A program made the position numbers and the translations under genes. From a virus: a stretch of 61,373 bases of DNA. Below, piece after piece: positions 1 through 61,373 of the stretch (within the stretch, counting starts at the first letter, position 1; the number at the start of each line of letters is the position of its first letter). Location: UHGV virus genome UHGV-1597594; one strand, 5' to 3'. The notes beneath the pieces are model-generated. The model was not told where the DNA came from. It saw only the letters and a program-made list of their open reading frames with translations, and did not search any database.

Positions 1-132
1 TGATGCAAAGTACGATGTACACAACATGCATTGCATATTTGCAATGATGCAAAGTACGATGTACACAACATGCATTGCATATTTGCAATGATGCAAAGTA
101 CGATGTACACAACATGCATTGCATATTTGCAA
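1..132. repeat. 44-bp tandem direct repeat, 3 identical copies (array may continue upstream of the window)
   Basis: Unit tgatgcaaagtacgatgtacacaacatgcattgcatatttgcaa occurs at 1-44, 45-88 and 89-132; it contains the promoter-like tgtacacaaca box seen elsewhere in the window. Confidence 0.9.
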
Positions 133-166
133 TCATAAAAAGCTCAGCCAATTACGGCTGAGCTTT
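133..166 (-). terminator. intrinsic terminator hairpin downstream of CDS 214-1503
   Basis: Perfect 9-bp stem agctcagcc / ggctgagct (141-149, 156-164) with 6-nt loop; the A-run at 136-140 gives a T-run after the hairpin on the minus-strand transcript. Confidence 0.6.
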
Positions 167-213
167 CATTGAGATGCAACTTTTACGTTGACAGCAAACC
201 TAACTATGTTCGG

Positions 214-1503
214 TTATTCTTTTGGCAGAAGTTCAGCAATGCGTGACTGCAATTGCTCTTTCTGCTTCAAATAGCTGTCAAGAATTTGCTGATGAGCTGC
301 ATAGCCCTTTGATGTCGGGTCCATGCTCTGCATTGTTACTTGAACTGCAGCAATGTCTGATTCAACATTGTTGAGCACTGTCTGATATGCATCAACTTGT
401 GCAGATGCACGAATTGCTGCTTTCATTGCAGTGTCATAATGTTCGCGCCACATTGACTTGATGCATTCGATTTCTGGTGTGCTTACAGAAATTGACTGCA
501 ATGCTGCAATGAGTGCAACAATGCCGCCATATACTGTAATGATACCAGACTGAGTGTCAAGCATGTTGAAGTGATTGCCATCAACTGCGTATACAATGAT
601 AGGCGCAGATTGCAGCTTGACTGAATTGTCGAGAACTGCAAGCTTTGTGAACTGCTGCGTTACTGTAATGACTGCATTGCAAATTGCCTCTGCAGTCTCA
701 AATTCGCCTGCAACTTGCATGCTAACTTGATTGAGTTGCATATAAGTCTTGACTTTCTCAGCGAATTCAAGTGCAGTCATAACTTGCGAATCAAGCTCAA
801 CTGCATCTTGGCCAACAATGCGAACATGGCCGACAATTGTGTCAGCAAAGAATGCTTCAGTCTTTGGACAATACTGAACAAGAGACATCGCATCCATCAA
901 TGCAACAGATTCTGCAGATGGCTCAGATGCTGTAGCATACAGCAAATTGCCATCAGATACAGTGAACCACTTGCCAACTACAGGCAGACCCATGATGTCG
1001 CCTTCAATAATTGCAAGCACATGTGGACAATCACCTGTAGCAATGATGTGTTCAGGATTTGCTGCGTAATAGATGTCTTTTGCCTGCTTGATGAGCGACT
1101 TTACCTCAGGGTACATGTCATAATTGTCAAGCACGCCGTCAACTGCAATTGCTCGAATGATTGGCTCATCAGTTGATGCAACATCTACTGCATCTTCGAT
1201 TGCTGATGCAGCCTTTTGCATATTTGCAGAGCCATCACTCATCAAATCCTCCATGACAAGTGATGCTTTGAAGCCAAAGCCATCTGCGCCTATTGCAGCT
1301 TTTTGTGATTTTGCGAATGCACGTACAGCAGCATCTTTGCTATTTGCAGCGCTTTCCAAAATCATTGCAGCTTTTCGAAGAGTCAGACCAGACTTTTTGA
1401 TTTGTGCAAGTGACTCATTGACAAAGTTTGCACCGCCAAAAGTCAATGCTTTGATGCTTTTGATACCTTGAACAAATGCATCAATGTTTACAGTATGTTT
1501 CAT
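214..1503 (-). CDS. hypothetical protein
   Basis: Long minus-strand ORF; the ORF-track start at 1542 is a TTG, the first ATG (MKHTVNID...) is at 1503, which also removes the overlap with the upstream gene. No motif recognised. Confidence 0.6.
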   Translation of the reverse strand: MKHTVNIDAFVQGIKSIKALTFGGANFVNESLAQIKKSGLTLRKAAMILESAANSKDAAVRAFAKSQKAAIGADGFGFKASLVMEDLMSDGSANMQKAASAIEDAVDVASTDEPIIRAIAVDGVLDNYDMYPEVKSLIKQAKDIYYAANPEHIIATGDCPHVLAIIEGDIMGLPVVGKWFTVSDGNLLYATASEPSAESVALMDAMSLVQYCPKTEAFFADTIVGHVRIVGQDAVELDSQVMTALEFAEKVKTYMQLNQVSMQVAGEFETAEAICNAVITVTQQFTKLAVLDNSVKLQSAPIIVYAVDGNHFNMLDTQSGIITVYGGIVALIAALQSISVSTPEIECIKSMWREHYDTAMKAAIRASAQVDAYQTVLNNVESDIAAVQVTMQSMDPTSKGYAAHQQILDSYLKQKEQLQSRIAELLPKE

Positions 1504-1510
1504 AGTATAC

Positions 1511-3001
1511 TTATGCCTTTTTAGATTTGCGCTTTGCAGCAACTACGACTTCTGCTACGATAGCTTCTACAGTAGCTTCAGTTACAACAGACTTGTCTGC
1601 AACTTTTACAAGAGCTGCATGCAACTTGTAGTTGCCGACTTTGCTGAAAGTGCACATGAATTCTGTTGTTGCGTTGTATTCTGCAGGCACTGCAAAACCG
1701 CTGTCAGGACCCCATACACCAGTGTCTTCAAATGTCCAAGACTGTCCTTGTGAATCTGTTGCAGTAAATGTCGCATGACCATCTTCAGGCGCTTCTACGA
1801 TTTCATACTGCAGCTGAACGCCATCAACGCCAGCCTTGCCAACTACTTCAGTTGCAAGCGTTGCATTGATTGCTACTTCTGTTGCAGGCTGAATGCTTGC
1901 AGGGACATCTACAGAAATCTTGTATTCTGATACTTCAGGCTGAACTGGCTCAGCAACAACTACTGTAGACTCTGCTTCAACAACTACGCTGTCATCAGCA
2001 ACCTTGGCAAGAACTGCATGCAATTTGTACGTGCCAGCCTTGCTAAAGATTACAGTGAACTTTGTAGTTGCATTGTATTCTGCAGGAATGTCAAAGCCTG
2101 TTGCCGGCCCCCAAGTGCCATTGTCGACAAATGTATATTCCTTGCCAGCAGCGTCAGTAGCCTTGAATGTCACATGACCATCTTCAGGTGCTACGTCCAC
2201 GCCATAACGGAACTGAACCTTGTCAACGCCGACGTCGCCAACAGTCTTTGTTTTGAATGTCGCGTCAAGTTCAACTTCAGTGTTTTCGATGATTGTTTCA
2301 GGTGCAGACATTTCGAACTCATACTCAGACACTGTTTGTGCAGCTTGTTCAAGTTTGATGTTCTTTGTCTTGTTTGAAATCATAGTTTCACGACCAGCCT
2401 GGCTAACGTAGCCCTCTTTAGACACTTCCCAAACAATTTCTTCGCCTGACAAAACAGTCAACGAATTGCGAACTTCACCATTCATCTTGACAACTGCATC
2501 TGCAGGTTCTACATTGATTGTCAGTGTAGCTTTGCTGAGCTCAACAAGCTCCACTACTTGAATGACATCATGGTTTGTGAGCGTGATTGTGCCCTCCTGA
2601 GATTCATAACCCTCTTTCGACACTTCCCACTTAATTGGAATGCCTGCAGGCACGTTCTCAAGCATCTTTGTAGCCTCACCATTGATTTCTACGTAAGCAT
2701 CTTCAGGCACAGGCTGAATTGTGATGCTGAACTTATCTTTACCAGGTTCAGGGTCTGGTCCTGGTCCTGGGTCATCACCAGTAATTGCAGGGATAATTGT
2801 CTTTTCGATGACTTTCTGAGCTTCTGCAGTTGTGCCATAGAATTTGAGAGTTTTCTTGGCTTCTTCTACAGACATTTTCTCAAGATTGTCTGCAAGATAT
2901 GTCAGACCAGTGACTGCAGCAATTTTCTGCCGCATTTCTGGGCTAATGACTACACCAGTAGATTTGACCACTGGAGCAGCTTGTTTTTGCTTCTTTGCCA
3001 T
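1511..3001 (-). CDS. repeat-domain protein (Ig-like/PEGA-like repeats), possible virion surface or decoration protein
   Basis: ATG at 3001 (MAKKQKQ). Contains a Pro/Gly/Asp linker (GDDPGPGPDPEPG), two short repeats each containing WEVSKEGY, and two ~105-aa internally duplicated domains (..VAPEDGHVTFKATD..PAEYNATTKF.. / ..EAPEDGHATFTATD..PAEYNATTEF..). Function inferred from architecture only. Confidence 0.6.
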   Translation of the reverse strand: MAKKQKQAAPVVKSTGVVISPEMRQKIAAVTGLTYLADNLEKMSVEEAKKTLKFYGTTAEAQKVIEKTIIPAITGDDPGPGPDPEPGKDKFSITIQPVPEDAYVEINGEATKMLENVPAGIPIKWEVSKEGYESQEGTITLTNHDVIQVVELVELSKATLTINVEPADAVVKMNGEVRNSLTVLSGEEIVWEVSKEGYVSQAGRETMISNKTKNIKLEQAAQTVSEYEFEMSAPETIIENTEVELDATFKTKTVGDVGVDKVQFRYGVDVAPEDGHVTFKATDAAGKEYTFVDNGTWGPATGFDIPAEYNATTKFTVIFSKAGTYKLHAVLAKVADDSVVVEAESTVVVAEPVQPEVSEYKISVDVPASIQPATEVAINATLATEVVGKAGVDGVQLQYEIVEAPEDGHATFTATDSQGQSWTFEDTGVWGPDSGFAVPAEYNATTEFMCTFSKVGNYKLHAALVKVADKSVVTEATVEAIVAEVVVAAKRKSKKA

Positions 3002-3144
3002 AAGATATTGTGAATTTGGTTGTTATTCTTAACAAGATATGTACATACAGATGCAACAGATGATATGTCAGATGCACAAAACTGCATAAAATGACCAGAC
3101 TTGCAAATAAATTTAAGCAAGTCTGGTCATCAGTTTTGATTGCA

Positions 3145-4437
3145 CTACAACAATGACGGCACTCGTTGAGTTTCAAGTGGGTCACTGACATTGATGCCTG
3201 TGTATGCAACAAGTCGTTGTATTGGGCCAAGTACGAGTTTTTCGAACATGAGTCGTTTGTTCATTGGCGGCACATCTGGCATGTACTTCGGTGTCGGCAT
3301 TTCGCCTGGTGCAAAGCCAAATGCATCGCAATATTGACGAGAGCCAATTGGGATATTTGACAAATCTGACTTTGCTCTGTCAACAAAGTAGTAGAATACT
3401 CTACCGCCTTCAATCAATGGATATCGTGTTTCCAATCCATGAGCTTTTACAAGTGCATTATGGTATGCACAAGCCCTGTACTGAGGCAGTACACCTTTTG
3501 CTAACTGCCATTCACCGTCATAGCTTAGCACATAGTCATGATACTTGTTTGCATTGACATATGCGCAAAGTTTTTCCAAGTCTTGCTCAGCTTCAAAGCG
3601 TTTCCATAATTTCTGTATAAGCTTTGGATATGTCGCAGAAGTCAATTCGCCTCTGAACATTTTCTTAAATGCATAGTCAAGCATTTGTCTAACAAGCATT
3701 GATGAGCCTGTTTGAATAAGTTCGATGCCTTTGCCTTGAATGTGCTCAGTAGGGTCTTCGAATACTCGACCATCTACATATATTTGAGCCTTTAAGTACT
3801 TTTTCTTTTGGGCAAATAATGCAGTGTCAGAAATCGTTTCGAGGTCAAATAGCAAAATTGAATTGCCATGACGTTTTGCGAGGTATGCTGCATATGCCCC
3901 ATTGAATAATTCTTCCATACGATATTTGAATATCGCAAGAATCAAGTCATACCAATTTTTGCCTATGTAGCCAATTGATTTGACAGTTGGCTCAAAGTGA
4001 ATGTACAAAGAGTCTGTGTCAATATACAACACCTTGTCTTCATAGGGTTCGTGCTTTGGCGATACAGACAAATCAAAATTGTCCTTCAATTTGGGGTCAT
4101 TGCGCAGTTTTTCATGCAATTCATAATCACACCACCACTTGTTGTTAAGATAGTCATTTGCTACTCGTTCGCCAAAGTGAATGAAGTTACGCCCTTCAGC
4201 AGTAATTGATTCTGCAACTGCCATGTTAAAGAAGTGATAGAATCGATTACTTGTTGCACCATAGATTGAGTTTCGACAACATTTTGCTGAGACTTGCAGT
4301 CCTGCATGTTTTAGTGATTCTTGCATTGCAAAATCTCTCAATTCAAATAGACGTTCAGTAGACAACTGACTCAAATCACCAGTCAAATCTACCCCATCTA
4401 TTTCAATTTTTGACATATCTATCTGAGCTTCTGCCAT
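3145..4437 (-). CDS. family B DNA polymerase, C-terminal fragment (motifs B and C, KKKY motif)
   Basis: ATG at 4437. Translation contains KCCRNSIYG (motif B, KxxxNSxYG), YIDTDSLYI (motif C, YxDTDS) and QKKKYLK (KKRY-type motif). It lacks the exonuclease motifs and motif A, which are in CDS 7798-9303. Confidence 0.85.
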   Translation of the reverse strand: MAEAQIDMSKIEIDGVDLTGDLSQLSTERLFELRDFAMQESLKHAGLQVSAKCCRNSIYGATSNRFYHFFNMAVAESITAEGRNFIHFGERVANDYLNNKWWCDYELHEKLRNDPKLKDNFDLSVSPKHEPYEDKVLYIDTDSLYIHFEPTVKSIGYIGKNWYDLILAIFKYRMEELFNGAYAAYLAKRHGNSILLFDLETISDTALFAQKKKYLKAQIYVDGRVFEDPTEHIQGKGIELIQTGSSMLVRQMLDYAFKKMFRGELTSATYPKLIQKLWKRFEAEQDLEKLCAYVNANKYHDYVLSYDGEWQLAKGVLPQYRACAYHNALVKAHGLETRYPLIEGGRVFYYFVDRAKSDLSNIPIGSRQYCDAFGFAPGEMPTPKYMPDVPPMNKRLMFEKLVLGPIQRLVAYTGINVSDPLETQRVPSLL

Positions 4438-4459
4438 AAGTAGTTTATTTGTTTTGATT

Positions 4460-4617
4460 AAATTGTACTACATACATTGCAATTTTGCAATATGGGTTGT
4501 TAAAATGCACACATTGTACTACATGCAAAATGCTTTTGCATCATTTTGATACAACATGCAAAAACGAATTTGTACCGTTTTGATACAATGAATGCCAAGT
4601 TAAACTTTTGCATGACC
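4460..4617 (-). promoter_or_regulatory. cluster of 3-4 tandem promoter-like motifs upstream of the polymerase C-fragment gene
   Basis: aaattgtactacatacattgcaattttgcaa, acattgtactacatgcaaaatgcttttgcatc, ttttgatacaacatgca and ttttgatacaatgaatgcc...ttttgcat all resemble the recurrent tattgtacaaca-N12-ttgcac motif. Confidence 0.4.
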
Positions 4618-5562
4618 ACAGTCAAATACAGGATAAAATTGCCGTTGTATCATAGTATCTGCGTCAAAATTCTCATCAATGAGATGTTTATGCGTACGCC
4701 AATTATGCCAGTGTTTTTGAATTGTCTGCAAGTTATTTGATTTTTGCGGATTCAATGCAAAGTCTGTTGATAATACAGGTTCATTGTTCAAATGCGCTTG
4801 TATTGCTGCAATAACTGCTTCAACAGACATCCACTCAAATGCAGTCACACAAATAAAACCTGCACGCAATGCATCTTGAGTTTTGTAAAAGTGATATGTT
4901 GGATGAGTTGCTGCGCATTTTGATGCATTTTTGACAAGTGCATCAAAGCTTTTTGCGCTGTTATGCGACACTGTTGGATTGATTTCTACTACGACATTGT
5001 CATATCGCAAATCATACAACTTTAAGTCTATTCTGTAGTCATATTCAAAATTTATGCCAAGACGTTCAAATAGCAATGCATGCCAACGTTCATTAAGTTT
5101 TGACTGTATTTGACCAGATGCTGCTCTGCATTTTGCATGCATGCAAAAATACGGCACATCATATCGCTCTTCACATGTTTGACGCAACTTAGCAATGTTT
5201 GCAGGACCAAGCTTGCCAAAATGCTTAAGCTTAGTTGCATTTGCTTTGTCAGTATTGCTTGGACCTGCTTTGCCAAAATGTTCAAGCTTTGTCGCATTCG
5301 CTTTGTCAGTATTGCCTGGTCCAAGCTTGCCAAAATGTTTAAGCTTAGTCTGCTTGCATTGCTCTGTTACATGTGATAATTGCATATTGTGTTCTACACC
5401 ATATTTTCGTAACATTGCAATTCGCCTAATGTATTTTCTACGAATTTTGCTATGTGATGTCTTTCTTGACGCATATCTCACATATGGCGTACTTGCAATC
5501 AATGCATCTCGCTCGTTTTCAAGTTTAGCAATACGAGCATCAATCTCTTCTTTTGTCATCAT
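4600..5562 (-). CDS. homing-endonuclease-like protein (N-terminal coiled coil, 19-aa tandem repeats, PD-(D/E)xK/Vsr-like C-terminal region); paralog of 53489-54610
   Basis: ATG at 5562. Three repeats of TKL(K/E)HFGK(L/A)GPxNTDKANA; the C-terminal region YDLRYDNVVVEINPTVSHNS resembles the D..hhhE(I)xxxxxH core of Vsr/DUF559-type nucleases. Sits inside the split polymerase gene. Nuclease call is inference. Confidence 0.55.
   Translation of the reverse strand: MMTKEEIDARIAKLENERDALIASTPYVRYASRKTSHSKIRRKYIRRIAMLRKYGVEHNMQLSHVTEQCKQTKLKHFGKLGPGNTDKANATKLEHFGKAGPSNTDKANATKLKHFGKLGPANIAKLRQTCEERYDVPYFCMHAKCRAASGQIQSKLNERWHALLFERLGINFEYDYRIDLKLYDLRYDNVVVEINPTVSHNSAKSFDALVKNASKCAATHPTYHFYKTQDALRAGFICVTAFEWMSVEAVIAAIQAHLNNEPVLSTDFALNPQKSNNLQTIQKHWHNWRTHKHLIDENFDADTMIQRQFYPVFDCGHAKV
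5200..5360. repeat. ~57-bp tandem repeat (about 2.6 copies) inside CDS 4600-5562
   Basis: ccaagcttgccaaaatg(c/t)ttaagcttagt...tttgtcagtattgc(t/c)tgg recurs with a ~57-bp period; it encodes the 19-aa protein repeats. Confidence 0.8.
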
Positions 5563-5645
5563 AGCAATTCAAAAAATGCAGCAGCAGAACATCTGCTGCT
5601 GCATCGGCAGGTATCTTCACTTTTGTTTGAGTTGATTGCGATGTT

Positions 5646-6473
5646 TTAGAATGGCAGTTCACCATCGTCACCTGCGGCGTCAAATTCAGCTGCAATGTCA
5701 TATACCAGCGTCATTGCGATTCGCAAATCACGCTTCTTAGACTTCAGGCGCATGATATCATGACCAGAATTGTTTGTGATGACTGAACATTCAAACTCTT
5801 CATTGCCATCAATAAATGACAGCATTGATTTGTGAATTGTGATTGGCGACAAATCAGATGGGTAATTTGCGTCAATCACATATTCAAAGTTGTTGTTCTT
5901 GGCAATTAGTCCTCGTTCAGTCGTGCGAATCTCAATGCCAGGCAGCTCCTTGTCACCAGTGTTCAATGAGCCATACGATGACATGATGCCAAAGTGATTT
6001 GACGTCAAATCGAGCTTTCTCAGATTTGTTGTGCTATCAAACAACATTGACATATCATTATCAGACAGCTCAAAGTAGCCAAGTGATGGCATTGAACAAA
6101 CCTGATTGATTTTGAGCTGATTGTTTGAGATTACAATGAGCTCTGCAATTGTATCTGTGCCAATTTGTTTAACATAGATTTCAATCATTGCAGATGAGCC
6201 AAATGCAGCAAGTACTCGATTGTTGAATTGCGTGCCATTGTAAATAAACGCCTTGACTGTGACATCTTTGAGTGTAGACTCATAATGTTCACAAATGTCA
6301 AGCACATTAAGTGTCTGCGACTTTACAAAGCTACTATTGCCAGCATCAGTTCTGATTCGCTGGTCATTGAGTGAAAAGCTAAGCTTGCCATCGCATTTTA
6401 ATGATGATGCAAACAATGCTCGCAGCATATCAATGTTTGCATTGCGTAACGTAATTTTGTTCAGATTTTCCAT
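5646..6473 (-). CDS. hypothetical protein with acidic C-terminal tip DDGELPF (possible SSB-like or SSB-tip mimic)
   Basis: 275-aa ORF ending ..AAEFDAAGDDGELPF; the tip resembles the conserved bacterial SSB C-terminal D-D-D-I-P-F tip. No OB-fold could be verified by eye. Confidence 0.55.
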   Translation of the reverse strand: MENLNKITLRNANIDMLRALFASSLKCDGKLSFSLNDQRIRTDAGNSSFVKSQTLNVLDICEHYESTLKDVTVKAFIYNGTQFNNRVLAAFGSSAMIEIYVKQIGTDTIAELIVISNNQLKINQVCSMPSLGYFELSDNDMSMLFDSTTNLRKLDLTSNHFGIMSSYGSLNTGDKELPGIEIRTTERGLIAKNNNFEYVIDANYPSDLSPITIHKSMLSFIDGNEEFECSVITNNSGHDIMRLKSKKRDLRIAMTLVYDIAAEFDAAGDDGELPF

Positions 6474-6541
6474 CTTGTATCTATGTTGTTGATTTTCAAT
6501 TTAATATATTGAACAACATTTGTTGACATTTTGCAACATTG

Positions 6542-6916
6542 TCATCGATTGTCGCCTGACCCATGCAATACACCTCGCAATTTTCGAGACTGCAGTTTCT
6601 GAATGTTAAGCTGACAAATGTCAGTTAAGCTGTAGCCCAAATCATGTGCAAGAGTTGCAGCATACCACATGACATCGCTGAGCTCTTTTGCGATTTCATT
6701 GCGAATGTCTTCATTATCAAAATCACCATTCTTGTCTCGAATGACTTTTTTGACTTTGTCTGCAACTTCGCCTGCTTCACCCATTAAGCCAAGTGTTGGA
6801 TAGATAATTGCAGCTGATTTAGGATATACTGCGCTATCAAGCGCAGCAGTCTGATATTCATCAATAGTTGAAATCTGTGTGTGGTCGATTACGCCATGTG
6901 CATCTCGTTTAAGCAT
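6542..6916 (-). CDS. mazG: MazG-like nucleoside triphosphate pyrophosphohydrolase
   Basis: ATG at 6916. 124 aa with LMGEAGEVADKVKK and ELSDVMWY, the two glutamate-rich helices typical of the all-alpha MazG/NTP-PPase family. Confidence 0.75.
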   Translation of the reverse strand: MLKRDAHGVIDHTQISTIDEYQTAALDSAVYPKSAAIIYPTLGLMGEAGEVADKVKKVIRDKNGDFDNEDIRNEIAKELSDVMWYAATLAHDLGYSLTDICQLNIQKLQSRKLRGVLHGSGDNR

Positions 6917-6917
6917 A

Positions 6918-7409
6918 TCATTTACGTTTTTGTTTGACTCTCAATCGTTTTTGCATAAATGCTCTTGTAGCTTCACCAAAAGCCATCTCGTCTCGTTCGC
7001 CACCACAAAGCTTTGCAAGCTTATTGAATGTGTCTTGGTCAATCATTGTGTATGTTGAGTTGTTGACTACATGCAATGCGAACTGAATTAGCGGTGCGCC
7101 AGGCTGCAAGCAAAATGGCTCTTTGCCTGCATTGTACACTGCAAGATGAATCTCGCCATGATAGTCTGAATCTATAAACTCGCTTGTTTTGATAATGAGA
7201 TGATTTCGTGAAATGCCAGACTTATTGTAGGCAATCAATGCATGACCGGCAGGCACAAGTGCTTTAATGCCAGATGGAATTGCAATGCCCTCGCCAGGTT
7301 GCAGCATTGTTTGCACAAAATCATTGGGTATGCAAAAGTCCCATGCACCAGATTCTGCTGTTGACTTAAATGGACTTTCTACATTTCTGCATTTTGCAAA
7401 GAATAACAT
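6918..7409 (-). CDS. dut: dUTPase-family protein (dUTP/dCTP pyrophosphatase-like)
   Basis: ATG at 7409. EFIDSDYHGEI matches dUTPase motif III (IDxDYRGE); weaker matches to motif I (SGAWDF) and II (NKSGISR); motif V is degenerate. Confidence 0.7.
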   Translation of the reverse strand: MLFFAKCRNVESPFKSTAESGAWDFCIPNDFVQTMLQPGEGIAIPSGIKALVPAGHALIAYNKSGISRNHLIIKTSEFIDSDYHGEIHLAVYNAGKEPFCLQPGAPLIQFALHVVNNSTYTMIDQDTFNKLAKLCGGERDEMAFGEATRAFMQKRLRVKQKRK

Positions 7410-7432
7410 ATTAAGTATGTGTTTGTATGTTG

Positions 7433-7783
7433 TTAGTACATTTCTCGTTTAACAAGAGCTTTGCGTTTTGAGCGTAGCCCTGCCCTATTACGTAATTCTA
7501 CTGACCAATCACGAATCATTTGCCATGCAATCCCACCACGTTGAATACCACCGTGCTTGAACATTTCATTGCAAATACCTTGAATAAACACTGCATCAGA
7601 CTTTGTCAATGCATCAACAATTTGACCATGCGTATCTTCTGATTTGACATCATTGCAAAGCTTAAGCTCATCTACTGAAAGTTCGCCAAGCAGCTCATAG
7701 TAGTATATGAGAGCTTTGCGTGCGGCAATTGCTTTTCTTGAATTGCCAGAATAAGACAAAGTTACATGTTTGCTCATATTCAA
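7433..7783 (-). CDS. hypothetical protein
   Basis: 116-aa ORF tiling between dUTPase and polymerase N-fragment genes; no motif recognised. Confidence 0.5.
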   Translation of the reverse strand: MNMSKHVTLSYSGNSRKAIAARKALIYYYELLGELSVDELKLCNDVKSEDTHGQIVDALTKSDAVFIQGICNEMFKHGGIQRGGIAWQMIRDWSVELRNRAGLRSKRKALVKREMY

Positions 7784-7797
7784 TTATTGTTATGGTG

Positions 7798-9303
7798 TTA
7801 CAATTTGATTGCGCCTCTACGAGCAAGCTCTTCTTCAATCAATCGAACATGATTGTTAGCATACCAAAATTGCAATTTTTTGTGATAATTGCGAACGTTG
7901 CCAAGCTGTTCTTGAGTTTCTTTATACATTGAAGGCTCTCTGTTGTCATACAGACAATTGTTGACTGACACAAAGTAATTTGGGTCTGCTTTGTAATGCT
8001 CGATTTCATCAGGATTTGTTAAACGTCTAATAAAGTTGTCTGGTGAAATATTCGCCGAGCGCATACTTGACGGATACAACGAGTTTGCATCAACACAGAC
8101 AACCATACGAGCCCAATGGTTAAATGGTTGCTTAACAAAGCCGCCCTCAAATGAATGTACAACGTTCTCCGGCCCACCTTGAGCACATACAACTTTACCG
8201 CCATATTTGTTGTACAAATATGTCATCATGACGCCCTCAGATTGCTTAACTGGTCCTTGACAGTGATTCATGTCAATATTTGTCATATTTGACAATGACA
8301 TCACATTTGATATCAAGTCAGTTTTTGCAGCAATCATCGCATTGACCATCGTATCGACAGCATTATATGCAATGAATGTGCATGGATGATACAAATACAG
8401 CTCTTTAAGTGTGCAATCATAGGGTAGCTTACCTACACCAAACATGCGATGTGCAATATAGTCAAGTCGCAATGACTCTTTTTGCCACACTGAATAGTCG
8501 TATGTGTCCATGAGCTGCATGTAGTCATCAATGTACTTGTGGTATGGCATACCATTGCCCCAGACAGTTCTGCCAACTGGAGATGCCAATGCCAAATCAA
8601 TATTGTGCATTGCGCATCGATTTTTGACATAGATGTTATCGAAGCCATTGATGTTCCAGCCTGTCAATGCAGGAATGTTTTTGAAGAGCTTAGTCACCCA
8701 AAAATGCAACAATTCATGCTCATTTGCATGTTGAAAGATTTTGACAGTTGGATGTTCTTTCAAATACGCAGCAAAGCAATGTTGACCCATGTACTCTTGA
8801 ATGATGCCATTGACAAACTCAAATGCATCATCCAATGTTGGGTTTTGTTTGCCGCAGCTTTTGCGCAAATCATCATCATTCAACAAGTCAACAGTAGTCT
8901 GAATGACACAATTGCATTGTTCATCGCATGTACTTATTGCGTTGATAGGCATTTCAGCTTTGTCAGGCTTTGGAAAGCCATTGCCAATTTCAGTCTCAAT
9001 ATCGTAAAAGTACAACTTTGGTCTACGATAAGCAAACAATTCAGCTTTGTCAGCTTCAGGCAATTCAAATAAGAATTGCAGCAAGTCAAATTGATTGAAT
9101 CGTTTTGCTGTGACTCGAGTCACTGGCAATTTACGCCAATCTTGAATATCTGCATATTGAGGCTCTACGTGGTCTGATATTTGCCATACTGGAAATTGAT
9201 AAGGCTGTTCACAGACTGGGTATGTTTTGATGTCAATGCCACCTTGCTCATTAACATATGAGACTTCAATGCCATGTGACAAATATGCTACGTCAACAAT
9301 CAT
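7798..9303 (-). CDS. family B DNA polymerase, N-terminal fragment (3'-5' exonuclease domain + polymerase motif A)
   Basis: ATG at 9303. FYDIETE (Exo I), WNINGFD (Exo II), YNAVDTM (Exo III), VCVDANSLYPSS (motif A, DxxSLYPS). The ORF ends about 95 aa after motif A, without motifs B or C. Confidence 0.85.
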   Translation of the reverse strand: MIVDVAYLSHGIEVSYVNEQGGIDIKTYPVCEQPYQFPVWQISDHVEPQYADIQDWRKLPVTRVTAKRFNQFDLLQFLFELPEADKAELFAYRRPKLYFYDIETEIGNGFPKPDKAEMPINAISTCDEQCNCVIQTTVDLLNDDDLRKSCGKQNPTLDDAFEFVNGIIQEYMGQHCFAAYLKEHPTVKIFQHANEHELLHFWVTKLFKNIPALTGWNINGFDNIYVKNRCAMHNIDLALASPVGRTVWGNGMPYHKYIDDYMQLMDTYDYSVWQKESLRLDYIAHRMFGVGKLPYDCTLKELYLYHPCTFIAYNAVDTMVNAMIAAKTDLISNVMSLSNMTNIDMNHCQGPVKQSEGVMMTYLYNKYGGKVVCAQGGPENVVHSFEGGFVKQPFNHWARMVVCVDANSLYPSSMRSANISPDNFIRRLTNPDEIEHYKADPNYFVSVNNCLYDNREPSMYKETQEQLGNVRNYHKKLQFWYANNHVRLIEEELARRGAIKL

Positions 9304-9320
9304 ATATCATTATCTTTTTT

Positions 9321-9731
9321 TTAGAATAGAGATATTGTACAACAATTTGATTCAGGTTGCCATTCTACAATATGCGCATCAAAGTGTTTATTAAGCCAAT
9401 GTGCAAGTATGTGTCTATGACAAAATGCAGATGGCCTGCACCAGCATAACAATACAATATCTCTTTCGCCAGCAAGAATCTTTATGCGATGCAACATCAA
9501 ACTTATCTGTGACAATGCAGCGTCAAGTTTTGCAGTGTATTGTTCTGCATATTGTGCATTATCAAGCAAGCCTACTTTATGCAAACGAACAAGTGACATG
9601 TAATCAGGCATGACGTCAATCCATATAAAATCTGCTACGAAACCCTTGGGTTTTGTTGCAGACACTTGAACAAGAAATGCATTGTCAGGCAACTGTCTGC
9701 ATGCATAATATGAAGTCAAGATTCTTGTCAT
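9321..9731 (-). CDS. hypothetical protein
   Basis: ATG at 9731; 136 aa. Its last codons (NCCTIS) overlap the promoter-like box for the polymerase gene. Confidence 0.5.
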   Translation of the reverse strand: MTRILTSYYACRQLPDNAFLVQVSATKPKGFVADFIWIDVMPDYMSLVRLHKVGLLDNAQYAEQYTAKLDAALSQISLMLHRIKILAGERDIVLLCWCRPSAFCHRHILAHWLNKHFDAHIVEWQPESNCCTISLF

Positions 9732-10279
9732 TCTACAATAATTGTTGCAAGTTTGTTAATTGGCTGTATGAACACTTCAAAGCTTTTAACAGTCCCAAAC
9801 GCAGTTCGTTTTACTGCGTACAAAACTGTAGTATTCACATCATGCTTTGCATAACGAGTTTCAATGACTTGACTGATGTAGCCTTTGGAGTCTCGAATGT
9901 ATTCTACGCTTGTAGCAATTTTGTTTGCTTTGATAGAATTTACTGTTATCAATGCATCATTCTGACCATACGCATATTGCATTGTTGCTGTAGATGGCTT
10001 TGCAGCATTTACACTTAACTGCTGAATGACTTGCATTTTGCGACCATGCGAATCATAGTAATATGTGAATGTGCATGGAAACTTGCCAACCAAACTGTTC
10101 AAATGACGCAACTGCTCATAATGATAACTGAACTGCACTACACTACTATTAGATTCACAAATGCTGCTTGGTCTGTAGTAGCCATTGAAGTACTCATACT
10201 GAATTGTGTATGTTTCAAAATGACCTCTACGATACAAACTAAGCAAGCTAAGCATATTCGTGACTCCGTCGACATGCAA
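9728..10279 (-). CDS. hypothetical protein
   Basis: 183-aa ORF; the track start at 10279 is TTG, the first in-frame ATG is at 10255. Confidence 0.45.
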   Translation of the reverse strand: MHVDGVTNMLSLLSLYRRGHFETYTIQYEYFNGYYRPSSICESNSSVVQFSYHYEQLRHLNSLVGKFPCTFTYYYDSHGRKMQVIQQLSVNAAKPSTATMQYAYGQNDALITVNSIKANKIATSVEYIRDSKGYISQVIETRYAKHDVNTTVLYAVKRTAFGTVKSFEVFIQPINKLATIIVE

Positions 10280-10345
10280 GAACTTGATGTCTGCGCATGC
10301 ATTGCTCTTGGCATAATCAGCTGCATTCCACTTATCAACGACTTT

Positions 10346-10651
10346 TCAAGAGTAGCATTTGATGCTTTGATTGCGCTCATTGACAAAGTGTATGCCATTT
10401 GACTGCACCTTGACAATGTCATAGCAATTCAAATGCCCATTGCTGTCAATAAATTTCTGCAGCCAGTTTAAGGCCATGATATTTGTTGCAAATGTCTGTG
10501 CAAATGCAATTTGACCATCTGCAAATGCTGCTGTGTATGTCTTGTTCTTATCGTAGATTGGCAGTGTTGCATCTGCATATGATGATGCTACAAATGCATA
10601 CCCAATTACGTTATTCTCAGAACTTAAATTAGAGTGTCTCAACTGTTCCAT
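10346..10651 (-). CDS. hypothetical protein
   Basis: 101-aa ORF in the tiling path; no motif. Confidence 0.4.
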   Translation of the reverse strand: MEQLRHSNLSSENNVIGYAFVASSYADATLPIYDKNKTYTAAFADGQIAFAQTFATNIMALNWLQKFIDSNGHLNCYDIVKVQSNGIHFVNERNQSIKCYS

Positions 10652-10813
10652 GTGCCATTACGCTTACGACGTTCAATTTCTGCCTCAACATCATCAATGT
10701 CATGATTTATTTGAGCAAGACGAATGTCATTGTCATACTCTTTAAGTAGCTGTTCAAACAAATCTTCTTTGAACTGCTTCAAACGTTCATTTGAAAATGC
10801 TCTTACGTTCATA

Positions 10814-11383
10814 TCAAAGTCTACATTCTTTTTCAAGTTTCTTGTCATTGATGACAACATTCAACAAATAGTTGACATGTTTGCATGAATGACGATACAT
10901 AAAGCCTGGGCAATCACAATACGCTTGCATTGATTCAGGATATAACACAAGTACATGCGAGTTACCTCGTGAACCAAAGACTTTGTACTTGACTGGCATT
11001 GTTGGCAAGCCAAGCAAATTGTTAATGTCTTGTGAATGCCTGATGTTATGCAGTTGTTTAAGTGAAACCCAATGTTCTGCAGCTTCAGTAACAGACATCA
11101 AATCAATGCCAAATGCTTGCTTGTATTGCTGTTTGCAAAACAATTGCCATTTGTGCGCATATGAAGAGTTCTTTTGCAGCATCTCTTTATGCAACAAATA
11201 CTCTTCAATGTATCTTGGCTGCCAACGAGTAGACCATGACGCAAATTCAGGCACAAACTGAATGTCTTCAAGAGTTGTGCCTACTGGTACAGAATGCCAA
11301 GCATCACCTGTACATGCATAAGTGCCTGTTGTTGTTACAATTATTGCCGGGTTACATTTGCCAATGATTTGAATCTTGTCCAT
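10814..11383 (-). CDS. SWIM-type zinc-finger protein
   Basis: C-terminal YCDCPGFMYRHSCKHVNYL fits the SWIM CxCxnCxH zinc-finger pattern. Confidence 0.6.
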   Translation of the reverse strand: MDKIQIIGKCNPAIIVTTTGTYACTGDAWHSVPVGTTLEDIQFVPEFASWSTRWQPRYIEEYLLHKEMLQKNSSYAHKWQLFCKQQYKQAFGIDLMSVTEAAEHWVSLKQLHNIRHSQDINNLLGLPTMPVKYKVFGSRGNSHVLVLYPESMQAYCDCPGFMYRHSCKHVNYLLNVVINDKKLEKECRL

Positions 11384-11589
11384 CTTATTTATGATTTGAT
11401 GTCTTGTATTTATATTATATGTTGATATTGTACAACGCTAAGTGTCATTTTGCACTGTCGCCACCAATTTTTATTGATGGTGTTGCAAACAATGCAAGCA
11501 AACACCAGCCACTTTTAGTGACTGCACAAGCAACTGCTATTGCAGCAAAGAAGCTTGCATAAATGATTGCTGCAGCAAGCCAACTTGTT

Positions 11590-11886
11590 TTATCGCTGCA
11601 TTTGTTGTTCGATAAGTTCTCCATTGATAATGTCTTGTCTAATGTATACGCCCTTTAATGTTGGATGCTGCTTTATGAGTGTCATATGACCGATGACATG
11701 CACTTTGTGATTTTTAGACAACACAATGCCATGTTCAAATACAGCATGAGTATCTGTAAATCGCAGCAATTTTACTGCAGGCGCAATGCAATTGACAAAG
11801 TACAATTTACCAATTTGCGCATCTGCTGCTTTAATTTTGTCTTTCATTGTTATGCAATTTGAGTGCTGGCGTATTTTATGAGCCAA
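11590..11886 (-). CDS. hypothetical protein
   Basis: 98-aa ORF; no motif. Confidence 0.4.
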   Translation of the reverse strand: MAHKIRQHSNCITMKDKIKAADAQIGKLYFVNCIAPAVKLLRFTDTHAVFEHGIVLSKNHKVHVIGHMTLIKQHPTLKGVYIRQDIINGELIEQQMQR

Positions 11887-12134
11887 GCATACACGTCATA
11901 GTGAAAAATCTTCACATAATGCGGCATACTAAAGCATTCACCACAACTGCAATGAGCATCAATGTTGCCTGTAATGACATTATACGTTAGCCGAACAATT
12001 TCATATGACTCAGAGCCCATTTGACAATGCTGCTTAATGTCAATTGTTCTGCCAAATCGCTTACGAAACCATATCACAAGTTGTACATACAAATCATCAA
12101 TGTTTGATGTCATTGAGCAGTCTTTCATATGCAT
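11850..12134 (-). CDS. hypothetical protein (Cys-rich)
   Basis: 94-aa ORF with CSCGEC; no further assignment. Confidence 0.4.
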   Translation of the reverse strand: MHMKDCSMTSNIDDLYVQLVIWFRKRFGRTIDIKQHCQMGSESYEIVRLTYNVITGNIDAHCSCGECFSMPHYVKIFHYDVYAWLIKYASTQIA

Positions 12135-12600
12135 ACGGATAATCAGGATTTGTTAGCAAACGCTTAATAAACTGTTTGAGTGCAAATTTGCTATCAAATG
12201 ATTGAACTGCAGGCCTACCAACAAATTTGAGATATTTGATTGCTTCTTTAGCAAATTTGCCTGCAGCATTGTCATCGAGCATTATGTATGATGTCAAAGT
12301 GTCAATCATAAAAATGCTTCGCCAGCTTGGTGCGCCACAAACAACTTCTACTGCATTTCTGTTAGGAATGCGTCGTACACGCACATTAAGAATAGTCATC
12401 AAGTCATTCCAAGATGCATCTCTGCATGTACATGGCTGCAAATTCCACTGACGTGTCATATGACACCAATATAGAATCGTGTTTACAGGCAATTCTGCTC
12501 GTTCAGTCTTGCTAAGTCTATGACCATCTGCTGCATAGACAGCTTGTCTGCTAATTTGAACAGAGCTAAGCTTGCCTCGTTTGTGCGTAACTGCTACCAT
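12097..12600 (-). CDS. hypothetical protein
   Basis: 167-aa ORF; no motif. Confidence 0.5.
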   Translation of the reverse strand: MVAVTHKRGKLSSVQISRQAVYAADGHRLSKTERAELPVNTILYWCHMTRQWNLQPCTCRDASWNDLMTILNVRVRRIPNRNAVEVVCGAPSWRSIFMIDTLTSYIMLDDNAAGKFAKEAIKYLKFVGRPAVQSFDSKFALKQFIKRLLTNPDYPYAYERLLNDIKH

Positions 12601-12992
12601 GTCTTTGCGTAGTTAATGAGCTGCTTAATATCAAAGAATGCAGGATTGTCGTACGCAGACTTGTTGTAATCGAAGATGACACAAATGTTGTTGCCAAGCA
12701 ATCTGCAGTTGCCATAGATTTTTGCAATCTTTGTGTTACGTTTCTTGTCAACGCAAATATTGATTGCTCGTACTTTCATGACATCAAGCCACTGACCAGT
12801 GTATTCATTCTGAACTGCAGATGGTTCACAAGTTGGCAATGCAAGCACATATGTCTTACCACTGTCAAGTCGTTCAATAACTTCGCCATGATATCGAGGT
12901 TCAAGAATGTTGATGCCATTAACATCAGGATTTGCTGTTCGTAATGCAACTTTCAATTCTTCTGTAGTTGCGTTGTAGTTTATTCTTTGCAT
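12594..12992 (-). CDS. hypothetical protein
   Basis: 132-aa ORF; no motif. Confidence 0.5.
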   Translation of the reverse strand: MQRINYNATTEELKVALRTANPDVNGINILEPRYHGEVIERLDSGKTYVLALPTCEPSAVQNEYTGQWLDVMKVRAINICVDKKRNTKIAKIYGNCRLLGNNICVIFDYNKSAYDNPAFFDIKQLINYAKTW

Positions 12993-13007
12993 GTCGATTG
13001 ATATTTG

Positions 13008-13382
13008 CTATTCGAAATCTGCATCATCTACATTTTCATTAGGGTCATAGATAAGCCATACAAATGCTGCACAGCCAAGTATGAATAAGCCTCCGCCAAT
13101 GATTGTCGTAAAAACCGAACCAATCCAATGCTTCATAATATCACCGAGCGGATTCAATGTTTCATAGCCAATCATAAATGCGACAAATACAACTATTATT
13201 GCTGCTATTGCTTTGTTTGTGGTGTTTCGTTTTATTGTTGCCATTGTAGTAGAGGTTTGTTGTGTTCTGTATATTATGTTCGAATATATGAGGACATATA
13301 TTATATATAGATATATTATACAACAACAACACAATTTTTGCACACTTTTATAAACCAAAATTTCACAAAAATGCAAACACAA
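13008..13382 (-). CDS. small membrane protein (true start probably an internal Met near 13247)
   Basis: Hydrophobic stretches AIAAIIVVFVAFMIGY and IGGGLFILGCAAFVWLIY; the N-terminal 45 aa of the track ORF are low-complexity and overlap the plus-strand gene. Confidence 0.45.
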   Translation of the reverse strand: MCLHFCEILVYKSVQKLCCCCIIYLYIIYVLIYSNIIYRTQQTSTTMATIKRNTTNKAIAAIIVVFVAFMIGYETLNPLGDIMKHWIGSVFTTIIGGGLFILGCAAFVWLIYDPNENVDDADFE

Positions 13383-13679
13383 GAAGTTTTAACGGATGTC
13401 ATTGACATGTCACAATCAGCTCGCAATTATGCGCTTGGCACTGTATGTGACGCAGAAGAGCATGAAGATGCTGTTGAAGCAGTTATCGAAGATTACATGC
13501 AAGGCGCAAGAGAAATGTACGTCAAGCTGACTACATTTGTCAATGTCAATGATGCAGTGCCTGCAAATAACTACCCAGTCATTGCAAAGCTTGCAAATGA
13601 TTCATATGCAATTGCAACATTTGAAAATGACATGTGGTCAGTTGACCATATTGTTGCGTGGCGCAAGTTGCACATTTAA
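13338..13679 (+). CDS. hypothetical protein (plus-strand island)
   Basis: 113-aa plus-strand ORF ending 13 bp before a bidirectional terminator. Confidence 0.5.
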   Translation: MHTFINQNFTKMQTQEVLTDVIDMSQSARNYALGTVCDAEEHEDAVEAVIEDYMQGAREMYVKLTTFVNVNDAVPANNYPVIAKLANDSYAIATFENDMWSVDHIVAWRKLHI

Positions 13680-13691
13680 GATTACAGCACA

Positions 13692-13728
13692 ACAAAAAAA
13701 GTCCGAGCAATGCTCGGACTTTTTTTGT
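13692..13728. terminator. bidirectional intrinsic terminator between convergent genes
   Basis: aaaaaaagtccgagcaatgctcggacttttttt: 9-bp perfect stem agtccgagc/gctcggact, 3-nt loop, A-run on one side and T-run on the other. Confidence 0.75.
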
Positions 13729-13742
13729 TGTGCACTGATTGT

Positions 13743-16700
13743 CTATCGAACAATCGATGTAATTGATGCTACTGGTATCGTACCAATGATTGATGTAGTT
13801 GAGCGGAAGTCTGCATAGACTTTAATGTCAAATGTGAACTCCTTGCCACCAATGTAGCATATGAAATTCATTGTTTTTGTGTATGACAACTTGTTTTGCT
13901 GAGCATTGCTGTCAATATCAGATGAACCAACTGCATCAGTCATACGAGCCTGGAACAACAATGGTATCAACAATGCATTGTTTTCACCAGGCTTAACTAC
14001 ATAAGCTGCAGAATCAGTACTATTCGAAACTTGCATTTGATTGACTGCTGTCGGATTCAACAGTAAGAATGCGCCACGACTATTTGCGCCGACTGCATAG
14101 ACGTCGTTGTCTGTGAATGCACATTTAGGTGCGTTTTCTGCAGTAAGTTCGAGTGGCAGAATCTGCTGATACTTTGACTTGATAACAGAATTGAACTTAG
14201 CAAGCTCTGCAAATGCTGCAGTCAATGCTGATTTTGTTTGCTCATTCTTGTTTGCTGAGTATGCAATCCATGCTGGATGCTGAACAGATATCAGATTATA
14301 TGCGTCTGATGACACTGTAGACTTCAATGCAATTGCTTCATAATCATCGCCATTCTTATGAACGAACTTGCGATTTGCTGCTTGTGCAGAAGTGTCAATA
14401 TTTTGTGTTTCTACAGTAGACGATGATGGTGTTTCTGCAGCAACATACAGCTTTTCTGTGCCTGCTACGTTTTTCAAACCAGCATACAATGCTTGGCCCA
14501 TGTATTGACGAGTGCCATATGGTGCCAAGATGTCATTGCTGTCATATGCATCGCTGTTAAGCACTACAGGCACATCATAGACATCTGCAAAATCTTGTAG
14601 CTTGTCTGTAATATGCTGTGACAAGTCACCATGATATCGTGGGTACAATGAAATGTTTTCTGCACCAATGTTGTAGAACTTCAGCCAATATTGTCGAGTA
14701 AGCACTTTGCCATAGTTGTCTGCTGAAGTAATGTCAAACTTATCTGCATAAGTGCCAGCAAACAAAACATTGCTTGAGCCATTCAGAATTTCTGTTTGAT
14801 TGCCCTCATCATCTACAATTGCAACTCTAAGCATTGAGCCCTGATTCAGAATGATATCTTTGAGCTGTGCTACTTCATTGCTAAGTGAAAGCAGTTTTTC
14901 GTATGTCGTCACTTTTGCAAGCTCTGATGTAAAGAAGCCTGATGCAATGTTTTGAGCATTATGAGCATAGTAGATATTGTTTTCTGAGAATGCATCTGCA
15001 ATATGCTTGATAAGACCTTTGTTCTCAAGCATATTTTCAAGAGCTACATTTTGCTTGTCAATTGCAAGTTCATCTTTAAGTGTGACAAACATTGCAGAAG
15101 CTGCAAGACTTTCTGGGAATTGAATGCTAACAATATTCGACCACTCAGATTCATTGAGTACATTTGGATAGCCTGCTTCGCCAATCGCTTTAACACGGAA
15201 CTGAACAATCTCATTAGCAGAAATTGGAATTTCAAGCTGATTGCATGAGATTGCATCAATGGATTCTGAATTGATTGGTTCCCATTGAATGCTACCATCG
15301 ACAATGATTTTGCGACGAAGTGGCGTAAACACTTCATTCCATGTGCTAAATGCTGCTGTCGTAATTGTGCCTGCTGCGTTTTCGATGTCAAATGTGTCTG
15401 CCTTTGCTACTGTGCCATTCAATGATGCATATCTGTACTGCACCTTGAATTGCACAATGTTTTGTGCTGCAGTAAACCTACTGATTGCAGGGTCTTGTAC
15501 CGGTAAGAAGCCTCGAACTCTGAACTTTGGATTGTACAATGCGTCATATGCAGCACCATTGATATTCAGCATCTCATCAATGATATTTGTGAGTGTTTGC
15601 AGTCGTTCTGCTCTTTGCTGAGTCAATGTAACATATTGTGTAGATGCTTTTTGACGTTCAACGTCATTCTTGAAGTTATTTGTATTGAGCTTTGACATCA
15701 CAGATGCGATATCAGAGTCAAGCACAGACATTTCTTGCTGAACTGCTCGTTTTTGATTGTACAATGACAAAATTCGAGATTTGTCAGTGTTGTCAATTAA
15801 ATGCGTGTTAAGCTGAATGACTTTGAATGCTTCTGCAGACAATTGCAAACGATTTGGCTTAATTGCATATTGCGATGGCGCAAGCATATCAGTAGTCAAT
15901 GCGGCAATATAAGCGCCAATTGATACGTCGCCATGTGACAACATATACGAGTTTGCATTGACAAGCTCATTTGTTGCAGTACGAATTGTAAGTGTTGCAG
16001 TGTCAATCAAAACTGCTGGGCTGTACTGAGCTACTGTGTTGTACGCATCATGCACAGGTGACAAGAACAACACGAATTTTTCAGAATGTCGAAGTGGTAC
16101 TTCAACGACTTTTCGAACAATGGGCTCTACAAAGACGAGGTCAGTGACTTCTACATTCAATGCGTTCAAGCCTGCAGTACGTTGTAGTATGCATGTTTGC
16201 GACAGTTTGTCAATTGAGACAATTTGCAGTAATACTGAACCAGTCGGGTCTGATAACGTGTCACCGACTTTCAATGTCAGTGAACCAGCAACTTTTGCGT
16301 CAATTGCATCATATACAATGCTGTCAAGTTTGACAGCGATTGTGCCATTGTTCGCATTTTGCTTCTTGAGAATTTTGAAGCTGCCGCTTGATGTTGCTCG
16401 TCGTGGTCGCAAATTAACTGTGAAGTCTTCAAGAGTATAGTCATCATCAGTATGCCAGCCATGCGCATCAATTTCAGCAAGCAATGCAGCATGGCTCATT
16501 TCAATGCCTGTTTGTGCCACAATTTGCTGCAATGCAGCAAACATGGCATCTGAGCATATGTACTTTGTAACTTGACATTGTTTAAGATATGATGATGCTT
16601 GACCAGTCACATCAATTTGCACATGCATACCAAGCGCTGTTGTGCGTTCAAGCATATCATTGCCAAGTGCGACAACATTGTTATCTTCTGCTATCGTGCC

Positions 16701-17048
16701 CTGCAAAGTCTTCAATGTCTCAGGCTGATTCAGTAAGCTCATATGCACCATTGTACGCATATTGTTGTTTGCATCTACAAGTTGTGCATACAACTGCTCA
16801 CCATTATTTAAGCCTGTCAAGACTTTCATATTTTGCTCAATGACAGCCATGCGACGTTGAATTGACGCAAAGCTTGGCACAGTAATGCTTGTTGTGCTGC
16901 CATTGTCATTTGTCAATGTTATTGTGACTGTATCTTCTGATGATGATACTGCTGCTTGCAACACATCAAGATACTGCAGACTGTTATTGTACAGCTGCTT
17001 GATTTCTGTCAGCAATTGCTGCATTGCATTTGTTGAAACTTCTGACAT
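13743..17048 (-). CDS. large (about 1100 aa) hypothetical protein, probably virion structural
   Basis: Track start 17084 is TTG; the first ATG (MSEVSTN) is at 17048 and is preceded about 20 nt upstream by the promoter-like box (tgtttgtacatattc on the coding strand). Structural role is inferred from size and neighbourhood only. Confidence 0.7.
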   Translation of the reverse strand: MSEVSTNAMQQLLTEIKQLYNNSLQYLDVLQAAVSSSEDTVTITLTNDNGSTTSITVPSFASIQRRMAVIEQNMKVLTGLNNGEQLYAQLVDANNNMRTMVHMSLLNQPETLKTLQGTIAEDNNVVALGNDMLERTTALGMHVQIDVTGQASSYLKQCQVTKYICSDAMFAALQQIVAQTGIEMSHAALLAEIDAHGWHTDDDYTLEDFTVNLRPRRATSSGSFKILKKQNANNGTIAVKLDSIVYDAIDAKVAGSLTLKVGDTLSDPTGSVLLQIVSIDKLSQTCILQRTAGLNALNVEVTDLVFVEPIVRKVVEVPLRHSEKFVLFLSPVHDAYNTVAQYSPAVLIDTATLTIRTATNELVNANSYMLSHGDVSIGAYIAALTTDMLAPSQYAIKPNRLQLSAEAFKVIQLNTHLIDNTDKSRILSLYNQKRAVQQEMSVLDSDIASVMSKLNTNNFKNDVERQKASTQYVTLTQQRAERLQTLTNIIDEMLNINGAAYDALYNPKFRVRGFLPVQDPAISRFTAAQNIVQFKVQYRYASLNGTVAKADTFDIENAAGTITTAAFSTWNEVFTPLRRKIIVDGSIQWEPINSESIDAISCNQLEIPISANEIVQFRVKAIGEAGYPNVLNESEWSNIVSIQFPESLAASAMFVTLKDELAIDKQNVALENMLENKGLIKHIADAFSENNIYYAHNAQNIASGFFTSELAKVTTYEKLLSLSNEVAQLKDIILNQGSMLRVAIVDDEGNQTEILNGSSNVLFAGTYADKFDITSADNYGKVLTRQYWLKFYNIGAENISLYPRYHGDLSQHITDKLQDFADVYDVPVVLNSDAYDSNDILAPYGTRQYMGQALYAGLKNVAGTEKLYVAAETPSSSTVETQNIDTSAQAANRKFVHKNGDDYEAIALKSTVSSDAYNLISVQHPAWIAYSANKNEQTKSALTAAFAELAKFNSVIKSKYQQILPLELTAENAPKCAFTDNDVYAVGANSRGAFLLLNPTAVNQMQVSNSTDSAAYVVKPGENNALLIPLLFQARMTDAVGSSDIDSNAQQNKLSYTKTMNFICYIGGKEFTFDIKVYADFRSTTSIIGTIPVASITSIVR

Positions 17049-17081
17049 ATGCTTAAAATGTGATGTTTGAATATGTACAAA

Positions 17082-17116
17082 CAAAAAGACTGCTACAATA
17101 ATTTGCAGCAGTCTTT
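17082..17116 (-). terminator. intrinsic terminator downstream of CDS 17135-18028
   Basis: 8-bp stem agactgct/agcagtct with A-run 17082-17086, giving a T-run after the hairpin on the minus transcript. Confidence 0.5.
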
Positions 17117-17134
17117 GATAATTGTTTGTTTATG

Positions 17135-18028
17135 CTATGTCAATGCAATGAAGACGTCACCAGACTGTTCAGCTTCAAGCTCTTTTTCGACTTGTTGTTG
17201 CATTGTTTGACCTTTTGATGCAAGCCGGTCAAAGTTAATGCGAACATTGCCGGGCAACTTGAAGTCATATGTGCCAATGATATCTGCAAGCTCTTGCATG
17301 CATTGACCTGTGCAGTATCTCAAGAAACGTCTGTCTTCATACAATGATTGCAGCGGCACTCTTACCCAACACATCAACACCAAATCAGACCCTTCATTAT
17401 CACCAAGAACGTTCAGCTTATGACTAAATCTGTTGAAGTTATACGTGATTGTTCGTTGCAAAATGCTTTCATACGTGCCAATTTCATACATTGTCACCCA
17501 CAAGTCATCTGCAATTGATGCATTTTGAGAACCTGCAGGTCCAGCGTAGTTAAATGACACGCCATTCGCTTCACTATAAAAGTTAATTGAGTTGCTGAGC
17601 AGTCGTTCAAGATAAAAGTTTGCGCGCCGCATTGACAACTTATGTTGCGATTCAAGTAGTTGAACGTCTGATACAGCCCAAATTTGTGGCGGCAATTTGA
17701 CAATTTTGTTTGCGCCATCAGTCATGTCAATATTGCGAACAACAAACCAACGCTCTTCAAGAGCAGACTCAGAATGTTCAAAAAACCATTCTGCGCAAGT
17801 CTCAATGATTTGTGGCATACGAGTCTTCGGAATTGCAAATGGCAATGCGCAGCCTCGTGTGACTTCTTGTACAAGTCGCTCAATGAATCGCAAATCTACA
17901 CTGTAGTCATATCGAGAATTGATATTTTCGACTTCAGGCTTATTGCAATCATTTGTTGTTGCGCCTTCAACTTTCCAAGAAGTTGCGCCATCATTGAATT
18001 CTGCTTGTGGTTTGCGATTGACTTTCAT
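17135..18028 (-). CDS. hypothetical protein
   Basis: ATG at 18028; 297 aa; no motif. Confidence 0.6.
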   Translation of the reverse strand: MKVNRKPQAEFNDGATSWKVEGATTNDCNKPEVENINSRYDYSVDLRFIERLVQEVTRGCALPFAIPKTRMPQIIETCAEWFFEHSESALEERWFVVRNIDMTDGANKIVKLPPQIWAVSDVQLLESQHKLSMRRANFYLERLLSNSINFYSEANGVSFNYAGPAGSQNASIADDLWVTMYEIGTYESILQRTITYNFNRFSHKLNVLGDNEGSDLVLMCWVRVPLQSLYEDRRFLRYCTGQCMQELADIIGTYDFKLPGNVRINFDRLASKGQTMQQQVEKELEAEQSGDVFIALT

Positions 18029-18033
18029 AGAGT

Positions 18034-18513
18034 TTATCTTACAACAAGTTGAATGATCGGATTATTGTACACGTCCATTTTGAATAAGTCTTCGCCAGCT
18101 GTCATTAGCAATGCATCAAGAACCGCATTGCCAATGGGTGAATTCATAAACATTGACGTGCTATTAAGTGCCAATTCAGCCAAATACGTTGAAATGTCTA
18201 CATTGTCACCAGGTCGCATTTCCTGACGTATATAATAAGGATCGTTTGGATTATCCAAGTAATCATTCCAGCCAAAACCATCGGGCTGCTTAGTATAAGC
18301 AATATCAGTAAAACCAAGCTGTGCTCTATTATCATTGTCAAGTAACTTGTACCAAACTTGGCCATCAGCAGATACCATGTAGTTTGATGGCACAGTTAAG
18401 TTGTACTTTGATTTTGCTTGTGCAGCAGTTAATACGCCGCTTTCAAATGTGAAGCCAGCTGTTGCATGCATAGCATTTTGTGCTCTGTAATGTTCTTGAG
18501 TTACATGTGACAT
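18034..18513 (-). CDS. tail-fibre-like protein, paralog A (shared N-terminus MSxVTQ(E/D)HYRxQNA)
   Basis: ATG at 18513 gives MSHVTQEHYRAQNA..., matching the N-terminus of CDS 18582-19091; the C-terminal parts diverge. The tail-fibre role is inferred from the conserved-N/variable-C pattern and the neighbourhood. Confidence 0.6.
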   Translation of the reverse strand: MSHVTQEHYRAQNAMHATAGFTFESGVLTAAQAKSKYNLTVPSNYMVSADGQVWYKLLDNDNRAQLGFTDIAYTKQPDGFGWNDYLDNPNDPYYIRQEMRPGDNVDISTYLAELALNSTSMFMNSPIGNAVLDALLMTAGEDLFKMDVYNNPIIQLVVR

Positions 18514-18514
18514 A

Positions 18515-18570
18515 TATCTGAGTTTTTGAATGATTTGCAATAATTGACTTGCAAATCATTCAAAAACTCA
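18515..18570. promoter_or_regulatory. 56-bp perfect hairpin (24-bp arms, 8-nt loop) abutting the start codon of CDS 18034-18513
   Basis: tctgagtttttgaatgatttgcaa-taattgac-ttgcaaatcattcaaaaactcaga; the arms are exact reverse complements. Confidence 0.7.
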
Positions 18571-18581
18571 GATTTGCAAGC

Positions 18582-19091
18582 TTAATATGCGCATTGTATG
18601 CGATTAACTATTTCTGTATCGCCATCGCCAAAATACACATTGTGTTTAATGTTGTTTGTTATGTCTGTCAATACAGCTGTGCCATACCAGGTAATTTCTA
18701 CGTAGCGATTTAACGCTTCGTTAAGCAATGCATCGCTAAATTCCCAATTGTAAGCATTGCTAAATCTAAATGTGCAATCTTGAGAATAGCCTGGCACCAA
18801 TGTAATGGGCGCATTTGCAACGCATTTTAATGTGTTGCCTGCGGCAGATGTAAAAACAACTTCAAGTTGTACTTGAATGTTTTGCTTTGACTTATTTGTT
18901 AAACTTTGCACATCAATGTACAAAGATGATGCATTAACTGAAATGTTGTCATCAACTTTGTTATATGTGCAATTGCCAAAGTACATATCGCCATTTATCC
19001 AGCCTTCAGTCGTAATGGCATCTTCAGGCTTTATTACAGAACCCCCCCCCGCGTTTTGCGAACGATAGTGGTCTTGAGTTACACGTGACAT
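18582..19091 (-). CDS. tail-fibre-like protein, paralog B, with in-frame G9 tract near the N-terminus
   Basis: ATG at 19091 (MSRVTQDHYRSQNAGGGSV...); the GGG codons are a run of 9 G on the coding strand. Confidence 0.65.
   Translation of the reverse strand: MSRVTQDHYRSQNAGGGSVIKPEDAITTEGWINGDMYFGNCTYNKVDDNISVNASSLYIDVQSLTNKSKQNIQVQLEVVFTSAAGNTLKCVANAPITLVPGYSQDCTFRFSNAYNWEFSDALLNEALNRYVEITWYGTAVLTDITNNIKHNVYFGDGDTEIVNRIQCAY
19042..19050 (-). repeat. homopolymeric tract, C9 on plus strand = G9 on coding strand
   Basis: accccccccc at 19041-19050, inside codons 15-17 of CDS 18582-19091. Confidence 0.9.
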
Positions 19092-19117
19092 ATGAGTCTC
19101 ATTTTTATTGTATTTGT

Positions 19118-19162
19118 TTATCTATCAACTTGTGATTATCTCTATCTATCAACTTATGATTG
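19118..19162. repeat. two 19-bp direct repeats (tatctatcaactt(g/a)tgatt) in the upstream region of the tail-fibre-like gene
   Basis: Copies at 19118-19136 and 19144-19162, in non-coding sequence between 19091 and 19194. Confidence 0.7.
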
Positions 19163-19193
19163 TCTGTCTCTTATCAAAAGCTGCGCCATTGAC

Positions 19194-19805
19194 TTACGGT
19201 GCCACAATTGGTCCACCGCCAGGCAGACTTGAGCATGTTTGCATGTACAAGTACAACAAGTCGCCAATGTTCTGCATAATGTTTGCAAACATAAGTGCAA
19301 TGCCTCGCAAATCTGCTTCGCCTTCAAATGTGTTGATAAATGCTTGCTGAGCGCATGCAAACATTACTGGCACAGTCGATGCACTTGTCATTGCTATCAC
19401 AGGTCCGCCAGGCGACAAGGGCAACACCGGTGGCGATGCTGGCACAGTTAAGTTTGTCGGAATCCATGCTGCAACTGCTGCAGCATAAGGCTTAAAGCCG
19501 TTGCCAAACTTTATTGCAATGTTCTTTGGGTCTACTTCACCTTGAAATGTTTCTATAAGTGCTTGCCTGCCTGCTTCAAATAGAGAGCGCTCAAGTGTAG
19601 CAGTTGGACCTGCAATTATTGGACCACCGACAGGCAAACCTGCGCAAGTTGCAATGTAGCTTGCTACACCTGTAGCAAACAATTGACTGAATTTGTTGGC
19701 AAACTTTGTCGCAATTTGCGGTCTATCAAGCTCACCTTGAAAAGTTGCAGTGTATGCTTGATACGCAATGGGCTGCACAGCAGCTTGCAATGTAGCACCT
19801 GGCAT
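19194..19805 (-). CDS. hypothetical protein with three ~60-aa internal repeats
   Basis: Repeats containing TFQGE(L/V)D...IA(T/I)KF(A/G)N and LP(V/G)GGPI(I/V)A; start taken at an internal Met (MPGATLQ) to avoid overlap; start uncertain. Confidence 0.5.
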   Translation of the reverse strand: MPGATLQAAVQPIAYQAYTATFQGELDRPQIATKFANKFSQLFATGVASYIATCAGLPVGGPIIAGPTATLERSLFEAGRQALIETFQGEVDPKNIAIKFGNGFKPYAAAVAAWIPTNLTVPASPPVLPLSPGGPVIAMTSASTVPVMFACAQQAFINTFEGEADLRGIALMFANIMQNIGDLLYLYMQTCSSLPGGGPIVAP

Positions 19806-19806
19806 A

Positions 19807-20091
19807 TCAATCCAACAATTGAGCAGCAGCAATTGCGCCAAATGCTGCAGATATGAATGATTGTGCAATGTATGATAAACTCCAGCAGCGTTCTATTGCA
19901 TAGAGTTTTGACAAGCCACATGCAATAATGTCAAGTGTTACTGAAAGTAACGTAACTGCAAGCAAATGTGTTCGCAATGGCACTTCAATTGTGTCGTATG
20001 TCATTAGTGTTGTTGCAAATGCAATGAATGCGATTATTACGCAGTGCAGCAGTGCAAACATCAAGCGTTCAATGAAATGTTGATTGTTCAT
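19807..20091 (-). CDS. small membrane protein
   Basis: 94 aa, largely hydrophobic (IIAFIAFATTLMTY.., LLAVTLLSVTLDIIACGL). Confidence 0.45.
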   Translation of the reverse strand: MNNQHFIERLMFALLHCVIIAFIAFATTLMTYDTIEVPLRTHLLAVTLLSVTLDIIACGLSKLYAIERCWSLSYIAQSFISAAFGAIAAAQLLD

Positions 20092-20093
20092 AT

Positions 20094-20972
20094 TTAGTCT
20101 TGGCCTTTATCAATTGTGGCAATTTTTGACAGAGTCTCAGGCAAAAAGTCTGAGTCTTTTTTGTGTGTATTATTTGATGGTTGCTGCACTTTTGCAGGAT
20201 ACGTGCCAAATACAGGTGCAAGTGGGCTTGTGTATGGGTTGCCTTGTGCTGTTGTCTGGAGCTGCTTCATGACTTCTGCAAGATTATCTACAACTTCTTT
20301 CACATAGTCAAGAACATTTTGATGCGCAGTTTTGTTGTCATCTCCAACTACACAAGGCTGTTCTGATTTATCTGTGCTGCCAAAGCTCAAATGACCATCA
20401 GCAGTCATATGAATGACGCCATTTTTGTCAGCGTCAGTAGTCATATGAATTGACTTGTCCTTGCGCAAATTGATGTCTGTGCCATTGTAGTGAATATGCC
20501 AGCCTTGTTCAGGTGTCCACCATATGCCAAACTTGCCCTCAGTACCATATCGTTCAGCGTCATCGTAGACAACAATCTTTGCTTTGGCGTTTTCATCACC
20601 AATGATGTCTTTTGTGATATCTGAGCGAGAATCAAGATGCATCCAAGTCATATTGTAGACACCTCTACTCAAATCAAGCATGACCCAGTCGCCCACAATT
20701 GGCGCATCATACATGTTCATCATGCTGCTATCTGCATAGCACCATGGCAGCTTGTTTGTAGCAATTTCATTGTCAGCAAATCGAGTAAAGCCGTCAATTT
20801 GACAACGAATGCGACATTGCAACATGTCATCATCAACATCAACAACTTCACCAATGAGCTTAACTGGCATGCCCTCTGTCAAAGACCCAATTGATGACGC
20901 AGTTATTGATGCATTGTATGCTGATATCTTTTCAAACAGCTCTTCTTGAGTAACAAGCAACATATCAGACAT
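20094..20972 (-). CDS. hypothetical protein (structural block)
   Basis: ATG at 20972; 292 aa; no motif. Confidence 0.6.
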   Translation of the reverse strand: MSDMLLVTQEELFEKISAYNASITASSIGSLTEGMPVKLIGEVVDVDDDMLQCRIRCQIDGFTRFADNEIATNKLPWCYADSSMMNMYDAPIVGDWVMLDLSRGVYNMTWMHLDSRSDITKDIIGDENAKAKIVVYDDAERYGTEGKFGIWWTPEQGWHIHYNGTDINLRKDKSIHMTTDADKNGVIHMTADGHLSFGSTDKSEQPCVVGDDNKTAHQNVLDYVKEVVDNLAEVMKQLQTTAQGNPYTSPLAPVFGTYPAKVQQPSNNTHKKDSDFLPETLSKIATIDKGQD

Positions 20973-22402
20973 TACATTGAATCTTCATATACGTTGATAC
21001 GACCAAGCTTTGGCAGCTTGTTTTTGTCCGGTTCATACACAGGATTTGCAAACGCTTTCTGTGATAAGTTGTCATCATACTTTGCTACTGCAGACCCTTT
21101 GAGCAATTGCTTTGCTCTTGAATATGCGAATTGCGGATTTGTTAATGCAGCAATTTCAACAGCATTCAAGCCATAGACATTGCCAACAGTCTTGCCAACA
21201 AGTATTCGACTTGCTTGCATGTTAAGTTCAGTCAAAGCATTTGCTGCAGTAGACAATGCAAACTCTTTTGCGTACTCAAGTGCTTCTTTAGCAGCTTTGT
21301 TGACTGCATCTTTGAGCAGCTGTTTGACTGACTTGTCTTTCATAGTTGACACGACTTGTTGTGTAATCTTGCCGTACTTGCTGTCTTTTGCAAGCTTGAC
21401 AAATTGCTGACCATAAGTCTCTTTCTTTTTCTCAACTGTTTCTGATGTGTCAGTGTCGCTAAGTATTGTTTGAGACTGCACTACAAGCCCATTGTGACTG
21501 TCTTTCATTGCTGCAAATGCAGATGAAATTGACAATGTGCCATATGACACTTTGATGTTGTTTGTTGCCATTGTAGGCTCAGCAGTGTTGTCTATATCTT
21601 GCACAAAGTTTGCACCAGAATCAGGCATAAATGCGCATTGTCCAAAATTGAAGAGCACATACTGGCCGGCATTAATTACAACTGCAATGTCATCAGGTCT
21701 TGCCATTTGAGTTGATGATGACACACCTTCTATGCGTGCTTGCTGAATTGCTTTGATGTCTTCACCATAATTTGCAACTTCTGTTCTTGTGTCGCCAAAG
21801 CTGTGCTCTGACATGCCAAGCATTTGTTCGACTTCATTGTCAAGTTTTAACGACTTATCATCTGCAAGTTCTTCTTGGAATATGCGAACTTCTGTTACAT
21901 ACACAAACATGTTGAAGCGTTGCAAGTTCAGTGGTAGCACATAGACCATGCGGTCGTAGTCATATAACACTTGCTTGAGCAGCGTGTTAATTGTTGCAAA
22001 TCGCCAGTCAATGCTTTCTGTCACAGTAAGCCCAATGGTTTTGTCATTCAAAATGACTTCTTTCATTGTTCGCTTATATGCGTCAGCAAGTCCTTGAATG
22101 CCTGTAAAACAATGAAATGCAGAGTCCTGAATTGCTTGCAGCATCTTTATGACAATTTCAAGCTGTGCATATCGTGTTTCATCGCCAATTCGCTTCAAAT
22201 ACGCCAATGCGCTGTTCTTAAACTTAGCATCTGCAAGTAAACCCATTTCAGAGTCAAAGTTAAAGAACACTCTGAATGTCAAATACGTTGGGTCTTGATA
22301 TGCATTGCACAACACACCATTTATGACCTCTGGGTCAAGCGACATGAACTGGTATACACCATTGAACATGTCTATGCGTGAAGTTGCGTGATTTGATGGC
22401 AT
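20972..22402 (-). CDS. hypothetical protein (structural block)
   Basis: ATG at 22402; 476 aa; no motif. Confidence 0.65.
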   Translation of the reverse strand: MPSNHATSRIDMFNGVYQFMSLDPEVINGVLCNAYQDPTYLTFRVFFNFDSEMGLLADAKFKNSALAYLKRIGDETRYAQLEIVIKMLQAIQDSAFHCFTGIQGLADAYKRTMKEVILNDKTIGLTVTESIDWRFATINTLLKQVLYDYDRMVYVLPLNLQRFNMFVYVTEVRIFQEELADDKSLKLDNEVEQMLGMSEHSFGDTRTEVANYGEDIKAIQQARIEGVSSSTQMARPDDIAVVINAGQYVLFNFGQCAFMPDSGANFVQDIDNTAEPTMATNNIKVSYGTLSISSAFAAMKDSHNGLVVQSQTILSDTDTSETVEKKKETYGQQFVKLAKDSKYGKITQQVVSTMKDKSVKQLLKDAVNKAAKEALEYAKEFALSTAANALTELNMQASRILVGKTVGNVYGLNAVEIAALTNPQFAYSRAKQLLKGSAVAKYDDNLSQKAFANPVYEPDKNKLPKLGRINVYEDSM

Positions 22403-22508
22403 ATTGTGTGTAGTTTGCTTTCTTAATTTTTGGATATATACACATACTCAAACAGCACAAAAAACTTCGCATCAAGTTATTGATGCGAAGTGCACTCAAT
22501 GCAATATG

Positions 22509-24170
22509 CTAACGACCGTAGCTGTATGCATTCGCCTTATCAGCATTTGCTTTGCGTGCATTGTTTCGTTGAGTTTGACTACGAATTGCTTTCTTATTGC
22601 CAGACGCTTCAAGTGCAGCATTGTACTGCTTAACTGCTGCATTGAGCTCATTTACAAATTGCTGTGTATTGCATTGTTCAAGCAACAGCATGTCAGATGT
22701 CAATTGTGCTGACTCAGTATTATCATTGAGCTGCTCCAAATCACGACAATTGTAATATGTGGTGACGTCATCATCTGTAATGCTGACACAAGTTGATGCA
22801 AATGCCACTGTAGGCTTAGCAATGTTGCATTCATATTCATAGTATTTGACGTCTTGATAGTCATATCCACCACTCAAGCGCTTAACTTTGACATTATTGC
22901 GAACTTTTTCTACTTTCTGAATGTTTGCTATCTGTGCAAGCTGTGCATACTTAGACGCATCAATGGTTGCAACTCCAAGCGATTCAGATGTTTTAATGTC
23001 TTCAAGCAGTTCATAAATTGTTGCTGCAATATTTGACTTGATGCCTACATAATTTGCTGTTAGCTGCTGAGGCGTACGAGCTTGTTCAACAATCTTTACA
23101 TTTTGACGAAGCTTAGCAAAGTTGTCAGTGCTTGTTAGCAATGCATTGTAGAGCAAAGTGTCATTTGCAGGCTCACCACCGTATTTGGCGCATAATGCAT
23201 CATTGGGCTTGCCAAACACGTCTTCAATACGCTTTGCATAGATACCAGTTGGAATTCGTGCAGCACTTCTGTTTGTCACATAGATTTCATCACCAGATTC
23301 ATCGCAAATTGCCAAGTAACTGTTGTCTTCTGTGTACACTCTGCGAGTTTTGCCTTTGATGTTTTTGAGCTTATATTTGCGATTGTTGCTATCAAACCAC
23401 ACACTATCGCTTTTGATGACATTGCCATCGGTGTCATAGTTTGCAAACCACTGAAAAGACTTAGAATTAAAGCACTTAGACTGTACTGCATCATTCGGCA
23501 CCCATGTCGCGTTAGGCAGCTGCTGAGCATGTGTAGTCAGTTCATAGCGCCCATTGTCAGCATTCCATGCTTTGGTAATAATATGCGCTTTTGTTTTGTC
23601 AGTCCATACAGTACAAGTGCCATCAGATGTTCGCTCAGAATACATTTCACCAATAGGACTGATTTCCCAAAAGATGCTACCTGTTTTACCAGCAGTCTGC
23701 ATAAACTTGCGATTGTCTTCACCAGTAATTCTATCGATGCGGCCAACAAGTTCATATTTGCTTACAGTGTATTCATAGCCATTGTTGTCATATGCAATAG
23801 TATGTTTAAGTCTGCACTGATATTTGCCATTGTCGGTGTACAACTCCTGATAAACTTCACGACCTTTACTGTCATATGACCGCTTACATAATAGCTGGCC
23901 AAGTGAATTGTATTCAAGCCATGTGCCAGACTGCTTGCCATCATTGTCCCAAGTTCGAATCATCGCAAGTTGAGCGTTATCGAACCACTGTTCGTCTTTA
24001 ATGACGACACCTGCAGCATTCGTAGTAGTTCTACTACGCAAGCATTTGTCTACAAGACTTCCGTCTTTAAGTGTTTGCCAATGCGTCGTCGTGACTTTTT
24101 GTGCGTCTGCGTTTACATGCATAAGCACACTTACCGCTAATACAAGCAGCAACATTTTTAGTGTTTTCAT
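22509..24170 (-). CDS. secreted protein with cleavable signal peptide
   Basis: ATG at 24170; N-terminus MKTLKMLLLVLAVSVLMHVNADA is a typical signal peptide; the body has WxxxGxxxG/YD-like repeats. Confidence 0.7.
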   Translation of the reverse strand: MKTLKMLLLVLAVSVLMHVNADAQKVTTTHWQTLKDGSLVDKCLRSRTTTNAAGVVIKDEQWFDNAQLAMIRTWDNDGKQSGTWLEYNSLGQLLCKRSYDSKGREVYQELYTDNGKYQCRLKHTIAYDNNGYEYTVSKYELVGRIDRITGEDNRKFMQTAGKTGSIFWEISPIGEMYSERTSDGTCTVWTDKTKAHIITKAWNADNGRYELTTHAQQLPNATWVPNDAVQSKCFNSKSFQWFANYDTDGNVIKSDSVWFDSNNRKYKLKNIKGKTRRVYTEDNSYLAICDESGDEIYVTNRSAARIPTGIYAKRIEDVFGKPNDALCAKYGGEPANDTLLYNALLTSTDNFAKLRQNVKIVEQARTPQQLTANYVGIKSNIAATIYELLEDIKTSESLGVATIDASKYAQLAQIANIQKVEKVRNNVKVKRLSGGYDYQDVKYYEYECNIAKPTVAFASTCVSITDDDVTTYYNCRDLEQLNDNTESAQLTSDMLLLEQCNTQQFVNELNAAVKQYNAALEASGNKKAIRSQTQRNNARKANADKANAYSYGR

Positions 24171-24481
24171 TGTTTGTTGTTATTTGAGATGGTTTTGGAC
24201 AATTAGCAAAGAATGGATTGCATTTGTAGTTGTTCAGTCGCAAATCATCATACTGTGACTTGTCAATGTATTGCACTGTGACTTTGTTAAACGCTAGTTT
24301 AACGCCAAATCGAGCAGCGCATTGCGCATACAGCATATAACGACAATTAACATTCTTACGAGATATGCTGTTGTCCTTATTAAAGGATATTTTTCGTGTG
24401 CTTATGTATGCAAATGTAACATCGCCATCAAGACATGTAAACTTGCGTGCATACACATATACTCAAACAGTTTTCATAGCA

Positions 24482-25747
24482 TTACCGATATTTGATGTGC
24501 CATGGCCGCATAAATACGCATACATTGATGTAGTTTGCATACACATATCGAAGCATTGCAACTGCATTGCTGACATCACTTACTGCAGCAGGCTCATAAT
24601 TTGCATGGCCGCCAATCTTAGCATTCAAAGCATCACGAGTAATTGGTGCAAGACTCCCATTTCTGAGTTCAGGCCATAACTGCGCTGCAAGTGATGCATT
24701 GTTTACAATGGCTTGCTTATGAAAGATTGCATTTTCTCGTGCGTTCTTTTTGCAATTTGACTGCCACATGCCATACACAAAGTATGGCTGATGCATAACC
24801 ACACAATTGCCTGACAGCTGCAAAATTGCATGCACAAAGTCAATTGCGGTGTCTGCGTCAAGACCCTTTGTTTTGCAATCATTGTAATCGATATTGTACA
24901 GCTTCAGCCACTCTGCATCGAACAACTCATATGGGTCATTGATGTAAATGTGCTTGAACCATAGCAATTCTGCATCAGAAGACATCACTGCAATATCTAC
25001 TTGTGCAATACGCTGCCAATCATTGTCAAATATGCTGCTTGGGATGTTGTCATGCTTTGCGCCACTGTAGCATGTCATTGCTGCTGTGCAATGCAACATT
25101 GGCCAAACTTGAAGCCGCTTGCAACATTCAGCAAATACATCTGCGCATGCATTGACATCAGCAAGAGCATCATGAGCGGATTCAAAGTCATGACCGAACA
25201 AACCTCGATAAGCATCGACAAGTCTTGCAGACCCATTGCTCAAATGCTTTGCAAAGCCTTTGTACAGAAACTTTGTGTCAATGACAGAGTATTGAGTCAT
25301 GAAGTTTGCAGTTTTGCAACGCTGACATTCATAATCGAGAATCGTCAAGTCATATGGTGCATTGTGTGCAATAAGATGCGTTACACCAAAACGTTCCAAG
25401 TCAAGTCTGAACTGGTCAAGCACTTTTTGCATAGGCTCTCCATGTTCATACAACTGCTCCATAGTATGGCCATGCACTGCAAGAGCTTCTGCTGGCATAT
25501 CATCAAAACTGTTGTTGAATCTGCCAAGCGGCATTACAAGCATATTGTTTCGATGCAGTTCTATAATGTTGCCCGCATAATCAAGTCTGAAGATTTTGTA
25601 TGCAAGCTGAACTACAAATGACATCTCTCGCAAATCAATGACATCTTGCTTATGATAGTAGTCAACTGCTAAGCCTGTCGATTCAACGTCTATACATGCG
25701 CATACCAGCTCTGTGATATGCTCTTTGCTTTTATTGATATGCTCCAT
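24482..25747 (-). CDS. DnaQ-like DEDDh 3'-5' exonuclease domain protein
   Basis: ATG at 25747. CACIDVESTGL (Exo I), HNAPYDLTILD (Exo II), SAHDALADV (Exo III, HxxxxD). Confidence 0.7.
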   Translation of the reverse strand: MEHINKSKEHITELVCACIDVESTGLAVDYYHKQDVIDLREMSFVVQLAYKIFRLDYAGNIIELHRNNMLVMPLGRFNNSFDDMPAEALAVHGHTMEQLYEHGEPMQKVLDQFRLDLERFGVTHLIAHNAPYDLTILDYECQRCKTANFMTQYSVIDTKFLYKGFAKHLSNGSARLVDAYRGLFGHDFESAHDALADVNACADVFAECCKRLQVWPMLHCTAAMTCYSGAKHDNIPSSIFDNDWQRIAQVDIAVMSSDAELLWFKHIYINDPYELFDAEWLKLYNIDYNDCKTKGLDADTAIDFVHAILQLSGNCVVMHQPYFVYGMWQSNCKKNARENAIFHKQAIVNNASLAAQLWPELRNGSLAPITRDALNAKIGGHANYEPAAVSDVSNAVAMLRYVYANYINVCVFMRPWHIKYR

Positions 25748-25749
25748 GC

Positions 25750-26475
25750 TTATGAGAATTTTTCTGCAATAAAACCAGGTGTAAAGTCCGGATGGAACTG
25801 CAGAGGCCCATTATCAATGACATTGATTTCGAGGTGATTGCCATCGATGTCTATGACAGATGCTTTGTCAAAGCCTACAGGGCTATTGTAGATGTATGCA
25901 GTGCCTGATTTGTCAATGACAATGTCACCATGAACAAAGTACTCACGTTCAGTTACTGCAAAGCCTCCGCAAGTTGCAGCATTGTTTGAATCTTGTTTGA
26001 CATCGTAGTCAGCTTTCAATGCTTGTGCAAGCGTAATGACATCTTTGCTGTACTTTCTGCGGCCAATAGGTGTGTCAATCATATTGATGAGCGACACAAT
26101 CTTATCTTGCGGCGACATGTTCATAGCATCGTATTGCAATGCAGACACATAATACAACAATGTTTCAGTGCCATCATTGTCAATGCGAATTTGACAAATA
26201 TCGCCAATTGCGATGTCATCAATATTGATGCAGACAACATGTTTAACATTGAATGTTTCATTACGATGCATTGACTTGACTACAATTTTCGTAATTACAT
26301 TGTCATAATCTCTTTCGATATGTGCTACTGTACAAATGTGCATATCGTCATGCTCTGTAAAGTGATATTGTTTACTCATATGTGTAAGTGTGAAGTTGTT
26401 CAAAAAGGTCTTCAATCGAGTTTGTTTCAAATGCAAACTCATCTTTTGATATGCAAGTGACCATATAAATGTCAT
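25750..26475 (-). CDS. hypothetical protein
   Basis: 241-aa ORF; start uncertain; no motif. Confidence 0.5.
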   Translation of the reverse strand: MTFIWSLAYQKMSLHLKQTRLKTFLNNFTLTHMSKQYHFTEHDDMHICTVAHIERDYDNVITKIVVKSMHRNETFNVKHVVCINIDDIAIGDICQIRIDNDGTETLLYYVSALQYDAMNMSPQDKIVSLINMIDTPIGRRKYSKDVITLAQALKADYDVKQDSNNAATCGGFAVTEREYFVHGDIVIDKSGTAYIYNSPVGFDKASVIDIDGNHLEINVIDNGPLQFHPDFTPGFIAEKFS

Positions 26476-26597
26476 TAATGTTTACAATGCGGCAATCATG
26501 GCCATCTGGGCTGAACTTCTTGTCTTTGCACAAAATTTCAGCCATGATGAGTCGTTGGTTAAGCGTAAGTGGATTGCTATAGAATCGTTTCATATCA

Positions 26598-26819
26598 TTA
26601 AGCTTCTTTGAAATTCAAGCAATTGTCTGACCAGCATTCTTCTGCAATCGTAAGCTCCAGTTCAGAGCAGTTATTCTTGATGAAGTCAGTCGGGTCATAA
26701 TTGAAATACACATATTCACCTGAATAGTGAAAAGGCTGTTCCATAGCAATCAATGCGAACATTAAACGGTCGATGTCCTTTTTATTGCCGTATGCTACGT
26801 AAACTTTAATCTGTTTCAT
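26598..26819 (-). CDS. small hypothetical protein
   Basis: 73-aa ORF; promoter-like box and a 15-bp inverted repeat (caacagttgtgcaaa/tttgcacaactgttg) lie just upstream at 26848-26888. Confidence 0.4.
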   Translation of the reverse strand: MKQIKVYVAYGNKKDIDRLMFALIAMEQPFHYSGEYVYFNYDPTDFIKNNCSELELTIAEECWSDNCLNFKEA

Positions 26820-26909
26820 TGTTGTAGAGGTTTTATATTATATATGATTATATAATACAACAGTTGTGCAAATTTTGCACAACTGTTGTCAATAAAATGC
26901 AATTTTTGT

Positions 26910-27968
26910 TTATTGCTTCAAGCCTGTGAACAGTTCATACTTGAATGCCGGCGCTGCTGCGTAATCCTCAAAGTAGAAGTCACCAATGTTGATGCTAGCA
27001 ATAGCGTCATCGACTGCTTTCTTGTAGCCTACGCGTTCAATTGTCTGCTTATCGCATTTACGCCAATATGTGCTGTGCATCATAAGTGTGGGTGATGCAG
27101 CATAGTCTACTGCAAGCTGTTGTTTTGCAGTGTCAATGTGATGTTCATAGATGTGCACATCATTGCCAGTCCAAATGAACTCTCTTGCCACACAGTTAGT
27201 CAATGTTGCAACAATATGTGTAAGCAATGCATATGATGCGATATTGATGGGCACACCAAGACACATGTCACAGCTACGTTGAGTAAGCGCACAGTCAAGC
27301 CACATGCTTGGTACTTGAGCAGAATCAAGGCATTCTGCAGAGCCATCATGCACAAGCATGCTATCATTAGCAATCTGAATTCGTTCTTCAAGAGTCATTG
27401 GCTGACAATTGAACTGAAACAGCATATGACATGGCGGCAATGCCATCTGAGACATTTGCGCAGGATTCCATGCAGACACGACTTTGTAGCGGCCAGTTGG
27501 ATTGATGACAATGTCTTTAATGCAAGTTGCAAGTTGGTCAAATCCACTGTCATTGAAGTTGCGCCACTGATACCCATAGATAGGTCCGCAATCACCATAC
27601 TCAGGCTTGCTGAATTTTGTGTTATGCAGTTCTGTGCACCAAGTTTCAAAGTCGACATCTTCACCTGGATGCAGTTTACGCCAATGACGATATGCATCCT
27701 GATGCCAGAACTTTGTAATGCCAAGCGTGTCAAGCGTTTTTACATTTGTATCACCTGACATAAACCACAGAAGTTCTCCAATGACACCCTTGACAAACAT
27801 TCTCTTAGATGTTAACAGTGGAAAGCCTTTACGCAAATCAAATCGCATTGATTCTACGAACAGTGACTTTGTGCGAGGCATGTTTTCACGAGCAGGCTCC
27901 TTAAATCTGCCATGCTCAATAACATTGTTAAGTACTCTCAAGTACTCAGTGTCGTGTTTGATATTCAT
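26910..27968 (-). CDS. thyA: thymidylate synthase (ThyA family, uracil-type active site)
   Basis: ATG at 27968. ALPPCHMLFQF (catalytic Cys motif) and QRSCDMCLGVPINIASYALLTHIVA, retaining the Asn of PxNIAS that specifies dUMP in ThyA. 352 aa, with a ~40-aa insertion relative to bacterial ThyA. Confidence 0.8.
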   Translation of the reverse strand: MNIKHDTEYLRVLNNVIEHGRFKEPARENMPRTKSLFVESMRFDLRKGFPLLTSKRMFVKGVIGELLWFMSGDTNVKTLDTLGITKFWHQDAYRHWRKLHPGEDVDFETWCTELHNTKFSKPEYGDCGPIYGYQWRNFNDSGFDQLATCIKDIVINPTGRYKVVSAWNPAQMSQMALPPCHMLFQFNCQPMTLEERIQIANDSMLVHDGSAECLDSAQVPSMWLDCALTQRSCDMCLGVPINIASYALLTHIVATLTNCVAREFIWTGNDVHIYEHHIDTAKQQLAVDYAASPTLMMHSTYWRKCDKQTIERVGYKKAVDDAIASINIGDFYFEDYAAAPAFKYELFTGLKQ

Positions 27969-28629
27969 GAATGGGATGTTTATGAGTGTCTAATGATATG
28001 TCTGAGAATTCATATGCATACTTTGATATTGCAACACCATTTGCATCTTCAAATGCTTCTGTAAAGTTGCTATCAATCCATCGTTTGACAGACTTAACTC
28101 CGCCTAAATGACATGCTGCAAGCAATGATGCTTCGGTTATTATAAATGCGCTATCATTGTATGTCGCTTTACGCCCAATTGCGTCATAGCAATCGTAGTG
28201 CTGCAGCAATTCTTGTTGACGTTCAAGCAGCATATGCTGCACCGCAATCTGTTTTGTAGAATCTTTGGCAATTTCTTGCAGTGACCAAGTCAAGCCTTTG
28301 TATCGTACCAAGTCATCATGAGCAATCTTTGTTAGCTGCCATCGACCTGTTGCGCCAAATCGATTTGTGATATGCCAACGATTGCGAGATTCAAGATAGC
28401 CCAGCTTGTCTAAGTATTCTGCAAAGCTGCAAGTTTCTGGTTCAGTGACGTCTAACAAGACGTGTACATTTGACAAATTTGCTACTGGCGCATATGTGAC
28501 ATGTTTTGTTGCAGTGCAATCACATAATGTCGGCCATGCAATGATAAAAGCAACACCAATTTTGATGAGCGATTCACATAATCTTATCATTTGTTTGAAA
28601 TTAGTGAAGAGCACTTGCAGGCAGCTCAA
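27946..28629 (-). CDS. hypothetical protein
   Basis: 227-aa ORF; no motif. Confidence 0.5.
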   Translation of the reverse strand: MSCLQVLFTNFKQMIRLCESLIKIGVAFIIAWPTLCDCTATKHVTYAPVANLSNVHVLLDVTEPETCSFAEYLDKLGYLESRNRWHITNRFGATGRWQLTKIAHDDLVRYKGLTWSLQEIAKDSTKQIAVQHMLLERQQELLQHYDCYDAIGRKATYNDSAFIITEASLLAACHLGGVKSVKRWIDSNFTEAFEDANGVAISKYAYEFSDISLDTHKHPIHEYQTRH

Positions 28630-28655
28630 TCTCCTGACAGCACACTGTCATGCAA

Positions 28656-30533
28656 TCAAAAGCCTGCAAAGAAATCTGCATCAGCAGCATCTTGCTGCGG
28701 TGTTGACTCTTGTTCAATCACAAATCGACTGTGCAACTTTTGATTATGTTTTATGTATGGCATAATGCGCCGGATTGATTCGTCAATGACAAAAGTTTCA
28801 CACCAGTCATTTGCATGTCGAATGCCTCGACCAACTGACTGCACAAAGCTTTGATAACACTTATTGCGATACCAGCTTTCGTGATTTGCAGCCTTTGTTT
28901 TGACTACGATATCACCAAGTGACTGCCAAGGTAATTTTGCAACAATTTGACATCTACAACGATTGTCTGGTAAGTCAACGCCTTCAGTAATGCTAAAGCC
29001 TACAAGTACGTAGTTAGTGCCATCAGTAAGCATTGCAAGCTTATTTTGTTTGTCTTCAGCATTGACATATGTCAGCATTCTGCGTTTGTGCTTGCTGTTA
29101 TTGATGATATAGTTTGCAATGTCTCGTGTTGATGTATGTATGATGCAATTGCAGTCATGCGTGTCAAGAATGCTGTCAATTTTCTCGACAAGTCGAGGCA
29201 TATTTGCTGCTTTGTTTTTGTAACTCAATGACAATGCAGGTCTGCATAGTACAATGGGTGATTTGCTAAAATCCCAATCAGGCTCCATATAGAATGCCAC
29301 GTAGTTTTTGATGCCATTGAGTGTAGCAAATGTGTCAATATCACCAATTGTCGCTGACATCCACAATTGCGCATGCGTAGCATCACTATGATGCACCAGT
29401 GTATTTGCAAGAAGTTCGTCATTGACACATTTGAATTGCAAGCTGTTTGTTGCAGCATCAAGTACTACAAGCATGTCACCAGGTGATTGTTCAGTTGCAT
29501 CAAGCATTGTAATGATTGAATATGACAACGTATCACAGCTGGCAACAAAGCGAATGAACGCTTTCTCAAATTGACCAAGTTGTTTACCAGAATCCTGAAG
29601 TTCACTTAGCTTTTCATATGCAGTATGCAAAAAGTCTACAAGTTCTGACAACTGCTGTGCAAGCACTCTTGCTTCTGCTCGCATTGTTGCAATGTCATAT
29701 TGTGTTGTTGCAAGCTTAATGACTGCTTTGACTTGTGCAAACACATTGTTGCGAAGTTCTACATATTTGTTCTGATTTTCAAGAGTCATGATACCTGCAA
29801 TCAGTGACTCGGCCTTTGTGCAATTCTGAATGAATCGAGGACCAATTGACGTGTCAAGAAAGCCTGACAAAATGTCATCAATTTTATGACACTCATCGAA
29901 TATCGTCAATTCACGAGGCCCAAATAAGTTTTTGACGCAATTAACTTGTATCAGCCAGTATGCATAGTTAAGCACAGTGCAATTTGCTGCAGCAGCCTTT
30001 TGACGAGTCTGCAAATATGCGCATTTAGGTCCGCATGGCAATGCAAGAGCTTTCTTTGATGACAGACCATCTTGCTGACATTTACCCATGCTGAATGGCA
30101 GCCCATTGACATGACAAATGTAATTGTCTCGACCTTTGAGCATTACACAACTTCTGAATGCTGAAGTAGTTGTGTCTGCTTTAGCATTGTTGTCGTACAA
30201 ATATTGCTGAATGAACTTGTCATACTGGTCTTGCAGCAGTTTATCAGAAGTCAGCACGTATGACTTAAAGAACGTCGCGCAAAACATCGCAACCACAGAT
30301 TTTCCCGTTCCAGTCGCTCCCTGCAATATGACATTTTGCCCATTTGCAATTGCTCGAATAATGTCGATGATTAGATGACGCTGAGTTGCATCAAAACGCG
30401 CTTGGTCCCACTTGCATGTCTTTGATTGCGCAAGATATGCTGAGAATTTATCAATATGTGCTACAATAAGCTCATCAAGTTCTTGCTGAGATTGCTCTTC
30501 TGTCTTGTGTTCTACTGACGTTAGTCTACCCAT
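28656..30533 (-). CDS. DinG/Rad3-like superfamily-2 DNA helicase
   Basis: ATG at 30533. Walker A GATGTGKS, DECH box (LTIFDECHKID), four-Cys cluster between them (C..C..C..C) as in the Fe-S domain of DinG/XPD helicases. Confidence 0.8.
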   Translation of the reverse strand: MGRLTSVEHKTEEQSQQELDELIVAHIDKFSAYLAQSKTCKWDQARFDATQRHLIIDIIRAIANGQNVILQGATGTGKSVVAMFCATFFKSYVLTSDKLLQDQYDKFIQQYLYDNNAKADTTTSAFRSCVMLKGRDNYICHVNGLPFSMGKCQQDGLSSKKALALPCGPKCAYLQTRQKAAAANCTVLNYAYWLIQVNCVKNLFGPRELTIFDECHKIDDILSGFLDTSIGPRFIQNCTKAESLIAGIMTLENQNKYVELRNNVFAQVKAVIKLATTQYDIATMRAEARVLAQQLSELVDFLHTAYEKLSELQDSGKQLGQFEKAFIRFVASCDTLSYSIITMLDATEQSPGDMLVVLDAATNSLQFKCVNDELLANTLVHHSDATHAQLWMSATIGDIDTFATLNGIKNYVAFYMEPDWDFSKSPIVLCRPALSLSYKNKAANMPRLVEKIDSILDTHDCNCIIHTSTRDIANYIINNSKHKRRMLTYVNAEDKQNKLAMLTDGTNYVLVGFSITEGVDLPDNRCRCQIVAKLPWQSLGDIVVKTKAANHESWYRNKCYQSFVQSVGRGIRHANDWCETFVIDESIRRIMPYIKHNQKLHSRFVIEQESTPQQDAADADFFAGF

Positions 30534-30553
30534 TCTAAATGAGATTTAGATTA
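30534..30553 (-). promoter_or_regulatory. palindromic leader element abutting the helicase start codon (second copy at 37459-37477)
   Basis: tctaaatgagatttaga (7-bp arms, 3-nt loop) begins 1-3 nt from the ATG; the same 20-22 nt occur before the SbcCD-like gene. Confidence 0.5.
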
Positions 30554-30648
30554 TTTGTAAAGATATAATACTACAAACAGCACACATTTGCACTTTGACA
30601 TAACTGATTGAGTATCAATCAATTATGAGTTTATAAAAGTTTTTCAAA

Positions 30649-30735
30649 AGTAGGGTGTTGTTGTTTGAGTAGAGTGTTGTTGATGCTGTCAGCTGTCTTG
30701 TTTGCATTATCGATTGCTTGCAAACTGTCAGCTGT
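30649..30735. repeat. iteron-like direct repeats in the intergenic region upstream of the helicase gene
   Basis: agtagggtgttgttg / agtagagtgttgttg in tandem (30649-30685), and ctgtcagctgtc twice (30685-30696, 30724-30735). Confidence 0.5.
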
Positions 30736-30750
30736 CATAGAACATCACAA

Positions 30751-30784
30751 AAGCAAGCAGACTGCAATTGCAATCTGCTTGCTT
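30751..30784 (-). terminator. terminator hairpin downstream of CDS 30807-31163; near-identical copy at 47033-47060
   Basis: aagcaagcagactgca-at-tgcaatctgcttgctt (16-bp arms, one mismatch); T-rich run follows on the minus transcript. Confidence 0.5.
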
Positions 30785-30806
30785 TGACACATTTGTAGCA
30801 TACAGT

Positions 30807-31163
30807 CTATTTGCGCATAAATAATGCAGCAAGCCAATTAACTGGCTTGTCAATAAGCTGCTTCCATACATTCCAATTGTACATGCCATGCGCAAACATT
30901 GTAAGAGCAAACAGCAGCATACACATTGATACAAGCCAATCAGCAAATGGCATATTGCCCCATCGAATGTACTCGAAAATGCCAACTTTAACAAGCTGAG
31001 CAAACAAAATGAGCACTACAGCCATTGCAAGTCGCATCCAGACTACATAGTGCTGAGTCTTATCTACAAACTTTGCAATCAATGCTGGCACAATGTACAT
31101 AATGTATGCAAACAGCAACAAGCAAAAGCCTGCATACAGCAGATTAGAAATAAAAGCTCCCAT
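30807..31163 (-). CDS. small membrane protein
   Basis: ATG at 31163; 118 aa with three hydrophobic segments. Confidence 0.5.
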   Translation of the reverse strand: MGAFISNLLYAGFCLLLFAYIMYIVPALIAKFVDKTQHYVVWMRLAMAVVLILFAQLVKVGIFEYIRWGNMPFADWLVSMCMLLFALTMFAHGMYNWNVWKQLIDKPVNWLAALFMRK

Positions 31164-31166
31164 ATT

Positions 31167-32048
31167 CTATCGTTTGAATTTGATGAAGTGTTCAGCATCA
31201 AGGCCCTCGAATACATACGGGTCAAGAGTTTCCCAGAAGTTTGAGTATGTCGTTGTCTTTGCAATGCTTGTTTGCTTTGACAAGTTCATATTTGGGTAGC
31301 CAAGCATTGCATAGTGTCGCTCATATATGTGCATTGACGTCGCATTATGCACATATGCGCCAAGCTTAAGACCAAGTTCATTTGCGACAAGTTCTTGCAA
31401 CAAAGTGAATGCAAACTGGTCGTTACAGAAGCCCCAAATGACATCATTGCTTCGCATGTATGTTGTCAAGTACAGCTTATCACCACGAACATTAAAGACA
31501 AGATTCAATGTGCATGGCATGTCTTTGCCAGTGTAGTTTGCATATTGTGGCTCATAAATGCTAATAACTGCTCGTCTTGTGCATTCATGATTTCGCAAAC
31601 GTTCAATGACATCTGCAATCTGCTTATGCCAAATTGCACCATACTGCGAATTGACATTGACATCATCATCACTGAACTGCTTCCAGCGAGGCAAATAACG
31701 TTCAATGCATTCAACTGCAGGATTGGCTGTCATGTACCATGCAAATTCTGCTGCAGCATTGAGCTTTTTCCATGGTCGTACATCAATCTTGATTTGTCGC
31801 TGTGAAGGGTCCTGAATAACTACAGACACATTCAGCAATTCTTTTGTTCGAGTCACTGTTTGTGCATTGTTGCCCTTTGATTCTACAAACTCACCTCTAC
31901 AATGAAGTTCATACAAAATTGAGCGAAATGCTTCTGTTGCAGTGTTTTCAATGATTGTCGTCTGTTGATAACATAAATTTGACGACAATGATTCAGCATC
32001 ATTGTACTTTATGCTGTCATTGTTATAAGGTGAATTTTTTGTGTGCAT
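31167..32048 (-). CDS. ThyA-family pyrimidine hydroxymethylase-like enzyme (candidate dCMP hydroxymethylase)
   Basis: ATG at 32048. MPCTLNLVF (catalytic Cys region) and YMRSNDVIWGFCNDQFAFTLL align gap-free with ThyA RSCDVFLGLPFNIASYALL; Asp replaces the specificity Asn. Confidence 0.7.
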   Translation of the reverse strand: MHTKNSPYNNDSIKYNDAESLSSNLCYQQTTIIENTATEAFRSILYELHCRGEFVESKGNNAQTVTRTKELLNVSVVIQDPSQRQIKIDVRPWKKLNAAAEFAWYMTANPAVECIERYLPRWKQFSDDDVNVNSQYGAIWHKQIADVIERLRNHECTRRAVISIYEPQYANYTGKDMPCTLNLVFNVRGDKLYLTTYMRSNDVIWGFCNDQFAFTLLQELVANELGLKLGAYVHNATSMHIYERHYAMLGYPNMNLSKQTSIAKTTTYSNFWETLDPYVFEGLDAEHFIKFKR

Positions 32049-32069
32049 ATTTTGGGATGTTTGTTTTTG

Positions 32070-33167
32070 TTATCGTACAACGACAGTATCTCGTTTGCAA
32101 TCTGTTCTGTCAAATATCGAGCAACAATATGATGCAGATTGCTCTTTGATTGCAAGAGCTTCGTCATTGTCAAGTGATGAAATGCCATCTATGTATGCTT
32201 TTGCATTACCAGCAATATCATCATTTGTTAACAACGCTGCACGACGTTCAGCACCAAAGAAGCCAAAGCACAATTGACGCTGCAATGCTTCACGAGAAGT
32301 CTTGTCATCAAACTCGGATTTCATGTGTTGCATAAATTCGACAATGTCATCAATGTCACATTGAGTAAAGTCAATGTACAATTTATGCATATACTTGAAT
32401 CGTTTGTAGTCTGTTGCAAGAATTTCTGGATGTGCAATGAACAGCGTCTTTTTGCTATCTATTGGATTTGCAATGACTGACGCTTGAACATAATCAACAA
32501 GCATGCCAGATTTATGAAGCTGTTCAACTGTTTTGCCAAATACATGACCAAGTGTGTCATCAAACCACTTCAAGTACATTTCGCTGTCTTCATCTTTTGA
32601 TGCGCCAACAATGTAAATCTCATTGACTCCAAGTGCTTTGAGACGAATATCAGACAACATAGTGTTCAACTGATGCTGCACATATAGCATTGGGCTACTA
32701 TGCAAAACTGTCTTGACAATCTCACAAGCAATGTCCATATATGCATAGTCAAGCTTTGCAGATTTTGATACATATGCTGCACGTTGTTGCAATGGCTCAA
32801 TTGCAGAACATGTGGTCACAAAGTTGCCCACACATTCTGCTACTGCAATGTCATGCAAGTCATCTGCAATGTACACAATACTTGACAAATCATCAAATGT
32901 CTGTACAAGCTGCTGAAGCTTCGTTTTGTAATTGCAGAGCATCAATGACTTGATGTTGCAATTGCCAAGCATTGTCTTGATGAGTCGTTGACCTGCTTCA
33001 GTGCTATCACCAGAAATGACATGTACGTCGCAGTCAAACCAGTTCAGCATGTCAATTGCATGTCGAACACCATATTGCATTTGCTTTGCAAACTTACCAG
33101 ATTCATTGAACAGCATTTCACCTGACATAATGCCGTCAAAGTCACATACGATTTGAAGTCTGTCCAT
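32070..33167 (-). CDS. HAD-superfamily phosphatase (KdsC-like N-terminal domain) with an uncharacterised C-terminal domain
   Basis: ATG at 33167. VCDFDGI (HAD motif I), ISGDS, YIADDLHD (motif IV-like) in the first ~170 aa; about 190 further aa without a recognised motif. Confidence 0.6.
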   Translation of the reverse strand: MDRLQIVCDFDGIMSGEMLFNESGKFAKQMQYGVRHAIDMLNWFDCDVHVISGDSTEAGQRLIKTMLGNCNIKSLMLCNYKTKLQQLVQTFDDLSSIVYIADDLHDIAVAECVGNFVTTCSAIEPLQQRAAYVSKSAKLDYAYMDIACEIVKTVLHSSPMLYVQHQLNTMLSDIRLKALGVNEIYIVGASKDEDSEMYLKWFDDTLGHVFGKTVEQLHKSGMLVDYVQASVIANPIDSKKTLFIAHPEILATDYKRFKYMHKLYIDFTQCDIDDIVEFMQHMKSEFDDKTSREALQRQLCFGFFGAERRAALLTNDDIAGNAKAYIDGISSLDNDEALAIKEQSASYCCSIFDRTDCKRDTVVVR

Positions 33168-33171
33168 GCTG

Positions 33172-33504
33172 CTACAATTTTGAAGTTAAGTCAATTCGAA
33201 TTTTGTCTGCGTTACTTTGGTCAACAAATCTGTCATCAAAGAAGCATTCAACTACGACAAGCTTCTTTGAATTCACAAATTCGATTAGCGATTTTTGCAT
33301 TGCATCAAGTTGCTTCATGCATTTACAAAAGCTGCTGTATGACATGATTTGCTTTGGTGACATATCAAATGCGTCTGCGATTCGCTGATGCGCAATCTTT
33401 TTTGATGTTGCAATAATGACATCTGCTTTGTTGTCATTTGCATGATTGCCAAATATCGCAATATGGTAAACTTTCATTGTATGAGTGATTTTGCTGTTAT
33501 ACAT
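33172..33504 (-). CDS. hypothetical protein
   Basis: 110-aa ORF; no motif. Confidence 0.45.
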   Translation of the reverse strand: MYNSKITHTMKVYHIAIFGNHANDNKADVIIATSKKIAHQRIADAFDMSPKQIMSYSSFCKCMKQLDAMQKSLIEFVNSKKLVVVECFFDDRFVDQSNADKIRIDLTSKL

Positions 33505-33531
33505 TTATGTTATATATGCACATTGTGCCAG

Positions 33532-36500
33532 TTAACAAATTGATGACGTGCCATCAGTATTTGCTACAACTGTCAATGCACTATCAAACTCATCTTGTTG
33601 CAATACATGGTCAACTATGAGTGTTTTGCGAATTGCAGAAAGTTTGGTAAGCAATTGCATCAGCACTTGCTGATAATTGATATTGTTGACATCATGCTCA
33701 GCGCCAACAATCTGCCCATTGCTAAGCTTGCCACTGATTTCATCAATGAGCAAGATGTTGCCAACTTTGTTTAAGCGTTGAGTCAAAATGAGATGCACGA
33801 TTGCAAGACCTGCGAAAGTCCCTTCCATGCCAGACATTTGACTTACGCTTCTAATTGACTTCGAACCCATCAAGTCAATCATCTTCAGCACATTGTTGTC
33901 ATTGATGTCAAAGAACACTCGGTAGTTCAATGAATCCAGCAAATCATTGAGCTGTACATTCAATGATGTTGCAATTGCTGCAAAGACATATGAAACTAAG
34001 CCTCGTTTGCTTGTGCACTGCTTATATGCATTGTACACCAAGTTTGCAATGTTCCACTTTTTAGAAGCTTGCAAATCTTTCTTGAGAGCTTCAATTCGCA
34101 CATTGTTTGCTGACAAGTCTGCTTGCATTGTTGCAATTTCTGCATTGATGCTTAGCAGTTTTGAGTTTGCTTCAGTTTCATGCTGCTTAGCATCATCAAT
34201 GTCGACTTGCAATGCAGCATTTGCTGCAATATGCTGCTGAGTTTGCTGCGCATGTTCAAGTGCAAATGCTGCAGCAGTCTTATCAATCTCAAGTTGTTTA
34301 AGCGCAGACTCATATGTCGCTTTCTTGTCATACTCTATTTGAGCAATTTCAAGTTCAGCATTTATTGCAGCCAGTTCTGATTCTACTGCAGATTTTGATT
34401 GCAATACATCTTGCTTTGCTTGTTCAGCTTTACGTTTGATGTCTGCAAGTTGATTTGTGATATCTGCAATTTGTGTTTTGACTGCTTCGACTTCAAGCAA
34501 TGTTGCTGCAGTAGCTATTGGTTGTGCAATGAATGCGTCTAAGTCTCTTTGCGCATTGACTACAGTTCTCTGCAAATCATTGAGCTTTTCTGCATGCATA
34601 TCATATGCAGCTTTATGTGCTGGATTCAGCGCAGCAATAATTGCATTTGAATCTGTGACATCAATGACTGTTGCTTGCAATTGCTCAATTTCATACTTCA
34701 AATTGCCAATTTTGACAACATTCTCATTGAATTGCTCTGTTTTTTGTGCACATTCTTGACGCAACTTAGCAAGCTCAGTTGACAGCCACAGCTTGTATGC
34801 TTGTCCTGTGCCAGATGTCAAGTCATTTGTACATACAGGGCATTTGTCGTTTTCAAGTTGCTTTTGCTTGTCTATAACATTGTCGATGTTTGTTTTTGCA
34901 GCAGATACTTCTGTTCTAAGCGCATTTTGAACAGTGTTGATGTCTTCAATTTGCTTTTGCAAAGCATCTATTTTTGCCCGAGTGTTTGCATTGTACGACT
35001 TGCCAAGATTTATCAGCACAGAATCAATGTGCTGCTTTGCTGCATCATATGCAAGCTTTGATTCATCAAGCTTTGTTCTGTACAATAACTCTGCATGCGC
35101 AACTTCTTTCTGCACTTTTGCAGATAGCTCATTCTGTTTTGTAAGCAGCTCAGCATATGTATTGTGCAGCTGTGAGCCAGATGCTATGACATTTGTGTAT
35201 GCTGCATTAGCTTCATTGTCAATATTAGTGAGTTGTTGCTCAATCTGCGCTTTTACTGTTTGCAATTTAGACATGTCTTGCAATGCAAGTGCAGCAATGT
35301 CAAGCTCAACTTTGCGAATCTTTGCAACGATGCTATCGATATTTGCTGTTGCATCTTCTACAGTTAAAATATCTGCAGAAATTTGATGCAGTCTTTTTGA
35401 GAGCTCTTCTACTTTTGCACGTGCTTTTGTAAGTTTTGCAGACCACTCTTTTTGATTATCTTGTCGTAACTGCAAAGAGTCATTGAGTTCATTGCAAGTT
35501 GTATTGAGAGACTCAAGTTCTGCTTTTATTGCGACATCAGTCAACGCAGGTTTGCTAAGACCATCAAACAATGCAGCTTTTGCAGCATCATTAGAATTGC
35601 CGAGCTGCACAAATGTATTGATGCCAAGAGTATCAAGCAACCAGTCATTCAATGAATTTGAGTCCATTGCAATGATTTGGTCAAGCAATGTCTGATTGAT
35701 GCATACATATCGCGACAATTCCCATATAGAGCCAAAGATTGCATATAGTGTGTCTTTGATTTCATGCTGCGGCACTGCATAGTCATCTGACAATCGCACA
35801 AGTTGCACAGTCTCATTAACTGTTGACACATTGTCTCGCCATGAGCCATCTGCATTTATTCGAGAACCTCGTTTGAATTTGCGCTCAAGTGTTCGAGTCA
35901 ATTTGTAATGCACATTTTGACCCGCAACTACATGCACAAACACACAAGAAGCTTCAAGCTTGTCATATGACTCATTGTCAATCAACTTGTCATTGAAGTA
36001 CGTCAAAGCATTCTGCTTTGTTGCTGCAGAAGACTGTCCAGCGTCAATGAAGCCAGTCAATAGCCATTTAATAAGCCTAAAGATTGTTGTCTTGCCATTG
36101 CCATTGTTGCCTCTAACTTGTGTAAGTTGCGCAAGATTGTCAAAGCTAACATCAACATCTTTCAATGCCATGAACTGATTTGCTTTAACATTTTGAATGA
36201 CATATTTTGCAACTTCAGTGTCAAAAGACAATTTATCAATTTGTTCATCAATCAATGACTTGAACATGTCAACAAACTGCTGAGCGTCTTCAGTAGCAAC
36301 TATAGCATTGCGTTCAATGTACGCATTGACCCAGTCAAGTGCAGCATCTTTAAGCCATTCAGCAGTTTGAACTTTTTGCAGCAAATTGTCGCCATTTGCA
36401 TCTACAGCATTGATTGAATCAATGACAGCAGAATCATACAGAATGTCAATTGCGGCAACAACGTATGAACTTACAAGATTCTGTGCAATGCGCTCAACAA

Positions 36501-37458
36501 TACCAGACAGTTCGGGCTTTGTGACCTTTGACTTGATTTTGATTTTGTTGATGCGACCAGGATTGATGAGTGCAATCTTATCTGTTTTGATGTCATTGTC
36601 AATTGTGATTGTATGATAATGCACAAGCTGCTCAAGTGGATGCCACTCTGCACCAATTCGCTTGTTGTCAATATCGATGTCAAGCAAGTTGTAGCCATGT
36701 TCTGCAGTGCCCTGTTGCATTGCAGTGTCATTCAACAAATAGTCGCCTTCACCAAAATCTCTGACAATTGGCGAGCCGCAGTATGTTAATGTCTTGGTGC
36801 CAGAAGTCCATATTGCATGTTTGTGAATATCACCCATTGCAACAAAGTTGCTGTGAAACTGTGTTGCATCTATACGACTGTCATTGTCACCACGAACAAT
36901 ACAATCATCAAAGTTGACACAATTCTTTACTGGGTCATGGAACAGCTCAATGACACACATTGATGACAATGCTGCAATCTGCGATTCATCAAGTGATGCC
37001 CAAGGCGAATATGTGCCACCAGACCACTTCTCATTTTGAGCCCACACAGCAGCAGCAAAACCAGGTGCAAGCAATTCAACTCTTGAGCTATTGATGTATT
37101 TGATTCGCTTATCATCAATTGCAGTCACAAGCTTATCAATACTGTCTGTCCACTGCATTTGTGAGCCATCACCAGCATCAAATGTGTTATCACGTTGCTT
37201 CAAATCATGATTGCCTGCAGTGATAACGATTTGAAGCTTGTCATTGACTTCAAGCATGCCTTTGAGCAACTTAACAAACAGCGACTCTTCAAGTGAATTG
37301 CTGTTCCAATGCTCAAACACATCACCAACAATAAACACTAGCTCAACTGACTTTGCTTTGTCAATCAGTTGTTTGTTGATATACTCGTATTCTACAAAAC
37401 GTCGTAAATGCCCTTGTCGAACATTATATTGAATGTCTGCTATGTGAAGTGCTTTCAT
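33532..37458 (-). CDS. fused SbcD/Mre11-like phosphoesterase and SbcC/Rad50-like ATPase (single 1308-aa polypeptide)
   Basis: ATG at 37458. N-terminal HIADIQYN, VGDVFEHW, ITAGNHD (calcineurin-like phosphoesterase motifs); then Walker A GNNGNGKTT, a long coiled-coil region and C-terminal ILLIDEISGKL (Walker B/D-loop). Confidence 0.8.
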   Translation of the reverse strand: MKALHIADIQYNVRQGHLRRFVEYEYINKQLIDKAKSVELVFIVGDVFEHWNSNSLEESLFVKLLKGMLEVNDKLQIVITAGNHDLKQRDNTFDAGDGSQMQWTDSIDKLVTAIDDKRIKYINSSRVELLAPGFAAAVWAQNEKWSGGTYSPWASLDESQIAALSSMCVIELFHDPVKNCVNFDDCIVRGDNDSRIDATQFHSNFVAMGDIHKHAIWTSGTKTLTYCGSPIVRDFGEGDYLLNDTAMQQGTAEHGYNLLDIDIDNKRIGAEWHPLEQLVHYHTITIDNDIKTDKIALINPGRINKIKIKSKVTKPELSGIVERIAQNLVSSYVVAAIDILYDSAVIDSINAVDANGDNLLQKVQTAEWLKDAALDWVNAYIERNAIVATEDAQQFVDMFKSLIDEQIDKLSFDTEVAKYVIQNVKANQFMALKDVDVSFDNLAQLTQVRGNNGNGKTTIFRLIKWLLTGFIDAGQSSAATKQNALTYFNDKLIDNESYDKLEASCVFVHVVAGQNVHYKLTRTLERKFKRGSRINADGSWRDNVSTVNETVQLVRLSDDYAVPQHEIKDTLYAIFGSIWELSRYVCINQTLLDQIIAMDSNSLNDWLLDTLGINTFVQLGNSNDAAKAALFDGLSKPALTDVAIKAELESLNTTCNELNDSLQLRQDNQKEWSAKLTKARAKVEELSKRLHQISADILTVEDATANIDSIVAKIRKVELDIAALALQDMSKLQTVKAQIEQQLTNIDNEANAAYTNVIASGSQLHNTYAELLTKQNELSAKVQKEVAHAELLYRTKLDESKLAYDAAKQHIDSVLINLGKSYNANTRAKIDALQKQIEDINTVQNALRTEVSAAKTNIDNVIDKQKQLENDKCPVCTNDLTSGTGQAYKLWLSTELAKLRQECAQKTEQFNENVVKIGNLKYEIEQLQATVIDVTDSNAIIAALNPAHKAAYDMHAEKLNDLQRTVVNAQRDLDAFIAQPIATAATLLEVEAVKTQIADITNQLADIKRKAEQAKQDVLQSKSAVESELAAINAELEIAQIEYDKKATYESALKQLEIDKTAAAFALEHAQQTQQHIAANAALQVDIDDAKQHETEANSKLLSINAEIATMQADLSANNVRIEALKKDLQASKKWNIANLVYNAYKQCTSKRGLVSYVFAAIATSLNVQLNDLLDSLNYRVFFDINDNNVLKMIDLMGSKSIRSVSQMSGMEGTFAGLAIVHLILTQRLNKVGNILLIDEISGKLSNGQIVGAEHDVNNINYQQVLMQLLTKLSAIRKTLIVDHVLQQDEFDSALTVVANTDGTSSIC

Positions 37459-37480
37459 ATTCTAAATGAGATTTAGATTA

Positions 37481-37550
37481 TATGTTGATATTGTACAACA
37501 TGCAAAATGCACTTGCATTTTGATGCAAAGTACAGTGTACACAACATGCA
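37481..37550 (-). promoter_or_regulatory. two tandem promoter-like motifs upstream of the SbcCD-like gene; the second is a diverged copy of the 44-bp repeat unit at 1-132
   Basis: tatatgttgatattgtacaacatgcaaaatgcac and tgatgcaaagtacagtgtacacaacatgca (28/30 identical to positions 1-30 of the repeat unit). Confidence 0.45.
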
Positions 37551-37555
37551 AAATG

Positions 37556-37903
37556 TCATTTTGCAAGCATTTTGCTGATTGCATCTATCACAGTTTCACT
37601 GAGCAAGTAGTAGACAACGCTTATCAGCAATGATATCAGTACTGCAGCTGTGATAAATTGCAACGCATTCATAATTGCACGCACAAATGTTATTTGCGTG
37701 TTGTATGCAAGCACTATGCAGCATAACATAATGATGATACACCACACTACAATTGCATATGCAGGCAGCAATGAATTTGTCCATATGCAGTACAATGCAG
37801 TAGTTAGCATCAAAAATGCTATTGCTCTGATGACTGACACAATGATGTCTATGTAGGGCTTCATTGCACGTAAATGAACTCTTGGCTTATGCGGTTTCAT
37901 CAT
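37556..37903 (-). CDS. small membrane protein
   Basis: 115-aa ORF, mostly hydrophobic. Confidence 0.5.
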   Translation of the reverse strand: MMKPHKPRVHLRAMKPYIDIIVSVIRAIAFLMLTTALYCIWTNSLLPAYAIVVWCIIIMLCCIVLAYNTQITFVRAIMNALQFITAAVLISLLISVVYYLLSETVIDAISKMLAK

Positions 37904-39132
37904 GACTTTATGTACAATTCTGCAAGTTGTCTGGTGTACAGTCGTGGATTATGATATGCTTTCCAATATGCAGTAGACTTTATTGCAGCAAGAATCTCAT
38001 CATAATGTTTGACTGCTTCTGCTACAACTTCATCAAGCACGCTCAAATCTTCTACACTGACAAGCAACCATTTTTCTACAATATCAATGAACTCCTGATT
38101 GCAATTGAAGCCATACTTGTAGTTGCAAGTGTCAAGTACAAGTGGAATGCAATCATTTGTCAATGCTTCAAAAAATCTACGAAGACTGAAACAATTCTCA
38201 TCATATGATGGAATGCTTAATGTAAACTTGGCAGTCTTGATGAGTTGCAAATACTCTTCATATGGAATCAGAGGACCATTGTGCTTCCACTGATTGTTAT
38301 GTCGTCTTGTTGTGTACTTGAACAAAAACTTTGAACTGTCAAGCTCACAAAGATGGTCCATGCGTAAAATGTAGTTATAGCGGTCTCTTCTATCAGGCCA
38401 ACTGTCAGTCATTGCAAACACAAAGTCTCTTTGCTTGTCACATTTTGCTGACATGCCTCTATGCTGACACATGCAATACCAATATTGCTGTGATGGACTG
38501 AACTCGAATTTTGAGTGATGTTCGCTTCCATCTTTGCATTGTTGAACGTAAATATTGTCAGGCACAAAGTGAAAATAGAAGTGTCGAATTTGCAAGCCGT
38601 CAATGTAGTCAAGCTTATGCTGCAATGGGTCTTCACAGAAATTGTAACATTGAATGTGCTTTACTGCTGCATACTCAGCAACTATGAATGTGCACATCCA
38701 TTGCAATGCAATATCTTCACTTTTCAAAAAGTCTACAAGCGGTTCGTTTGGATGCGCTTTGCATTCATTGAACATTTTGTACCACTTGCACTGCTCCATA
38801 TCGTACTTTGAGACTGTATTGCCATTAAAGAATGACACAGTGTCAATTTTGAATGCATCAAGCTGTTTATGCACAATGTCAAGTGCTTGTGCATATGTGA
38901 TTGTCTCATCAGACATTATCTGCGCAAACTTGATTGGATATGCATGCAAATTTGCGATAGTGTCTGCTGACATTTTACGCTGTGTATGATAATCGACATA
39001 CAAAAACTGACATTTATCTGTAAGCAATTCAAGCATTGCTACAGATTTCCATCGAATTGCTTGAAAGAAATTGAAGTGCGCAGTTTGAAAAATGAGATGC
39101 GTAGGCTTGTCAGAATGAGTCAAAGTTTGCAT
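37900..39132 (-). CDS. GT-B-fold glycosyltransferase-like protein (paralog X1)
   Basis: ATG at 39132 (track start 39138 is TTG). C-terminal PSYDENCFSLRRFFEALTNDCIPLV fits the GT-B/GT4 signature PSxxExxxxxxxxEAxxxGxPxV; EDPLQHKLDYIDG and SPSQQYWY are shared with CDS 42133-43689. Confidence 0.6.
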   Translation of the reverse strand: MQTLTHSDKPTHLIFQTAHFNFFQAIRWKSVAMLELLTDKCQFLYVDYHTQRKMSADTIANLHAYPIKFAQIMSDETITYAQALDIVHKQLDAFKIDTVSFFNGNTVSKYDMEQCKWYKMFNECKAHPNEPLVDFLKSEDIALQWMCTFIVAEYAAVKHIQCYNFCEDPLQHKLDYIDGLQIRHFYFHFVPDNIYVQQCKDGSEHHSKFEFSPSQQYWYCMCQHRGMSAKCDKQRDFVFAMTDSWPDRRDRYNYILRMDHLCELDSSKFLFKYTTRRHNNQWKHNGPLIPYEEYLQLIKTAKFTLSIPSYDENCFSLRRFFEALTNDCIPLVLDTCNYKYGFNCNQEFIDIVEKWLLVSVEDLSVLDEVVAEAVKHYDEILAAIKSTAYWKAYHNPRLYTRQLAELYIKS

Positions 39133-40295
39133 GGACAAATGTCGCAGTTATGTTGATGTTTGTGTTTATTTATGAAGTCATATGTCACTGCAAAAAAGTG
39201 CTTTGCAATGTCATATCGAGTTTTCAAATATGACGCTTGGCGTTCACAAAACGCTGCATAAATGTCTGGGTGTTGTTTGAATGCAGCAATGCGTTGCTGT
39301 ACTTGTTCTGCAGAATGTACATATGACACTTTGCTCAAATATGCATCATCTGCAAATAATCGTCTGTCTTTGTCAACTGCGCAATCAACAAAAGTTGCAA
39401 TTCGTGCAACAATGGCTTCACCAACACGATTTGGCATCAACCCATATTGCTCATATTGTTGGTCACCAATAGCAATGTGTGCTGCTGCATATGACATTGC
39501 ATATGGCACACTATAAAATGGCACGCTAAAATCAAATGAGCAATTTGACTGTAGTAGTTGCGCTTGTGCATCAGACAATCTACTTGTCAAGTTGCCTGTA
39601 TGTTTGTGCTCACCAAGAAAACTTGAGCGACAACCTGAATCTACATAGTATCGAATGACTTTGTTTATGCGACTGTCAGATAGCATATGCCAATCTCTTG
39701 TAGCATATATCAAGTCTACTGTTTTTGCACCAATATGACGAGGCTCTATCGCAACATTGCTGTACGTTGGTAGCATGAACAATGGCAGCCATTTGACATT
39801 GTTGAACACTGAATGCTCATTTGACAAATTCATGCACTGGCTAAGTTCAAGTACTGGCTCATCATACACGCCATGTAGCTCAACTCTGCCTGCATGCACA
39901 AAGTTGACACGCTTAAATGGGAATCGCATGTCAGTACAAATTGTCATTCTTGCTGCAGTAGACATTCGCCACATAGCATGCAGCTTAACAACTGCTTCTG
40001 CTTGAGGTCGAGGCAACATATTTAGCAAATCAATCCAGCCACCCCACAAAATCCAAACATCATTTGAACAGATGTTGAATTGCAAACTCAATATGTCTTC
40101 TACTGTTGCAGCAATGATGTCATGCCCATTGATGCTTGCAAGGTGCTTTCGTTGATTTGCAATAAGAATGACTTGGCTGAATGGAGACTCTGGAAATGAC
40201 ACAAGCGCTTTTGCAAACAACACGGGTTCTTGCGACACCAAGTTGTTTGAGTATGGGTCGATTATGCAATCAAGCTTGTGTATGAAGAGTCTCAT
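39120..40295 (-). CDS. hypothetical protein (paralog Y1 of 43686-44855)
   Basis: 391 aa; shares AHIAIGDQQYEQYGLMPNRVGEAIV with LVVGDSLYVQAGLLPNRWVEGVL of CDS 43686-44855. Confidence 0.55.
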   Translation of the reverse strand: MRLFIHKLDCIIDPYSNNLVSQEPVLFAKALVSFPESPFSQVILIANQRKHLASINGHDIIAATVEDILSLQFNICSNDVWILWGGWIDLLNMLPRPQAEAVVKLHAMWRMSTAARMTICTDMRFPFKRVNFVHAGRVELHGVYDEPVLELSQCMNLSNEHSVFNNVKWLPLFMLPTYSNVAIEPRHIGAKTVDLIYATRDWHMLSDSRINKVIRYYVDSGCRSSFLGEHKHTGNLTSRLSDAQAQLLQSNCSFDFSVPFYSVPYAMSYAAAHIAIGDQQYEQYGLMPNRVGEAIVARIATFVDCAVDKDRRLFADDAYLSKVSYVHSAEQVQQRIAAFKQHPDIYAAFCERQASYLKTRYDIAKHFFAVTYDFINKHKHQHNCDICPCKL

Positions 40296-41026
40296 TTTGC
40301 AGATGATTCAAAAAATTTGTAGACATCGCAGTTAGCAATGTGGTCATTCCAAGCATCTTCAGAGTCTGCAACAAAGCCACAATGACAGCGTTTTGGTTGC
40401 CAAACTGGTTCAACTACTGCAGGCATTGCTTCTTCAATAGTGTTTGCAGGTTCATTATCTGCTGGCAATACTTCAACGTCTTCAACTTGTGCTGCATCTT
40501 GTTGTGTACGCTGCTCAATGACATTGCCCTCAAAGTCAAACTGAATGCCAGCTTGTTCTGCTTTTGTACGATTGTTACGAGCTACGAACAAATACGCAAA
40601 GATGAATTCGACAAGCGCTATAGCAAGTGACTTCAATGCATTGACAAGAAGCATGATGCCAGTTGATAAGTGACCATCAAAGCTCAAAAATACGAACACA
40701 CATGTAAAGCATGACATAAACACTGCAATCAGTGGAATGTTCTTGTATTTTGGCAACAAATCAGAGTTGACTGACGTAAGCAACACAACGAATTGATAGC
40801 CTATCGCAAGCCAATGGTCGCCAAACACTGCATAGATATGCGTAGTGATGCCAATAAGAAATGTGATAGTCACAATCATAATGAGCAACACACTTGTCAG
40901 AAAGTCTGCAATAGAATTGCTGAGCTTGTCATACCAGTGTTTGTTGACAATTGATGTGTTGGCTACGCGCACTTTACTAAGTGCATCTATGCCGCTTTTG
41001 ATATTTGATTGTGCTTTCATACACAT
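40292..41026 (-). CDS. polytopic membrane protein
   Basis: 244 aa with at least four hydrophobic segments and a Cys/His-containing C-terminal tail. Confidence 0.55.
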   Translation of the reverse strand: MCMKAQSNIKSGIDALSKVRVANTSIVNKHWYDKLSNSIADFLTSVLLIMIVTITFLIGITTHIYAVFGDHWLAIGYQFVVLLTSVNSDLLPKYKNIPLIAVFMSCFTCVFVFLSFDGHLSTGIMLLVNALKSLAIALVEFIFAYLFVARNNRTKAEQAGIQFDFEGNVIEQRTQQDAAQVEDVEVLPADNEPANTIEEAMPAVVEPVWQPKRCHCGFVADSEDAWNDHIANCDVYKFFESSAK

Positions 41027-41514
41027 ATAACGTTATATCATATCTACACACAAAGCAAATGCTACTGCAAGTGCAGCCATAATTGCATATATGACTATTG
41101 ATGCAGTATAATCTGATTCAGGATTCCACTTATCAGGTGTGTTAAGCTTGTGATACTTGTCTCGTCTCATCTTGAGTCAAAAAATGATGGCTGCTGCTAC
41201 ATTTTGTGAAATCATGTGCAGCAGCCATCTGGCAGGTTTCTTGCTTTGTAAAGCTTGGATAGAGGATGGATTTTATATGTTGATATTGTACAACATATAT
41301 TGTCATTTTGCACAGTCTGATGCAATCAAATCTTTGTCAAAACATTCATCTATAATGTCTTCAATAAGATACGCTTCGACATTGTTAAGCTTCAAGATAT
41401 CTACGAGTTTTGCTTTGATATCGCAAGCTAATGCAGATTCAACTGTATGCAATATGACTGATGATGCGACATGCTTGTCTGTCATCATTTGTAATTGCTG
41501 TGGTGTTACTCTAC

Positions 41515-42087
41515 TCATGCACCAAGTTCAGCTAAGCATTTCAACACATTGTCTTGCAGACTTACATTATTGTCGATTTCGACAATATGCAATGGTGAGT
41601 TCTTTCGCCACTCATCATATGCAGCAATCATTTCATTGCGTTTGCTGACATCAATGTTGACATTACCACAAAAGTTATCGACAAAATCTGGTGCGACATC
41701 ACGCTTGCATAAGAACACTACATGCGGCAATGTTGCAAGCTTCTTTTCATATGCTTCAAAGAATGCTTGATGCTTATCAGTGTGCAACTCTTTGTAAAGC
41801 GTTGTGTTGAAGATTTGATGTGTGATGAACGAACGGTCACACAAAAATGTTGCTTTGTCAAAGCCTTGAGAGTCATTTCCAATGAACTCTAAGAAGAAGC
41901 GCCAATCATAAAAGAACGCTTCATTGAGGTCCCAAGGTTCGGGCATTGGGTCATCACCTGACTCATGCTGTTGCCACCAAGAACGAGATGTTCGTTTGCA
42001 ATTGATAAACCATGGGCGCCACTTCATCAATTCATTGATGAGTGTTGTTTTGCCTGAAGCTTCTACACCTTCAAATATTGCTATCAT
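41515..42087 (-). CDS. thymidylate-kinase-like P-loop dNMP kinase
   Basis: ATG at 42087. N-terminus MIAIFEGVEASGKTT matches the Tmk P-loop (IxxEGxxGxGKTT). Confidence 0.7.
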   Translation of the reverse strand: MIAIFEGVEASGKTTLINELMKWRPWFINCKRTSRSWWQQHESGDDPMPEPWDLNEAFFYDWRFFLEFIGNDSQGFDKATFLCDRSFITHQIFNTTLYKELHTDKHQAFFEAYEKKLATLPHVVFLCKRDVAPDFVDNFCGNVNIDVSKRNEMIAAYDEWRKNSPLHIVEIDNNVSLQDNVLKCLAELGA

Positions 42088-42132
42088 TGTGTATTATGTT
42101 TGATTTTTGATTACAGTACAACGTAGTTATGC

Positions 42133-43689
42133 TCATTGCACTTCTACGAATGGCTCTTTCAACACAAAGCTGTCACCATTGCAACATGCGGCTGAGCAAT
42201 CGTCTGCATCAAGTGCACATGACATATCAGACTTACAGAACTTGCAATATGAACATGACCATGCATGACTCATAAAGTCGTTTGCTTCACAAATTACACA
42301 GCGCTCATGTGAAAGTGTATTGTCGCAATTGTCACAAGACTTTTTGATTGGCACATCTTTATTGATATATGCAAGATGCAATGCAATATCATACACAAAG
42401 TCGCCCGTATATTGCTGAATGAAATCAGTGTGCCACAGTTCTTTCAATAATTGCGCATGTCTGTATGGCTGAACAATGTCTTCAAGATGCTGCAAGTCAT
42501 CATCGCTAACCATGAGCTTCTTAATGACAAACTGTTTGAACTGTGGCCATCTGTCAAACATATAGAGTTTGCATGAGTTGTGCACAAGTGGAACACAGCC
42601 AAGCACAATGCTTTCACAGAATCTACGCAAACTAAAACAGTTTGCATCATATGACGGCACAATCAATGTGAATCTGCTATGCTTGATGAGTTCAAGGTAT
42701 GTGTCATATGGCAGTAGCTTATCTGACAATTGCTGTTGTTGTTTGTCTCTGCTGAAAAATCTGAACACAATGCCTTTGTCAATTGCATCTTGATTGTGTA
42801 GATGCATGAGTTTGCTGATGAGTTCTGTGCGTTCAGTTTTGTCTCGCCAAGTATTCGTCAATGCAAATGCAAAATTTAGTCGCTTGTCATCAAATGTCGC
42901 TTCAATGTCATTCCAAGTTTTGCCATGCAAATACCAGTATTGCTGTGATGGACACCATCCATAGTATGCGACAGCATCTTGTTCTGCTGTAACGTCGTAC
43001 ACATATGCAGAATTGTATTCAAGACCAAGCTTTTTGACATTGTTGCAGTCATGAAAATACCAATGCTGCACTTTGAATATCTTTGATGCACTGAATGCGC
43101 TTTCATATGGCCCTGAATAGCGATAGTCAATGTAATTGAGCTTGTGCTGCAATGGGTCTTCGACAAAGTTGTTTATGACTGTGCCTTGTTGTTTGTCCTT
43201 AGTCTTGCGAGCATTCAATGCAACATTGTATTGCATGATGACTGACAGCATCTCATACACTACATACATGAGTGCTTTGTAGACTGAGCCTGCTGCGTCA
43301 ATTAGTGGCAAATCACGTTTGACTGATGTAGCACCAAATGTCTTGCAATATGCAGAAAATGTGTCAAGTTCTGCTTGCTGAAATGAATTGCATGCACCAT
43401 TGAATATGTTGAATGTTGCAATGTAGCTCATATTGCAAGACGTCATTGACATATCAAGACGCTTCATAATGTCGACAATGCGACATTGAGCAAAATCTGA
43501 CACATCAACATATTTGACATGATGGCATGATGTAGTCAAGCCATCTGCGACATCTTTCATCTGTGGCACAAAGCCTATAACAATGAACAAGTCATCTTTG
43601 TTTGCTCGTTCAAACATTGCTGCACTTTTCCAAGTCAATGAATTGAAAAAGTCTATGTAGCCAGTTTGAGTGATGATATGTGTTCTCAT
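42133..43689 (-). CDS. GT-B-fold glycosyltransferase-like protein (paralog X2) with Cys-rich C-terminal extension
   Basis: ATG at 43689. PSYDANCFSLRRFCESIVLGCVPLV signature; about 80 extra C-terminal residues with 14 Cys. Confidence 0.6.
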   Translation of the reverse strand: MRTHIITQTGYIDFFNSLTWKSAAMFERANKDDLFIVIGFVPQMKDVADGLTTSCHHVKYVDVSDFAQCRIVDIMKRLDMSMTSCNMSYIATFNIFNGACNSFQQAELDTFSAYCKTFGATSVKRDLPLIDAAGSVYKALMYVVYEMLSVIMQYNVALNARKTKDKQQGTVINNFVEDPLQHKLNYIDYRYSGPYESAFSASKIFKVQHWYFHDCNNVKKLGLEYNSAYVYDVTAEQDAVAYYGWCPSQQYWYLHGKTWNDIEATFDDKRLNFAFALTNTWRDKTERTELISKLMHLHNQDAIDKGIVFRFFSRDKQQQQLSDKLLPYDTYLELIKHSRFTLIVPSYDANCFSLRRFCESIVLGCVPLVHNSCKLYMFDRWPQFKQFVIKKLMVSDDDLQHLEDIVQPYRHAQLLKELWHTDFIQQYTGDFVYDIALHLAYINKDVPIKKSCDNCDNTLSHERCVICEANDFMSHAWSCSYCKFCKSDMSCALDADDCSAACCNGDSFVLKEPFVEVQ

Positions 43690-44855
43690 GATTTGAATGT
43701 TTGTTCAAGAATAGTGTAACACTGCACAATCATTGCTGCAAGAGCTTTTTGCTGTGCTTGTTTGCAATCATCAAAATTTGTGGGCGCGGTGCGTACGCGT
43801 GTTTTGCTATTAAGTGTTGCAAATGTCGCGTAGTCATTGAAGTCTACGATATCAGCAAATATGGCGCTTGGCTCATAATCTACAAGTATATTGCAGCAAT
43901 TTGCAAGTACGCCTTCAACCCATCGATTTGGCAGCAAGCCTGCTTGCACATACAATGAATCACCAACTACAAGATTGTACGCGGACCTCGACATTACATG
44001 AGGCATTGCATCATATGCGACTTTGTATTTAAGTGTAAAGTTTGGCGCTGCTGATTTAACCGCAGACAAAATTGTGTCATCAAGATATGATGTTATGAGA
44101 CATGTGTCGCACATATGTATGACAAATTGTTCAATCACACTTCTACGATACTCGTCAAGATATGTGAAACCTGCACAACTTGCACAGCATGCATATTGCT
44201 GCTTTATGTCAGCAAAGCTAAGCACATGAGCTTCAATTGCATTTTGCATCGTTGCTTGTCGTTTGAGCAATCTTGGCTCTTTAATGCATTGAAGCTTCAA
44301 TGCATTGACTGCTGCAATGATTTGCAATGGCACAAACACGCATTGAGACTCATCAAGCCAAGCATACTTGAGATTTTTATGTTGACACAGATGCGTAATG
44401 TAGTCTTTTTGCGATTCTAAGTACTCTTTGTAATTGTGCAATCGCTTTGTCAATGTGCACTCTTTACCAAAATCAAATCGCAAATCAGTTGTTAGCGTAA
44501 ATTTGCGAACATTTGACAAACACCATGCTTTGAACGCATTCCACAGAACATCTTGCTGAAATTCTGAGCAATGCTCAAGAGCAGCCTTTGAGCCCTGCCA
44601 GAATATTGCGCAATCATCTGATTTTGCACACTTCAGCATATCTTGCCATGCATGTATGTTATTGATAATATGCACGTTATCATAATACACAAGCTCTTCA
44701 AGTATTGCATGCTTGTTCTCAGGGTCGCCAAACACGTACACTGCATCAAACATTGTTTGAACAAACCCTGCAAATGCAATGGGTTCTGTATGTTTAAGAT
44801 GCTGTATGTCTGAACGCACACATGTGTCAAATTTCAAAATGAAGAGTTTGCTCAT
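43686..44855 (-). CDS. hypothetical protein (paralog Y2)
   Basis: ATG at 44855, preceded by the promoter-like box at 44875-44895; homologous to CDS 39120-40295. Confidence 0.55.
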   Translation of the reverse strand: MSKLFILKFDTCVRSDIQHLKHTEPIAFAGFVQTMFDAVYVFGDPENKHAILEELVYYDNVHIINNIHAWQDMLKCAKSDDCAIFWQGSKAALEHCSEFQQDVLWNAFKAWCLSNVRKFTLTTDLRFDFGKECTLTKRLHNYKEYLESQKDYITHLCQHKNLKYAWLDESQCVFVPLQIIAAVNALKLQCIKEPRLLKRQATMQNAIEAHVLSFADIKQQYACCASCAGFTYLDEYRRSVIEQFVIHMCDTCLITSYLDDTILSAVKSAAPNFTLKYKVAYDAMPHVMSRSAYNLVVGDSLYVQAGLLPNRWVEGVLANCCNILVDYEPSAIFADIVDFNDYATFATLNSKTRVRTAPTNFDDCKQAQQKALAAMIVQCYTILEQTFKS

Positions 44856-45552
44856 ATGCTTTGCAATTATCTATTACATGTTGATATTGTACTTCATCTA
44901 TGATGTGATTTGCAATGACACCATATGAAGTGTCATACATTGGCATCTTCTCATATGACAATGCTGCATCAAGATTGCATATCACATAATTGCAATGCAC
45001 AATGTCATCTACATTGTCACTAACTGCTACGATATTGACACACTTTGCAAGAAATGCATCATCAAAGTCTACTTGATTGCATGCAACCTCATAATCTGCA
45101 GCGCTTCTTGGGTACCAATATAACTCAATGCCTGCACTGCTAAGTAGTCGCAAGCCATCTATGTGATGATACAAGTCAATAAAATGCACTTGCTTAACAC
45201 CTGCTTGCAAAATAAGCTTTGCGCAATCAATGCATGGACTATATGTTACATACAACACAGCATCGTTTGCAGTCGCATTGCCATATTTGCACAGCTTCAT
45301 CAATGCATTTGATTCTGCATGCAAAACTTCTTTGTTGGTTTTGATGCCAGCTGAAGTATCATGTTCGCAACAATTTGACATACCAGTTGGCATGCCATTG
45401 TAGCCATCTGAAATTATGCGGCTGTCTTTTACAAGCAATGCGCCAACTTTTGCTCTCTGAGCATGTGAATTCAATGACCAAAGCTCAGCCATTTTAAGAT
45501 ATATGAGATTTCGTTGAAACCACTTCGTTTCAGACCAAGTCAGCCATTTCAT
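44827..45552 (-). CDS. dCMP deaminase (cytidine/deoxycytidylate deaminase zinc-binding family)
   Basis: ATG at 45552. HAESNAL (H-A-E) and YSPCIDCAKLI (PCxxC) zinc-ligand motifs. Confidence 0.8.
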   Translation of the reverse strand: MKWLTWSETKWFQRNLIYLKMAELWSLNSHAQRAKVGALLVKDSRIISDGYNGMPTGMSNCCEHDTSAGIKTNKEVLHAESNALMKLCKYGNATANDAVLYVTYSPCIDCAKLILQAGVKQVHFIDLYHHIDGLRLLSSAGIELYWYPRSAADYEVACNQVDFDDAFLAKCVNIVAVSDNVDDIVHCNYVICNLDAALSYEKMPMYDTSYGVIANHIIDEVQYQHVIDNCKAYEQTLHFEI

Positions 45553-45556
45553 GTGT

Positions 45557-46945
45557 TTACAGTGAATTTATGATTTTAATGAAGTCAGCTATAATGTTTG
45601 AATGCAGCTCAATGAGATAGTTGTCTTGTAATGTCATAAGCTCATCAAGTTCATCTACACTTAATGACTTGAAGACTTCTGCACAATGCTTGGCATTTTT
45701 GATGTGTGCGACTTTATGATACTTGATAAAGTCAGGACACACACAATTATTCACGTACATACAAGGCAAGCCTGCAAGCATTGATTCAGTTGCTCTGAAT
45801 GTAATTGCGTTGCATTGTTTCATATTCTCTTCACACACAATGTATGCAAAGTCGAACTGCGACAAGTATGTTAACATGTCAAAATACTTGATTGTGCCAT
45901 CATAGACATGTGGCATATCAATGTCGATATTGCCGACAACATGAGTTTCGATGTCTGCGCAGCCAAGCAAATCAATGACTTCTTGTTTGCGTTCAGCACA
46001 CATGTCATTCCAAGCAACCATCGGCATTGCAGTAGTCAACTTGCCTGATTGCAATTTTGCTAAACGTTTTTCGTTATGTGATGCATACAATGGAATGCCT
46101 TCAAGTCTTGCATGCTGAATTGTGTTGACATTGATTTCTGTCAGCATTGACAACGCATTATGCATGTTCTGTGCTTGTGTGACAACTGTCATCTTTTTGC
46201 AGCGCAATCTAAAGTTTGCAATGTGTGGCACGAGTCGTAAATCATACCATAGCCATACAATGTCGCCCTTCCATGATTCAATGAGTTGCTTGTGCTGTTT
46301 GTAGATGACTGACTGACTCATCGAGTCATTCATTGCTGAGCATACAATGTACAACACACCATATTTGTCAATTGAGTGCTGCACATAGTCAACTGAGCAG
46401 CATAGCACATCTTTGTCGAAAAGTTTTGGGTCATGCACTTCTGCATCATCTACAATAAGATGCGCCTTGTATTGATGCTGCTTTGTTGCGTCAATGATGC
46501 GAGCAATTGCAAAGCATTCTCTACTTTGAATGTCTGTCTTATCTTGTCGCAGCTGGTCTTGTGTTCGTACAGGATATGCAGGCTTAAGTATTACAGGCAC
46601 AAAATGCGTTTTTGCAGAATATGGCACATCTACTGCAGCAAACTCCGCGTTGCATCGTTGTGAATGCAGATGTCGTGCATATGATTGCAACAATGCATGA
46701 ATCATTGTAATGTACTCTTCCAATTCAAACACCTCGTGTTCAGTTGTGTTTGTTATGTCGACCACGGCATTTTGTCGCACAATTGGATATACACAAATAG
46801 CGTAGTCATTATATGGCAGCGGAATGCCTATAAATGTTGAGTATCTGTTTCGAAGCCATGCAATGCAATCAACATCAAACACAATGTCATATTGCTGCTG
46901 CAAAGCATTTAATTGCGCTATAATCAAATCATTGTGCATATTCAT
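45557..46945 (-). CDS. glycosyltransferase-like protein (GT-B C-terminal signature)
   Basis: ATG at 46945. YIVCEENMKQCNAITFRATESMLAGLPCMYV resembles the GT-B Ex7E...E(A/S)MxxGxPxx signature. Weaker than the X1/X2 match. Confidence 0.5.
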   Translation of the reverse strand: MNMHNDLIIAQLNALQQQYDIVFDVDCIAWLRNRYSTFIGIPLPYNDYAICVYPIVRQNAVVDITNTTEHEVFELEEYITMIHALLQSYARHLHSQRCNAEFAAVDVPYSAKTHFVPVILKPAYPVRTQDQLRQDKTDIQSRECFAIARIIDATKQHQYKAHLIVDDAEVHDPKLFDKDVLCCSVDYVQHSIDKYGVLYIVCSAMNDSMSQSVIYKQHKQLIESWKGDIVWLWYDLRLVPHIANFRLRCKKMTVVTQAQNMHNALSMLTEINVNTIQHARLEGIPLYASHNEKRLAKLQSGKLTTAMPMVAWNDMCAERKQEVIDLLGCADIETHVVGNIDIDMPHVYDGTIKYFDMLTYLSQFDFAYIVCEENMKQCNAITFRATESMLAGLPCMYVNNCVCPDFIKYHKVAHIKNAKHCAEVFKSLSVDELDELMTLQDNYLIELHSNIIADFIKIINSL

Positions 46946-47032
46946 ATTGTTTTATCATATATGAATATATTGTACAACATAAAGCGCATACTTGCACTTT
47001 GTGTTGCTAAAAATATCGTCATTGTACACAAA

Positions 47033-47060
47033 ACAAGCAGGCTGCAATTGCAGTCTGCTT
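47033..47060 (-). terminator. terminator hairpin downstream of CDS 47107-47652 (copy of the 30751-30784 element)
   Basis: caagcaggctgca-at-tgcagtctgcttg; followed on the minus strand by the promoter-like box and the start of the gene at 46945. Confidence 0.5.
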
Positions 47061-47106
47061 GCACTTTACTAACCCTTAAAATCAATGACACTATGTCAAT
47101 GTCATT

Positions 47107-47652
47107 TTACTTTGCCGCTGTTTCCTGTGATTCAACTTCAGCAGTGTTTTCTGCAAGTTCGGCTTGCTTACGCTTGTCAATTTCCTGCAAACATGCGTCA
47201 AGTGCAGTAGCATTTTCACGATACTGCTCATCGAACTTCTGTACTTCTGCTGCAGGTGCCTCAAGCAGATTGTTAAGTGAATCAAGTGCTGCAGCAACCT
47301 GAGCTCCCTTGAACTTCGTTGTAGATACTGCACGAACAATGTACTTGAACTCGAAGATGCCCATGGTGCTTCGTCCTTTTGCAGCGTCCGTAGCCCATGC
47401 AGCAAATGCGACAACATCACGCATAAGTCGCATATCAAACTCAAGCTGCGGCAAAACAAGTTCGCACACATTACGTGCAACAGACTTGAGCAATTCGCCA
47501 TCAGTCGTGACAATCATCTGCATTGACTGCGATTTGTCTTCGAGTTCTTTTCGAGCTTCACTGAGCGACTTTTTGAGTGCTTCCAGCTGCTCCATTGTCA
47601 TGTCTTTGAGTTCAGTTGCAGGCTTTGCTGCAACAGCATTTTTCTTTGCCAT
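47107..47652 (-). CDS. hypothetical protein (helical, Ala/Glu/Lys-rich)
   Basis: 181-aa ORF; no motif. Confidence 0.55.
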   Translation of the reverse strand: MAKKNAVAAKPATELKDMTMEQLEALKKSLSEARKELEDKSQSMQMIVTTDGELLKSVARNVCELVLPQLEFDMRLMRDVVAFAAWATDAAKGRSTMGIFEFKYIVRAVSTTKFKGAQVAAALDSLNNLLEAPAAEVQKFDEQYRENATALDACLQEIDKRKQAELAENTAEVESQETAAK

Positions 47653-47665
47653 ATGAATAAATGTG

Positions 47666-48226
47666 TTATGAGATGATTTTGATGATTGTTAATGCTAATG
47701 CTGCTAAGCACAATGCACTTAACAGAATCTTCCATATTGTAGCAGAACATCTTAACAATCGTAAGGGCTGCTCTTCTGCATATGCAAGATATTCGAGTTC
47801 AGCAACATTTGACATCACTGTTCTAATGATGCCATTGCCAGTGTAGTTATGTCGAAGCGTTACGATATCAAGCAGATTGTTTTGCACAAGTTGATTGAAG
47901 ACAGGTTCCATGCGTTCATGCATGATGTGCTCAACAATTGCAACTGAGTCAAGTGCTTCAAATTCTGTACCTTGTATTGTTGCAATGACTTCAGCAGGGA
48001 GCTGCGTATGCACAATGAGACATCGTTGTTCATTGAACAATGCAAATCCACTGTTCTTCAAAAATGTCAAAAAGTACTCATGCTCAGGGTCATTAAGATA
48101 GTCAAGCAAATATTGATGCCACTTATTAGCTTCTGCATCAAGCTTGTTTAGACATCGAATGACGCCAAATGGCCATAAAGCCAATTTGATATTGTGGAGG
48201 ATGGTTTTATATTTCATACACATCAA
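47666..48226 (-). CDS. hypothetical protein
   Basis: 186-aa ORF; no motif. Confidence 0.5.
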   Translation of the reverse strand: MMCMKYKTILHNIKLALWPFGVIRCLNKLDAEANKWHQYLLDYLNDPEHEYFLTFLKNSGFALFNEQRCLIVHTQLPAEVIATIQGTEFEALDSVAIVEHIMHERMEPVFNQLVQNNLLDIVTLRHNYTGNGIIRTVMSNVAELEYLAYAEEQPLRLLRCSATIWKILLSALCLAALALTIIKIIS

Positions 48227-49221
48227 TGTTCAAGATGACATGCGCCATTTTGACAGTCAACATTGCTATCTGACATGCTTGCAAGATTTGCATTGCTGCC
48301 ACTACCAGCAGCTTTGCCAGCATTACCAGATGAACCGACAATGCTTATGAGTCTACTGTCAGACATTGCAGAGCCCGCATTAGCCGAACCTGATTTGCTT
48401 GGCAATGATATTCTGGCTTCATCATAGTTGCCACCAAAGGTGATGTTCAAGTCAAGTGTAGAATCATCACCATCAATATCAATGTTGTGCTCGTAGTCTG
48501 TGATGATGTCATCGCCAGCCCATATGTTATCACCAGAATTGATTGCAGGATATTGCAAGTGCAGTGTCAATGGAAGCTTGATGACTGCATCAATATCTTC
48601 TTTGCCATGCACAATTGCATGCTGAGCATCCATAGAAGACACATCGAATTCATATGATGCGCCATGCATAGTGCCTGCCCAGACAAAACCATACATATTC
48701 AACTGATACAGCTTGCTAAGCAAATACTCGTAAGTCTCAAGCGCAGTTAGCCAATCTGTTGAAAACACTTGAACATTGATTGCAAAATCTACTGGTATTC
48801 GTCTCATTGTGCTATACAATGCAACAGGCACGCTGTCAATTGTGGCAATCAAACGAATCTGCGTATCTTGCATGCCAAGTGCTTGCTTATTGATTCGAGG
48901 CGACTCTACTTCAACAACACATCGTGGCACAGTTTGAACAAAGTTCTTCGCGTCAACAAATGTATTTTCAAGTGAATTTGTTGGTGTATTGCCAACTGGA
49001 CTTGAGCCTTTGCCAACAAGTTCGCCCGACCAATATCGTTGGTCGCCAGTGCTCAGCATGTATGTCGGCATATTCAGACGAGCATACAAATCAGACAGCA
49101 GACCAATAAATGCATTACGAAAGAAGTGCTGAAATGTCACGTCTTTTGCATTGACTTGCTGTTTGATTGTAGCTTGAGCTGATTTCAGCTCAGCTGAGCC
49201 TCTGTTCAGTGAATCTTTCAT
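48223..49221 (-). CDS. hypothetical protein
   Basis: 332-aa ORF with a Gly/Ser/Ala-rich C-terminal region. Confidence 0.55.
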   Translation of the reverse strand: MKDSLNRGSAELKSAQATIKQQVNAKDVTFQHFFRNAFIGLLSDLYARLNMPTYMLSTGDQRYWSGELVGKGSSPVGNTPTNSLENTFVDAKNFVQTVPRCVVEVESPRINKQALGMQDTQIRLIATIDSVPVALYSTMRRIPVDFAINVQVFSTDWLTALETYEYLLSKLYQLNMYGFVWAGTMHGASYEFDVSSMDAQHAIVHGKEDIDAVIKLPLTLHLQYPAINSGDNIWAGDDIITDYEHNIDIDGDDSTLDLNITFGGNYDEARISLPSKSGSANAGSAMSDSRLISIVGSSGNAGKAAGSGSNANLASMSDSNVDCQNGACHLEH

Positions 49222-49652
49222 TGGTCAAGCATATCATTAGCAGCTTTTTGCTGCATAACGAGTTTTAGCAAAGCGTCATTGCCCTGTGATTCAAGCATGT
49301 CTTTAGCTATGATGAGCTTGTTTGTGTATGACAACTGGTCCCAACAAAGCTTTGTGTCAAGCTCATAATATGTGTTGATTGCATCAAACACATCAATAAG
49401 CTGCAAAGCACTTTTTGTTAACGCAGCGCATTTTGCGATGCACTCATTGTACTTTGTTGGCTCAATGAACTTGTATTTGCGAAGTCTTATTCTAATGTAC
49501 CTGTGATACGAAGACTTTTGCAAAAACTGTTCTATTGTAGATGTTGCTGATGCTACTACAGTGTCGTCATTGATTGAAAGCTTGTCGTATTTGATTTCAA
49601 ACCGCTCAAGTTCCATAGATAGCCATTCATTGTCAAATATCGACTTGCCCAT
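49218..49652 (-). CDS. hypothetical protein
   Basis: 144-aa ORF; no motif. Confidence 0.5.
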   Translation of the reverse strand: MGKSIFDNEWLSMELERFEIKYDKLSINDDTVVASATSTIEQFLQKSSYHRYIRIRLRKYKFIEPTKYNECIAKCAALTKSALQLIDVFDAINTYYELDTKLCWDQLSYTNKLIIAKDMLESQGNDALLKLVMQQKAANDMLDQ

Positions 49653-49676
49653 AGCATATGAACTGCTTGTAGTGTG

Positions 49677-49994
49677 TTATTGCATATTGTCGACAATCAG
49701 CTGTTCAAGTGCAATAGCTGACAATGCACCAGTAGCACGACCAACTTCAATGCAATCATGAAAGACAATTGTCGTTGGTACTGAACGAACATTATGAGTG
49801 CTATCAAGCTCATCGCACTCTTCAACATTCACTTCAGCAAATGTCACCTTGCCATTAAATTTCTTTTCAGTTGACTCGAAAATTGGCGCATAGCCTTGAC
49901 AAGGCACGCACCATGGCGCACTGAACTTCACTACAACGAGCGGATTGTTTGCAAGTGCTCGAGCCATTTCAGCTTTATGTTTGAGTTGCAACAT
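49677..49994 (-). CDS. trx: thioredoxin
   Basis: ATG at 49994. 105 aa with active-site WCVPC (canonical WCGPC) at the expected position. Confidence 0.75.
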   Translation of the reverse strand: MLQLKHKAEMARALANNPLVVVKFSAPWCVPCQGYAPIFESTEKKFNGKVTFAEVNVEECDELDSTHNVRSVPTTIVFHDCIEVGRATGALSAIALEQLIVDNMQ

Positions 49995-50036
49995 ATCTTT
50001 TTATGTTTGTTTGTTGACAATATATGTATATTTGCA

Positions 50037-50477
50037 TTACGCATCGTCTTCTACAGCAAGAACAGCTTCAAGCAATCTTGCGGTGTCTTTGCTGATGTTC
50101 TTGTCTTTGACGTTGGTGAGCTTTTTAAGGTCATACTGCATGATGCGCTCAAGCTTCTTTGCAGACTTGACTATGTCAGCATCTTTAGCACGCATTGCTT
50201 TTGCAATTTGTGCAGCAAAGATGCGCTTGTAGATATCAAGTTCTACGAAATCTACTGCTTTGATACCCTGTTCTTTGTACAGCTCAGTCAATGCTAAGCC
50301 AAACTGATTTGACGCTCTGTCAAAATCAACTTTTGTTGCAGGCTGTTGTGTTGCATTTGCTACAGCTTGAATTCGCTTTGTGACAAGCAAATAAGTGTCA
50401 AACACGCCTTTGAGGTCTTGCTGCTCAACTATAGGCTGCAGCATTGCTTTGATTTCAGTAGAAGTGTATGGTTGCAT
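50037..50477 (-). CDS. hypothetical protein
   Basis: 146-aa ORF; no motif. Confidence 0.5.
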   Translation of the reverse strand: MQPYTSTEIKAMLQPIVEQQDLKGVFDTYLLVTKRIQAVANATQQPATKVDFDRASNQFGLALTELYKEQGIKAVDFVELDIYKRIFAAQIAKAMRAKDADIVKSAKKLERIMQYDLKKLTNVKDKNISKDTARLLEAVLAVEDDA

Positions 50478-50529
50478 ATTGTTTTGTTATATGATTAATG
50501 TACTACGTAGCATCAACTTTTGCACAATG

Positions 50530-52125
50530 TCAAAGCTTGAATTTTTGCACATTTGTATCTACTGGCATCTTTTCAGCGTCATATATTCGTTTTCGAGCAG
50601 CAAAATGCTGCATGTCATAATTGCAGTAGCAGTAGCCTTTGCGAAGCTTGACAAGCATATCACTGTGAATTGTAAGCTTATGCGCAATATCAATAATGAT
50701 TGCTTTCTGCTTAAGTGGATGCTTACGCAACAGTCGCCCAATTGACTGCAATGTTACGTTGTCAGATTTGCCAATCATCAAGAATGCAGCGTAAAACCAA
50801 GCATGCACAGATACACCTGTAGACAAGGTGCCAGTAGTTGCAATCATGATGTGTCTGTCAGGCTCTGCTTCCATCATTGCTAGCATATCTTTGCGTTCAT
50901 GCAAGGGTACATCACCTCTAATGATGTGAACAACCTTGTCAACACCAGACTGCTGTATGAATGTTTGGCAAGCGTCATAGATGTTCTGCACATGGTCTCG
51001 TCGTTTGCAAAGCACAAGAGCATTTTTGTCAAGCGAACAAATGATTTTTGCAATGAGCTTGTTAGCATCGACGTAGTTCATGCAATGATGTTGTTCTGCT
51101 GGAAGCAGTCTTGCAGTGTTATCAAACACTTCAGGATGCTCTTCAAGATACTGCACAAATGGCGCATCATATTCTGCTGAATGCTCAATGACTACTCGTT
51201 TGATTTCAAAGTCAGACACGATGTTCTTTTCGAGTGCTTGAGCTACACCAAATGTACCCAATATTGGTCCAATGTATGATTCAATTGTCAAACGAGCTGC
51301 AGTATGCTCAAGTGGCAATGAACCAGATACGCCAAGACGATAATGTGCTTTTGTACAATGACTGAAGATTTCACGAATTGACGCTGCAGGCGCACCATGA
51401 GCTTCATCAGTTACAATGAAGTCGAACTGTTCGAAAAAGTCTGCTGGCATGTTGACAAGACTTTGATATGTGCCAACAACCATATCTGCATCTTGCATTT
51501 TGTATTCATTGCGAACACCTGAATGGATTTTGTAGAGTTTGTAATTCTTGTTTGCTAAATCTGACTCATTTTGTTGATAGCTGACAACAATATCGTCAAA
51601 CGCTTGTGACACGAGATGCACCGAGGGCACAATCATAAGTGTCTTGCCATTGATTCTCTTGCTGTCTTTTAAGAAGCGACTAATTACATAAACAAGAGCT
51701 GTTTTGCCATAAGAAGTCGCAAGGCGCAAACAACATTTCTTGAATTTGCAAGCAGTCAAAATAAACTTGAGCTGGTCGTCACGCATATCAAATGGCATAT
51801 CAAGGCATTCTGACCATTGCTCAAGCTCTTCAAGCGACACAATGCGATCAAAGTTGTCAATGAGGCCTTCAATCTTGACTTCGTATGGAATTGGCTTACG
51901 CAATTGCAAGTCCCAGATACGCTTCCATAAGCCAAATGGCAAATACACACCATTGAACACATAGCAAATTTGCCCATTCCAATCTGTTTTGCGCCCTTTG
52001 CGCTTATTGACTGCTGCTGCAACAAAGTTCGGTACTTCTGCAGTAGCTTCAGCGTATAATTGCTTGACTTCCAAATCATTTGCTTCGACAATTTGAAGCA
52101 AATCACCTATGACTTTGAGTCTCAT
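50530..52125 (-). CDS. superfamily-2 DEAH-box helicase
   Basis: Track start 52161 is TTG inside the terminator hairpin; the first ATG (MRLKVIGD) is at 52125. Walker A LATSYGKTA, DEAH box FIVTDEAHGAP, motif VI-like ATTGTLSTGVSV. Confidence 0.75.
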   Translation of the reverse strand: MRLKVIGDLLQIVEANDLEVKQLYAEATAEVPNFVAAAVNKRKGRKTDWNGQICYVFNGVYLPFGLWKRIWDLQLRKPIPYEVKIEGLIDNFDRIVSLEELEQWSECLDMPFDMRDDQLKFILTACKFKKCCLRLATSYGKTALVYVISRFLKDSKRINGKTLMIVPSVHLVSQAFDDIVVSYQQNESDLANKNYKLYKIHSGVRNEYKMQDADMVVGTYQSLVNMPADFFEQFDFIVTDEAHGAPAASIREIFSHCTKAHYRLGVSGSLPLEHTAARLTIESYIGPILGTFGVAQALEKNIVSDFEIKRVVIEHSAEYDAPFVQYLEEHPEVFDNTARLLPAEQHHCMNYVDANKLIAKIICSLDKNALVLCKRRDHVQNIYDACQTFIQQSGVDKVVHIIRGDVPLHERKDMLAMMEAEPDRHIMIATTGTLSTGVSVHAWFYAAFLMIGKSDNVTLQSIGRLLRKHPLKQKAIIIDIAHKLTIHSDMLVKLRKGYCYCNYDMQHFAARKRIYDAEKMPVDTNVQKFKL

Positions 52126-52142
52126 GACATGACTTGTTAAAT

Positions 52143-52181
52143 GAAAAAGAGGCTCAGACAAACAATGTCTGTCTGAGCCTC
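52143..52181 (-). terminator. intrinsic terminator downstream of CDS 52207-53337
   Basis: Perfect 12-bp stem gaggctcagaca/tgtctgagcctc with 9-nt loop; A-run 52143-52148 gives a T-run on the minus transcript. Confidence 0.65.
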
Positions 52182-52206
52182 GAGCATCTTTGATGTGCTT
52201 GTACTA

Positions 52207-53337
52207 CTACTTGAGCCCGTTGATGAATGCTTCAGTTTCAGCATCCATCGTTGCTGCTGCAGGTGCTGCTGCCGGAGCTGCTGCAGGTGCAGGCTCTGCT
52301 GCAGGCGCTGAAGCTGCTGCAAACGGGTCAATGGCTGTCTGAGCTGCTGGTGCAGTAGCAGGCGCAGCTGCCTGAGCTGTTGCAGGTGCAGGCTGAGTAG
52401 TCTGTGCCTGCTGAGCTGCTGACGGATTGATGACAATGTCAGGCCAGATATCCGACGCATCCTTGTAGTTAGCAAGGCGCATCTTAACCTGACGCTTAAT
52501 GTCATCAGAAGCTTCATGGTAACCCCACTCCTTTTCGACATTCGGGTACTCCTTGAGCATGTCGACAATCTGCTGCATGATTTGCTGCTTGTATGCAGGG
52601 TCAGTGTCATACTTCGCCTGATCAACAAGGGTGCCATCTGCAAGCAGCATCGACGATACGTTGGGCGAAATCGTCGAAGTCTCGTAGTCACGCATTTCAA
52701 CGCCATTGACGTCTTTCAGCGTAATCTTCAAGAGAATGTCGTGGCCCTTAACGGGATGGAACATGTCCATAGGCTGAGCGCCCATCTGGATGTCTTCGTC
52801 GGTTGGCTTCATTGCAGACATGCAACGCTTGTAGATGGCTGCAGGGAGTCGATATGGAAGTACTTTCCCAACGTTCTCAGTGTGCACTGAATCAGCTTTG
52901 ATTTGAACGAGGCAAGTGTACTGACTCTGCATACTGAACTCTCGCTTTGCAAGCGCTTCCTGCTGAGCATCCTTGGTATTGATGAGTTCCCAGTAGAATG
53001 CTGAAATGGGACACCATCCATAGGGTTTCATCAAATTTTCCGGATTTTCAGGATGCGGATTCGGTGAGCTCGGCGAATTGTAGCGGAAGCCCTGATTAGC
53101 GCCAGTCCCAAACCAGTAGTAACGGACGATTGAAATCGGCACCGCGGGGTCATTCAAGTTCGGCAGAATTCGAATGACTGCTCGATAGATTCGGTCCTTA
53201 CTTTCGGAAGGCTTAGGATTAAAAAACTCAGGTCCTGCAGAACGTTCCGGCTTAGCAAAGCTTGCTACATTGTCCGGCTGGACATCAAAGATTGACAGCG
53301 GCTGATTACCGGTCTGTCCATTTTCAATTTGTGACAT
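52207..53337 (-). CDS. hypothetical protein with Ala/Pro-rich low-complexity C-terminal region
   Basis: ATG at 53337. C-terminal ~70 aa are (A/P/T/Q)-rich (..PAPATAQAAAPATAPAAQ..APAAAPAAAPAAA..). Confidence 0.6.
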   Translation of the reverse strand: MSQIENGQTGNQPLSIFDVQPDNVASFAKPERSAGPEFFNPKPSESKDRIYRAVIRILPNLNDPAVPISIVRYYWFGTGANQGFRYNSPSSPNPHPENPENLMKPYGWCPISAFYWELINTKDAQQEALAKREFSMQSQYTCLVQIKADSVHTENVGKVLPYRLPAAIYKRCMSAMKPTDEDIQMGAQPMDMFHPVKGHDILLKITLKDVNGVEMRDYETSTISPNVSSMLLADGTLVDQAKYDTDPAYKQQIMQQIVDMLKEYPNVEKEWGYHEASDDIKRQVKMRLANYKDASDIWPDIVINPSAAQQAQTTQPAPATAQAAAPATAPAAQTAIDPFAAASAPAAEPAPAAAPAAAPAAATMDAETEAFINGLK

Positions 53338-53488
53338 CGCAATAAAATTTTAGAAAGTTTAACAAAAAGTTTGAAATGAACTCTTCAGAAAATCTTCAGA
53401 AGTTTATTTGTTATTTGTATATGTATTGTGCAACATGCATATTCATATTGTATATGAATATGATACAACATGCTAATATCATTTGCAC

Positions 53489-54610
53489 TTATCTTGCATG
53501 ACCGCAATCGTACACTGCAACATAACCAGCATCAATCATCTCTTGCTCATCTTGTCCGCAGTCTTCAATATGCTCTTTTGTCTTCAAATGACACCAGTGT
53601 TTGCGAATTGTTGACATGTCATCTGACAACTGTGGATTGAGTGCGAAGTCTGTTGAGTTTATTGATAGCTTTGCTAAATGCATGCCAACAATTGACACAA
53701 CGTCGTTTAAGTTATACCAGTCAAAAATTGTTATGCATATGTAGCCATGTTTGAGAGCAAGTTGAGTCTTATCAAAATGATAATGCATATGCATTGGCAC
53801 ATTATTATGTGTTCTATTATTTAGATATGCAAAACTGTACGTGCTATTGTGCGATATTGTTGGGCTAATTTCTATAACTATGTCATTATATCGCAAATCA
53901 TACAATCTGCCACCTATTAAATGCGAATATTCAAAGTTAATGCCAAGAGCATGTAATATCTTATCATGCACAAATAACTCAAGCTTTGAACATGGCTTTG
54001 ACTTTGAGCGCACGCTAAAATGGCATACAGCGCCATACAAGTCTGCTAAACGTTCACGAATCAAAGTCAAATTGCCAAACGCGTTGCCCCATCGTGCACG
54101 TTTAGTTTTACACATTTTAGCAACATTGCCATTTGCATAACCATAACGTTCTAAATTTGTTGCACAGATTTTTGAGCGGTCACCCCATGCATTGCCATAT
54201 TTACGTTTTTTGGTATCAATTGCCTTTGCTTTGTTGCCATAGCCATTGCCAAATCGCTGTACTTTAGTTGCAGTAATTTTTTCTACATTGCCATTTGCGT
54301 GGCCATAACGTTTTAAGTTTGTTGCTTGCATTTTTGCAATCATTGCATCAACGTCATTATTTGCACGTCTGGTATTGATTGCTTGATTTTTTAGCGCAGT
54401 GCATTTCATCGCATTTTCAAACCCATACTTTCTTAAGCACCCAATTTTGTAGTTGTACTTTCGTGCAATTTCACTATGAGCTGTCTTATGTTTGCCTAAT
54501 CTAACATTCTCTGTTGCCCTTAACAATTCATCTCTTTCAGCTTCAAGTTCTGCAATTCTTTTCTCAATAGCTGCGCCAGTTAATGGCGTATCTTGCTTGT
54601 AGCGACTCAT
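53489..54610 (-). CDS. homing-endonuclease-like protein, paralog of 4600-5562
   Basis: ATG at 54610. N-terminal coiled coil (IEKRIAELEAERDELL), five ~18-aa repeats (ATNLKRYGHANGNVEKI and variants), C-terminal YDLRYNDIVIEISPTISHNS...FALNPQ...KHW...YDCGHA shared with CDS 4600-5562. Confidence 0.6.
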   Translation of the reverse strand: MSRYKQDTPLTGAAIEKRIAELEAERDELLRATENVRLGKHKTAHSEIARKYNYKIGCLRKYGFENAMKCTALKNQAINTRRANNDVDAMIAKMQATNLKRYGHANGNVEKITATKVQRFGNGYGNKAKAIDTKKRKYGNAWGDRSKICATNLERYGYANGNVAKMCKTKRARWGNAFGNLTLIRERLADLYGAVCHFSVRSKSKPCSKLELFVHDKILHALGINFEYSHLIGGRLYDLRYNDIVIEISPTISHNSTYSFAYLNNRTHNNVPMHMHYHFDKTQLALKHGYICITIFDWYNLNDVVSIVGMHLAKLSINSTDFALNPQLSDDMSTIRKHWCHLKTKEHIEDCGQDEQEMIDAGYVAVYDCGHAR

Positions 54611-54629
54611 GCATATAAACTTACAACTG

Positions 54630-55385
54630 TCATTTCACTTCAGGTTTTGCTTGCTTGGCCAACTCAGCTTCGGCATTGAACTCTTTGCCCTCAGCTTTCA
54701 TTGTTTCAGCATAAGTCTTTTCGTCAGTGTAACGTTCTACGTCATTACCAAGCAGTTTTGCGACTTCGTCATCTGCTTCAAACAATGGCTGTGGATTGTC
54801 ATCATTATCATCTTTGAGTTGCTCAAATGCGCCGTTGTGTTTTTCTGCAATTTTGATAAGGTCTACGATTGAACGAGTTACGAGTTCACCATTGATGCCT
54901 GACTGCTGTTCAGATTGACCAGAGCCTTGTTGCAATTCTGCTTGAGTTGCTCGAACATTATTATTGAGTGACGCAACTATATTGGGAAGAGTTCGACAAT
55001 ACGCTATATATTGCTGAACCAACGACATTGCGTCATTCTGCAGTTTGATGAGAAATGCAAACTCACCCATGCCACCGCCTTGTGCATCAATGCGCTCGAA
55101 CACTGAATCAAGTGCATGCATTGCATAAAACACTTGTTTGCAAAGCAAATTGATGTTTGTCTTCTCCATCTCAATTGATGCATCGATAAATGGCGACTTA
55201 ACATCTGCTGCTATGCACAATTTGCGAACTTCATCAACGTATTTTGAACACTTGTCAAGTGTCTTGTCAAGTTTGCTTCGGTCAAACTGCTTGTAAACTT
55301 CTAACGCATCGCTTACTTCTGCAGCATCCAATATTGCATTTGCTGCAGCCAATTCTGATTCTCTGCTCATCTCAAAATGGTCCAA
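54630..55385 (-). CDS. hypothetical acidic protein
   Basis: 251-aa ORF; no motif. Confidence 0.55.
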   Translation of the reverse strand: MDHFEMSRESELAAANAILDAAEVSDALEVYKQFDRSKLDKTLDKCSKYVDEVRKLCIAADVKSPFIDASIEMEKTNINLLCKQVFYAMHALDSVFERIDAQGGGMGEFAFLIKLQNDAMSLVQQYIAYCRTLPNIVASLNNNVRATQAELQQGSGQSEQQSGINGELVTRSIVDLIKIAEKHNGAFEQLKDDNDDNPQPLFEADDEVAKLLGNDVERYTDEKTYAETMKAEGKEFNAEAELAKQAKPEVK

Positions 55386-55981
55386 GCTTCAATGATTGCT
55401 GAAAAATCTTCAAAGGGCATTGTAGTGTAGCCGGAATCACCCCAAGATATGCCCCAGCTATTCTTGATGATGAATGAGTCTTTTGTATAGCCGACAATTG
55501 ACACTGCATGGCCACCAAAATTGCCATCGCCTTTCCAAAAATGCTCAGCTTCAATGTCTTTTACGAGCATGCCAACAAATACAGGCCCATTTGCCACAAC
55601 AGCAGATTTGACTTCATCAATTGTGTAACAACGTCTGTATGCAGTTATTGGCAATTGTTCTGTGCCCTTTGACATCTTAATTGGCTGTGCTTTGAGCAGC
55701 TTAAAGACGTCACGTGGAATCATGCCCTCTTGAGGCGCATTTGAACGACGCTCATACAATGCTTTGATGTCAAGTTTGCCTTGCATAGACAACACAGAAG
55801 ACCACCAGTCAATCATTGTTGCAGCTGTGTAAGCTGCACACATTGATGTGCTGCCTTGGTCTTCTACTTGAAGTTGAGCCAACTTGTACACAAGTGGCAA
55901 ATCAGTTTTTGCATCAAAACGCAAGTCTCTGTCATCTTTAGGTGACTGGATGTAGCCCAGTCCATATGTTGTATGTTTCAT
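55367..55981 (-). CDS. papain-like (C1-family-like) cysteine peptidase, candidate endolysin/peptidase
   Basis: ATG at 55981. QGSTSMCAAYTAA (Cys nucleophile region), GGHAVSIVGY (His region) and KNSWGISWGDSGY (Asn/Trp region) are in the order typical of papain-family peptidases. Confidence 0.65.
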   Translation of the reverse strand: MKHTTYGLGYIQSPKDDRDLRFDAKTDLPLVYKLAQLQVEDQGSTSMCAAYTAATMIDWWSSVLSMQGKLDIKALYERRSNAPQEGMIPRDVFKLLKAQPIKMSKGTEQLPITAYRRCYTIDEVKSAVVANGPVFVGMLVKDIEAEHFWKGDGNFGGHAVSIVGYTKDSFIIKNSWGISWGDSGYTTMPFEDFSAIIEAWTILR

Positions 55982-55996
55982 ATCAGATAATGTATC

Positions 55997-56269
55997 TCAT
56001 TGCTCATGCCAGTGCCTTGTCAAGTCAAACATTGCTTCACGTTGCACCTTTGTGCATTTCGTAGTGCCTGCCACAGCTGTAATATTGAATGTAGCATAAT
56101 TGCTCAAGTTTTGCAACTGGGTCATACGCAAGACTAATTGGCATATTGTATGCGTCAACAACTCTGGTTTGAGCTTTTGCAACAATATGTCAGCAGTTTT
56201 GCTATGTTCAGCAAAGTCACAGTAGGTGACTTGGCCTGATGGACTTAACCAGCAAGATTGCATTGTCAT
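55997..56269 (-). CDS. small hypothetical protein
   Basis: 90-aa ORF; no motif. Confidence 0.4.
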   Translation of the reverse strand: MTMQSCWLSPSGQVTYCDFAEHSKTADILLQKLKPELLTHTICQLVLRMTQLQNLSNYATFNITAVAGTTKCTKVQREAMFDLTRHWHEQ

Positions 56270-56628
56270 TCATTTGGTTGAGGCTCAATTCGCATAACTA
56301 CACGCACAGAATCTCTGTAAGGATACACTGATGCGACAATCAAATACCAACGTTTGTTGTCAACTTTGCCATTTGACTTAATGTATGGCGCTGAAGTAGT
56401 AATGTATCGAGCATGTTTGAATGTCGTATCTACTCTTGCAACAAGACAAGTAGAATCAGTCGCTTGAGCATGCCACACATCAATTTCAGGCAAATGCGTA
56501 TTATGTGCATTGCATACACTATCAACAAATTCTCGTGGTTGCAAAGTGACAGTTGACACATATGTTGGCTTAACTGCGGCACATGCAATGCATGCAATTG
56601 CAATGAACAACAATGTAAATCGTTTCAT
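56266..56628 (-). CDS. putative lipoprotein (signal peptide with Cys lipobox-like site)
   Basis: N-terminus MKRFTLLFIAIACIACAAV; 120 aa. Confidence 0.55.
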   Translation of the reverse strand: MKRFTLLFIAIACIACAAVKPTYVSTVTLQPREFVDSVCNAHNTHLPEIDVWHAQATDSTCLVARVDTTFKHARYITTSAPYIKSNGKVDNKRWYLIVASVYPYRDSVRVVMRIEPQPNE

Positions 56629-56632
56629 ATTC

Positions 56633-56902
56633 TTAGACGTTTTGTAGTTCTACAATATCATATCGCTTATGCAATTCAGACCAGTCACGAACATAGCCAG
56701 TCATAAAGACATGCAACATGTATGGCTTGCTGTCAGCATACTTGACTGCACATGTAGCATCTTTGATTTGCTTGGCAGTTAGCCAAACTTCTGCGTTGTT
56801 ACTTGTGTATACGCAATGATACACAGGCTCTGACAATTCAGTCACTGTGATTTTATTGCCATTGCGCAATATGCATCGTACTTGTTTGTCCATTGCTTGC
56901 AA
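56633..56902 (-). CDS. small hypothetical protein (paralog of 57217-57513)
   Basis: Shares ITEL..PV..C...........L(T)..........Y(M/A)LHV...GYVR.W(S/T)EL with CDS 57217-57513. Confidence 0.45.
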   Translation of the reverse strand: MQAMDKQVRCILRNGNKITVTELSEPVYHCVYTSNNAEVWLTAKQIKDATCAVKYADSKPYMLHVFMTGYVRDWSELHKRYDIVELQNV

Positions 56903-56923
56903 TTTATGATATTGTTAAGATAT

Positions 56924-57226
56924 CTACAAAAAGCAATGCACCATAAAACCCAAGAACATAATTATTGCAGGCTGCATGATGCAATACATAAAGAACTGCG
57001 CAGCAATCGGCAATTCACTGAACTTGTTGACTGTGTCATAATTCTTGAACAATGCCAGTACAAATGATATCCCAATTGCATGCTTAAGCGATAACGCAGT
57101 CAACGCGGGCCACACAGGCATCACAAACCACTCCCAGAAGTTCATAATAATGTAGCCATTCAGAATGTAGCCTAACAGCATGAACATAATGCATGCAACA
57201 GTTGTCAGAAAGTTTTTCATATACAC
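56924..57226 (-). CDS. small membrane protein (holin-like by size and hydrophobicity)
   Basis: 100 aa with three hydrophobic segments. Confidence 0.45.
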   Translation of the reverse strand: MYMKNFLTTVACIMFMLLGYILNGYIIMNFWEWFVMPVWPALTALSLKHAIGISFVLALFKNYDTVNKFSELPIAAQFFMYCIMQPAIIMFLGFMVHCFL

Positions 57227-57513
57227 TCAAGTTTTATGATGTCAGTTCTTAATGATTTGTATGCGGCAAATAATTCAGTCCAGCCTCGTACATAACCAAC
57301 ACCACTGACATGTAATGCATGTGCATCTGGTATTGCATGACAATGTCTTGCATGAGGCTGCTGTTCAAGTTCTGCTTGTGTAAGATAGGCCTTTGATGTG
57401 TCATCATACACAAAGCATGGAAATACTGGCTGTGCAAGTTCTGTTATATCAATGTCTTGACCATTAGATAGCTTTGCAAGATATACTGTATTGGATTGCA
57501 TATTAGCTTGCAT
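57217..57513 (-). CDS. small hypothetical protein (paralog of 56633-56902)
   Basis: See 56633-56902. Confidence 0.45.
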   Translation of the reverse strand: MQANMQSNTVYLAKLSNGQDIDITELAQPVFPCFVYDDTSKAYLTQAELEQQPHARHCHAIPDAHALHVSGVGYVRGWTELFAAYKSLRTDIIKLECI

Positions 57514-57514
57514 A

Positions 57515-58471
57515 TTACATTGAGATGTTAAGAATTCGCTTGACTACAGAATCGATATCATTGTTTGCTGCATTGCCCAATTCCATACGAACATTAGAAT
57601 CAATGAACAAGTCATGAAACGTTGACGCAGCTTGAACAAGATGACACCAGATTGCTCGTCTACACATTGCAAGTTCTCTGTCAGCTTTGCTGCATTGCAT
57701 GAGATACGAGTTTGCTCTATCACTGTAATATGACTGAGCATACTTGCATCGACGTTCAGCGTCATTTACAATGTATGTGTATGGAGTCTTGACGTCAAAG
57801 TAAATTTTGCAATACAATGACTCGTCATCAATTGCAAAGTCATCAATATTGACAGTCAAATCTGTCATTGCATACGTCAAACCTCTGTCATGCAAATATG
57901 CAAACATTGCAGTATAGCATTGATGCAATGTAGCAATCAATGCACATTTGTCAGTTGACTGAACAACTTTGTATGCTGCTTTGATTGCCTTTGCATATAT
58001 GAGCTGCAAACATAGTTCTTTACGACGTAATGCTTTGCGTTCAAATTGTCGCTCATATTTAATGTGCTTACATCTGCGTTTGCGTTCTGTAAGCAACTTC
58101 AACAAGTCAATACGAATGTATTTTGATACATTTGTAACAGCGGTGCCAATACTGCGCCACTGTTCAATGTTGTCAATGTCAAGTTCATGCGCAAGTGAAT
58201 GTGACAATCTGCCGTACATGTATAAGACTTTGCAGTTGTCATCGCATAATGCATACATACAGCATGATGACAGTTCAATGTCATGCTCAAATGTAGCAAC
58301 ATCAACTTCTACTGCAATGTCTGCATTTGCGCGCATACACATTTGAATATCGATATCACTCAAGTACCACTTGAAAAATGAATCAACTTCTGCAGAATGT
58401 TGACTTATGATGCGCTTGAACAGTTTGTTCGATTTCATGCTCGTACGAGTTTGATGACACAATGCCGACAA
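57515..58471 (-). CDS. hypothetical protein
   Basis: 318-aa ORF; no motif. Confidence 0.55.
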   Translation of the reverse strand: MSALCHQTRTSMKSNKLFKRIISQHSAEVDSFFKWYLSDIDIQMCMRANADIAVEVDVATFEHDIELSSCCMYALCDDNCKVLYMYGRLSHSLAHELDIDNIEQWRSIGTAVTNVSKYIRIDLLKLLTERKRRCKHIKYERQFERKALRRKELCLQLIYAKAIKAAYKVVQSTDKCALIATLHQCYTAMFAYLHDRGLTYAMTDLTVNIDDFAIDDESLYCKIYFDVKTPYTYIVNDAERRCKYAQSYYSDRANSYLMQCSKADRELAMCRRAIWCHLVQAASTFHDLFIDSNVRMELGNAANNDIDSVVKRILNISM

Positions 58472-58737
58472 GCTGCAAAAGTACTCAATATTGTTTCTAC
58501 TTTGACACTGTACTGCACGTCAATAATGCGATATGCACCGCATAATGCCGACATTTCTTGACGACGTTCTGCAGGAACATTAACGCTATCTGTCAAATTG
58601 ATGATTGCGCCAATCTGCATAGATGACATGACTGCAAATTGTTCTGGACCTACTTCTGCTTTGCGATATGCGACTTGTTTGTTGTTTTCGCAAATACTGA
58701 ATGCTACTGTATAATCTGGTGTCATGATAGTCGCGTT

Positions 58738-59217
58738 TTATTCATTATCGTCATCATATCCCATGCAATCTTCAAGACTTGCAAAGTCATCATCAAAGTC
58801 ATCGAATTCAGGCTCTTTATTGCACCATTTGTAAGGTGGATTGTTGAGCAATTCAAGCTCTATTGCATTTGACTGTGCAGAAATCGGAACATATTCGAAT
58901 GCTTCGACTGACATGTCAAATTTGATGCAATGCAGCCACGGAAACATATCAGTGTCTTCATGCACAATTGGCTGACGAACATAGTCTTTCATTGCAATGA
59001 ACTTGCTGCCGTTGTCCCAGTCTTTTACAGGAATTTCAAATTGCGATATGACAGTATGACAGCTTTCAAAGAAATTGCAGGATACACCTACAATAACATG
59101 AGAGTCTGTACGTTGGCGTTCTATTGCAAGAAAGTCATGTTTCTTGGAAAGACGAACTTCTCCATGTTTCTCTAAGAAGATTTTAAGAAGTTCTTTGTTA
59201 ATGTCGTTGATGTTCAT
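58738..59217 (-). CDS. hypothetical protein
   Basis: 159-aa ORF, preceded upstream by the promoter-like box at 59250-59288. Confidence 0.5.
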   Translation of the reverse strand: MNINDINKELLKIFLEKHGEVRLSKKHDFLAIERQRTDSHVIVGVSCNFFESCHTVISQFEIPVKDWDNGSKFIAMKDYVRQPIVHEDTDMFPWLHCIKFDMSVEAFEYVPISAQSNAIELELLNNPPYKWCNKEPEFDDFDDDFASLEDCMGYDDDNE

Positions 59218-59382
59218 TGTTGTAGAGATTTTTGTGTACTATATTGATATATGATAATTGTACTACAAAAATCACAAATTTGCACTGATTTGATATATAA
59301 TATGTCAATAAATTTCACATACAAAAGTCTTTTCGCTTATGAAAACTACTCAACTCTGGTTTGAACGCCAGCAGTCAATCGC

Positions 59383-59389
59383 GGGGGGG
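59383..59389 (+). repeat. G7 homopolymeric tract between an upstream ATG (59339) and the downstream ORF
   Basis: gcgggggggc at 59381-59390. Confidence 0.9.
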
Positions 59390-59463
59390 CTCTTCGTGAC
59401 ACTATTATTAGCGGTACTATCAACAAAGCAGATGGTTCACTACTTGAAGCTGCATATGCAACT

Positions 59464-60117
59464 ATGCAAGAAGTCGAATGCTATGATGCTGACACTGGTG
59501 AATTCTTAGCAGGCTCACCTATCACAGTGCAGCCAAATGGCATGCCAACATATAAGTTGACAATTCCTGCAAACAGGCTTGGTGCAGGTGCATTGTCAAT
59601 TTGTTCAGTGTATCTTGATAATGTCAGTGTAAATGACTGTCTACGTTATGGCACTGGCTCCACTTTATATTGCTATGCAGGTCAAGGTGAGACGCTTGAT
59701 AATGTCAATTTGACATGTGGTGATACACTTGCATGCTTACCCTGGATTCACGAAATTCATAGAGGCGATTCAGAGACAAATGAACAACGCATAGCAATTG
59801 TGCTTGATGGCATTGAACATTTTTGCACTGATGAAGACATTCAGCTACTTGCATCGACATTGTCACACCCATTAGAATCATTTGGAGATGACAAAGTGTT
59901 TGCAGGCAAGCCTACGTACTATGACAATTGCTTTGCTGAATGGCTAATGCTCAATGATTTTCAAGCAGGCAACATGGTCGATACGTCTGTCACTGACTGC
60001 ATTTTGCTTATTGCAAATGACCCAGTAGTTGGCAATGACATCTTGATTACTCTTGAGCACATCACATCAGCGTTCAACTTCAATATGTATGACATGACAA
60101 ACTGGAATATGCTGTAA
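59464..60117 (+). CDS. hypothetical protein; full-length form probably starts at ATG 59339 in the +1 frame across the G7 tract
   Basis: ORF-track ORF starts at an internal Met; reading from ATG 59339 with one extra G in the tract gives a stop-free, in-frame extension (MKTTQLWFERQQSIAGGALRDTIISGTINKADGSLLEAAYAT-MQEVE...). Confidence 0.6.
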   Translation: MQEVECYDADTGEFLAGSPITVQPNGMPTYKLTIPANRLGAGALSICSVYLDNVSVNDCLRYGTGSTLYCYAGQGETLDNVNLTCGDTLACLPWIHEIHRGDSETNEQRIAIVLDGIEHFCTDEDIQLLASTLSHPLESFGDDKVFAGKPTYYDNCFAEWLMLNDFQAGNMVDTSVTDCILLIANDPVVGNDILITLEHITSAFNFNMYDMTNWNML

Positions 60118-60130
60118 TGAACTGCAAATG

Positions 60131-60166
60131 CACAAAAAGACTCAGCAATATTGCTGAGTCTTTTTG
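60131..60166. terminator. bidirectional intrinsic terminator
   Basis: aaaaagactcagcaatattgctgagtcttttt: 11-bp perfect stem, 2-nt loop, flanking A5 and T5. Confidence 0.75.
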
Positions 60167-60237
60167 TGTGCACTGTGACGCGCTTAATTGATACAGTCTA
60201 AGTGTAACATAGTCTGAAATGTTTACAAATTTACTTA

Positions 60238-60702
60238 TCAAATACCAATGTATATTGCGTATTCTGATGTTTTGATATCATCAGCGTCAAATTCAATTTC
60301 ACCATAGTTTTCATCACCTTGTGTTGCTATGATATGTGTAGCAAGCTTAACTTCATCATAGTACAAATCATAGAACACTTGCGTGCCTTTGTAAATTGTG
60401 ATAGCTGTGTTATTATCATACAACACTGGCGTCACTGTTTTAACAGGACCAACTTCTTGTGGCAAGGCCCTATCAAGAAATGTCAGTCTAATTGGTGTAG
60501 TGTACCGAGTATAAATATGCACGGTGAACTGCTTTAACAGCTTTCTTTGTTGGAGGGCTTGTTGTGCCCCCCCCCCAGTTACGAGGGATTTGCATATGAA
60601 TTGAGTTTTTGAAGTGAGTTGAGTTTTGATGCAAGATGCAAAACAACTAAGATGTTGTTTTGATATGTACATATGGGCAGTCAAAATATATAAAACAAAC
60701 AA
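60238..60702 (-). CDS. hypothetical protein with G10 tract near the 5' end; N-terminal boundary unreliable
   Basis: GGG codons (VTGGGAQQ) are the 10-nt homopolymer at 60567-60576; the 42 aa upstream look non-protein-like; an ATG (atgcaaatccctcgtaactgg) just upstream of the tract is out of frame by one. Confidence 0.4.
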   Translation of the reverse strand: MFVLYILTAHMYISKQHLSCFASCIKTQLTSKTQFICKSLVTGGGAQQALQQRKLLKQFTVHIYTRYTTPIRLTFLDRALPQEVGPVKTVTPVLYDNNTAITIYKGTQVFYDLYYDEVKLATHIIATQGDENYGEIEFDADDIKTSEYAIYIGI

Positions 60703-60760
60703 TTTAATAATTTGAAAAACTCATAAGCTTTATGACATTCAAATTGAACTGGGGGGGGGG
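60567..60760. repeat. 14-bp inverted repeat with homopolymers (C10-agtt ... aact-G10) flanking a ~170-bp AT-rich segment
   Basis: ccccccccccagtt at 60567-60580 and aactgggggggggg at 60747-60760 are exact reverse complements. Confidence 0.85.
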
Positions 60761-60869
60761 TCACATATCTGGCTCAATCTCTTGTTGTAACGTAGGTGAC
60801 ATTGCATTCGATGAAAAGTTTGCAGTGTTGCTTTCATGTCACATTGCATAACTTAAAACATCGAAACAT

Positions 60870-61277
60870 ATGGCAGTTCAAACACGTTCGGTACTCAAGA
60901 CATATTTTGAAACCGGAGATAAACCCACCTCAGCACAATTTGGCGACCTCATTGATAGTGCGTTGATGGCGAAAGCAACGCTTGAATCTGCGTCATTTAA
61001 TGCAGTCGCAAACACAGTGCATAATATAACGACATCGTCAGCAATAACATGCACATTGTCAAACTTAACATATGGCGAATCATGTGTTATTAATCGAGTA
61101 GGCAATGCGACAGTTTGCAATGCGACAACAACATTTGCATTCAATAATGGGCCATTGTACTATGCAGCGGGCTACTCAGATGTATCAGCAGATGCTACGG
61201 GTGCAATGTCATATGCAATTCTTATTGCAGGTAACACAACTCGTTGGGTGTTAATCAATCGCGCTTTCTACAAATAG
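60870..61277 (+). CDS. hypothetical protein (N-terminus MAVQTR shared with the next gene)
   Basis: ATG at 60870; 135 aa. Confidence 0.55.
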   Translation: MAVQTRSVLKTYFETGDKPTSAQFGDLIDSALMAKATLESASFNAVANTVHNITTSSAITCTLSNLTYGESCVINRVGNATVCNATTTFAFNNGPLYYAAGYSDVSADATGAMSYAILIAGNTTRWVLINRAFYK

Positions 61278-61354
61278 CAGACATACTTGAATGAAATTGT
61301 TCGAGCTTGTCTGCAATACAAATAACAGACAAACTTCAAACAATTTCTCATACT

Positions 61355-61373
61355 ATGGCTGTACAAACAAGAA
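61355..61373 (+). CDS. partial CDS, 5' end only; begins MAVQTR like CDS 60870-61277
   Basis: atggctgtacaaacaaga at 61355 encodes MAVQTR; truncated by the window end. Confidence 0.35.

Follow-up and report, generated by a model that had tools for sequence, protein, structure and literature searches.

A xylellain-type papain-family peptidase gene paired with a lipoprotein gene in Bacteroidota-type phages, and its possible role in egress

The locus described here lies in a stretch of 61,373 nucleotides from the virus genome UHGV-1597594 (in what follows, "the window" means the whole of this stretch), and all of the features collected in Table 1 are on its minus strand. An initial annotation had suggested that a papain-like peptidase, a lipoprotein and a small membrane protein encoded here might form a lysis cassette, the latter two following the peptidase, and had named a virion maturation or host-targeting protease as the alternative. 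All three open reading frames are present, but on the minus strand both of the others precede the peptidase gene, the order of transcription being membrane protein, lipoprotein, peptidase.

Table 1 Features of the peptidase-lipoprotein locus, in order of transcription.
Feature	Position	Strand	Basis or remark
Promoter-like motif GTAGTACAAT at operon head	59257..59266	-	11 exact copies
98-aa soluble ORF	57217..57513	-	paralog of 56633-56902
100-aa membrane protein, three hydrophobic segments	56924..57226	-	hydropathy; phrog_2169
89-aa soluble ORF	56633..56902	-	paralog of 57217-57513
Small lipoprotein, 120 aa	56266..56628	-	lipobox Cys16, narrow phage family
90-aa soluble ORF between lipoprotein and peptidase	55997..56269	-	start overlaps lipoprotein stop
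C1A (papain-family) cysteine peptidase, xylellain-type	55367..55981	-	Pfam, PHROG, PDB phmmer, alignment, AlphaFold, Foldseek
Peptidase Cys48	55838-55840	-	predicted catalytic residue
Peptidase His158	55508-55510	-	predicted catalytic residue
Peptidase Asn174	55460-55462	-	predicted catalytic residue
Acidic helical protein, 251 aa from TTG 55385 as listed	54630..55385	-	no family match
Strong intrinsic-terminator-like hairpin	52149..52181	-	15-bp stem and T run; just past gp32

The peptidase gene encodes a protein of 204 residues (pI 6.3) that has neither a signal peptide nor a long pro-domain, and in which, as had been claimed for it, the C1-type motifs occur in papain order and to a degree far beyond chance: QGSTSMCAAY (Gln42, Cys48), GGHAVSIVGY (His158) and KNSWGISWGDSGY (Asn174, Ser175, Trp176). 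With two cysteines only, and no signal peptide, it lacks the three disulfides that secreted papains have. In Pfam it matches Peptidase_C1 (PF00112; E = 5.9e-10; score 40 bits, gathering cut-off 20.7), a family also present in 50 of 53 homologues; in PHROG it matches phrog_16701, "peptidase" (E = 1e-19), and a phmmer search of the PDB returns procerain, ervatamin, papain and xylellain. Across an alignment of 26 homologues (A1) His158 and Asn174 are invariant, while Gln42 and Cys48 are each retained in 90% or more of the sequences. The AlphaFold model (pLDDT 94.1, pTM 0.91) was compared with the PDB using Foldseek, for which the top match is xylellain (3ois; E = 1.2e-14, TMq 0.81-0.84), followed by 49 more C1A cathepsin or papain entries; the model and this exclusively C1A list of the top 50 together support a two-lobed papain fold. 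The choice left open earlier between C1, CHAP and NlpC/P60 folds is settled by this in favour of a C1 papain-like peptidase; neither CHAP nor NlpC/P60 occurs among the top 50 matches, and either identity can be ruled out. To judge from its sequence, the gene product belongs among the short C1A peptidases of the papain family, is of the bacterial xylellain type and has a complete set of catalytic residues. That such a fold is rarely annotated in phages holds for GenBank, where 27 of 50,697 phage records match, but not for metagenomic phages, matches being found in more than 520 IMG/VR contigs.

The neighbouring lipoprotein had also been correctly recognised: its signal peptide ends at a lipobox (CIA↓C16) whose Cys16 is invariant in a 37-sequence alignment of the family. 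The mature protein, of about 105 residues, has a predicted alpha+beta fold and is not proline-rich, and an invariant glycine (Gly87) lies in the beta2-beta3 hairpin. The only hydrophobic segment comprises residues 6-24, and the C-terminus reads ...RIEPQPNE, so that there is no C-terminal transmembrane domain (TMD) of the kind that, together with an N-terminal lipobox, characterises a unimolecular spanin. The family is a small one, with 40 representatives in 1.84 billion proteins. The idea that the protease might be carried across the membrane by Tat hitchhiking on the lipoprotein was considered and rejected, as the signal peptides have no twin-arginine motif.

Association of these two genes is by no means confined to the window. 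The lipoprotein gene lies directly upstream of the peptidase gene in about eight phage lineages, crAss-like phages among them (here designated L001, L009, L010, L013/L097, L016/L022 with 74 contigs, L020 and L104/105), and in 84 loci the gap between the lipoprotein gene and the peptidase start is -3, 0 or +4 nt, with stop and start codons often overlapping. No other neighbour common to these lineages was found. The linkage suspected from the window is thus real, and because the two genes are adjacent in so many lineages the lipoprotein appears functionally linked to the peptidase; together they form a conserved, often translationally coupled two-gene module, which has moved between very different Bacteroidota-type phages, its carriers including a PAU/Lak-related myovirus (the present genome), crAss-like podoviruses and others. 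Genes encoding xylellain-type C1A peptidases were already known in phages, while the pairing with a lipoprotein appears to be undescribed so far. Attempts to find nearer relatives of the locus yielded little, in that blastn of the 53-59 kb region against GenBank phages gave no match and a metagenome scan returned only contigs of less than 5 kb.

The membrane protein does have the three hydrophobic segments attributed to it (residues 10-28, 42-60 and 74-92 by hydropathy), but of the features of a class I holin (three TMDs, a C-terminal tail that is cytoplasmic and charged, and assignment to a holin family) it shows only the first: its C-terminus (...FLGFMVHCFL) is hydrophobic and uncharged, its only PHROG match is phrog_2169, "membrane protein" (E = 1e-6), and no holin family in PHROG matches it. 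The window codes for five such small proteins with three TMDs, this one included, and they are mutually unrelated rather than paralogs. In the closest diverged relative (L104) the lipoprotein, a 101-aa ORF, the peptidase and a 254-aa ORF are all retained while the protein with three TMDs is absent, and tblastn found no match to it; it is a bystander outside the conserved block. Flanking it are the two soluble paralogs of 89 and 98 residues (34% identity by BLASTP, E = 1.5e-12). The 90-aa ORF that separates lipoprotein from peptidase is restricted to the lineage of the window, where it shows 34% identity to the 101-aa ORF of a 65%-identity relative; it has no match in Pfam, PHROG, NCBIfam or PADLOC, nor by tblastn in phages. 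The acidic protein encoded downstream of the peptidase likely begins at ATG 55370, which overlaps the peptidase stop codon as ATGA and would give a protein of 246 residues. In the relative L105 it is 73% identical, being better conserved than the peptidase, yet it too lacks any match in Pfam, PHROG, PADLOC or NCBIfam, and it shows no homology to the coiled-coil proteins that precede the pair in crAss-like contigs. When ten proteins of the cassette were scanned with PADLOC and NCBIfam, nothing useful emerged.

As to when the pair is expressed, the indications point in two directions. In the window it belongs to an operon running from 59217 to 52207 that also contains a gp32 gene (Pfam PF08804, E = 2e-16), and peptidase and gp32 appear to be co-transcribed because the hairpin just past gp32 is the first terminator-like site after the operon head. 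The motif at that head occurs in 11 exact copies, all on the minus strand, against 0.84 expected (none of 100 shuffles reached 11), and the genes for PolB, an SbcC-like protein and a helicase have the same class of motif upstream. Neither the Bacteroidota promoter consensus TTTG-N-TAnnTTTG nor the T4 late promoter TATAAATA was enriched, and a search for tRNA genes gave none. At least five lineages carry the pair in the midst of genes for helicase, dUTPase, RecA, sliding clamp, ThyX and PolA, and such placement among replication genes suggests early or middle expression. On the other side, the Lak copy of the peptidase gene has 4-5 in-frame TAG codons where most of its neighbours have none, and the copy in L009 has 4 in-frame TGA codons. 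Recoding of this type has been associated by Borges et al. with late and lysis genes, which suggests late expression of these copies.

These same recoded copies are what would favour a virion-associated or head-maturation protease. In Lak-B5 the portal gene (phrog_213, E = 7e-57) has the peptidase gene immediately downstream of it, and over 14.5 kb the only heavily TAG-recoded genes are those of the portal, the peptidase and one homing endonuclease, while in L009 the peptidase gene is inside a structural module. However, the copies in the window and in crAss-like phages are far from any head genes, in replication modules, a lipoprotein partner would be pointless for capsid maturation, and the known prohead proteases have other folds; we consider a virion role very unlikely.

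Another explanation is a protease acting inside the cell. The peptidase would be co-expressed with the replication genes, serving host takeover, anti-defence or recycling by acting on cytoplasmic host or phage proteins, while the lipoprotein would be an independent factor for superinfection exclusion or receptor masking, of the T5 Llp type, that is co-transcribed by chance. Early-expressed lipoproteins are classic exclusion factors, and the location among genes of replication and nucleotide metabolism (window, L001, L010, L022 and L097), the gp32 operon with its replication-class promoter motif, and the lack of both a signal peptide and disulfide cysteines in the peptidase all agree with it; signal peptides are, moreover, also absent from bacterial xylellain-type homologues (alignment A1; PMC10380794). 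What it leaves unexplained is why the pair should have remained adjacent and coupled through horizontal transfer while all other neighbours change, why the Lak and L009 copies are recoded and apparently late, and why homologues in Gram-positive phages are located in lysis cassettes, and the PADLOC scan gave no hint of a defence-related target. On balance we regard it as somewhat unlikely.

In the classical cassette originally envisaged, the peptidase would be an endolysin that acts on the peptides of peptidoglycan, with the lipoprotein as o-spanin and the protein with three TMDs as holin. Among Gram-positive phages with a homologue, the gene order is GH25 lysozyme, C1A peptidase, holin (phrog_13712, E = 1e-6) in Thermoanaerobacterium phage THSA-485A; lysin A, cysteine protease (gp29), holin, lysin B in Gordonia phage Aleemily; and lysin A, membrane protein, cysteine protease (gp26) in Arthrobacter phage Mufasa8. 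These homologues are 26-31% identical to the peptidase and have no lipoprotein partner. In a 379-kb megaphage (L002) the order is TMD protein, member of the lipoprotein family, holin (phrog_1299, E = 2e-6), two LRR proteins, peptidase. The architecture in the window fits superficially, comprising a soluble enzyme without signal peptide, a lipoprotein with the lipobox expected of an o-spanin, and a small protein with three TMDs; in L010 the gene before that of the lipoprotein encodes an i-spanin-like protein that has both a TMD and a coiled coil; and papain-superfamily domains resembling C39 occur in mycobacteriophage LysA (PMC3314691), to which may be added a match of the peptidase to Peptidase_C39_2 that falls below the Pfam threshold (E = 6.9e-4, 20.6 bits against 24).

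Most of the detail nevertheless goes against such a cassette. The fold is C1A rather than CHAP, NlpC/P60 or C39, and of lysozyme, amidase, CHAP, NlpC/P60, M15 and M23-like domains none is found in the peptidase, for which only Peptidase_C1 passes threshold. C1A enzymes are not known to cleave peptidoglycan. No i-spanin gene adjoins the lipoprotein gene in the window, where the ORFs around it (of 89, 90, 98 and 251 aa) are devoid of TMDs; L001 and L022 do encode coiled-coil proteins upstream of the pair, but these have no real TMD either, leaving L010 as the only lineage with such a protein. The mature lipoprotein, of about 105 residues, has a predicted fold and is not rich in proline, the supposed holin has neither holin match nor charged tail and is missing in L104, the operon is of replication type, and L097 has a cassette of its own, separate from the pair, that consists of a TMD protein and an Amidase_3 enzyme. 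That the three proteins of the locus make up a classical holin-endolysin-spanin cassette is quite improbable; what survives of the lysis interpretation is the C1 fold, the link to the lipoprotein and the presence of homologues in lysis cassettes elsewhere, but not the identification of endolysin, spanin and holin here.

The reading that we prefer, with a probability of roughly 40%, is that the pair represents an accessory, envelope-directed egress protease and its periplasmic lipoprotein partner. As one of the two partners is exported and lipid-anchored, we infer that the cell envelope is where the module acts. The protease would build up in the cytoplasm from the middle period of infection and would gain access to the periplasm only with the breach of the inner membrane at the end of infection; there it might cut envelope proteins such as outer membrane-peptidoglycan tethers or surface layers. 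It would then help release without being the main peptidoglycan hydrolase; the primary lysin would be supplied by other genes, as with the Amidase_3 enzyme of L097 or the amidase and spanin that Borges et al. describe in crAss-like phages. The lipoprotein might be a docking factor, a regulator or an inhibitor of the protease. Counted among the points for egress are the homologues in lysis cassettes, the holin neighbour in L002, the overlap in L020 of the genes for an 87-aa membrane protein, lipoprotein and peptidase, and the recoding in Lak and L009; counted among those against it are the gp32 operon, the placement among replication genes, the fact that the Gram-positive homologues are distant and have no lipoprotein, and that C1A enzymes are not known to take part in phage lysis. 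Also against it, a Pfam scan of the other 42 ORFs of the window, which covers about 35% of a genome of roughly 175 kb, detected no peptidoglycan hydrolase. A further proposal, which we think unlikely, is that the pair constitutes an unrecognised protease-based means of breaching or remodelling the outer membrane at release, which in Bacteroidota phages, crAss-like ones included, would replace or supplement spanins, with the lipoprotein positioning or gating the protease at the junction of outer membrane and peptidoglycan.

It is also conceivable, though quite unlikely, that protease and lipoprotein form an enzyme-inhibitor or immunity pair, in which the lipoprotein would be a periplasmic C1A inhibitor shielding the envelope of the infected cell from the protease of neighbouring cells or of superinfecting virions, after the manner of Bfp/Bfi, Cpi1 or T4 gp5/Spackle. 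Tight adjacency with overlapping stop and start codons is typical of such pairs, lipoprotein inhibitors of papain-like proteases do exist (Bfi1B, Bfi4 and Cpi1), and an invariant glycine in a hairpin, as in this lipoprotein, would be in keeping with the idea; compared with staphostatin, chagasin and cystatin, the lipoprotein shows no sequence similarity and no convincing similarity of fold.

Lysis and the handling of the envelope by Bacteroidota phages are poorly understood, even for the abundant crAss-like phages and the Lak megaphages, and a mobile protease-lipoprotein module common to otherwise unrelated gut phages offers a testable handle on the Bacteroidota envelope. Should the protease target envelope proteins, it would be a phage egress factor of a new class, and possibly of use as a component of enzybiotics; should the lipoprotein be an inhibitor, it would found a new family of C1A inhibitors; and if neither holds, what is left is an ordinary horizontally acquired xylellain-type peptidase of a kind already noted in phages.

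Among known systems the closest to the phage peptidase itself are short bacterial C1A peptidases, above all xylellain from Xylella fastidiosa (3OIS), its best structural match (E = 1e-14, TMq 0.81-0.84). Xylellain and the phage protein share the N-terminal sequence G-Y-I-x-S-P-x-D-D-R-D, the catalytic Gln, Cys, His and Asn, and the lack of a signal peptide. In xylellain an N-terminal segment covers the active site; the phage protein has 204 residues where the 3ois chain has 291 and, since it begins about 25 residues into xylellain, most of that segment is probably missing from it. It also differs in having a dedicated lipoprotein neighbour, whereas the bacterial homologues examined (P0045 and P0020) have none, their gene contexts being otherwise uninformative. 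Transfer of xylellain-type C1A genes to Caudoviricetes and Mimiviridae was described in a 2023 survey (PMC10380794). The genes of THSA-485A, Aleemily (gp29) and Mufasa8 (gp26) likewise encode Peptidase_C1 proteins without signal peptide beside holins and lysins, but with a different host envelope and no lipoprotein; the likeness to the pair in the window is one of location rather than mechanism.

The spanins, whether two-component (lambda Rz/Rz1) or unimolecular (T1 gp11), resemble the pair in that a small lipoprotein is encoded beside an enzyme of lytic type; in contrast to them, the window and most lineages have no i-spanin, and the lipoprotein has no C-terminal TMD, is of greater size, has a predicted fold and is not rich in proline. 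Another virus-encoded C1A enzyme is the baculovirus cathepsin V-CATH, which serves post-mortem liquefaction of the host and acts with a polysaccharide hydrolase at release. Derived from eukaryotic cathepsins, it has a pro-domain, passes through the secretory pathway and has an ancestry separate from that of the xylellain type, and the parallel at the release stage is one of analogy. Turning to protease-lipoprotein pairs, the chagasin-like Cpi1 of Pseudomonas is a lipoprotein inhibitor of C1A proteases, and in this system, as in Bfp/Bfi, the protease is exported, unlike the phage peptidase with its lack of a signal peptide. In Bacteroides fragilis the staphostatin-like lipoprotein inhibitors Bfi1B and Bfi4 are co-transcribed with C10 proteases, and one C10 protease gene, bfp3, is carried on a prophage (PMC2873492); as in the phages considered here, a papain-superfamily protease gene is thus accompanied by a co-transcribed gene for a small lipoprotein, and again in the Bacteroidota.

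The peptidase matches Pfam Peptidase_C1 (E=5.9e-10, exceeding the gathering score), phrog_16701 'peptidase' (E=1e-19) and papain-family chains in the PDB, and its Gln42, Cys48, His158 and Asn174-Ser-Trp are invariant or nearly so in a 26-sequence alignment. The initial annotation had asked whether the fold was C1, CHAP or NlpC/P60. The AlphaFold model obtained from this alignment is confident (pLDDT 94.1, pTM 0.91), and in a Foldseek search of the PDB it placed xylellain (3ois) top (E=1.2e-14, TMq 0.81-0.84), followed by 49 matches, each a C1A cathepsin or papain and many in zymogen form; CHAP and NlpC/P60 structures did not appear among them, which settles the fold as C1A. The protein contains just two cysteines, lacks a hydrophobic N-terminus and has a pI of 6.3; it is a bona fide xylellain-type C1A protease, made in the cytoplasm and apparently active.

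Many uncultivated phages encode homologues at 33-40% identity (more than 520 IMG/VR stretches), and further ones are found in Lak phages, DP SC_2_H4_2017, THSA-485A, XacN1 and some actinophages. When neighbourhoods were compared across lineages, the peptidase, plus a MazG gene, was all that they had in common with the window; directly upstream of the peptidase, however, a lipoprotein of 96-124 aa is found in two crAss-like contigs (L001 and L010), and the same arrangement recurs in a recoded podovirus-like contig (L009), in L013/L097, in the L020 clade and in the abundant L016/L022 clade (74 contigs). These lipoproteins align over their full length with that of the window (alignment A2), and an HMM made from four of these finds the window lipoprotein as best among all window ORFs (E=7.5e-4). 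The family is small (40 representatives at E<=1e-3 in 1.84 billion proteins); profile search gives 44 members, all of which share the lipobox Cys, Asp36-Ser37 and Gly87. A same-strand member is present in 93 of 105 fetched loci holding a peptidase (loci that are not independent, representing about eight lineages), and in 84 of these 93 it is separated from the start of the peptidase gene by -3, 0 or +4 nt. The window lineage has an additional ORF of 90-101 aa between the two, which widens the gap to about 285-319 nt, and the likely ATG of the 251-aa ORF overlaps the peptidase stop. The closest diverged relative (L104/L105, 65% identity) keeps the lipoprotein, a 101-aa ORF, the peptidase and a 254-aa ORF; the 3-TMD protein and the 89/98-aa paralogs are missing from it. 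Because the upstream pairing extends across lineages and L104/L105 retains these genes, the conserved unit is lipoprotein plus peptidase, together, in the window lineage, with the 90-aa and 251-aa ORFs. The lipoprotein is a dedicated, exported partner of the peptidase, and the pair is horizontally mobile among Bacteroidota-type phages.

As a separate observation, three large proteins, P0113, P0121 and P0128, contain tandem repeats that are matched by the lipoprotein profile's C-terminal half (4-9 stretches each); in P0121 and P0128 these repeats read ...W.YSLNGG.TW...GQIQVQQTD.AGN and have an Ig-like look. The match may reflect a distant relationship in fold or an artefact of composition.

Every gene around the peptidase lies on the - strand, and the order of transcription is 318-aa ORF, 98-aa ORF, 100-aa membrane protein, 89-aa ORF, 120-aa lipoprotein, 90-aa ORF, 204-aa peptidase, 251-aa ORF, 373-aa ORF, gp32. 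The initial annotation had seen here a possible endolysin plus spanin/holin arrangement. Both the signal of the lipoprotein and the membrane protein's three hydrophobic segments are real; the membrane protein is a bystander, being absent from L104/L105, having phrog_2169 'membrane protein' as its sole match, ending in a hydrophobic segment, and being one of five small 3-TMD proteins dispersed among the window's replication genes, with no detectable relatedness among the five. Nor does the window hold a classical cassette of endolysin, spanin and holin, a reading that is improbable for the pair: an i-spanin and a C-terminal TMD are absent, the mature lipoprotein (about 105 aa, predicted beta-alpha-beta3 fold, pLDDT 74.7) is not proline-rich, and the pair appears to share an operon with gp32. 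In L001, L010, L022 and L097 too, genes of replication and nucleotide metabolism surround the pair; L097 carries, separately, a canonical lysis pair in which the gene of a single-TMD protein overlaps that of an Amidase_3, and in crAss-like phages the lysis cassette is, according to Borges et al., an amidase plus spanin near tail genes. In the rest of the window, which is about one-third of the genome, no family of peptidoglycan hydrolases was detected. Since T4 e and T7 gp3.5, lytic enzymes of large or T7-like phages, lie among early/middle genes, gene location alone is weak evidence against a lysis role.

Links to lysis do occur in other phages. In THSA-485A the C1A gene is flanked by the genes of a GH25 lysozyme and a holin (phrog_13712, E=1e-6); in Gordonia phage Aleemily it comes after lysin A genes and before holin and lysin B genes, and in Arthrobacter phage Mufasa8 it stands at the end of a block of lysin A and membrane-protein genes. 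A 379-kb megaphage contig (L002) has a lipoprotein-family member between a TMD protein and a holin (phrog_1299, E=2e-6), with the peptidase 3.5 kb downstream on the same strand, and in L020 the genes of an 87-aa membrane protein, the lipoprotein and the peptidase follow one another head to tail with overlaps. The peptidase of Prevotella phage Lak-B5 contains 4-5 in-frame TAG codons, which stand opposite Gln in its homologues, and that of L009 four in-frame TGA codons; such recoding has been tied to late structural and lysis genes (Borges et al.). The Lak-B5 gene directly follows a portal gene (phrog_213 match, 14 in-frame TAG), most neighbours having none; such a position would suit a virion or maturation protease, a reading that is very improbable. 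Within the 14.5 kb of Lak-B5 examined, the only other heavily TAG-recoded gene is a GIY-YIG homing endonuclease (8). In L022 and its 74-contig crAss-like clade, a 408-aa ORF with N-terminal 'GKPMMPT' and RuvC-like and HNH motifs (HCQHCKG...HHI), resembling an IscB-type nuclease, has been inserted immediately ahead of the genes for the coiled-coil protein, the lipoprotein and the peptidase.

The function of the pair appears to concern the cell envelope, and we infer a role at the release stage because of the recurrent holin/lysin neighbourhoods and the recoding; an accessory rather than endolysin role is favoured because other enzymes appear to cover the latter in relatives. Our preferred reading, held tentatively (probability roughly 0.4), is thus of an accessory egress protease which, once the inner membrane is breached, would attack envelope proteins, with the lipoprotein as its docking factor or regulator.

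A strong terminator follows gp32, with none between the operon head and gp32. The head bears GTAGTACAAT, one of 11 exact copies of GTWGTACAWT in the window, all on the coding strand (0.84 expected by chance; 0/100 shuffles reach 11). The exact copies are found chiefly in gaps ahead of genes of replication type, often inside ...TTTGCATGTWGTACAATAT...; those other than the head copy stand before the genes of the polymerase, the SbcC-like protein and further non-structural proteins, and none lies ahead of the structural genes at 13.7-24 kb. Copies with one mismatch precede the helicase and gp32 genes. The motif probably acts as an early or middle promoter specific to this phage. Such a setting would accommodate a cytoplasmic takeover or anti-defence protease accompanied by an unrelated exclusion lipoprotein, which is unlikely; against it stands the conserved pairing.

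The window comprises the region of a large phage given over to replication and nucleotide metabolism; it encodes a split family-B DNA polymerase (halves about 3.4 kb apart), SbcC-like protein, helicases, gp32, two ThyA-like proteins, dCMP deaminase, dUTPase/DCD, MazG, thioredoxin and glycosyltransferase-like proteins, plus a few structural genes (baseplate and adaptor proteins). Two IMG/VR contigs (174.6 and 175.6 kb) share about 95% identity with it over 47-59 kb, and a 1113-aa protein ties the phage to the jumbo Bacteroidota myoviruses MA9V-1, PTm1, pT24 and PAU and to Lak megaphages. Shine-Dalgarno sequences are absent at its start codons, which fits a Bacteroidota host. The ThyA-like to MazG genes and a module of two genes present in duplicate, the second gene of each copy matching GT47/beta-glucosyltransferase-like families, look like a DNA base hypermodification (glycosylated pyrimidine) cluster. 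Of two DUF7487-like paralogs (37% identity, repeated RYGxANGN motifs), likely mobile endonuclease-type genes, one lies between the polymerase halves and the other adjoins the peptidase block, where the 95%-identical contig L008 has a different 378-aa ORF. One segment is oppositely oriented in L008 (1179-2589) relative to flanking collinear DNA and may be an invertible or rearranging host-range region; it contains the start of an ORF whose N-terminus, YFETGDKPTSAQFGDLIDS, has a tail-fibre-like look.

Features of the window, Lak-B5 and L022
Feature	Coordinates	Strand	Remark
Family-B DNA polymerase	3145-4437; 7798-9303		two genes
DUF7487-like paralogs	4600-5562; 53489-54610		
Putative base-modification set	26910-27968; 31167-32048; 37900-40295; 42133-44855; 44827-45552		
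Small 3-TMD proteins	13008-13382; 30807-31163; 37556-37903; 40292-41026; 56924-57226		last is the membrane protein (-)
GTWGTACAWT, exact	4462-4471; 4513-4522; 8154; 9334; 11427; 37490; 41285; 46346; 46969; 50497; 59257	-	
GTWGTACAWT, one mismatch	52198; 53425		helicase; gp32
Terminator	52181-52149		
Peptidase	55367-55981	-	
Lipoprotein	56266-56628	-	
Soluble paralogs	56633-56902; 57217-57513	-	flank 3-TMD protein; 34% identity; ...TEL..PV...GYVR.W.EL; no family match found
Inverted segment	59291-60943		
ORF in segment	59464-60117	+	
ORF with tail-fibre-like N-terminus	60870-61277	+	
Perfect palindrome	60131-60168		19+19 nt; near segment
C10/G10 inverted repeats	60567-60580; 60747-60760		near segment
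Lak-B5 recoded genes	4964-7564		
408-aa ORF, L022	3821-5047		

The pair's function is easily testable and bears on very abundant gut phages. In the literature searched, no conserved lipoprotein partner of a phage C1A peptidase was found. The enzyme itself adds one more member to the known xylellain-type C1A peptidases, because such peptidases have already been noted in Caudoviricetes (PMC10380794) and their genes are already annotated in several phage genomes.

Follow-up and report, generated by a model that had tools for sequence, protein, structure and literature searches.

The stretch of DNA analysed here, referred to as the window, comprises 61,373 nt of the virus genome UHGV-1597594 and contains, on its plus strand, a gene whose start codon and body lie in different reading frames. 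An ATG (59339-59341) opens a leader frame whose codons, MKTTQLWFERQQSIAGG (59339..59389), encode a peptide that is kept at the amino-acid level in diverged copies. A G7 homopolymer, the proposed switch, begins 44 nt after this ATG (59383-59389); both elements are located exactly where an earlier note on this DNA had placed them. The gene body, as called in the G7 state, encodes a 217-aa member of an orphan protein family (59464..60117, TAA stop) and is followed by a perfect 19+19-nt hairpin and then a T run (60131..60168), which likely constitute the terminator of the gene. Upstream of the tract, the frame of the body is closed by a TGA (59362..59364). It is open from 59365 onwards, with ATG 59464 as its first canonical start and 60115-60117 as its stop, and no ATG, GTG or TTG is present in this frame between TGA 59362 and position 59464. 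The 25 codons immediately preceding the body (59389..59463, ALRDTIISGTINKADGSLLEAAYAT) form an N-terminal extension of the long ORF without a start codon of its own.

The relationship between these frames depends on the length of the tract. In the G7 state, translation from ATG 59339 terminates at an out-of-frame stop (59507..59509); the earlier note had correctly stated that this frame ends early, but its length is 56 codons (59339..59509) rather than the 49 given there. A single inserted G yields an uninterrupted 259-aa ORF in which a 42-aa N-terminal extension is fused to the ORF at 59464 with no intervening stops, in agreement with what had been proposed. More generally, ATG 59339 and the long ORF are in frame with G8, G5 or G11. 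A TTG at 59361..59363, in frame with G6 or G9, is used as a start by gene callers in G6 alleles, resulting in 251-aa MNASSQSRGALRD... products (P0001, P0005, P0007 and P0015).

The G7 tract is real and far beyond chance. GGGGGGG is found in the window as 12 matches distributed over four tracts, against 0.05 matches expected from dinucleotide-preserving shuffles of the window, and the homopolymer content therefore exceeds compositional expectation. These four tracts are the only G/C runs of at least 6 nt in the window, and each is located 19-44 nt after an ATG. With regard to G runs, there are two of G4 and none of G5 or G6, and then G7 and G10; among C runs, 12 of C4 and one of C5 are followed by C9 and C10. 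The GGG codon is rare in the phage genome (2.45 per 1000).

Comparison of five orthologues indicates that the extension is translated, since seven of its eight variable columns fall at codon position 3 (one at position 1 and none at position 2). The corresponding counts for codon positions 1, 2 and 3 of the body are 20:16:51. The earlier impression that the 42-aa N-terminus looks protein-like agrees with the coding substitution pattern of the extension. In one orthologue, L021, ATG 59464 has been replaced by ATT, yet the extension residues upstream of it are conserved. Considering that the frame of the extension lacks a start codon, the protein must start at ATG 59339. The tail of the 56-aa product is unconserved between paralogues and shows substitutions at its codon position 2. 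The frame entered from TTG 59361 in the G6/G9 states is closed by a TAA in L021, which makes this codon doubtful as a designed start.

The start of the gene belongs to a conserved 5' leader cassette (59291..59402, plus strand), which consists of ~48 nt before the ATG, a 17-codon leader that contains the G tract, and then CTCTTCGTGACAC. In the ~175-kb relatives of this virus, which are distantly T4-like phages with probable Bacteroidota hosts, the leader and its tract head at least three unrelated gene bodies (~210-240 aa) per genome. Across the five orthologues, substitutions in the cassette are confined to two columns and to L014, and the sole length difference, A4/A5, lies before the ATG. 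The stretch from the ATG to the tract is identical in all F1 copies but L021, whereas the flanking DNA differs by ~5%, and the identity of the window to the context-2 copies and to L019 begins exactly at 59291. The leader consensus is M-[KN]-T-x-x-x-W-F-E-R-Q-Q-x-[IL]-A-G-G (17 residues), with the poly-G run encoding its Gly-Gly end. Among the diverged copies, the minus-strand leader of L002 (MKTPQFWFERQQGLAGG) differs by four synonymous changes and that of L020 reads MNTTRMWFERQQSIAGG; conservation of the leader peptide through synonymous changes in such copies identifies ATG 59339 as a real start. A search of IMG/VR with a degenerate leader pattern revealed no further lineages. On a separate note, GGAGGTGG plus 1 nt is an example of a non-slippery synonymous counterpart of the G7 leader. 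The G tract can also pair with a conserved CUCUUCGUG downstream or with GUCUUUUCGC upstream, at a z-score of only about -1.7; a leader RNA hairpin of this kind was rejected, as it is destroyed in a diverged copy in which the changes are synonymous.

Tract length varies among natural copies of the gene. When read directly from DNA, the tract is G7 in the window, L019, L013 and L002, G6 in L001 and L014, and G9 in L021, and the bodies of the G6 and G9 orthologues are near-identical or related. The independent contig L019 is 100.000% identical to window positions 59291-61373 (2083 nt), G7 included, and G7 also recurs in all paralogous leader copies. Additional alleles were counted from protein calls in the 90% cluster, for the 15 of its 31 members listed, with tract states inferred from protein lengths. 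Among the members listed, the G7 class (217 aa) is represented by 67 contigs, the G6 class (251 aa) by 9, and G8 by a single contig (P0016, inferred from its protein sequence); G9 is represented by one contig (L021). P0016 is exactly the predicted 259-aa fusion and reads MKTTQLWFERQQSIAGGALRDT..., and the same body can be found with differing tract states (e.g., P0011 vs P0001). Within the members listed, the OFF state, G7, greatly outnumbers all others in nature and the ON allele is rare, accounting for ~1/77 contigs for this gene. For paralogue B, too, a G8 ON allele (P0030, 233 aa, inferred from protein) and a G6 form (P0025) exist. In each genome read at the DNA level, the three paralogues are all OFF, whereas the other tract-bearing genes of the phage are mostly ON.

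The preferred interpretation, with an estimated probability of roughly 70%, is that G7 is the hypermutable element of a poly-G phage contingency (phase-variable) gene that is OFF in this genome, the polymorphism being seen between assemblies. Comparison of tract length among related phages, which the earlier note had suggested as a check, uncovered G6, G7, G8 and G9 alleles in orthologues. The G8 fusion P0016, the G6/G9 alleles and the coding extension support its proposal that the gene undergoes slipped-strand phase variation and is OFF in this copy. With the tract one G short, ribosomes starting at ATG 59339 would stop after 56 codons and the 259-aa protein would not be made. Slippage of the replication polymerase could then generate G8 (ON) and G6 (OFF, or weakly ON from TTG 59361) descendants. 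Most particles would carry the gene silent while a minority would express it, a form of bet-hedging for which homopolymer contingency loci are a classic device in bacteria.

On the other hand, the tract might be a site of programmed recoding, an unlikely alternative but the strongest of those considered, in which G7 itself is functional and a -1 slip by some of the ribosomes on G_GGG_GGG, or the addition of a G by RNA polymerase, yields a low, set level of the fusion protein from every genome. Read from ATG 59339, the tract is phased as GC G_GGG_GGG CUC, an exact X_XXY_YYZ heptamer on which a -1 slip would yield the G8 product, and G7 or the 7-nt GGGTGGG is present in 8 of the 10 copies first examined and in ~87% of contigs among the members listed. 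The rarity of the GGG codon, the intact and constrained long ORFs, and the scarcity of the ON allele, which would also fit a low-level read-through state, point in the same direction. However, tract length is not fixed, as illustrated by the G6, G8, G9 and G5 alleles, and members of the leader family even require the opposite correction, +1 rather than -1: G6/G9 in F1' (L002), G4/G7 in L020 (G5) and G8/G11 in L021 (G9). Such differences in the required frame correction argue against programmed -1 frameshifting. Moreover, no conserved or unusually stable structure was detected downstream of the tract (81-nt folds, z = 0.07, 0.09, -1.3 and -1.9), and the paralogues diverge 13 nt after it. In E. 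coli, GGN heptamers rank with the least efficient -1 frameshift sites and stay at background level when no stimulator is present (PMC4066793), which further weakens this explanation. In addition, the P0033 lineage has gained a start codon in the long frame (ACG>ATG), which would be unnecessary if G7 were already decoded.

The remaining explanations are considerably less probable than contingency switching. There is little reason to favor the view that translation genuinely begins at ATG 59464 to give the 217-aa protein and that the upstream ATG, leader and tract represent an unrelated 5' UTR, uORF or recombination repeat, even though gene callers choose ATG 59464 in most assemblies and the leader doubles as an inverted-repeat arm. 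The start called for P0054, a distant homologue, corresponds roughly to ATG 59464, but the contig that encodes it shares the leader, carries G5 out of frame and keeps the upstream frame open. The coding substitution pattern of the 25 upstream codons in the body frame, the upstream residues kept in L021 despite the ATT, the lack of a conserved internal start in paralogues B and C, the conservation of the leader peptide at the amino-acid level and the existence of fused alleles all speak against it. A sequencing or assembly error, with a true tract of G8 and an intact gene, is highly improbable. This possibility, a miscalled tract, had also been raised in the earlier note, and it could appeal to the error-prone nature of homopolymers on some platforms and to the low coverage of some related contigs (cov 3.6-5 in names). 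Nevertheless, the same G7 is repeated in the independent L019 (100%, 2083 nt), in L013, L002, L004, L006, L012 and L003, and in paralogous leaders; longer runs (G9 and G10) were assembled in the same contigs, and the 217-aa calls that dominate (67 contigs among the members listed) come from several sources. Finally, stop codons are recoded in some gut phages, and if TGA 59362 were read as Trp, the long frame would reach back to ATG 59302, with G7 in frame from there. This is the least probable explanation and is effectively refuted: TGA is the terminator of 26 of the 67 window genes, searches of the window and of 12 related loci revealed no tRNA gene, and a 1-nt length difference between ATG 59302 and the TGA (A5 in L002 and L013 vs A4) would break the frame.

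The cassette (59291..59402) also serves as an arm of an inverted repeat of ~110 nt; the opposite arm heads paralogue B, beyond the end of the window. The 3-5 kb segment between these repeats has been found in both orientations, one in the window and L013 and the other in L019, 152288, 149023 and L012. A second inverted repeat, perfect and 189 nt long, has its arms at 11792-11980 and 12803-12991 of L019. Mapping via L019 places the start of one of its arms at 61255..61373 (plus strand) of the window, where it is cut by the window end, and the IMG/VR contig 152288 breaks at the same base. Recombination between inverted repeats would flip the intervening segment, and homologous recombination is the simplest mechanism for such an inversion. 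Among the flanking ORFs scanned against Pfam and PHROGs, which represent part of the ~175-kb genome, no invertase or recombinase was detected.

Database searches returned few relatives of the encoded protein. It has no match in Pfam and one marginal match in PHROGs (phrog_4305, a family of unknown function, E = 0.025), and no DNA matches were obtained in 50,697 phage records. Only 3 relatives of the body were found among 1.84 billion cluster representatives. Hits in the PDB were weak, resembled designed Kelch propellers in a single motif only and contained no qualifying stretch, and the AF2 model of the protein has a mean pLDDT of 46. The neighbouring neck and BACON-domain genes prompt a guess that the protein is virion-associated or takes part in host interaction. 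A more elaborate and rather speculative scenario is that the leader acts as a virion-incorporation or anchoring signal, that the poly-G tract picks which cargo or adhesin is attached or loaded in each particle lineage, and that recombination at the leader reshuffles the bodies, which would amount to a combinatorial, mostly silent form of bet-hedging for host interaction.

Several known systems share individual features with this locus. PolyG tracts have been described in Campylobacter phages (Sorensen 2021, as cited in PMC12823448). In Fletchervirus, hypermutable tracts of this kind reportedly lie inside coding sequence, as in the present case, and changes in their length shift the frame and generate ON/OFF subpopulations. 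Fletchervirus genomes contain several tracts each, in host-interaction genes. In contrast, the phage studied here is a distantly T4-like gut phage of ~175 kb with a host phylum that is probably Bacteroidota, and its tract is embedded in a 17-codon leader cassette that is reused by unrelated bodies and also acts as an inverted repeat. For coliphages T2 and T4, homopolymer contingency loci with mutant frequencies of ~3e-4 to 7e-4 have been reported (Gomez, Barrick, Waters, bioRxiv 10.1101/2025.10.21.683753). They are similar in relying on homopolymer slippage during T4-type replication, with reversible frameshifts at ~1e-4 to 1e-3, and have been proposed to serve as bet-hedging against host defences. 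However, the T2/T4 repeats are for the most part A runs dispersed among ordinary genes whose default state is ON, whereas the G/C runs described here, otherwise purged from the genome, cluster at the 5' ends of genes within a single hypervariable locus, and this family is OFF by default.

A bacterial counterpart is provided by the opa genes of Neisseria, a multigene family with CTCTT repeats in the signal-peptide coding region. In both cases, the repeat is located in the conserved leader-peptide region of a paralogous family whose copies switch independently, most of them being OFF; opa is bacterial and combines a pentamer repeat with homologous bodies, whereas the present family is viral and combines a homopolymer with unrelated bodies. 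The invertible tail-fibre segments of Mu (G/Gin) and P1 (C/Cin) and the shufflons (van de Putte 1980, as cited in PMC12823448) offer a parallel for the inversion, since there, too, convergent variable genes lie between inverted repeats and occur in nature in either orientation (here, window vs L019). In Mu and P1, short crossover sites connect a constant N-terminal portion with variable C-terminal ones, whereas the repeats described here are ~110-189 nt long and include a whole 5' module with its start codon. The internal proteins IPI, IPII and IPIII of T4 carry a conserved capsid-targeting sequence on diverse bodies (PMC3012670), a design comparable to that of the present family, in which a short N-terminal peptide is conserved while the small proteins that bear it are unrelated and evolve fast, again in a T4-type phage. 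MKTTQLWFER of the leader and MKTYQEFIAE of T4 IPII and IPIII are identical at 4 of 10 positions, a comparison too short for statistics, and a cleavage motif is not evident; unlike this locus, the T4 IP genes have no homopolymer switch.

Contingency loci in phages have been recognised only recently, in Campylobacter phages in 2021 and in T2/T4 in a 2025 preprint, and the present locus would extend them to a large uncultured phage that, to go by the name of one contig record, stems from the human gut and whose host is probably a member of Bacteroidota. Its design is more organised than that of the known cases, as G/C runs are purged elsewhere and set in reusable 5' leader cassettes in front of unrelated orphan genes; these cassettes also appear to drive DNA inversions. 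For genome annotation, the consequence is that such genes are mis-annotated, the length of the tract deciding whether gene callers report a 217-aa, 251-aa or 259-aa variant, and that assemblies break at the repeats. If the proteins proved to be receptor-binding or anti-defence factors, the locus would be a ready entry point for studying how gut phages hedge their bets when hosts vary.

The other three long tracts in the window also lie near the 5' ends of reading frames. A G10 on the minus strand (60567..60576), located 16 nt after ATG 60595 (MQIPRNWGGG), represents a second contingency tract of the locus. The minus-strand gene it precedes (60238..) requires G9 or G12 and is OFF with G10, whereas its L001 orthologue has G9 and is in frame (C10 here vs C9 in L001). 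The inverted twin of this tract, a plus-strand G10 (60751..60760) 16 nt after ATG 60732 (MTFKLNWGGG), opens a 39-aa ORF only, and its counterpart in L002 is G7, which leaves the frame unchanged. Far from this locus, a minus-strand G9 (19042..19050) lies in the leader MSRVTQDHYRSQNAGGG of the gene at 18582..19091, a related leader type, and is in frame (ON); the cluster of this gene includes ON forms of 169 aa, forms of 170 aa whose tract is interrupted, and one of 134 aa.

The gene with ATG 59339, a G7 tract at 59383-59389 and a long open reading frame (ORF) from ATG 59464 fits a contingency gene that switches by strand slippage and is OFF in the consensus here, the tract length placing the leader ATG out of frame with the gene body. 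When the sequence was re-read, the ATG and the tract were present as an earlier sequence-only note had stated, and one added G was computed to fuse ATG 59339 with the long ORF into a 259-aa protein carrying the 42-aa extension claimed there. The sole error in that description concerned the unedited product, given as 49 codons and actually spanning 56 (59339..59509). The long-ORF frame is open from 59365, directly after TGA 59362-59364, and its first canonical start is ATG 59464, yielding 217 aa that end at 60117.

Sequence comparison indicates that translation begins at ATG 59339 and that the stretch preceding ATG 59464 is coding sequence. In an alignment of five orthologues (the window and the related loci L001, L002, L013 and L014), the 74 nt from the tract to ATG 59464 contain 8 variable columns; in the long-ORF frame, 7 of these are third codon positions, 1 is a first position and 0 are second positions. 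Read in the ATG 59339 frame, the same substitutions hit position 2, which leaves the 56-aa product unconserved. In the more divergent orthologue L021 (76% identity), ATT stands in place of ATG 59464 and the upstream residues are still conserved. No ATG, GTG or TTG precedes 59464 in the long-ORF frame, and translation must therefore enter across the tract. The leader peptide is conserved while its DNA changes: the diverged copies MKTPQFWFERQQGLAGG and MNTTRMWFERQQSIAGG retain the residues, with four synonymous differences separating MKTPQFWFERQQGLAGG from MKTTQLWFERQQSIAGG.

Tract lengths read from DNA in target orthologues are G7 (window, L019, L013, L002), G6 (L001, L014) and G9 (L021). Paralogues B and C, which are other bodies behind the same leader, have G7 in L004, L006 and L012 (B) and in L003 (C), and paralogue C has GGGTGGG in L005. 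The target's 90% protein cluster adds gene-caller products from many more contigs. Among the 15 of its 31 members listed, nine sequences (67 contigs) are 217 aa long from the internal Met, implying the G7 class; four (9 contigs) are 251 aa long, MNASSQSRGALRD, implying G6 and the TTG 59361 frame; and one, P0016 (259 aa, MKTTQLWFERQQSIAGGALRDTIISG..., one contig), implies G8. Different tract states occur on sequence-identical bodies (e.g., P0011 versus P0001). For paralogue B, protein calls give G8 (P0030, 233 aa) and G6 (P0025, 225 aa), and in one paralogue-C lineage (P0033) an ACG>ATG change has created a start within the long frame. The comparison among relatives suggested in the earlier note thus yielded G6, G7 and G9 in orthologue DNA, plus G8 from P0016, and its proposal of slipped-strand variation with an OFF state here is supported by this allele spectrum and by P0016, which is the exact predicted fusion.

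Two findings exclude the alternative raised in the same note, a miscalled tract: L019 matches window 59291-61373 at 100.000% identity including the G7, and G7 turns up repeatedly across many assemblies. Reassignment of TGA was also tested and rejected. Programmed -1 frameshifting on the G7 was taken seriously, given that the tract is phased G_GGG_GGG in the ATG frame and that the commonest state is overwhelmingly G7. However, tract length is not fixed, and other leader-family members require the opposite correction: F1', the diverged family-1 leader in L002, needs G6 or G9, L020 (G5) needs G4 or G7, and L021 (G9) needs G8 or G11. No conserved stimulatory structure was found in the folds examined, and GGN heptamers are poor shifters in E. 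coli (PMC4066793). With regard to slipped-strand variation, consensus genomes nearly always show this leader family OFF, whereas the phage's other genes with such tracts are mostly ON; the bias could possibly arise from a cost of expression, or low-level slippage could be enough for function.

The G7 tract is no compositional accident, since the genome avoids G and C runs. A run-length count gave two G4, no G5 or G6, 12 C4 and one C5, and the GGG codon is rare (2.45 per 1000). Four long runs (G7, G10, C9 and C10) are nonetheless present, GGGGGGG has 12 matches against 0.05 expected from shuffles, and all four tracts start 19-44 nt after an ATG on the coding strand.

The leader cassette begins ~48 nt before the ATG, takes in the 17 codons and the tract, and ends with CTCTTCGTG. 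It is nearly invariant: across the five orthologues, two columns are substituted, both in L014, and the only length difference is A4/A5 upstream of the ATG. It heads three unrelated bodies per genome, the target and paralogues B and C, with no similarity past residue ~22. A further gene body (SKLVYLQLVIGDA...) has different leaders on the L002 minus strand (8256-8262) and in L008 (9673-9679); in IMG/VR contig 152288 it follows the family-2 leader MNITMNWGG with an in-frame G7, and in contig 149023 the diverged family-1 leader MKTPQFWFERQQGLAGG with an out-of-frame G7. Since the same body stands behind two leader families, leaders appear to have been swapped at the G tract. At 59379-59399, the G tract and the conserved downstream CTCTTCGTGA can fold into a hairpin of 9 pairs, G-U pairs among them, which a T-rich stretch follows and which a terminator scan flagged; GUCUUUUCGC, just upstream of the ATG, is an alternative pairing partner for the tract, and the z-score is only about -1.7.

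The cassette copies of the target and paralogue B form ~110-nt inverted repeats, with a spacing of 3 kb in 149023 and 5 kb in 152288. It is the target that borders the early-gene flank (gene 58738..59217) in the window and L013. Paralogue B takes this place in 152288, 149023 and L012, where the target instead borders the BACON flank, which holds two BACON-domain proteins (PF13004, 40.6 bits), a 1442-aa ORF and an ORF weakly resembling a T4 neck protein. Although L019 carries the BACON flank, its identity to the window is 100% from exactly 59291 on, so both orientations exist for the same strain. No invertase was detected among the flanking ORFs with Pfam and PHROGs, and homologous recombination between the repeats would be the simplest mechanism. 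A perfect 19+19-nt palindrome lies directly 3' of the target gene (60131-60168), and a similar terminator-like hairpin precedes the leader in the BACON-side context. In addition, a minus-strand 333-aa lipoprotein-like gene of L008 (MIKKMICIAVCAWMCASCEKNDGGGFDEP..., contig 152288), located inside the invertible segment, has an in-frame G8 (11442-11449) directly after its signal peptide and Cys.

The target belongs to an orphan family: a search of 1.84 billion representatives yielded 3 relatives. Searches with the target gave no match in Pfam, just one marginal match in PHROGs, to a family of unknown function, and only weak single-motif matches in the PDB; its AF2 model is unreliable (pLDDT 46). 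By design, the locus is similar to the Neisseria opa family. The nearest counterparts known for it are polyG tracts in Campylobacter phages, as cited in PMC12823448, and the contingency loci of T2 and T4 (bioRxiv 10.1101/2025.10.21.683753). Homopolymer contingency loci in phages are thus an already known kind of system; new here are the gut-phage lineage, the tract on a common leader cassette, a family OFF by default and the coupling of the cassette to repeat-mediated inversion. As in this leader family, T4 internal proteins bear a conserved short N-terminal peptide, the capsid-targeting sequence, on diverse bodies (PMC3012670). IPII and IPIII start MKTYQEFIAE and this leader starts MKTTQLWFER, a resemblance that may offer a lead rather than a test.

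Nearly all window genes, replication functions among them, are encoded on the minus strand. For the DNA polymerase, the closest matches are those of Chryseobacterium phage MA9V-1 (36% identity) and Tenacibaculum phages, T4-type enzymes being more distant. Together with the neck-like and BACON-domain neighbours of the target in the alternative arrangement, this fits a Bacteroidota host and a late, structural neighbourhood. A nucleotide search of 50,697 deposited phage genomes gave no match to the window; its close relatives comprise two IMG/VR contigs (174.6 and 175.6 kb) and several contigs of up to 181 kb from ENA and Logan. The record name of L019 (ZEEV15-1_SAMEA3664609) points to a human-gut cohort sample. 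A 318-aa ORF (57515-58471) is missing from the otherwise collinear region of 152288, indicating an insertion or deletion between close relatives.

Other tracts accompany related leaders. The minus-strand gene 18582-19091 (leader MSRVTQDHYRSQNAGGG, type MS.VTQDHYRSQN..GG) has an in-frame G9 at 19042-19050 and is mostly ON among relatives; in nature it also occurs with interrupted, locked-ON tracts (NAVVGRS, 170 aa) and as a 134-aa form, and two more genes in L016 have this leader type, their tracts (G6 and G7) both being in frame. Two genes with G10 tracts follow a third type, M-x4-NWGG, one on the minus strand (60567-60576, 16 nt after ATG 60595, MQIPRNWGGG) and one on the plus strand (60751-60760, 16 nt after ATG 60732, MTFKLNWGGG). 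The former gene (60238..) requires G9 or G12 and is OFF in the window (C10) and L019 and ON in L001 (C9); for the latter tract, the window, L001 and L019 have G10 and L002 has G7, which keeps the frame. With a spacing of 166 nt, the two tracts make up an exact 14-nt inverted repeat (AACTG10), and the divergent region between the leaders holds a 34-nt tandem repeat with 3.6 copies in 152288 (L001 7284-7406) and a single copy in the window (equivalent 60623-60664). The plus-strand tract lies in a 39-aa Cys-containing ORF, MTFKLNWGGGHISGSISCCNVGDIAFDEKFAVLLSCHIA (60732-60851), which closely precedes gene 60870 and could be either a genuine small protein or a regulatory uORF.

A second inverted repeat, perfect and 189 nt long, starts at window 61255 (L019 arms 11792-11980 and 12803-12991). 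This accounts for the window and contig 152288 both stopping at one and the same base within it and suggests a second invertible element that breaks assemblies. In L019 its arms enclose 822 nt with two convergent genes, which have the common N-terminus MAVQTR..YFETGDKPT..QFG.LIDS.

Follow-up and report, generated by a model that had tools for sequence, protein, structure and literature searches.

Independently varying polyG tracts in leader modules of an uncultured jumbo phage: probable contingency loci facing each other across an AT-rich spacer

Two homopolymer arms face each other near the right end of the window (the whole stretch analysed, 61,373 nucleotides of UHGV virus genome UHGV-1597594). 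They are probably two independent, slippage-prone polyG tracts, each part of a leader module and each a phage contingency locus. The left arm consists of C10 and AGTT (60577-60580), the right arm of AACT (60747-60750) and G10. A previous, sequence-only reading had described them as an exact 14-bp inverted repeat enclosing an AT-rich segment, and the letters bear this out. The 14-nt arms are exact reverse complements (14/14), and the spacer of 166 bp (60581-60746) has a GC content of 0.283 (28.3%) against 0.402 for the whole window. Also present as described are two ORFs that diverge from the spacer, 60238-60702 on the minus strand and 60870-61277 on the plus strand.

The inverted symmetry alone is weak evidence, because 39% of the windows obtained in first-order Markov simulations of this window contain a perfect 14-nt inverted repeat with a spacer of 20–600 nt (mean 0.62 per window). 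The homopolymer runs, not the symmetry, lie far beyond chance: 12 G7 matches, falling in four tracts, were found against 0.05 expected, and the 61-kb window holds only four G/C runs of at least 6 nt. All four tracts lie 19–44 nt past an ATG, with G on the sense strand (Table 1). Both arms share a common layout (ATG, 12 nt, AACT, Gn), with AAAAACTCA placed 6–8 nt 5' of the ATG. A third leader of the same layout, ATGAACATTACAATGAACT-G7, precedes a 156-codon ORF in a relative, and seven further tracts of the same geometry, some in frame and some not, were found in fetched pieces of two related contigs. The symmetry of the two arms is incidental: AACTG10 reads as an inverted repeat because the leader modules stand head-to-head and their ORFs diverge. 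When the 70 nt upstream of the 14-mer in each of the two leaders were aligned globally, 1119 of 2000 shuffles scored as well. Because homology beyond the 14-mer is not significant, we claim only the shared ATG offset and the 9-mer for these two leaders.

Table 1. Positions of the polyG tracts and of the features associated with them in the window.
Feature	Position	Strand	Description
Fourth tract, G9	19042..19050	-	14 codons into gene 18582..19091, in frame
Leader-A module	59291..59402	+	ATG 59339, G7 59383-59389, before the 217-aa gene 59464-60117
Tract A, G7	59383-59389	+	15 codons past ATG 59339, within leader A
Palindrome	60131..60168		perfect 19+19; bidirectional terminator-like hairpin
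Left gene body	60238..60566	-	108 codons and stop; in frame with ATG 60595 only at tract length 9 or 12
Left polyG tract, G10	60567..60576	-	length sets the frame of ATG 60595 relative to the gene body
Left leader module	60577..60614	-	AAAAACTCA, 6 nt, ATG 60595..60593, 12 nt, AACT (MQIPRNW...)
34-bp tandem-repeat unit, TTTTGATGCAAGATGCAAAACAACTAAGATGTTG	60624..60664		1.2 copies in the window; contains an 8-bp hairpin
Right leader and short ORF	60732..60851	+	ATG, 12 nt, AACT, G10, 29 codons; 39 aa
Right polyG tract, G10	60751..60760	+	behind ATG 60732; no long ORF after it in any frame
MAVQTR gene, 135 aa	60870..61277	+	N-terminus conserved (34 aa), body variable, beta-rich

The window is part of a jumbo phage of about 175–181 kb, of the kind found in Bacteroidota; related contigs measure 174–181 kb. 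A DNA search among cultured phages returned no close relative. A 1113-aa protein of the window has 23–31% identity to proteins of jumbo phages of Chryseobacterium, Tenacibaculum, and Flavobacterium, with matches in the same range to Sphingomonas phage PAU and to uncultured megaphages. The window also encodes a family-B DNA polymerase, a gp32-like protein, thymidylate synthases, deaminases, a head-fibre domain protein, and a fused Mre11/Rad50-like protein. Distant protein similarities, together with BACON-like neighbours, point to a host in the Bacteroidota clade.

For the left gene, the out-of-frame ATG that had been noticed upstream of the tract is real (19 nt ahead of it), and we infer that this ATG 60595 is the actual start codon. 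This assignment was made because no in-frame ATG, GTG, or TTG occurs between the tract and about residue 15 of the body, because the GTG at about residue 15 is not conserved (GTA in L057), and because a low-confidence model has beta strands from about residue 20. In addition, the upstream ATGs called at G10 lie in tandem-repeat DNA and yield a different, non-conserved peptide in each assembly. Counted from ATG 60595, G9 and G12 open 108 further codons and G10 opens 25; the G10 of the window puts the left body out of frame. Changes in tract length would turn on or off the production of a predicted protein of 117 aa (118 aa at G12). In the minus-strand gene of the sequence-only reading, the 5' third (60597-60702) runs through AT-rich tandem-repeat DNA and is probably non-coding, because it is not conserved as protein between assemblies.

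Differences in left-tract length lead gene callers to report many sizes for the same gene (62, 75, 112, 118, 119, 133, 134, 144, 154, and 163 aa). The called protein appears as MQIPRNWGGAQQ... (118 aa), as upstream-start forms, and as truncated forms, and the ON forms called at 118–119 aa start with MQIPRNWGG(G)AQQ. The AF2 model of the left gene, on which no fold search was made, is of low confidence (pLDDT 60) and all-beta from about residue 20. PHROG and Pfam searches assigned no family to the left gene, the 217-aa gene, the 135-aa gene, or the 19042 gene. At the 3' side, the left gene is delimited by the palindrome, which lies between the convergent gene 59464-60117 (+) and the left body.

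Tract length differs between genomes that are otherwise identical. Three independent assemblies (ENA ERZ28666419 scaffold_4; JGI 3300045988, which is IMGVR_UViG_3300045988_152288; and ENA ERZ27261301 k119_106340) show zero substitutions over 6.4–6.5 kb around the locus. Their sole differences are in tract A (G7/G6/G6), in the left arm (C10/C9/C10), and in 68 bp of the 34-bp repeat, corresponding to two units of the spacer tandem repeat. Across about 17 assemblies, compared as consensus sequences, the left tract measured 7, 9, 10, 12, or 13 nt or was interrupted. G10 was the commonest state (about nine assemblies), G9 was found in four, and G12, G13 (with the neighbouring T changed to G), and G7 (deduced from the called protein) in one each; two 9-nt versions were interrupted. 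In-frame forms of the left gene amounted to seven of about 17. Six independent assemblies, with the window and its identical counterpart L061 taken as one, had G10 as the right tract; L113 had G9 and L003 had AATT-G7.

The lengths on the two sides vary independently (left/right 9/10, 10/10, 13/9, and absent/7). A pair of coupled slippage tracts controlling the divergent genes had been one of the earlier proposals. Its slippage part is the best supported of those proposals, as both tracts vary in length and the left one gates the frame of its gene. Coupling is not supported, since the lengths vary independently and the right tract gates no long ORF. The sequence-level hallmarks of a contingency locus are present, namely a tract of slippable length (about 7 or more), a 5' position, and length polymorphism among near-identical genomes. 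The 5'-coding position applies to the left arm and not to the right arm, which is followed by at most 29 codons in any frame.

Leader-plus-tract modules are reused at other loci, where they have no inverted partner (L059, L060, L111, and L054 at 5407). The left leader forms a module of about 65 nt that is 100% identical, apart from the tract, before three unrelated bodies (L059, L060, L111). A metagenome scan for the left arm gave 48 matches, of which 47 were chance 15-mer matches and one was real; this is the C12 in L111, a module copy at another, paralogous locus. The paralogs in L059 and L060 carry interrupted 10-nt tracts, GGGGGAGGGG and GGGGGTGGGG, which are out of frame with no alternative start. 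For tract A, G8 or G5 would fuse ATG 59339 to a 241-codon frame, in which the internal ATG 59464 gives the 217-aa ORF; in every assembly seen, this tract was G6 or G7 and out of frame with ATG 59339. Homologues of the 19042 gene are nearly all full length, and their Gly run shows in-frame length changes or interruptions, a pattern that would be expected for a slippery tract selected to stay ON. A scan of IMG/VR with the flank pattern of the 19042 tract gave no match, because the flanks have diverged.

These findings have to be weighed against a neutral origin, in which slippage-prone runs sit in dispensable or decaying ORFs and drift in length without an adaptive role. We regard this as rather unlikely, though it is the alternative that fares best. 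It would account for the predominance of the OFF state G10 in the left gene, the interrupted out-of-frame tracts in L059 and L060, a TGA in the leader of L118, the complete loss of the left gene in L003, and the persistent out-of-frame state of tract A. Decay, however, is expected to erode such tracts, not to keep them. All four G runs are located at gene 5' ends in the sense orientation, while long G runs are otherwise absent from 61 kb, and the module before the different bodies retains full nucleotide identity. Moreover, in-frame forms are frequent, both in the left gene and, almost without exception, in the 19042 gene. Some cassettes may nevertheless be decaying accessory genes rather than switching ones; left-type genes are candidates because their commonest state is OFF and the paralog tracts are interrupted and out of frame.

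Recoding would offer another route to the left protein, since programmed transcriptional slippage or ribosomal frameshifting could draw a protein mixture from a fixed DNA length. In other systems, RNA polymerase can slip on runs of 9–10 identical bases, and at G10 a shift by a single nucleotide would lead into the body frame. We consider this improbable as the explanation of the locus: the DNA length itself varies between identical genomes, which is sufficient for the frame changes, the interrupted paralog tracts could not slip, and no downstream stimulatory structure was identified. Recoding is compatible with the contingency-locus explanation and does not exclude it.

An artefact of sequencing or assembly, such as polyG of two-colour chemistry or homopolymer miscalls, is very unlikely. 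Homopolymers are error-prone and all the evidence comes from metagenome assemblies, but more than 10 independent short-read assemblies (ENA, JGI, Logan) show the tracts in the same places. Tract lengths range from 7 to 13, beyond an error of plus or minus 1, and the flanks are identical, with genes contiguous on both sides.

The sequence-only reading had put forward an invertible promoter, in which a site-specific recombinase would flip the spacer between the 14-bp arms and redirect transcription. Invertons are a common route of phase variation in Bacteroidota, the arms do form a perfect repeat around an AT-rich spacer between divergent ORFs, and a larger rearrangement exists nearby. Against this, seven of seven assemblies (window/L061, L115, L116, L117, L113, L118, and L003) show the spacer in a single orientation with respect to both flanks. 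In the more distant relative L003 (IMGVR_UViG_3300045988_149023), spacer, right arm, and downstream gene are retained and the left arm is absent; only a start-less remnant of a different ORF occupies that site. The arms are unequal and variable in length (9/10, 13/9), and the inverted C-run/G-run architecture was not found elsewhere in IMG/VR. The absence of a visible recombinase gene, already remarked upon, was upheld by a Pfam scan of the 58 window proteins, which detected no resolvase, integrase, or invertase. Three of five features of an inverton are missing (both orientations, a conserved arm pair, and a recombinase among these 58 proteins), and a fourth, the flanking inverted repeats, is present yet expected by chance at the rate given above. 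On these results, the flipping of the 166-bp spacer is highly improbable.

The earlier reading also raised a large secondary structure at a replication or packaging site. Such a structure, whether a cruciform or a long hairpin, is hardly credible as an origin or packaging element. The region does fold as single-stranded DNA (z = -4.95), and the AT-rich spacer carries iteron-like tandem repeats. But the fold is trivial, being due solely to the 14-nt arms, which are unequal in relatives and of which one is missing in L003; the repeat copy number varies freely, and no inflection of the cumulative GC skew is seen in a profile that reaches 60000 and stops slightly before the locus. A MITE was also considered and rejected, as the arm ends show no target-site duplication and the arms vary independently.

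The right tract calls for a different explanation from the left one. A fibre/spike-like gene starts 110 nt downstream of it, and the tract cannot act as a direct gate for this gene. The 39-codon ORF of the right leader stops 18 nt before the 60870 start codon; with G7 (L003) it stays in frame, and with G9 (L113) it does not. Between the right tract and the 60870 ATG, the 109 nt are 97–100% conserved across assemblies, and their RNA fold (z = -3.0) contains a hairpin that ends about 8 nt ahead of this ATG. The leader ORF ends in the 3' arm of the hairpin at G10 and G7 and about 60 nt earlier at G9. Because the end of the leader ORF relative to the hairpin shifts with tract length, the right tract could conceivably modulate translation of the fibre-like gene through ribosome-dependent hairpin melting. 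The right leader may just as well be a relic.

Between the two leaders, the 34-bp tandem repeat is a third hypervariable element. Within its unit lie an 8-bp hairpin (AAAACAAC/GTTGTTTT) and a doublet of GATGCAA, and assemblies differ in the number of copies (1.2, 1.6, 2, and 3.6, the last in L002). As an idea, the repeat may alter promoter geometry. Scanning the spacer for sigma-70 promoters gave one match (60660-60687), no more than in shuffles, and the combined scan for sigma-70 promoters and terminators showed no enrichment over shuffles; near-matches to the Bacteroidota -7 motif were seen in the spacer by eye only. An Rfam search of 59000-61373 returned only a sub-threshold chance match.

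The gene downstream of the right leader belongs to a family whose 34-residue N-terminus, MAVQTRSVLKTYFETGDKPTSAQFGDLIDSALMA, is almost invariant. The same motif is found in structural proteins of Flavobacterium phages, and many uncultured viral contigs have it too. The AlphaFold model of the 135-aa protein (pLDDT 82.8) gave as top Foldseek matches the Pa223 capsid spike (E 1.6e-4), the KP1 baseplate, the N-terminus of CBA120 TSP4, and T4 gp9/gp10. Because the model resembles spike, baseplate, and tailspike proteins, the 135-aa protein is probably a small fibre or spike protein of the virion. The next gene (61356 onward) also begins with MAVQTR, and a 100%-identical ENA contig continues beyond the window end with further paralogs in both orientations.

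A rearrangement of larger scale is apparent at tract A. Leader A is a 112-bp repeat, inverted copies of which are found in relatives at both ends of a small-gene cluster of about 5–6 kb (in L003, at 4664-4776 on the plus strand and 7691-7799 on the minus strand). The window backbone is 99.98% identical to ENA k119_20060 up to 59408, and the window from 59291 on is 100% identical to ENA scaffold_281. In the window, the conserved backbone runs into leader A and the 217-aa body. That body is joined to the side of the BACON-like gene in scaffold_281, L003, L115, L116, and L117, and the backbone is joined to a different body in k119_20060, L003, and L054. Because body and backbone have other partners in relatives, the window would be either the product of an inversion between leader-A repeats or a mis-join within the 92 bp common to the copies. 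If the cluster inversion is real, the sequence-only reading would be correct about an inversion, though one on another scale and between other repeats.

We tentatively raise the possibility, which we think doubtful as a whole, that the region is a diversification locus with three layers. In the first layer, polyG frameshift switches would start many small cassette genes. In the second, the tracts would serve as joints at which conserved leaders recombine onto different bodies; the leader/body junction falls exactly at the tract when L054 at 5407 is compared with L003 at 6968, and leader B is found on three unrelated bodies. In the third, the 112-bp inverted leader-A repeats would flip the fibre-cassette cluster of about 5–6 kb, the window being the flipped form. 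If true, this would provide combinatorial variation of the virion surface without a dedicated invertase or a diversity-generating retroelement.

In the contingency-locus explanation that we favor, the polyG runs would gain or lose G's by slipped-strand mispairing during replication, with the family-B DNA polymerase encoded in the window as the presumed copying enzyme. The left gene would be ON at G9 and G12, and OFF at G10 unless a fortuitous ATG (60672) in the repeat DNA is used. For the right tract, the most likely effect would be on the travel of ribosomes into the hairpin before the 60870 start, or else its leader would be a relic. Together with the other two tracts of the window, these would make up a set of contingency loci. 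The gene cluster that holds them is plastic and consists of small accessory genes, probably for the virion surface.

The mechanism is not new. To our knowledge, phage polyG phase variation has been shown experimentally only in Campylobacter phages, with short repeats in T-even phages added recently, and full-text literature searches for jumbo or Bacteroidota-type phages with such tracts returned no report. In the present case, the same device would operate in an uncultured lineage of about 180 kb with Bacteroidota-like features, with a length polymorphism visible in public metagenomes and tracts concentrated in a cluster of small fibre/spike-like genes. Uncommon features are the leader-plus-tract modules on unrelated bodies, the variable repeat between facing tracts, and the inverted leader repeats flanking the cluster. 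This suggests that phages make wider use of bet-hedging by frameshift to vary their accessory virion proteins. It also implies that such loci are systematically mis-annotated in virome catalogues, given that the left gene was called in at least six ways (62–163 aa) depending on tract length.

The closest parallel is offered by the hypermutable polyG tracts of Campylobacter phages (Sorensen 2021, Cell Rep 35:109214, cited in PMC12823448). The Fletchervirus and Firehammervirus phages are likewise reported to carry long G runs in the 5' parts of genes, the length of which sets an ON or OFF frame, with several tracts per genome in genes tied to virion or receptor-binding functions. The present phage is unrelated to these, being a jumbo phage of about 175–181 kb and 40% GC with distant likeness to Chryseobacterium, Tenacibaculum, and PAU phages. 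Here, short conserved leader modules are common to unrelated bodies, two tracts face each other, one tract has an untranslated or leader position, and switching is predicted from sequence.

In T2/T4 and other phages, contingency loci with repeats of at least 6 nt undergo reversible frameshifts by polymerase slippage, and Gomez, Barrick & Waters proposed such repeats as a form of bet-hedging (bioRxiv 10.1101/2025.10.21.683753). The T-even repeats number more than 100 per genome, are short, occur in every gene class, and are under-represented in tail fibres (same source). In contrast, the runs described here are rare (four in 61 kb), longer (7–10), all of G, and all at gene starts. Bacterial contingency loci of Haemophilus, Neisseria, and Campylobacter resemble them in placing a homopolymer a few codons past the start, with the gene ON only at 3n+k; the present loci differ in being virus-encoded. 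Bacteroidota are better known for DNA inversion than for homopolymer switching.

E. coli fimS and the Bacteroides invertons also have short inverted repeats around an AT-rich segment of 150–300 bp that lies between genes or upstream of them. Unlike them, the present locus has one orientation, no recombinase found in the window, one dispensable arm, and arms that are homopolymers of independently varying length. The Mu G and P1 C segments and the shufflons are better compared with the leader-A repeats, which are likewise inverted copies around a multi-kb cluster of fibre-like cassettes. The window has the opposite junction to five other assemblies, although a mis-join of the assembly at the repeat could also have produced it. 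In contrast to Mu G and P1 C, no Gin/Cin-type invertase was found in the window, and the leader-A repeats themselves hold a complete start codon and a polyG tract.

PolyG tracts lie at gene starts in the small-gene cluster, some 5-6 kb of accessory genes. We found one gene body (CTCTAAATTAGTCTACCTGCA...) behind two different leaders, one in the related contig L054 (5407-5413) and the other in L003, a more distant relative (6968-6974). The leader/body junction fell exactly at the G7 tract located at these positions. Since the same body was combined with two leaders and the junction coincided with the tract, this arrangement suggests that the tracts are sites where leaders and bodies are exchanged.

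The left leader, a short minus-strand 5' module (ATG, 12 nt, AACT, Gn), had paralogs in two relatives, L059 and L060. Their tracts were interrupted, reading CCCCTCCCCC and CCCCACCCCC, respectively, in the plus orientation of the window. The ATG was out of frame with the downstream bodies, which differed between the two contigs. Because the interrupted tracts leave the ATG out of frame, both copies are apparently locked off. The left-leader copy of L111, a metagenome contig, carried an uninterrupted C12 tract.

Features of the window and its relatives (positions without a contig name refer to the window)
Feature	Location	Details
Leader-A module	59291-59402; L003 4664-4776 and 7691-7799; L061; L062	112 bp, G tract included
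G7 tract	59383-59389	Between ATG 59339 and the long frame; region 59339-60117
Left-leader paralogs	L059 2715-2756; L060 2114-2155	Relatives; interrupted 10-nt tracts
34-bp tandem repeat	60624-60664	Unit TTTTGATGCAAGATGCAAAACAACTAAGATGTTG; internal 8-bp hairpin
Inverted repeat around MAVQTR paralogs	61161-61373; L061 10873-11079	L061 contig extends past the window
G9 tract	19042-19050 (minus)	In frame, 14 codons into the 169-aa gene 18582..19091

The leader-A module, with its G tract, was present at both ends of the small-gene cluster, the copies being inverted relative to each other. At the window junction, the backbone was joined to the 217-aa body. Five other assemblies had a different arrangement: there the 217-aa body adjoined the BACON-like side, and a different body followed the backbone. 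Either the entire cluster is inverted in the window, or the leader-A repeat caused a mis-join during assembly. The tract within this module measured G6 or G7 in all assemblies. For the G6 versions, the callers chose a TTG start, yielding 251 aa. Frame arithmetic predicted a product of ~256 aa at G8 or G5, as compared with the 217-aa ORF called from ATG 59464.

In one assembly, L113, a 491-bp insertion separated the equivalents of window positions 60230 and 60231, between convergent genes. It held a small extra ORF and a terminator of its own and is further evidence for gene flux in the cluster. The 34-bp repeat is a hypervariable element of the divergent intergenic region: the window has 1.2 copies, and assemblies that do not otherwise differ from one another have 1.6-3.6.

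A segment running from the 3' part of the 135-aa gene across the intergenic region into the beginning of the following MAVQTR paralog recurred in inverted orientation ~1.2 kb onward, with 86% identity. The window and two related contigs, IMGVR 152288 and ENA k119_106340, all stop at this point, apparently because the assemblies broke at repeats.

Elsewhere in the window, homologues of the gene with the G9 tract carried the Gly run either in frame or interrupted, and almost all of them were full length. Long palindromes at 30750-30785 and 47034-47061 had the common core GCAAGCAGNCTGCAATTGCA, possibly a motif that recurs as a regulatory element or terminator. The 1308-aa protein encoded at 33532-37458 (minus; PHROG 35725) combined an N-terminal metallophosphoesterase domain with a Rad50/SbcC-like ATPase domain, making it an apparent Mre11-Rad50 fusion.
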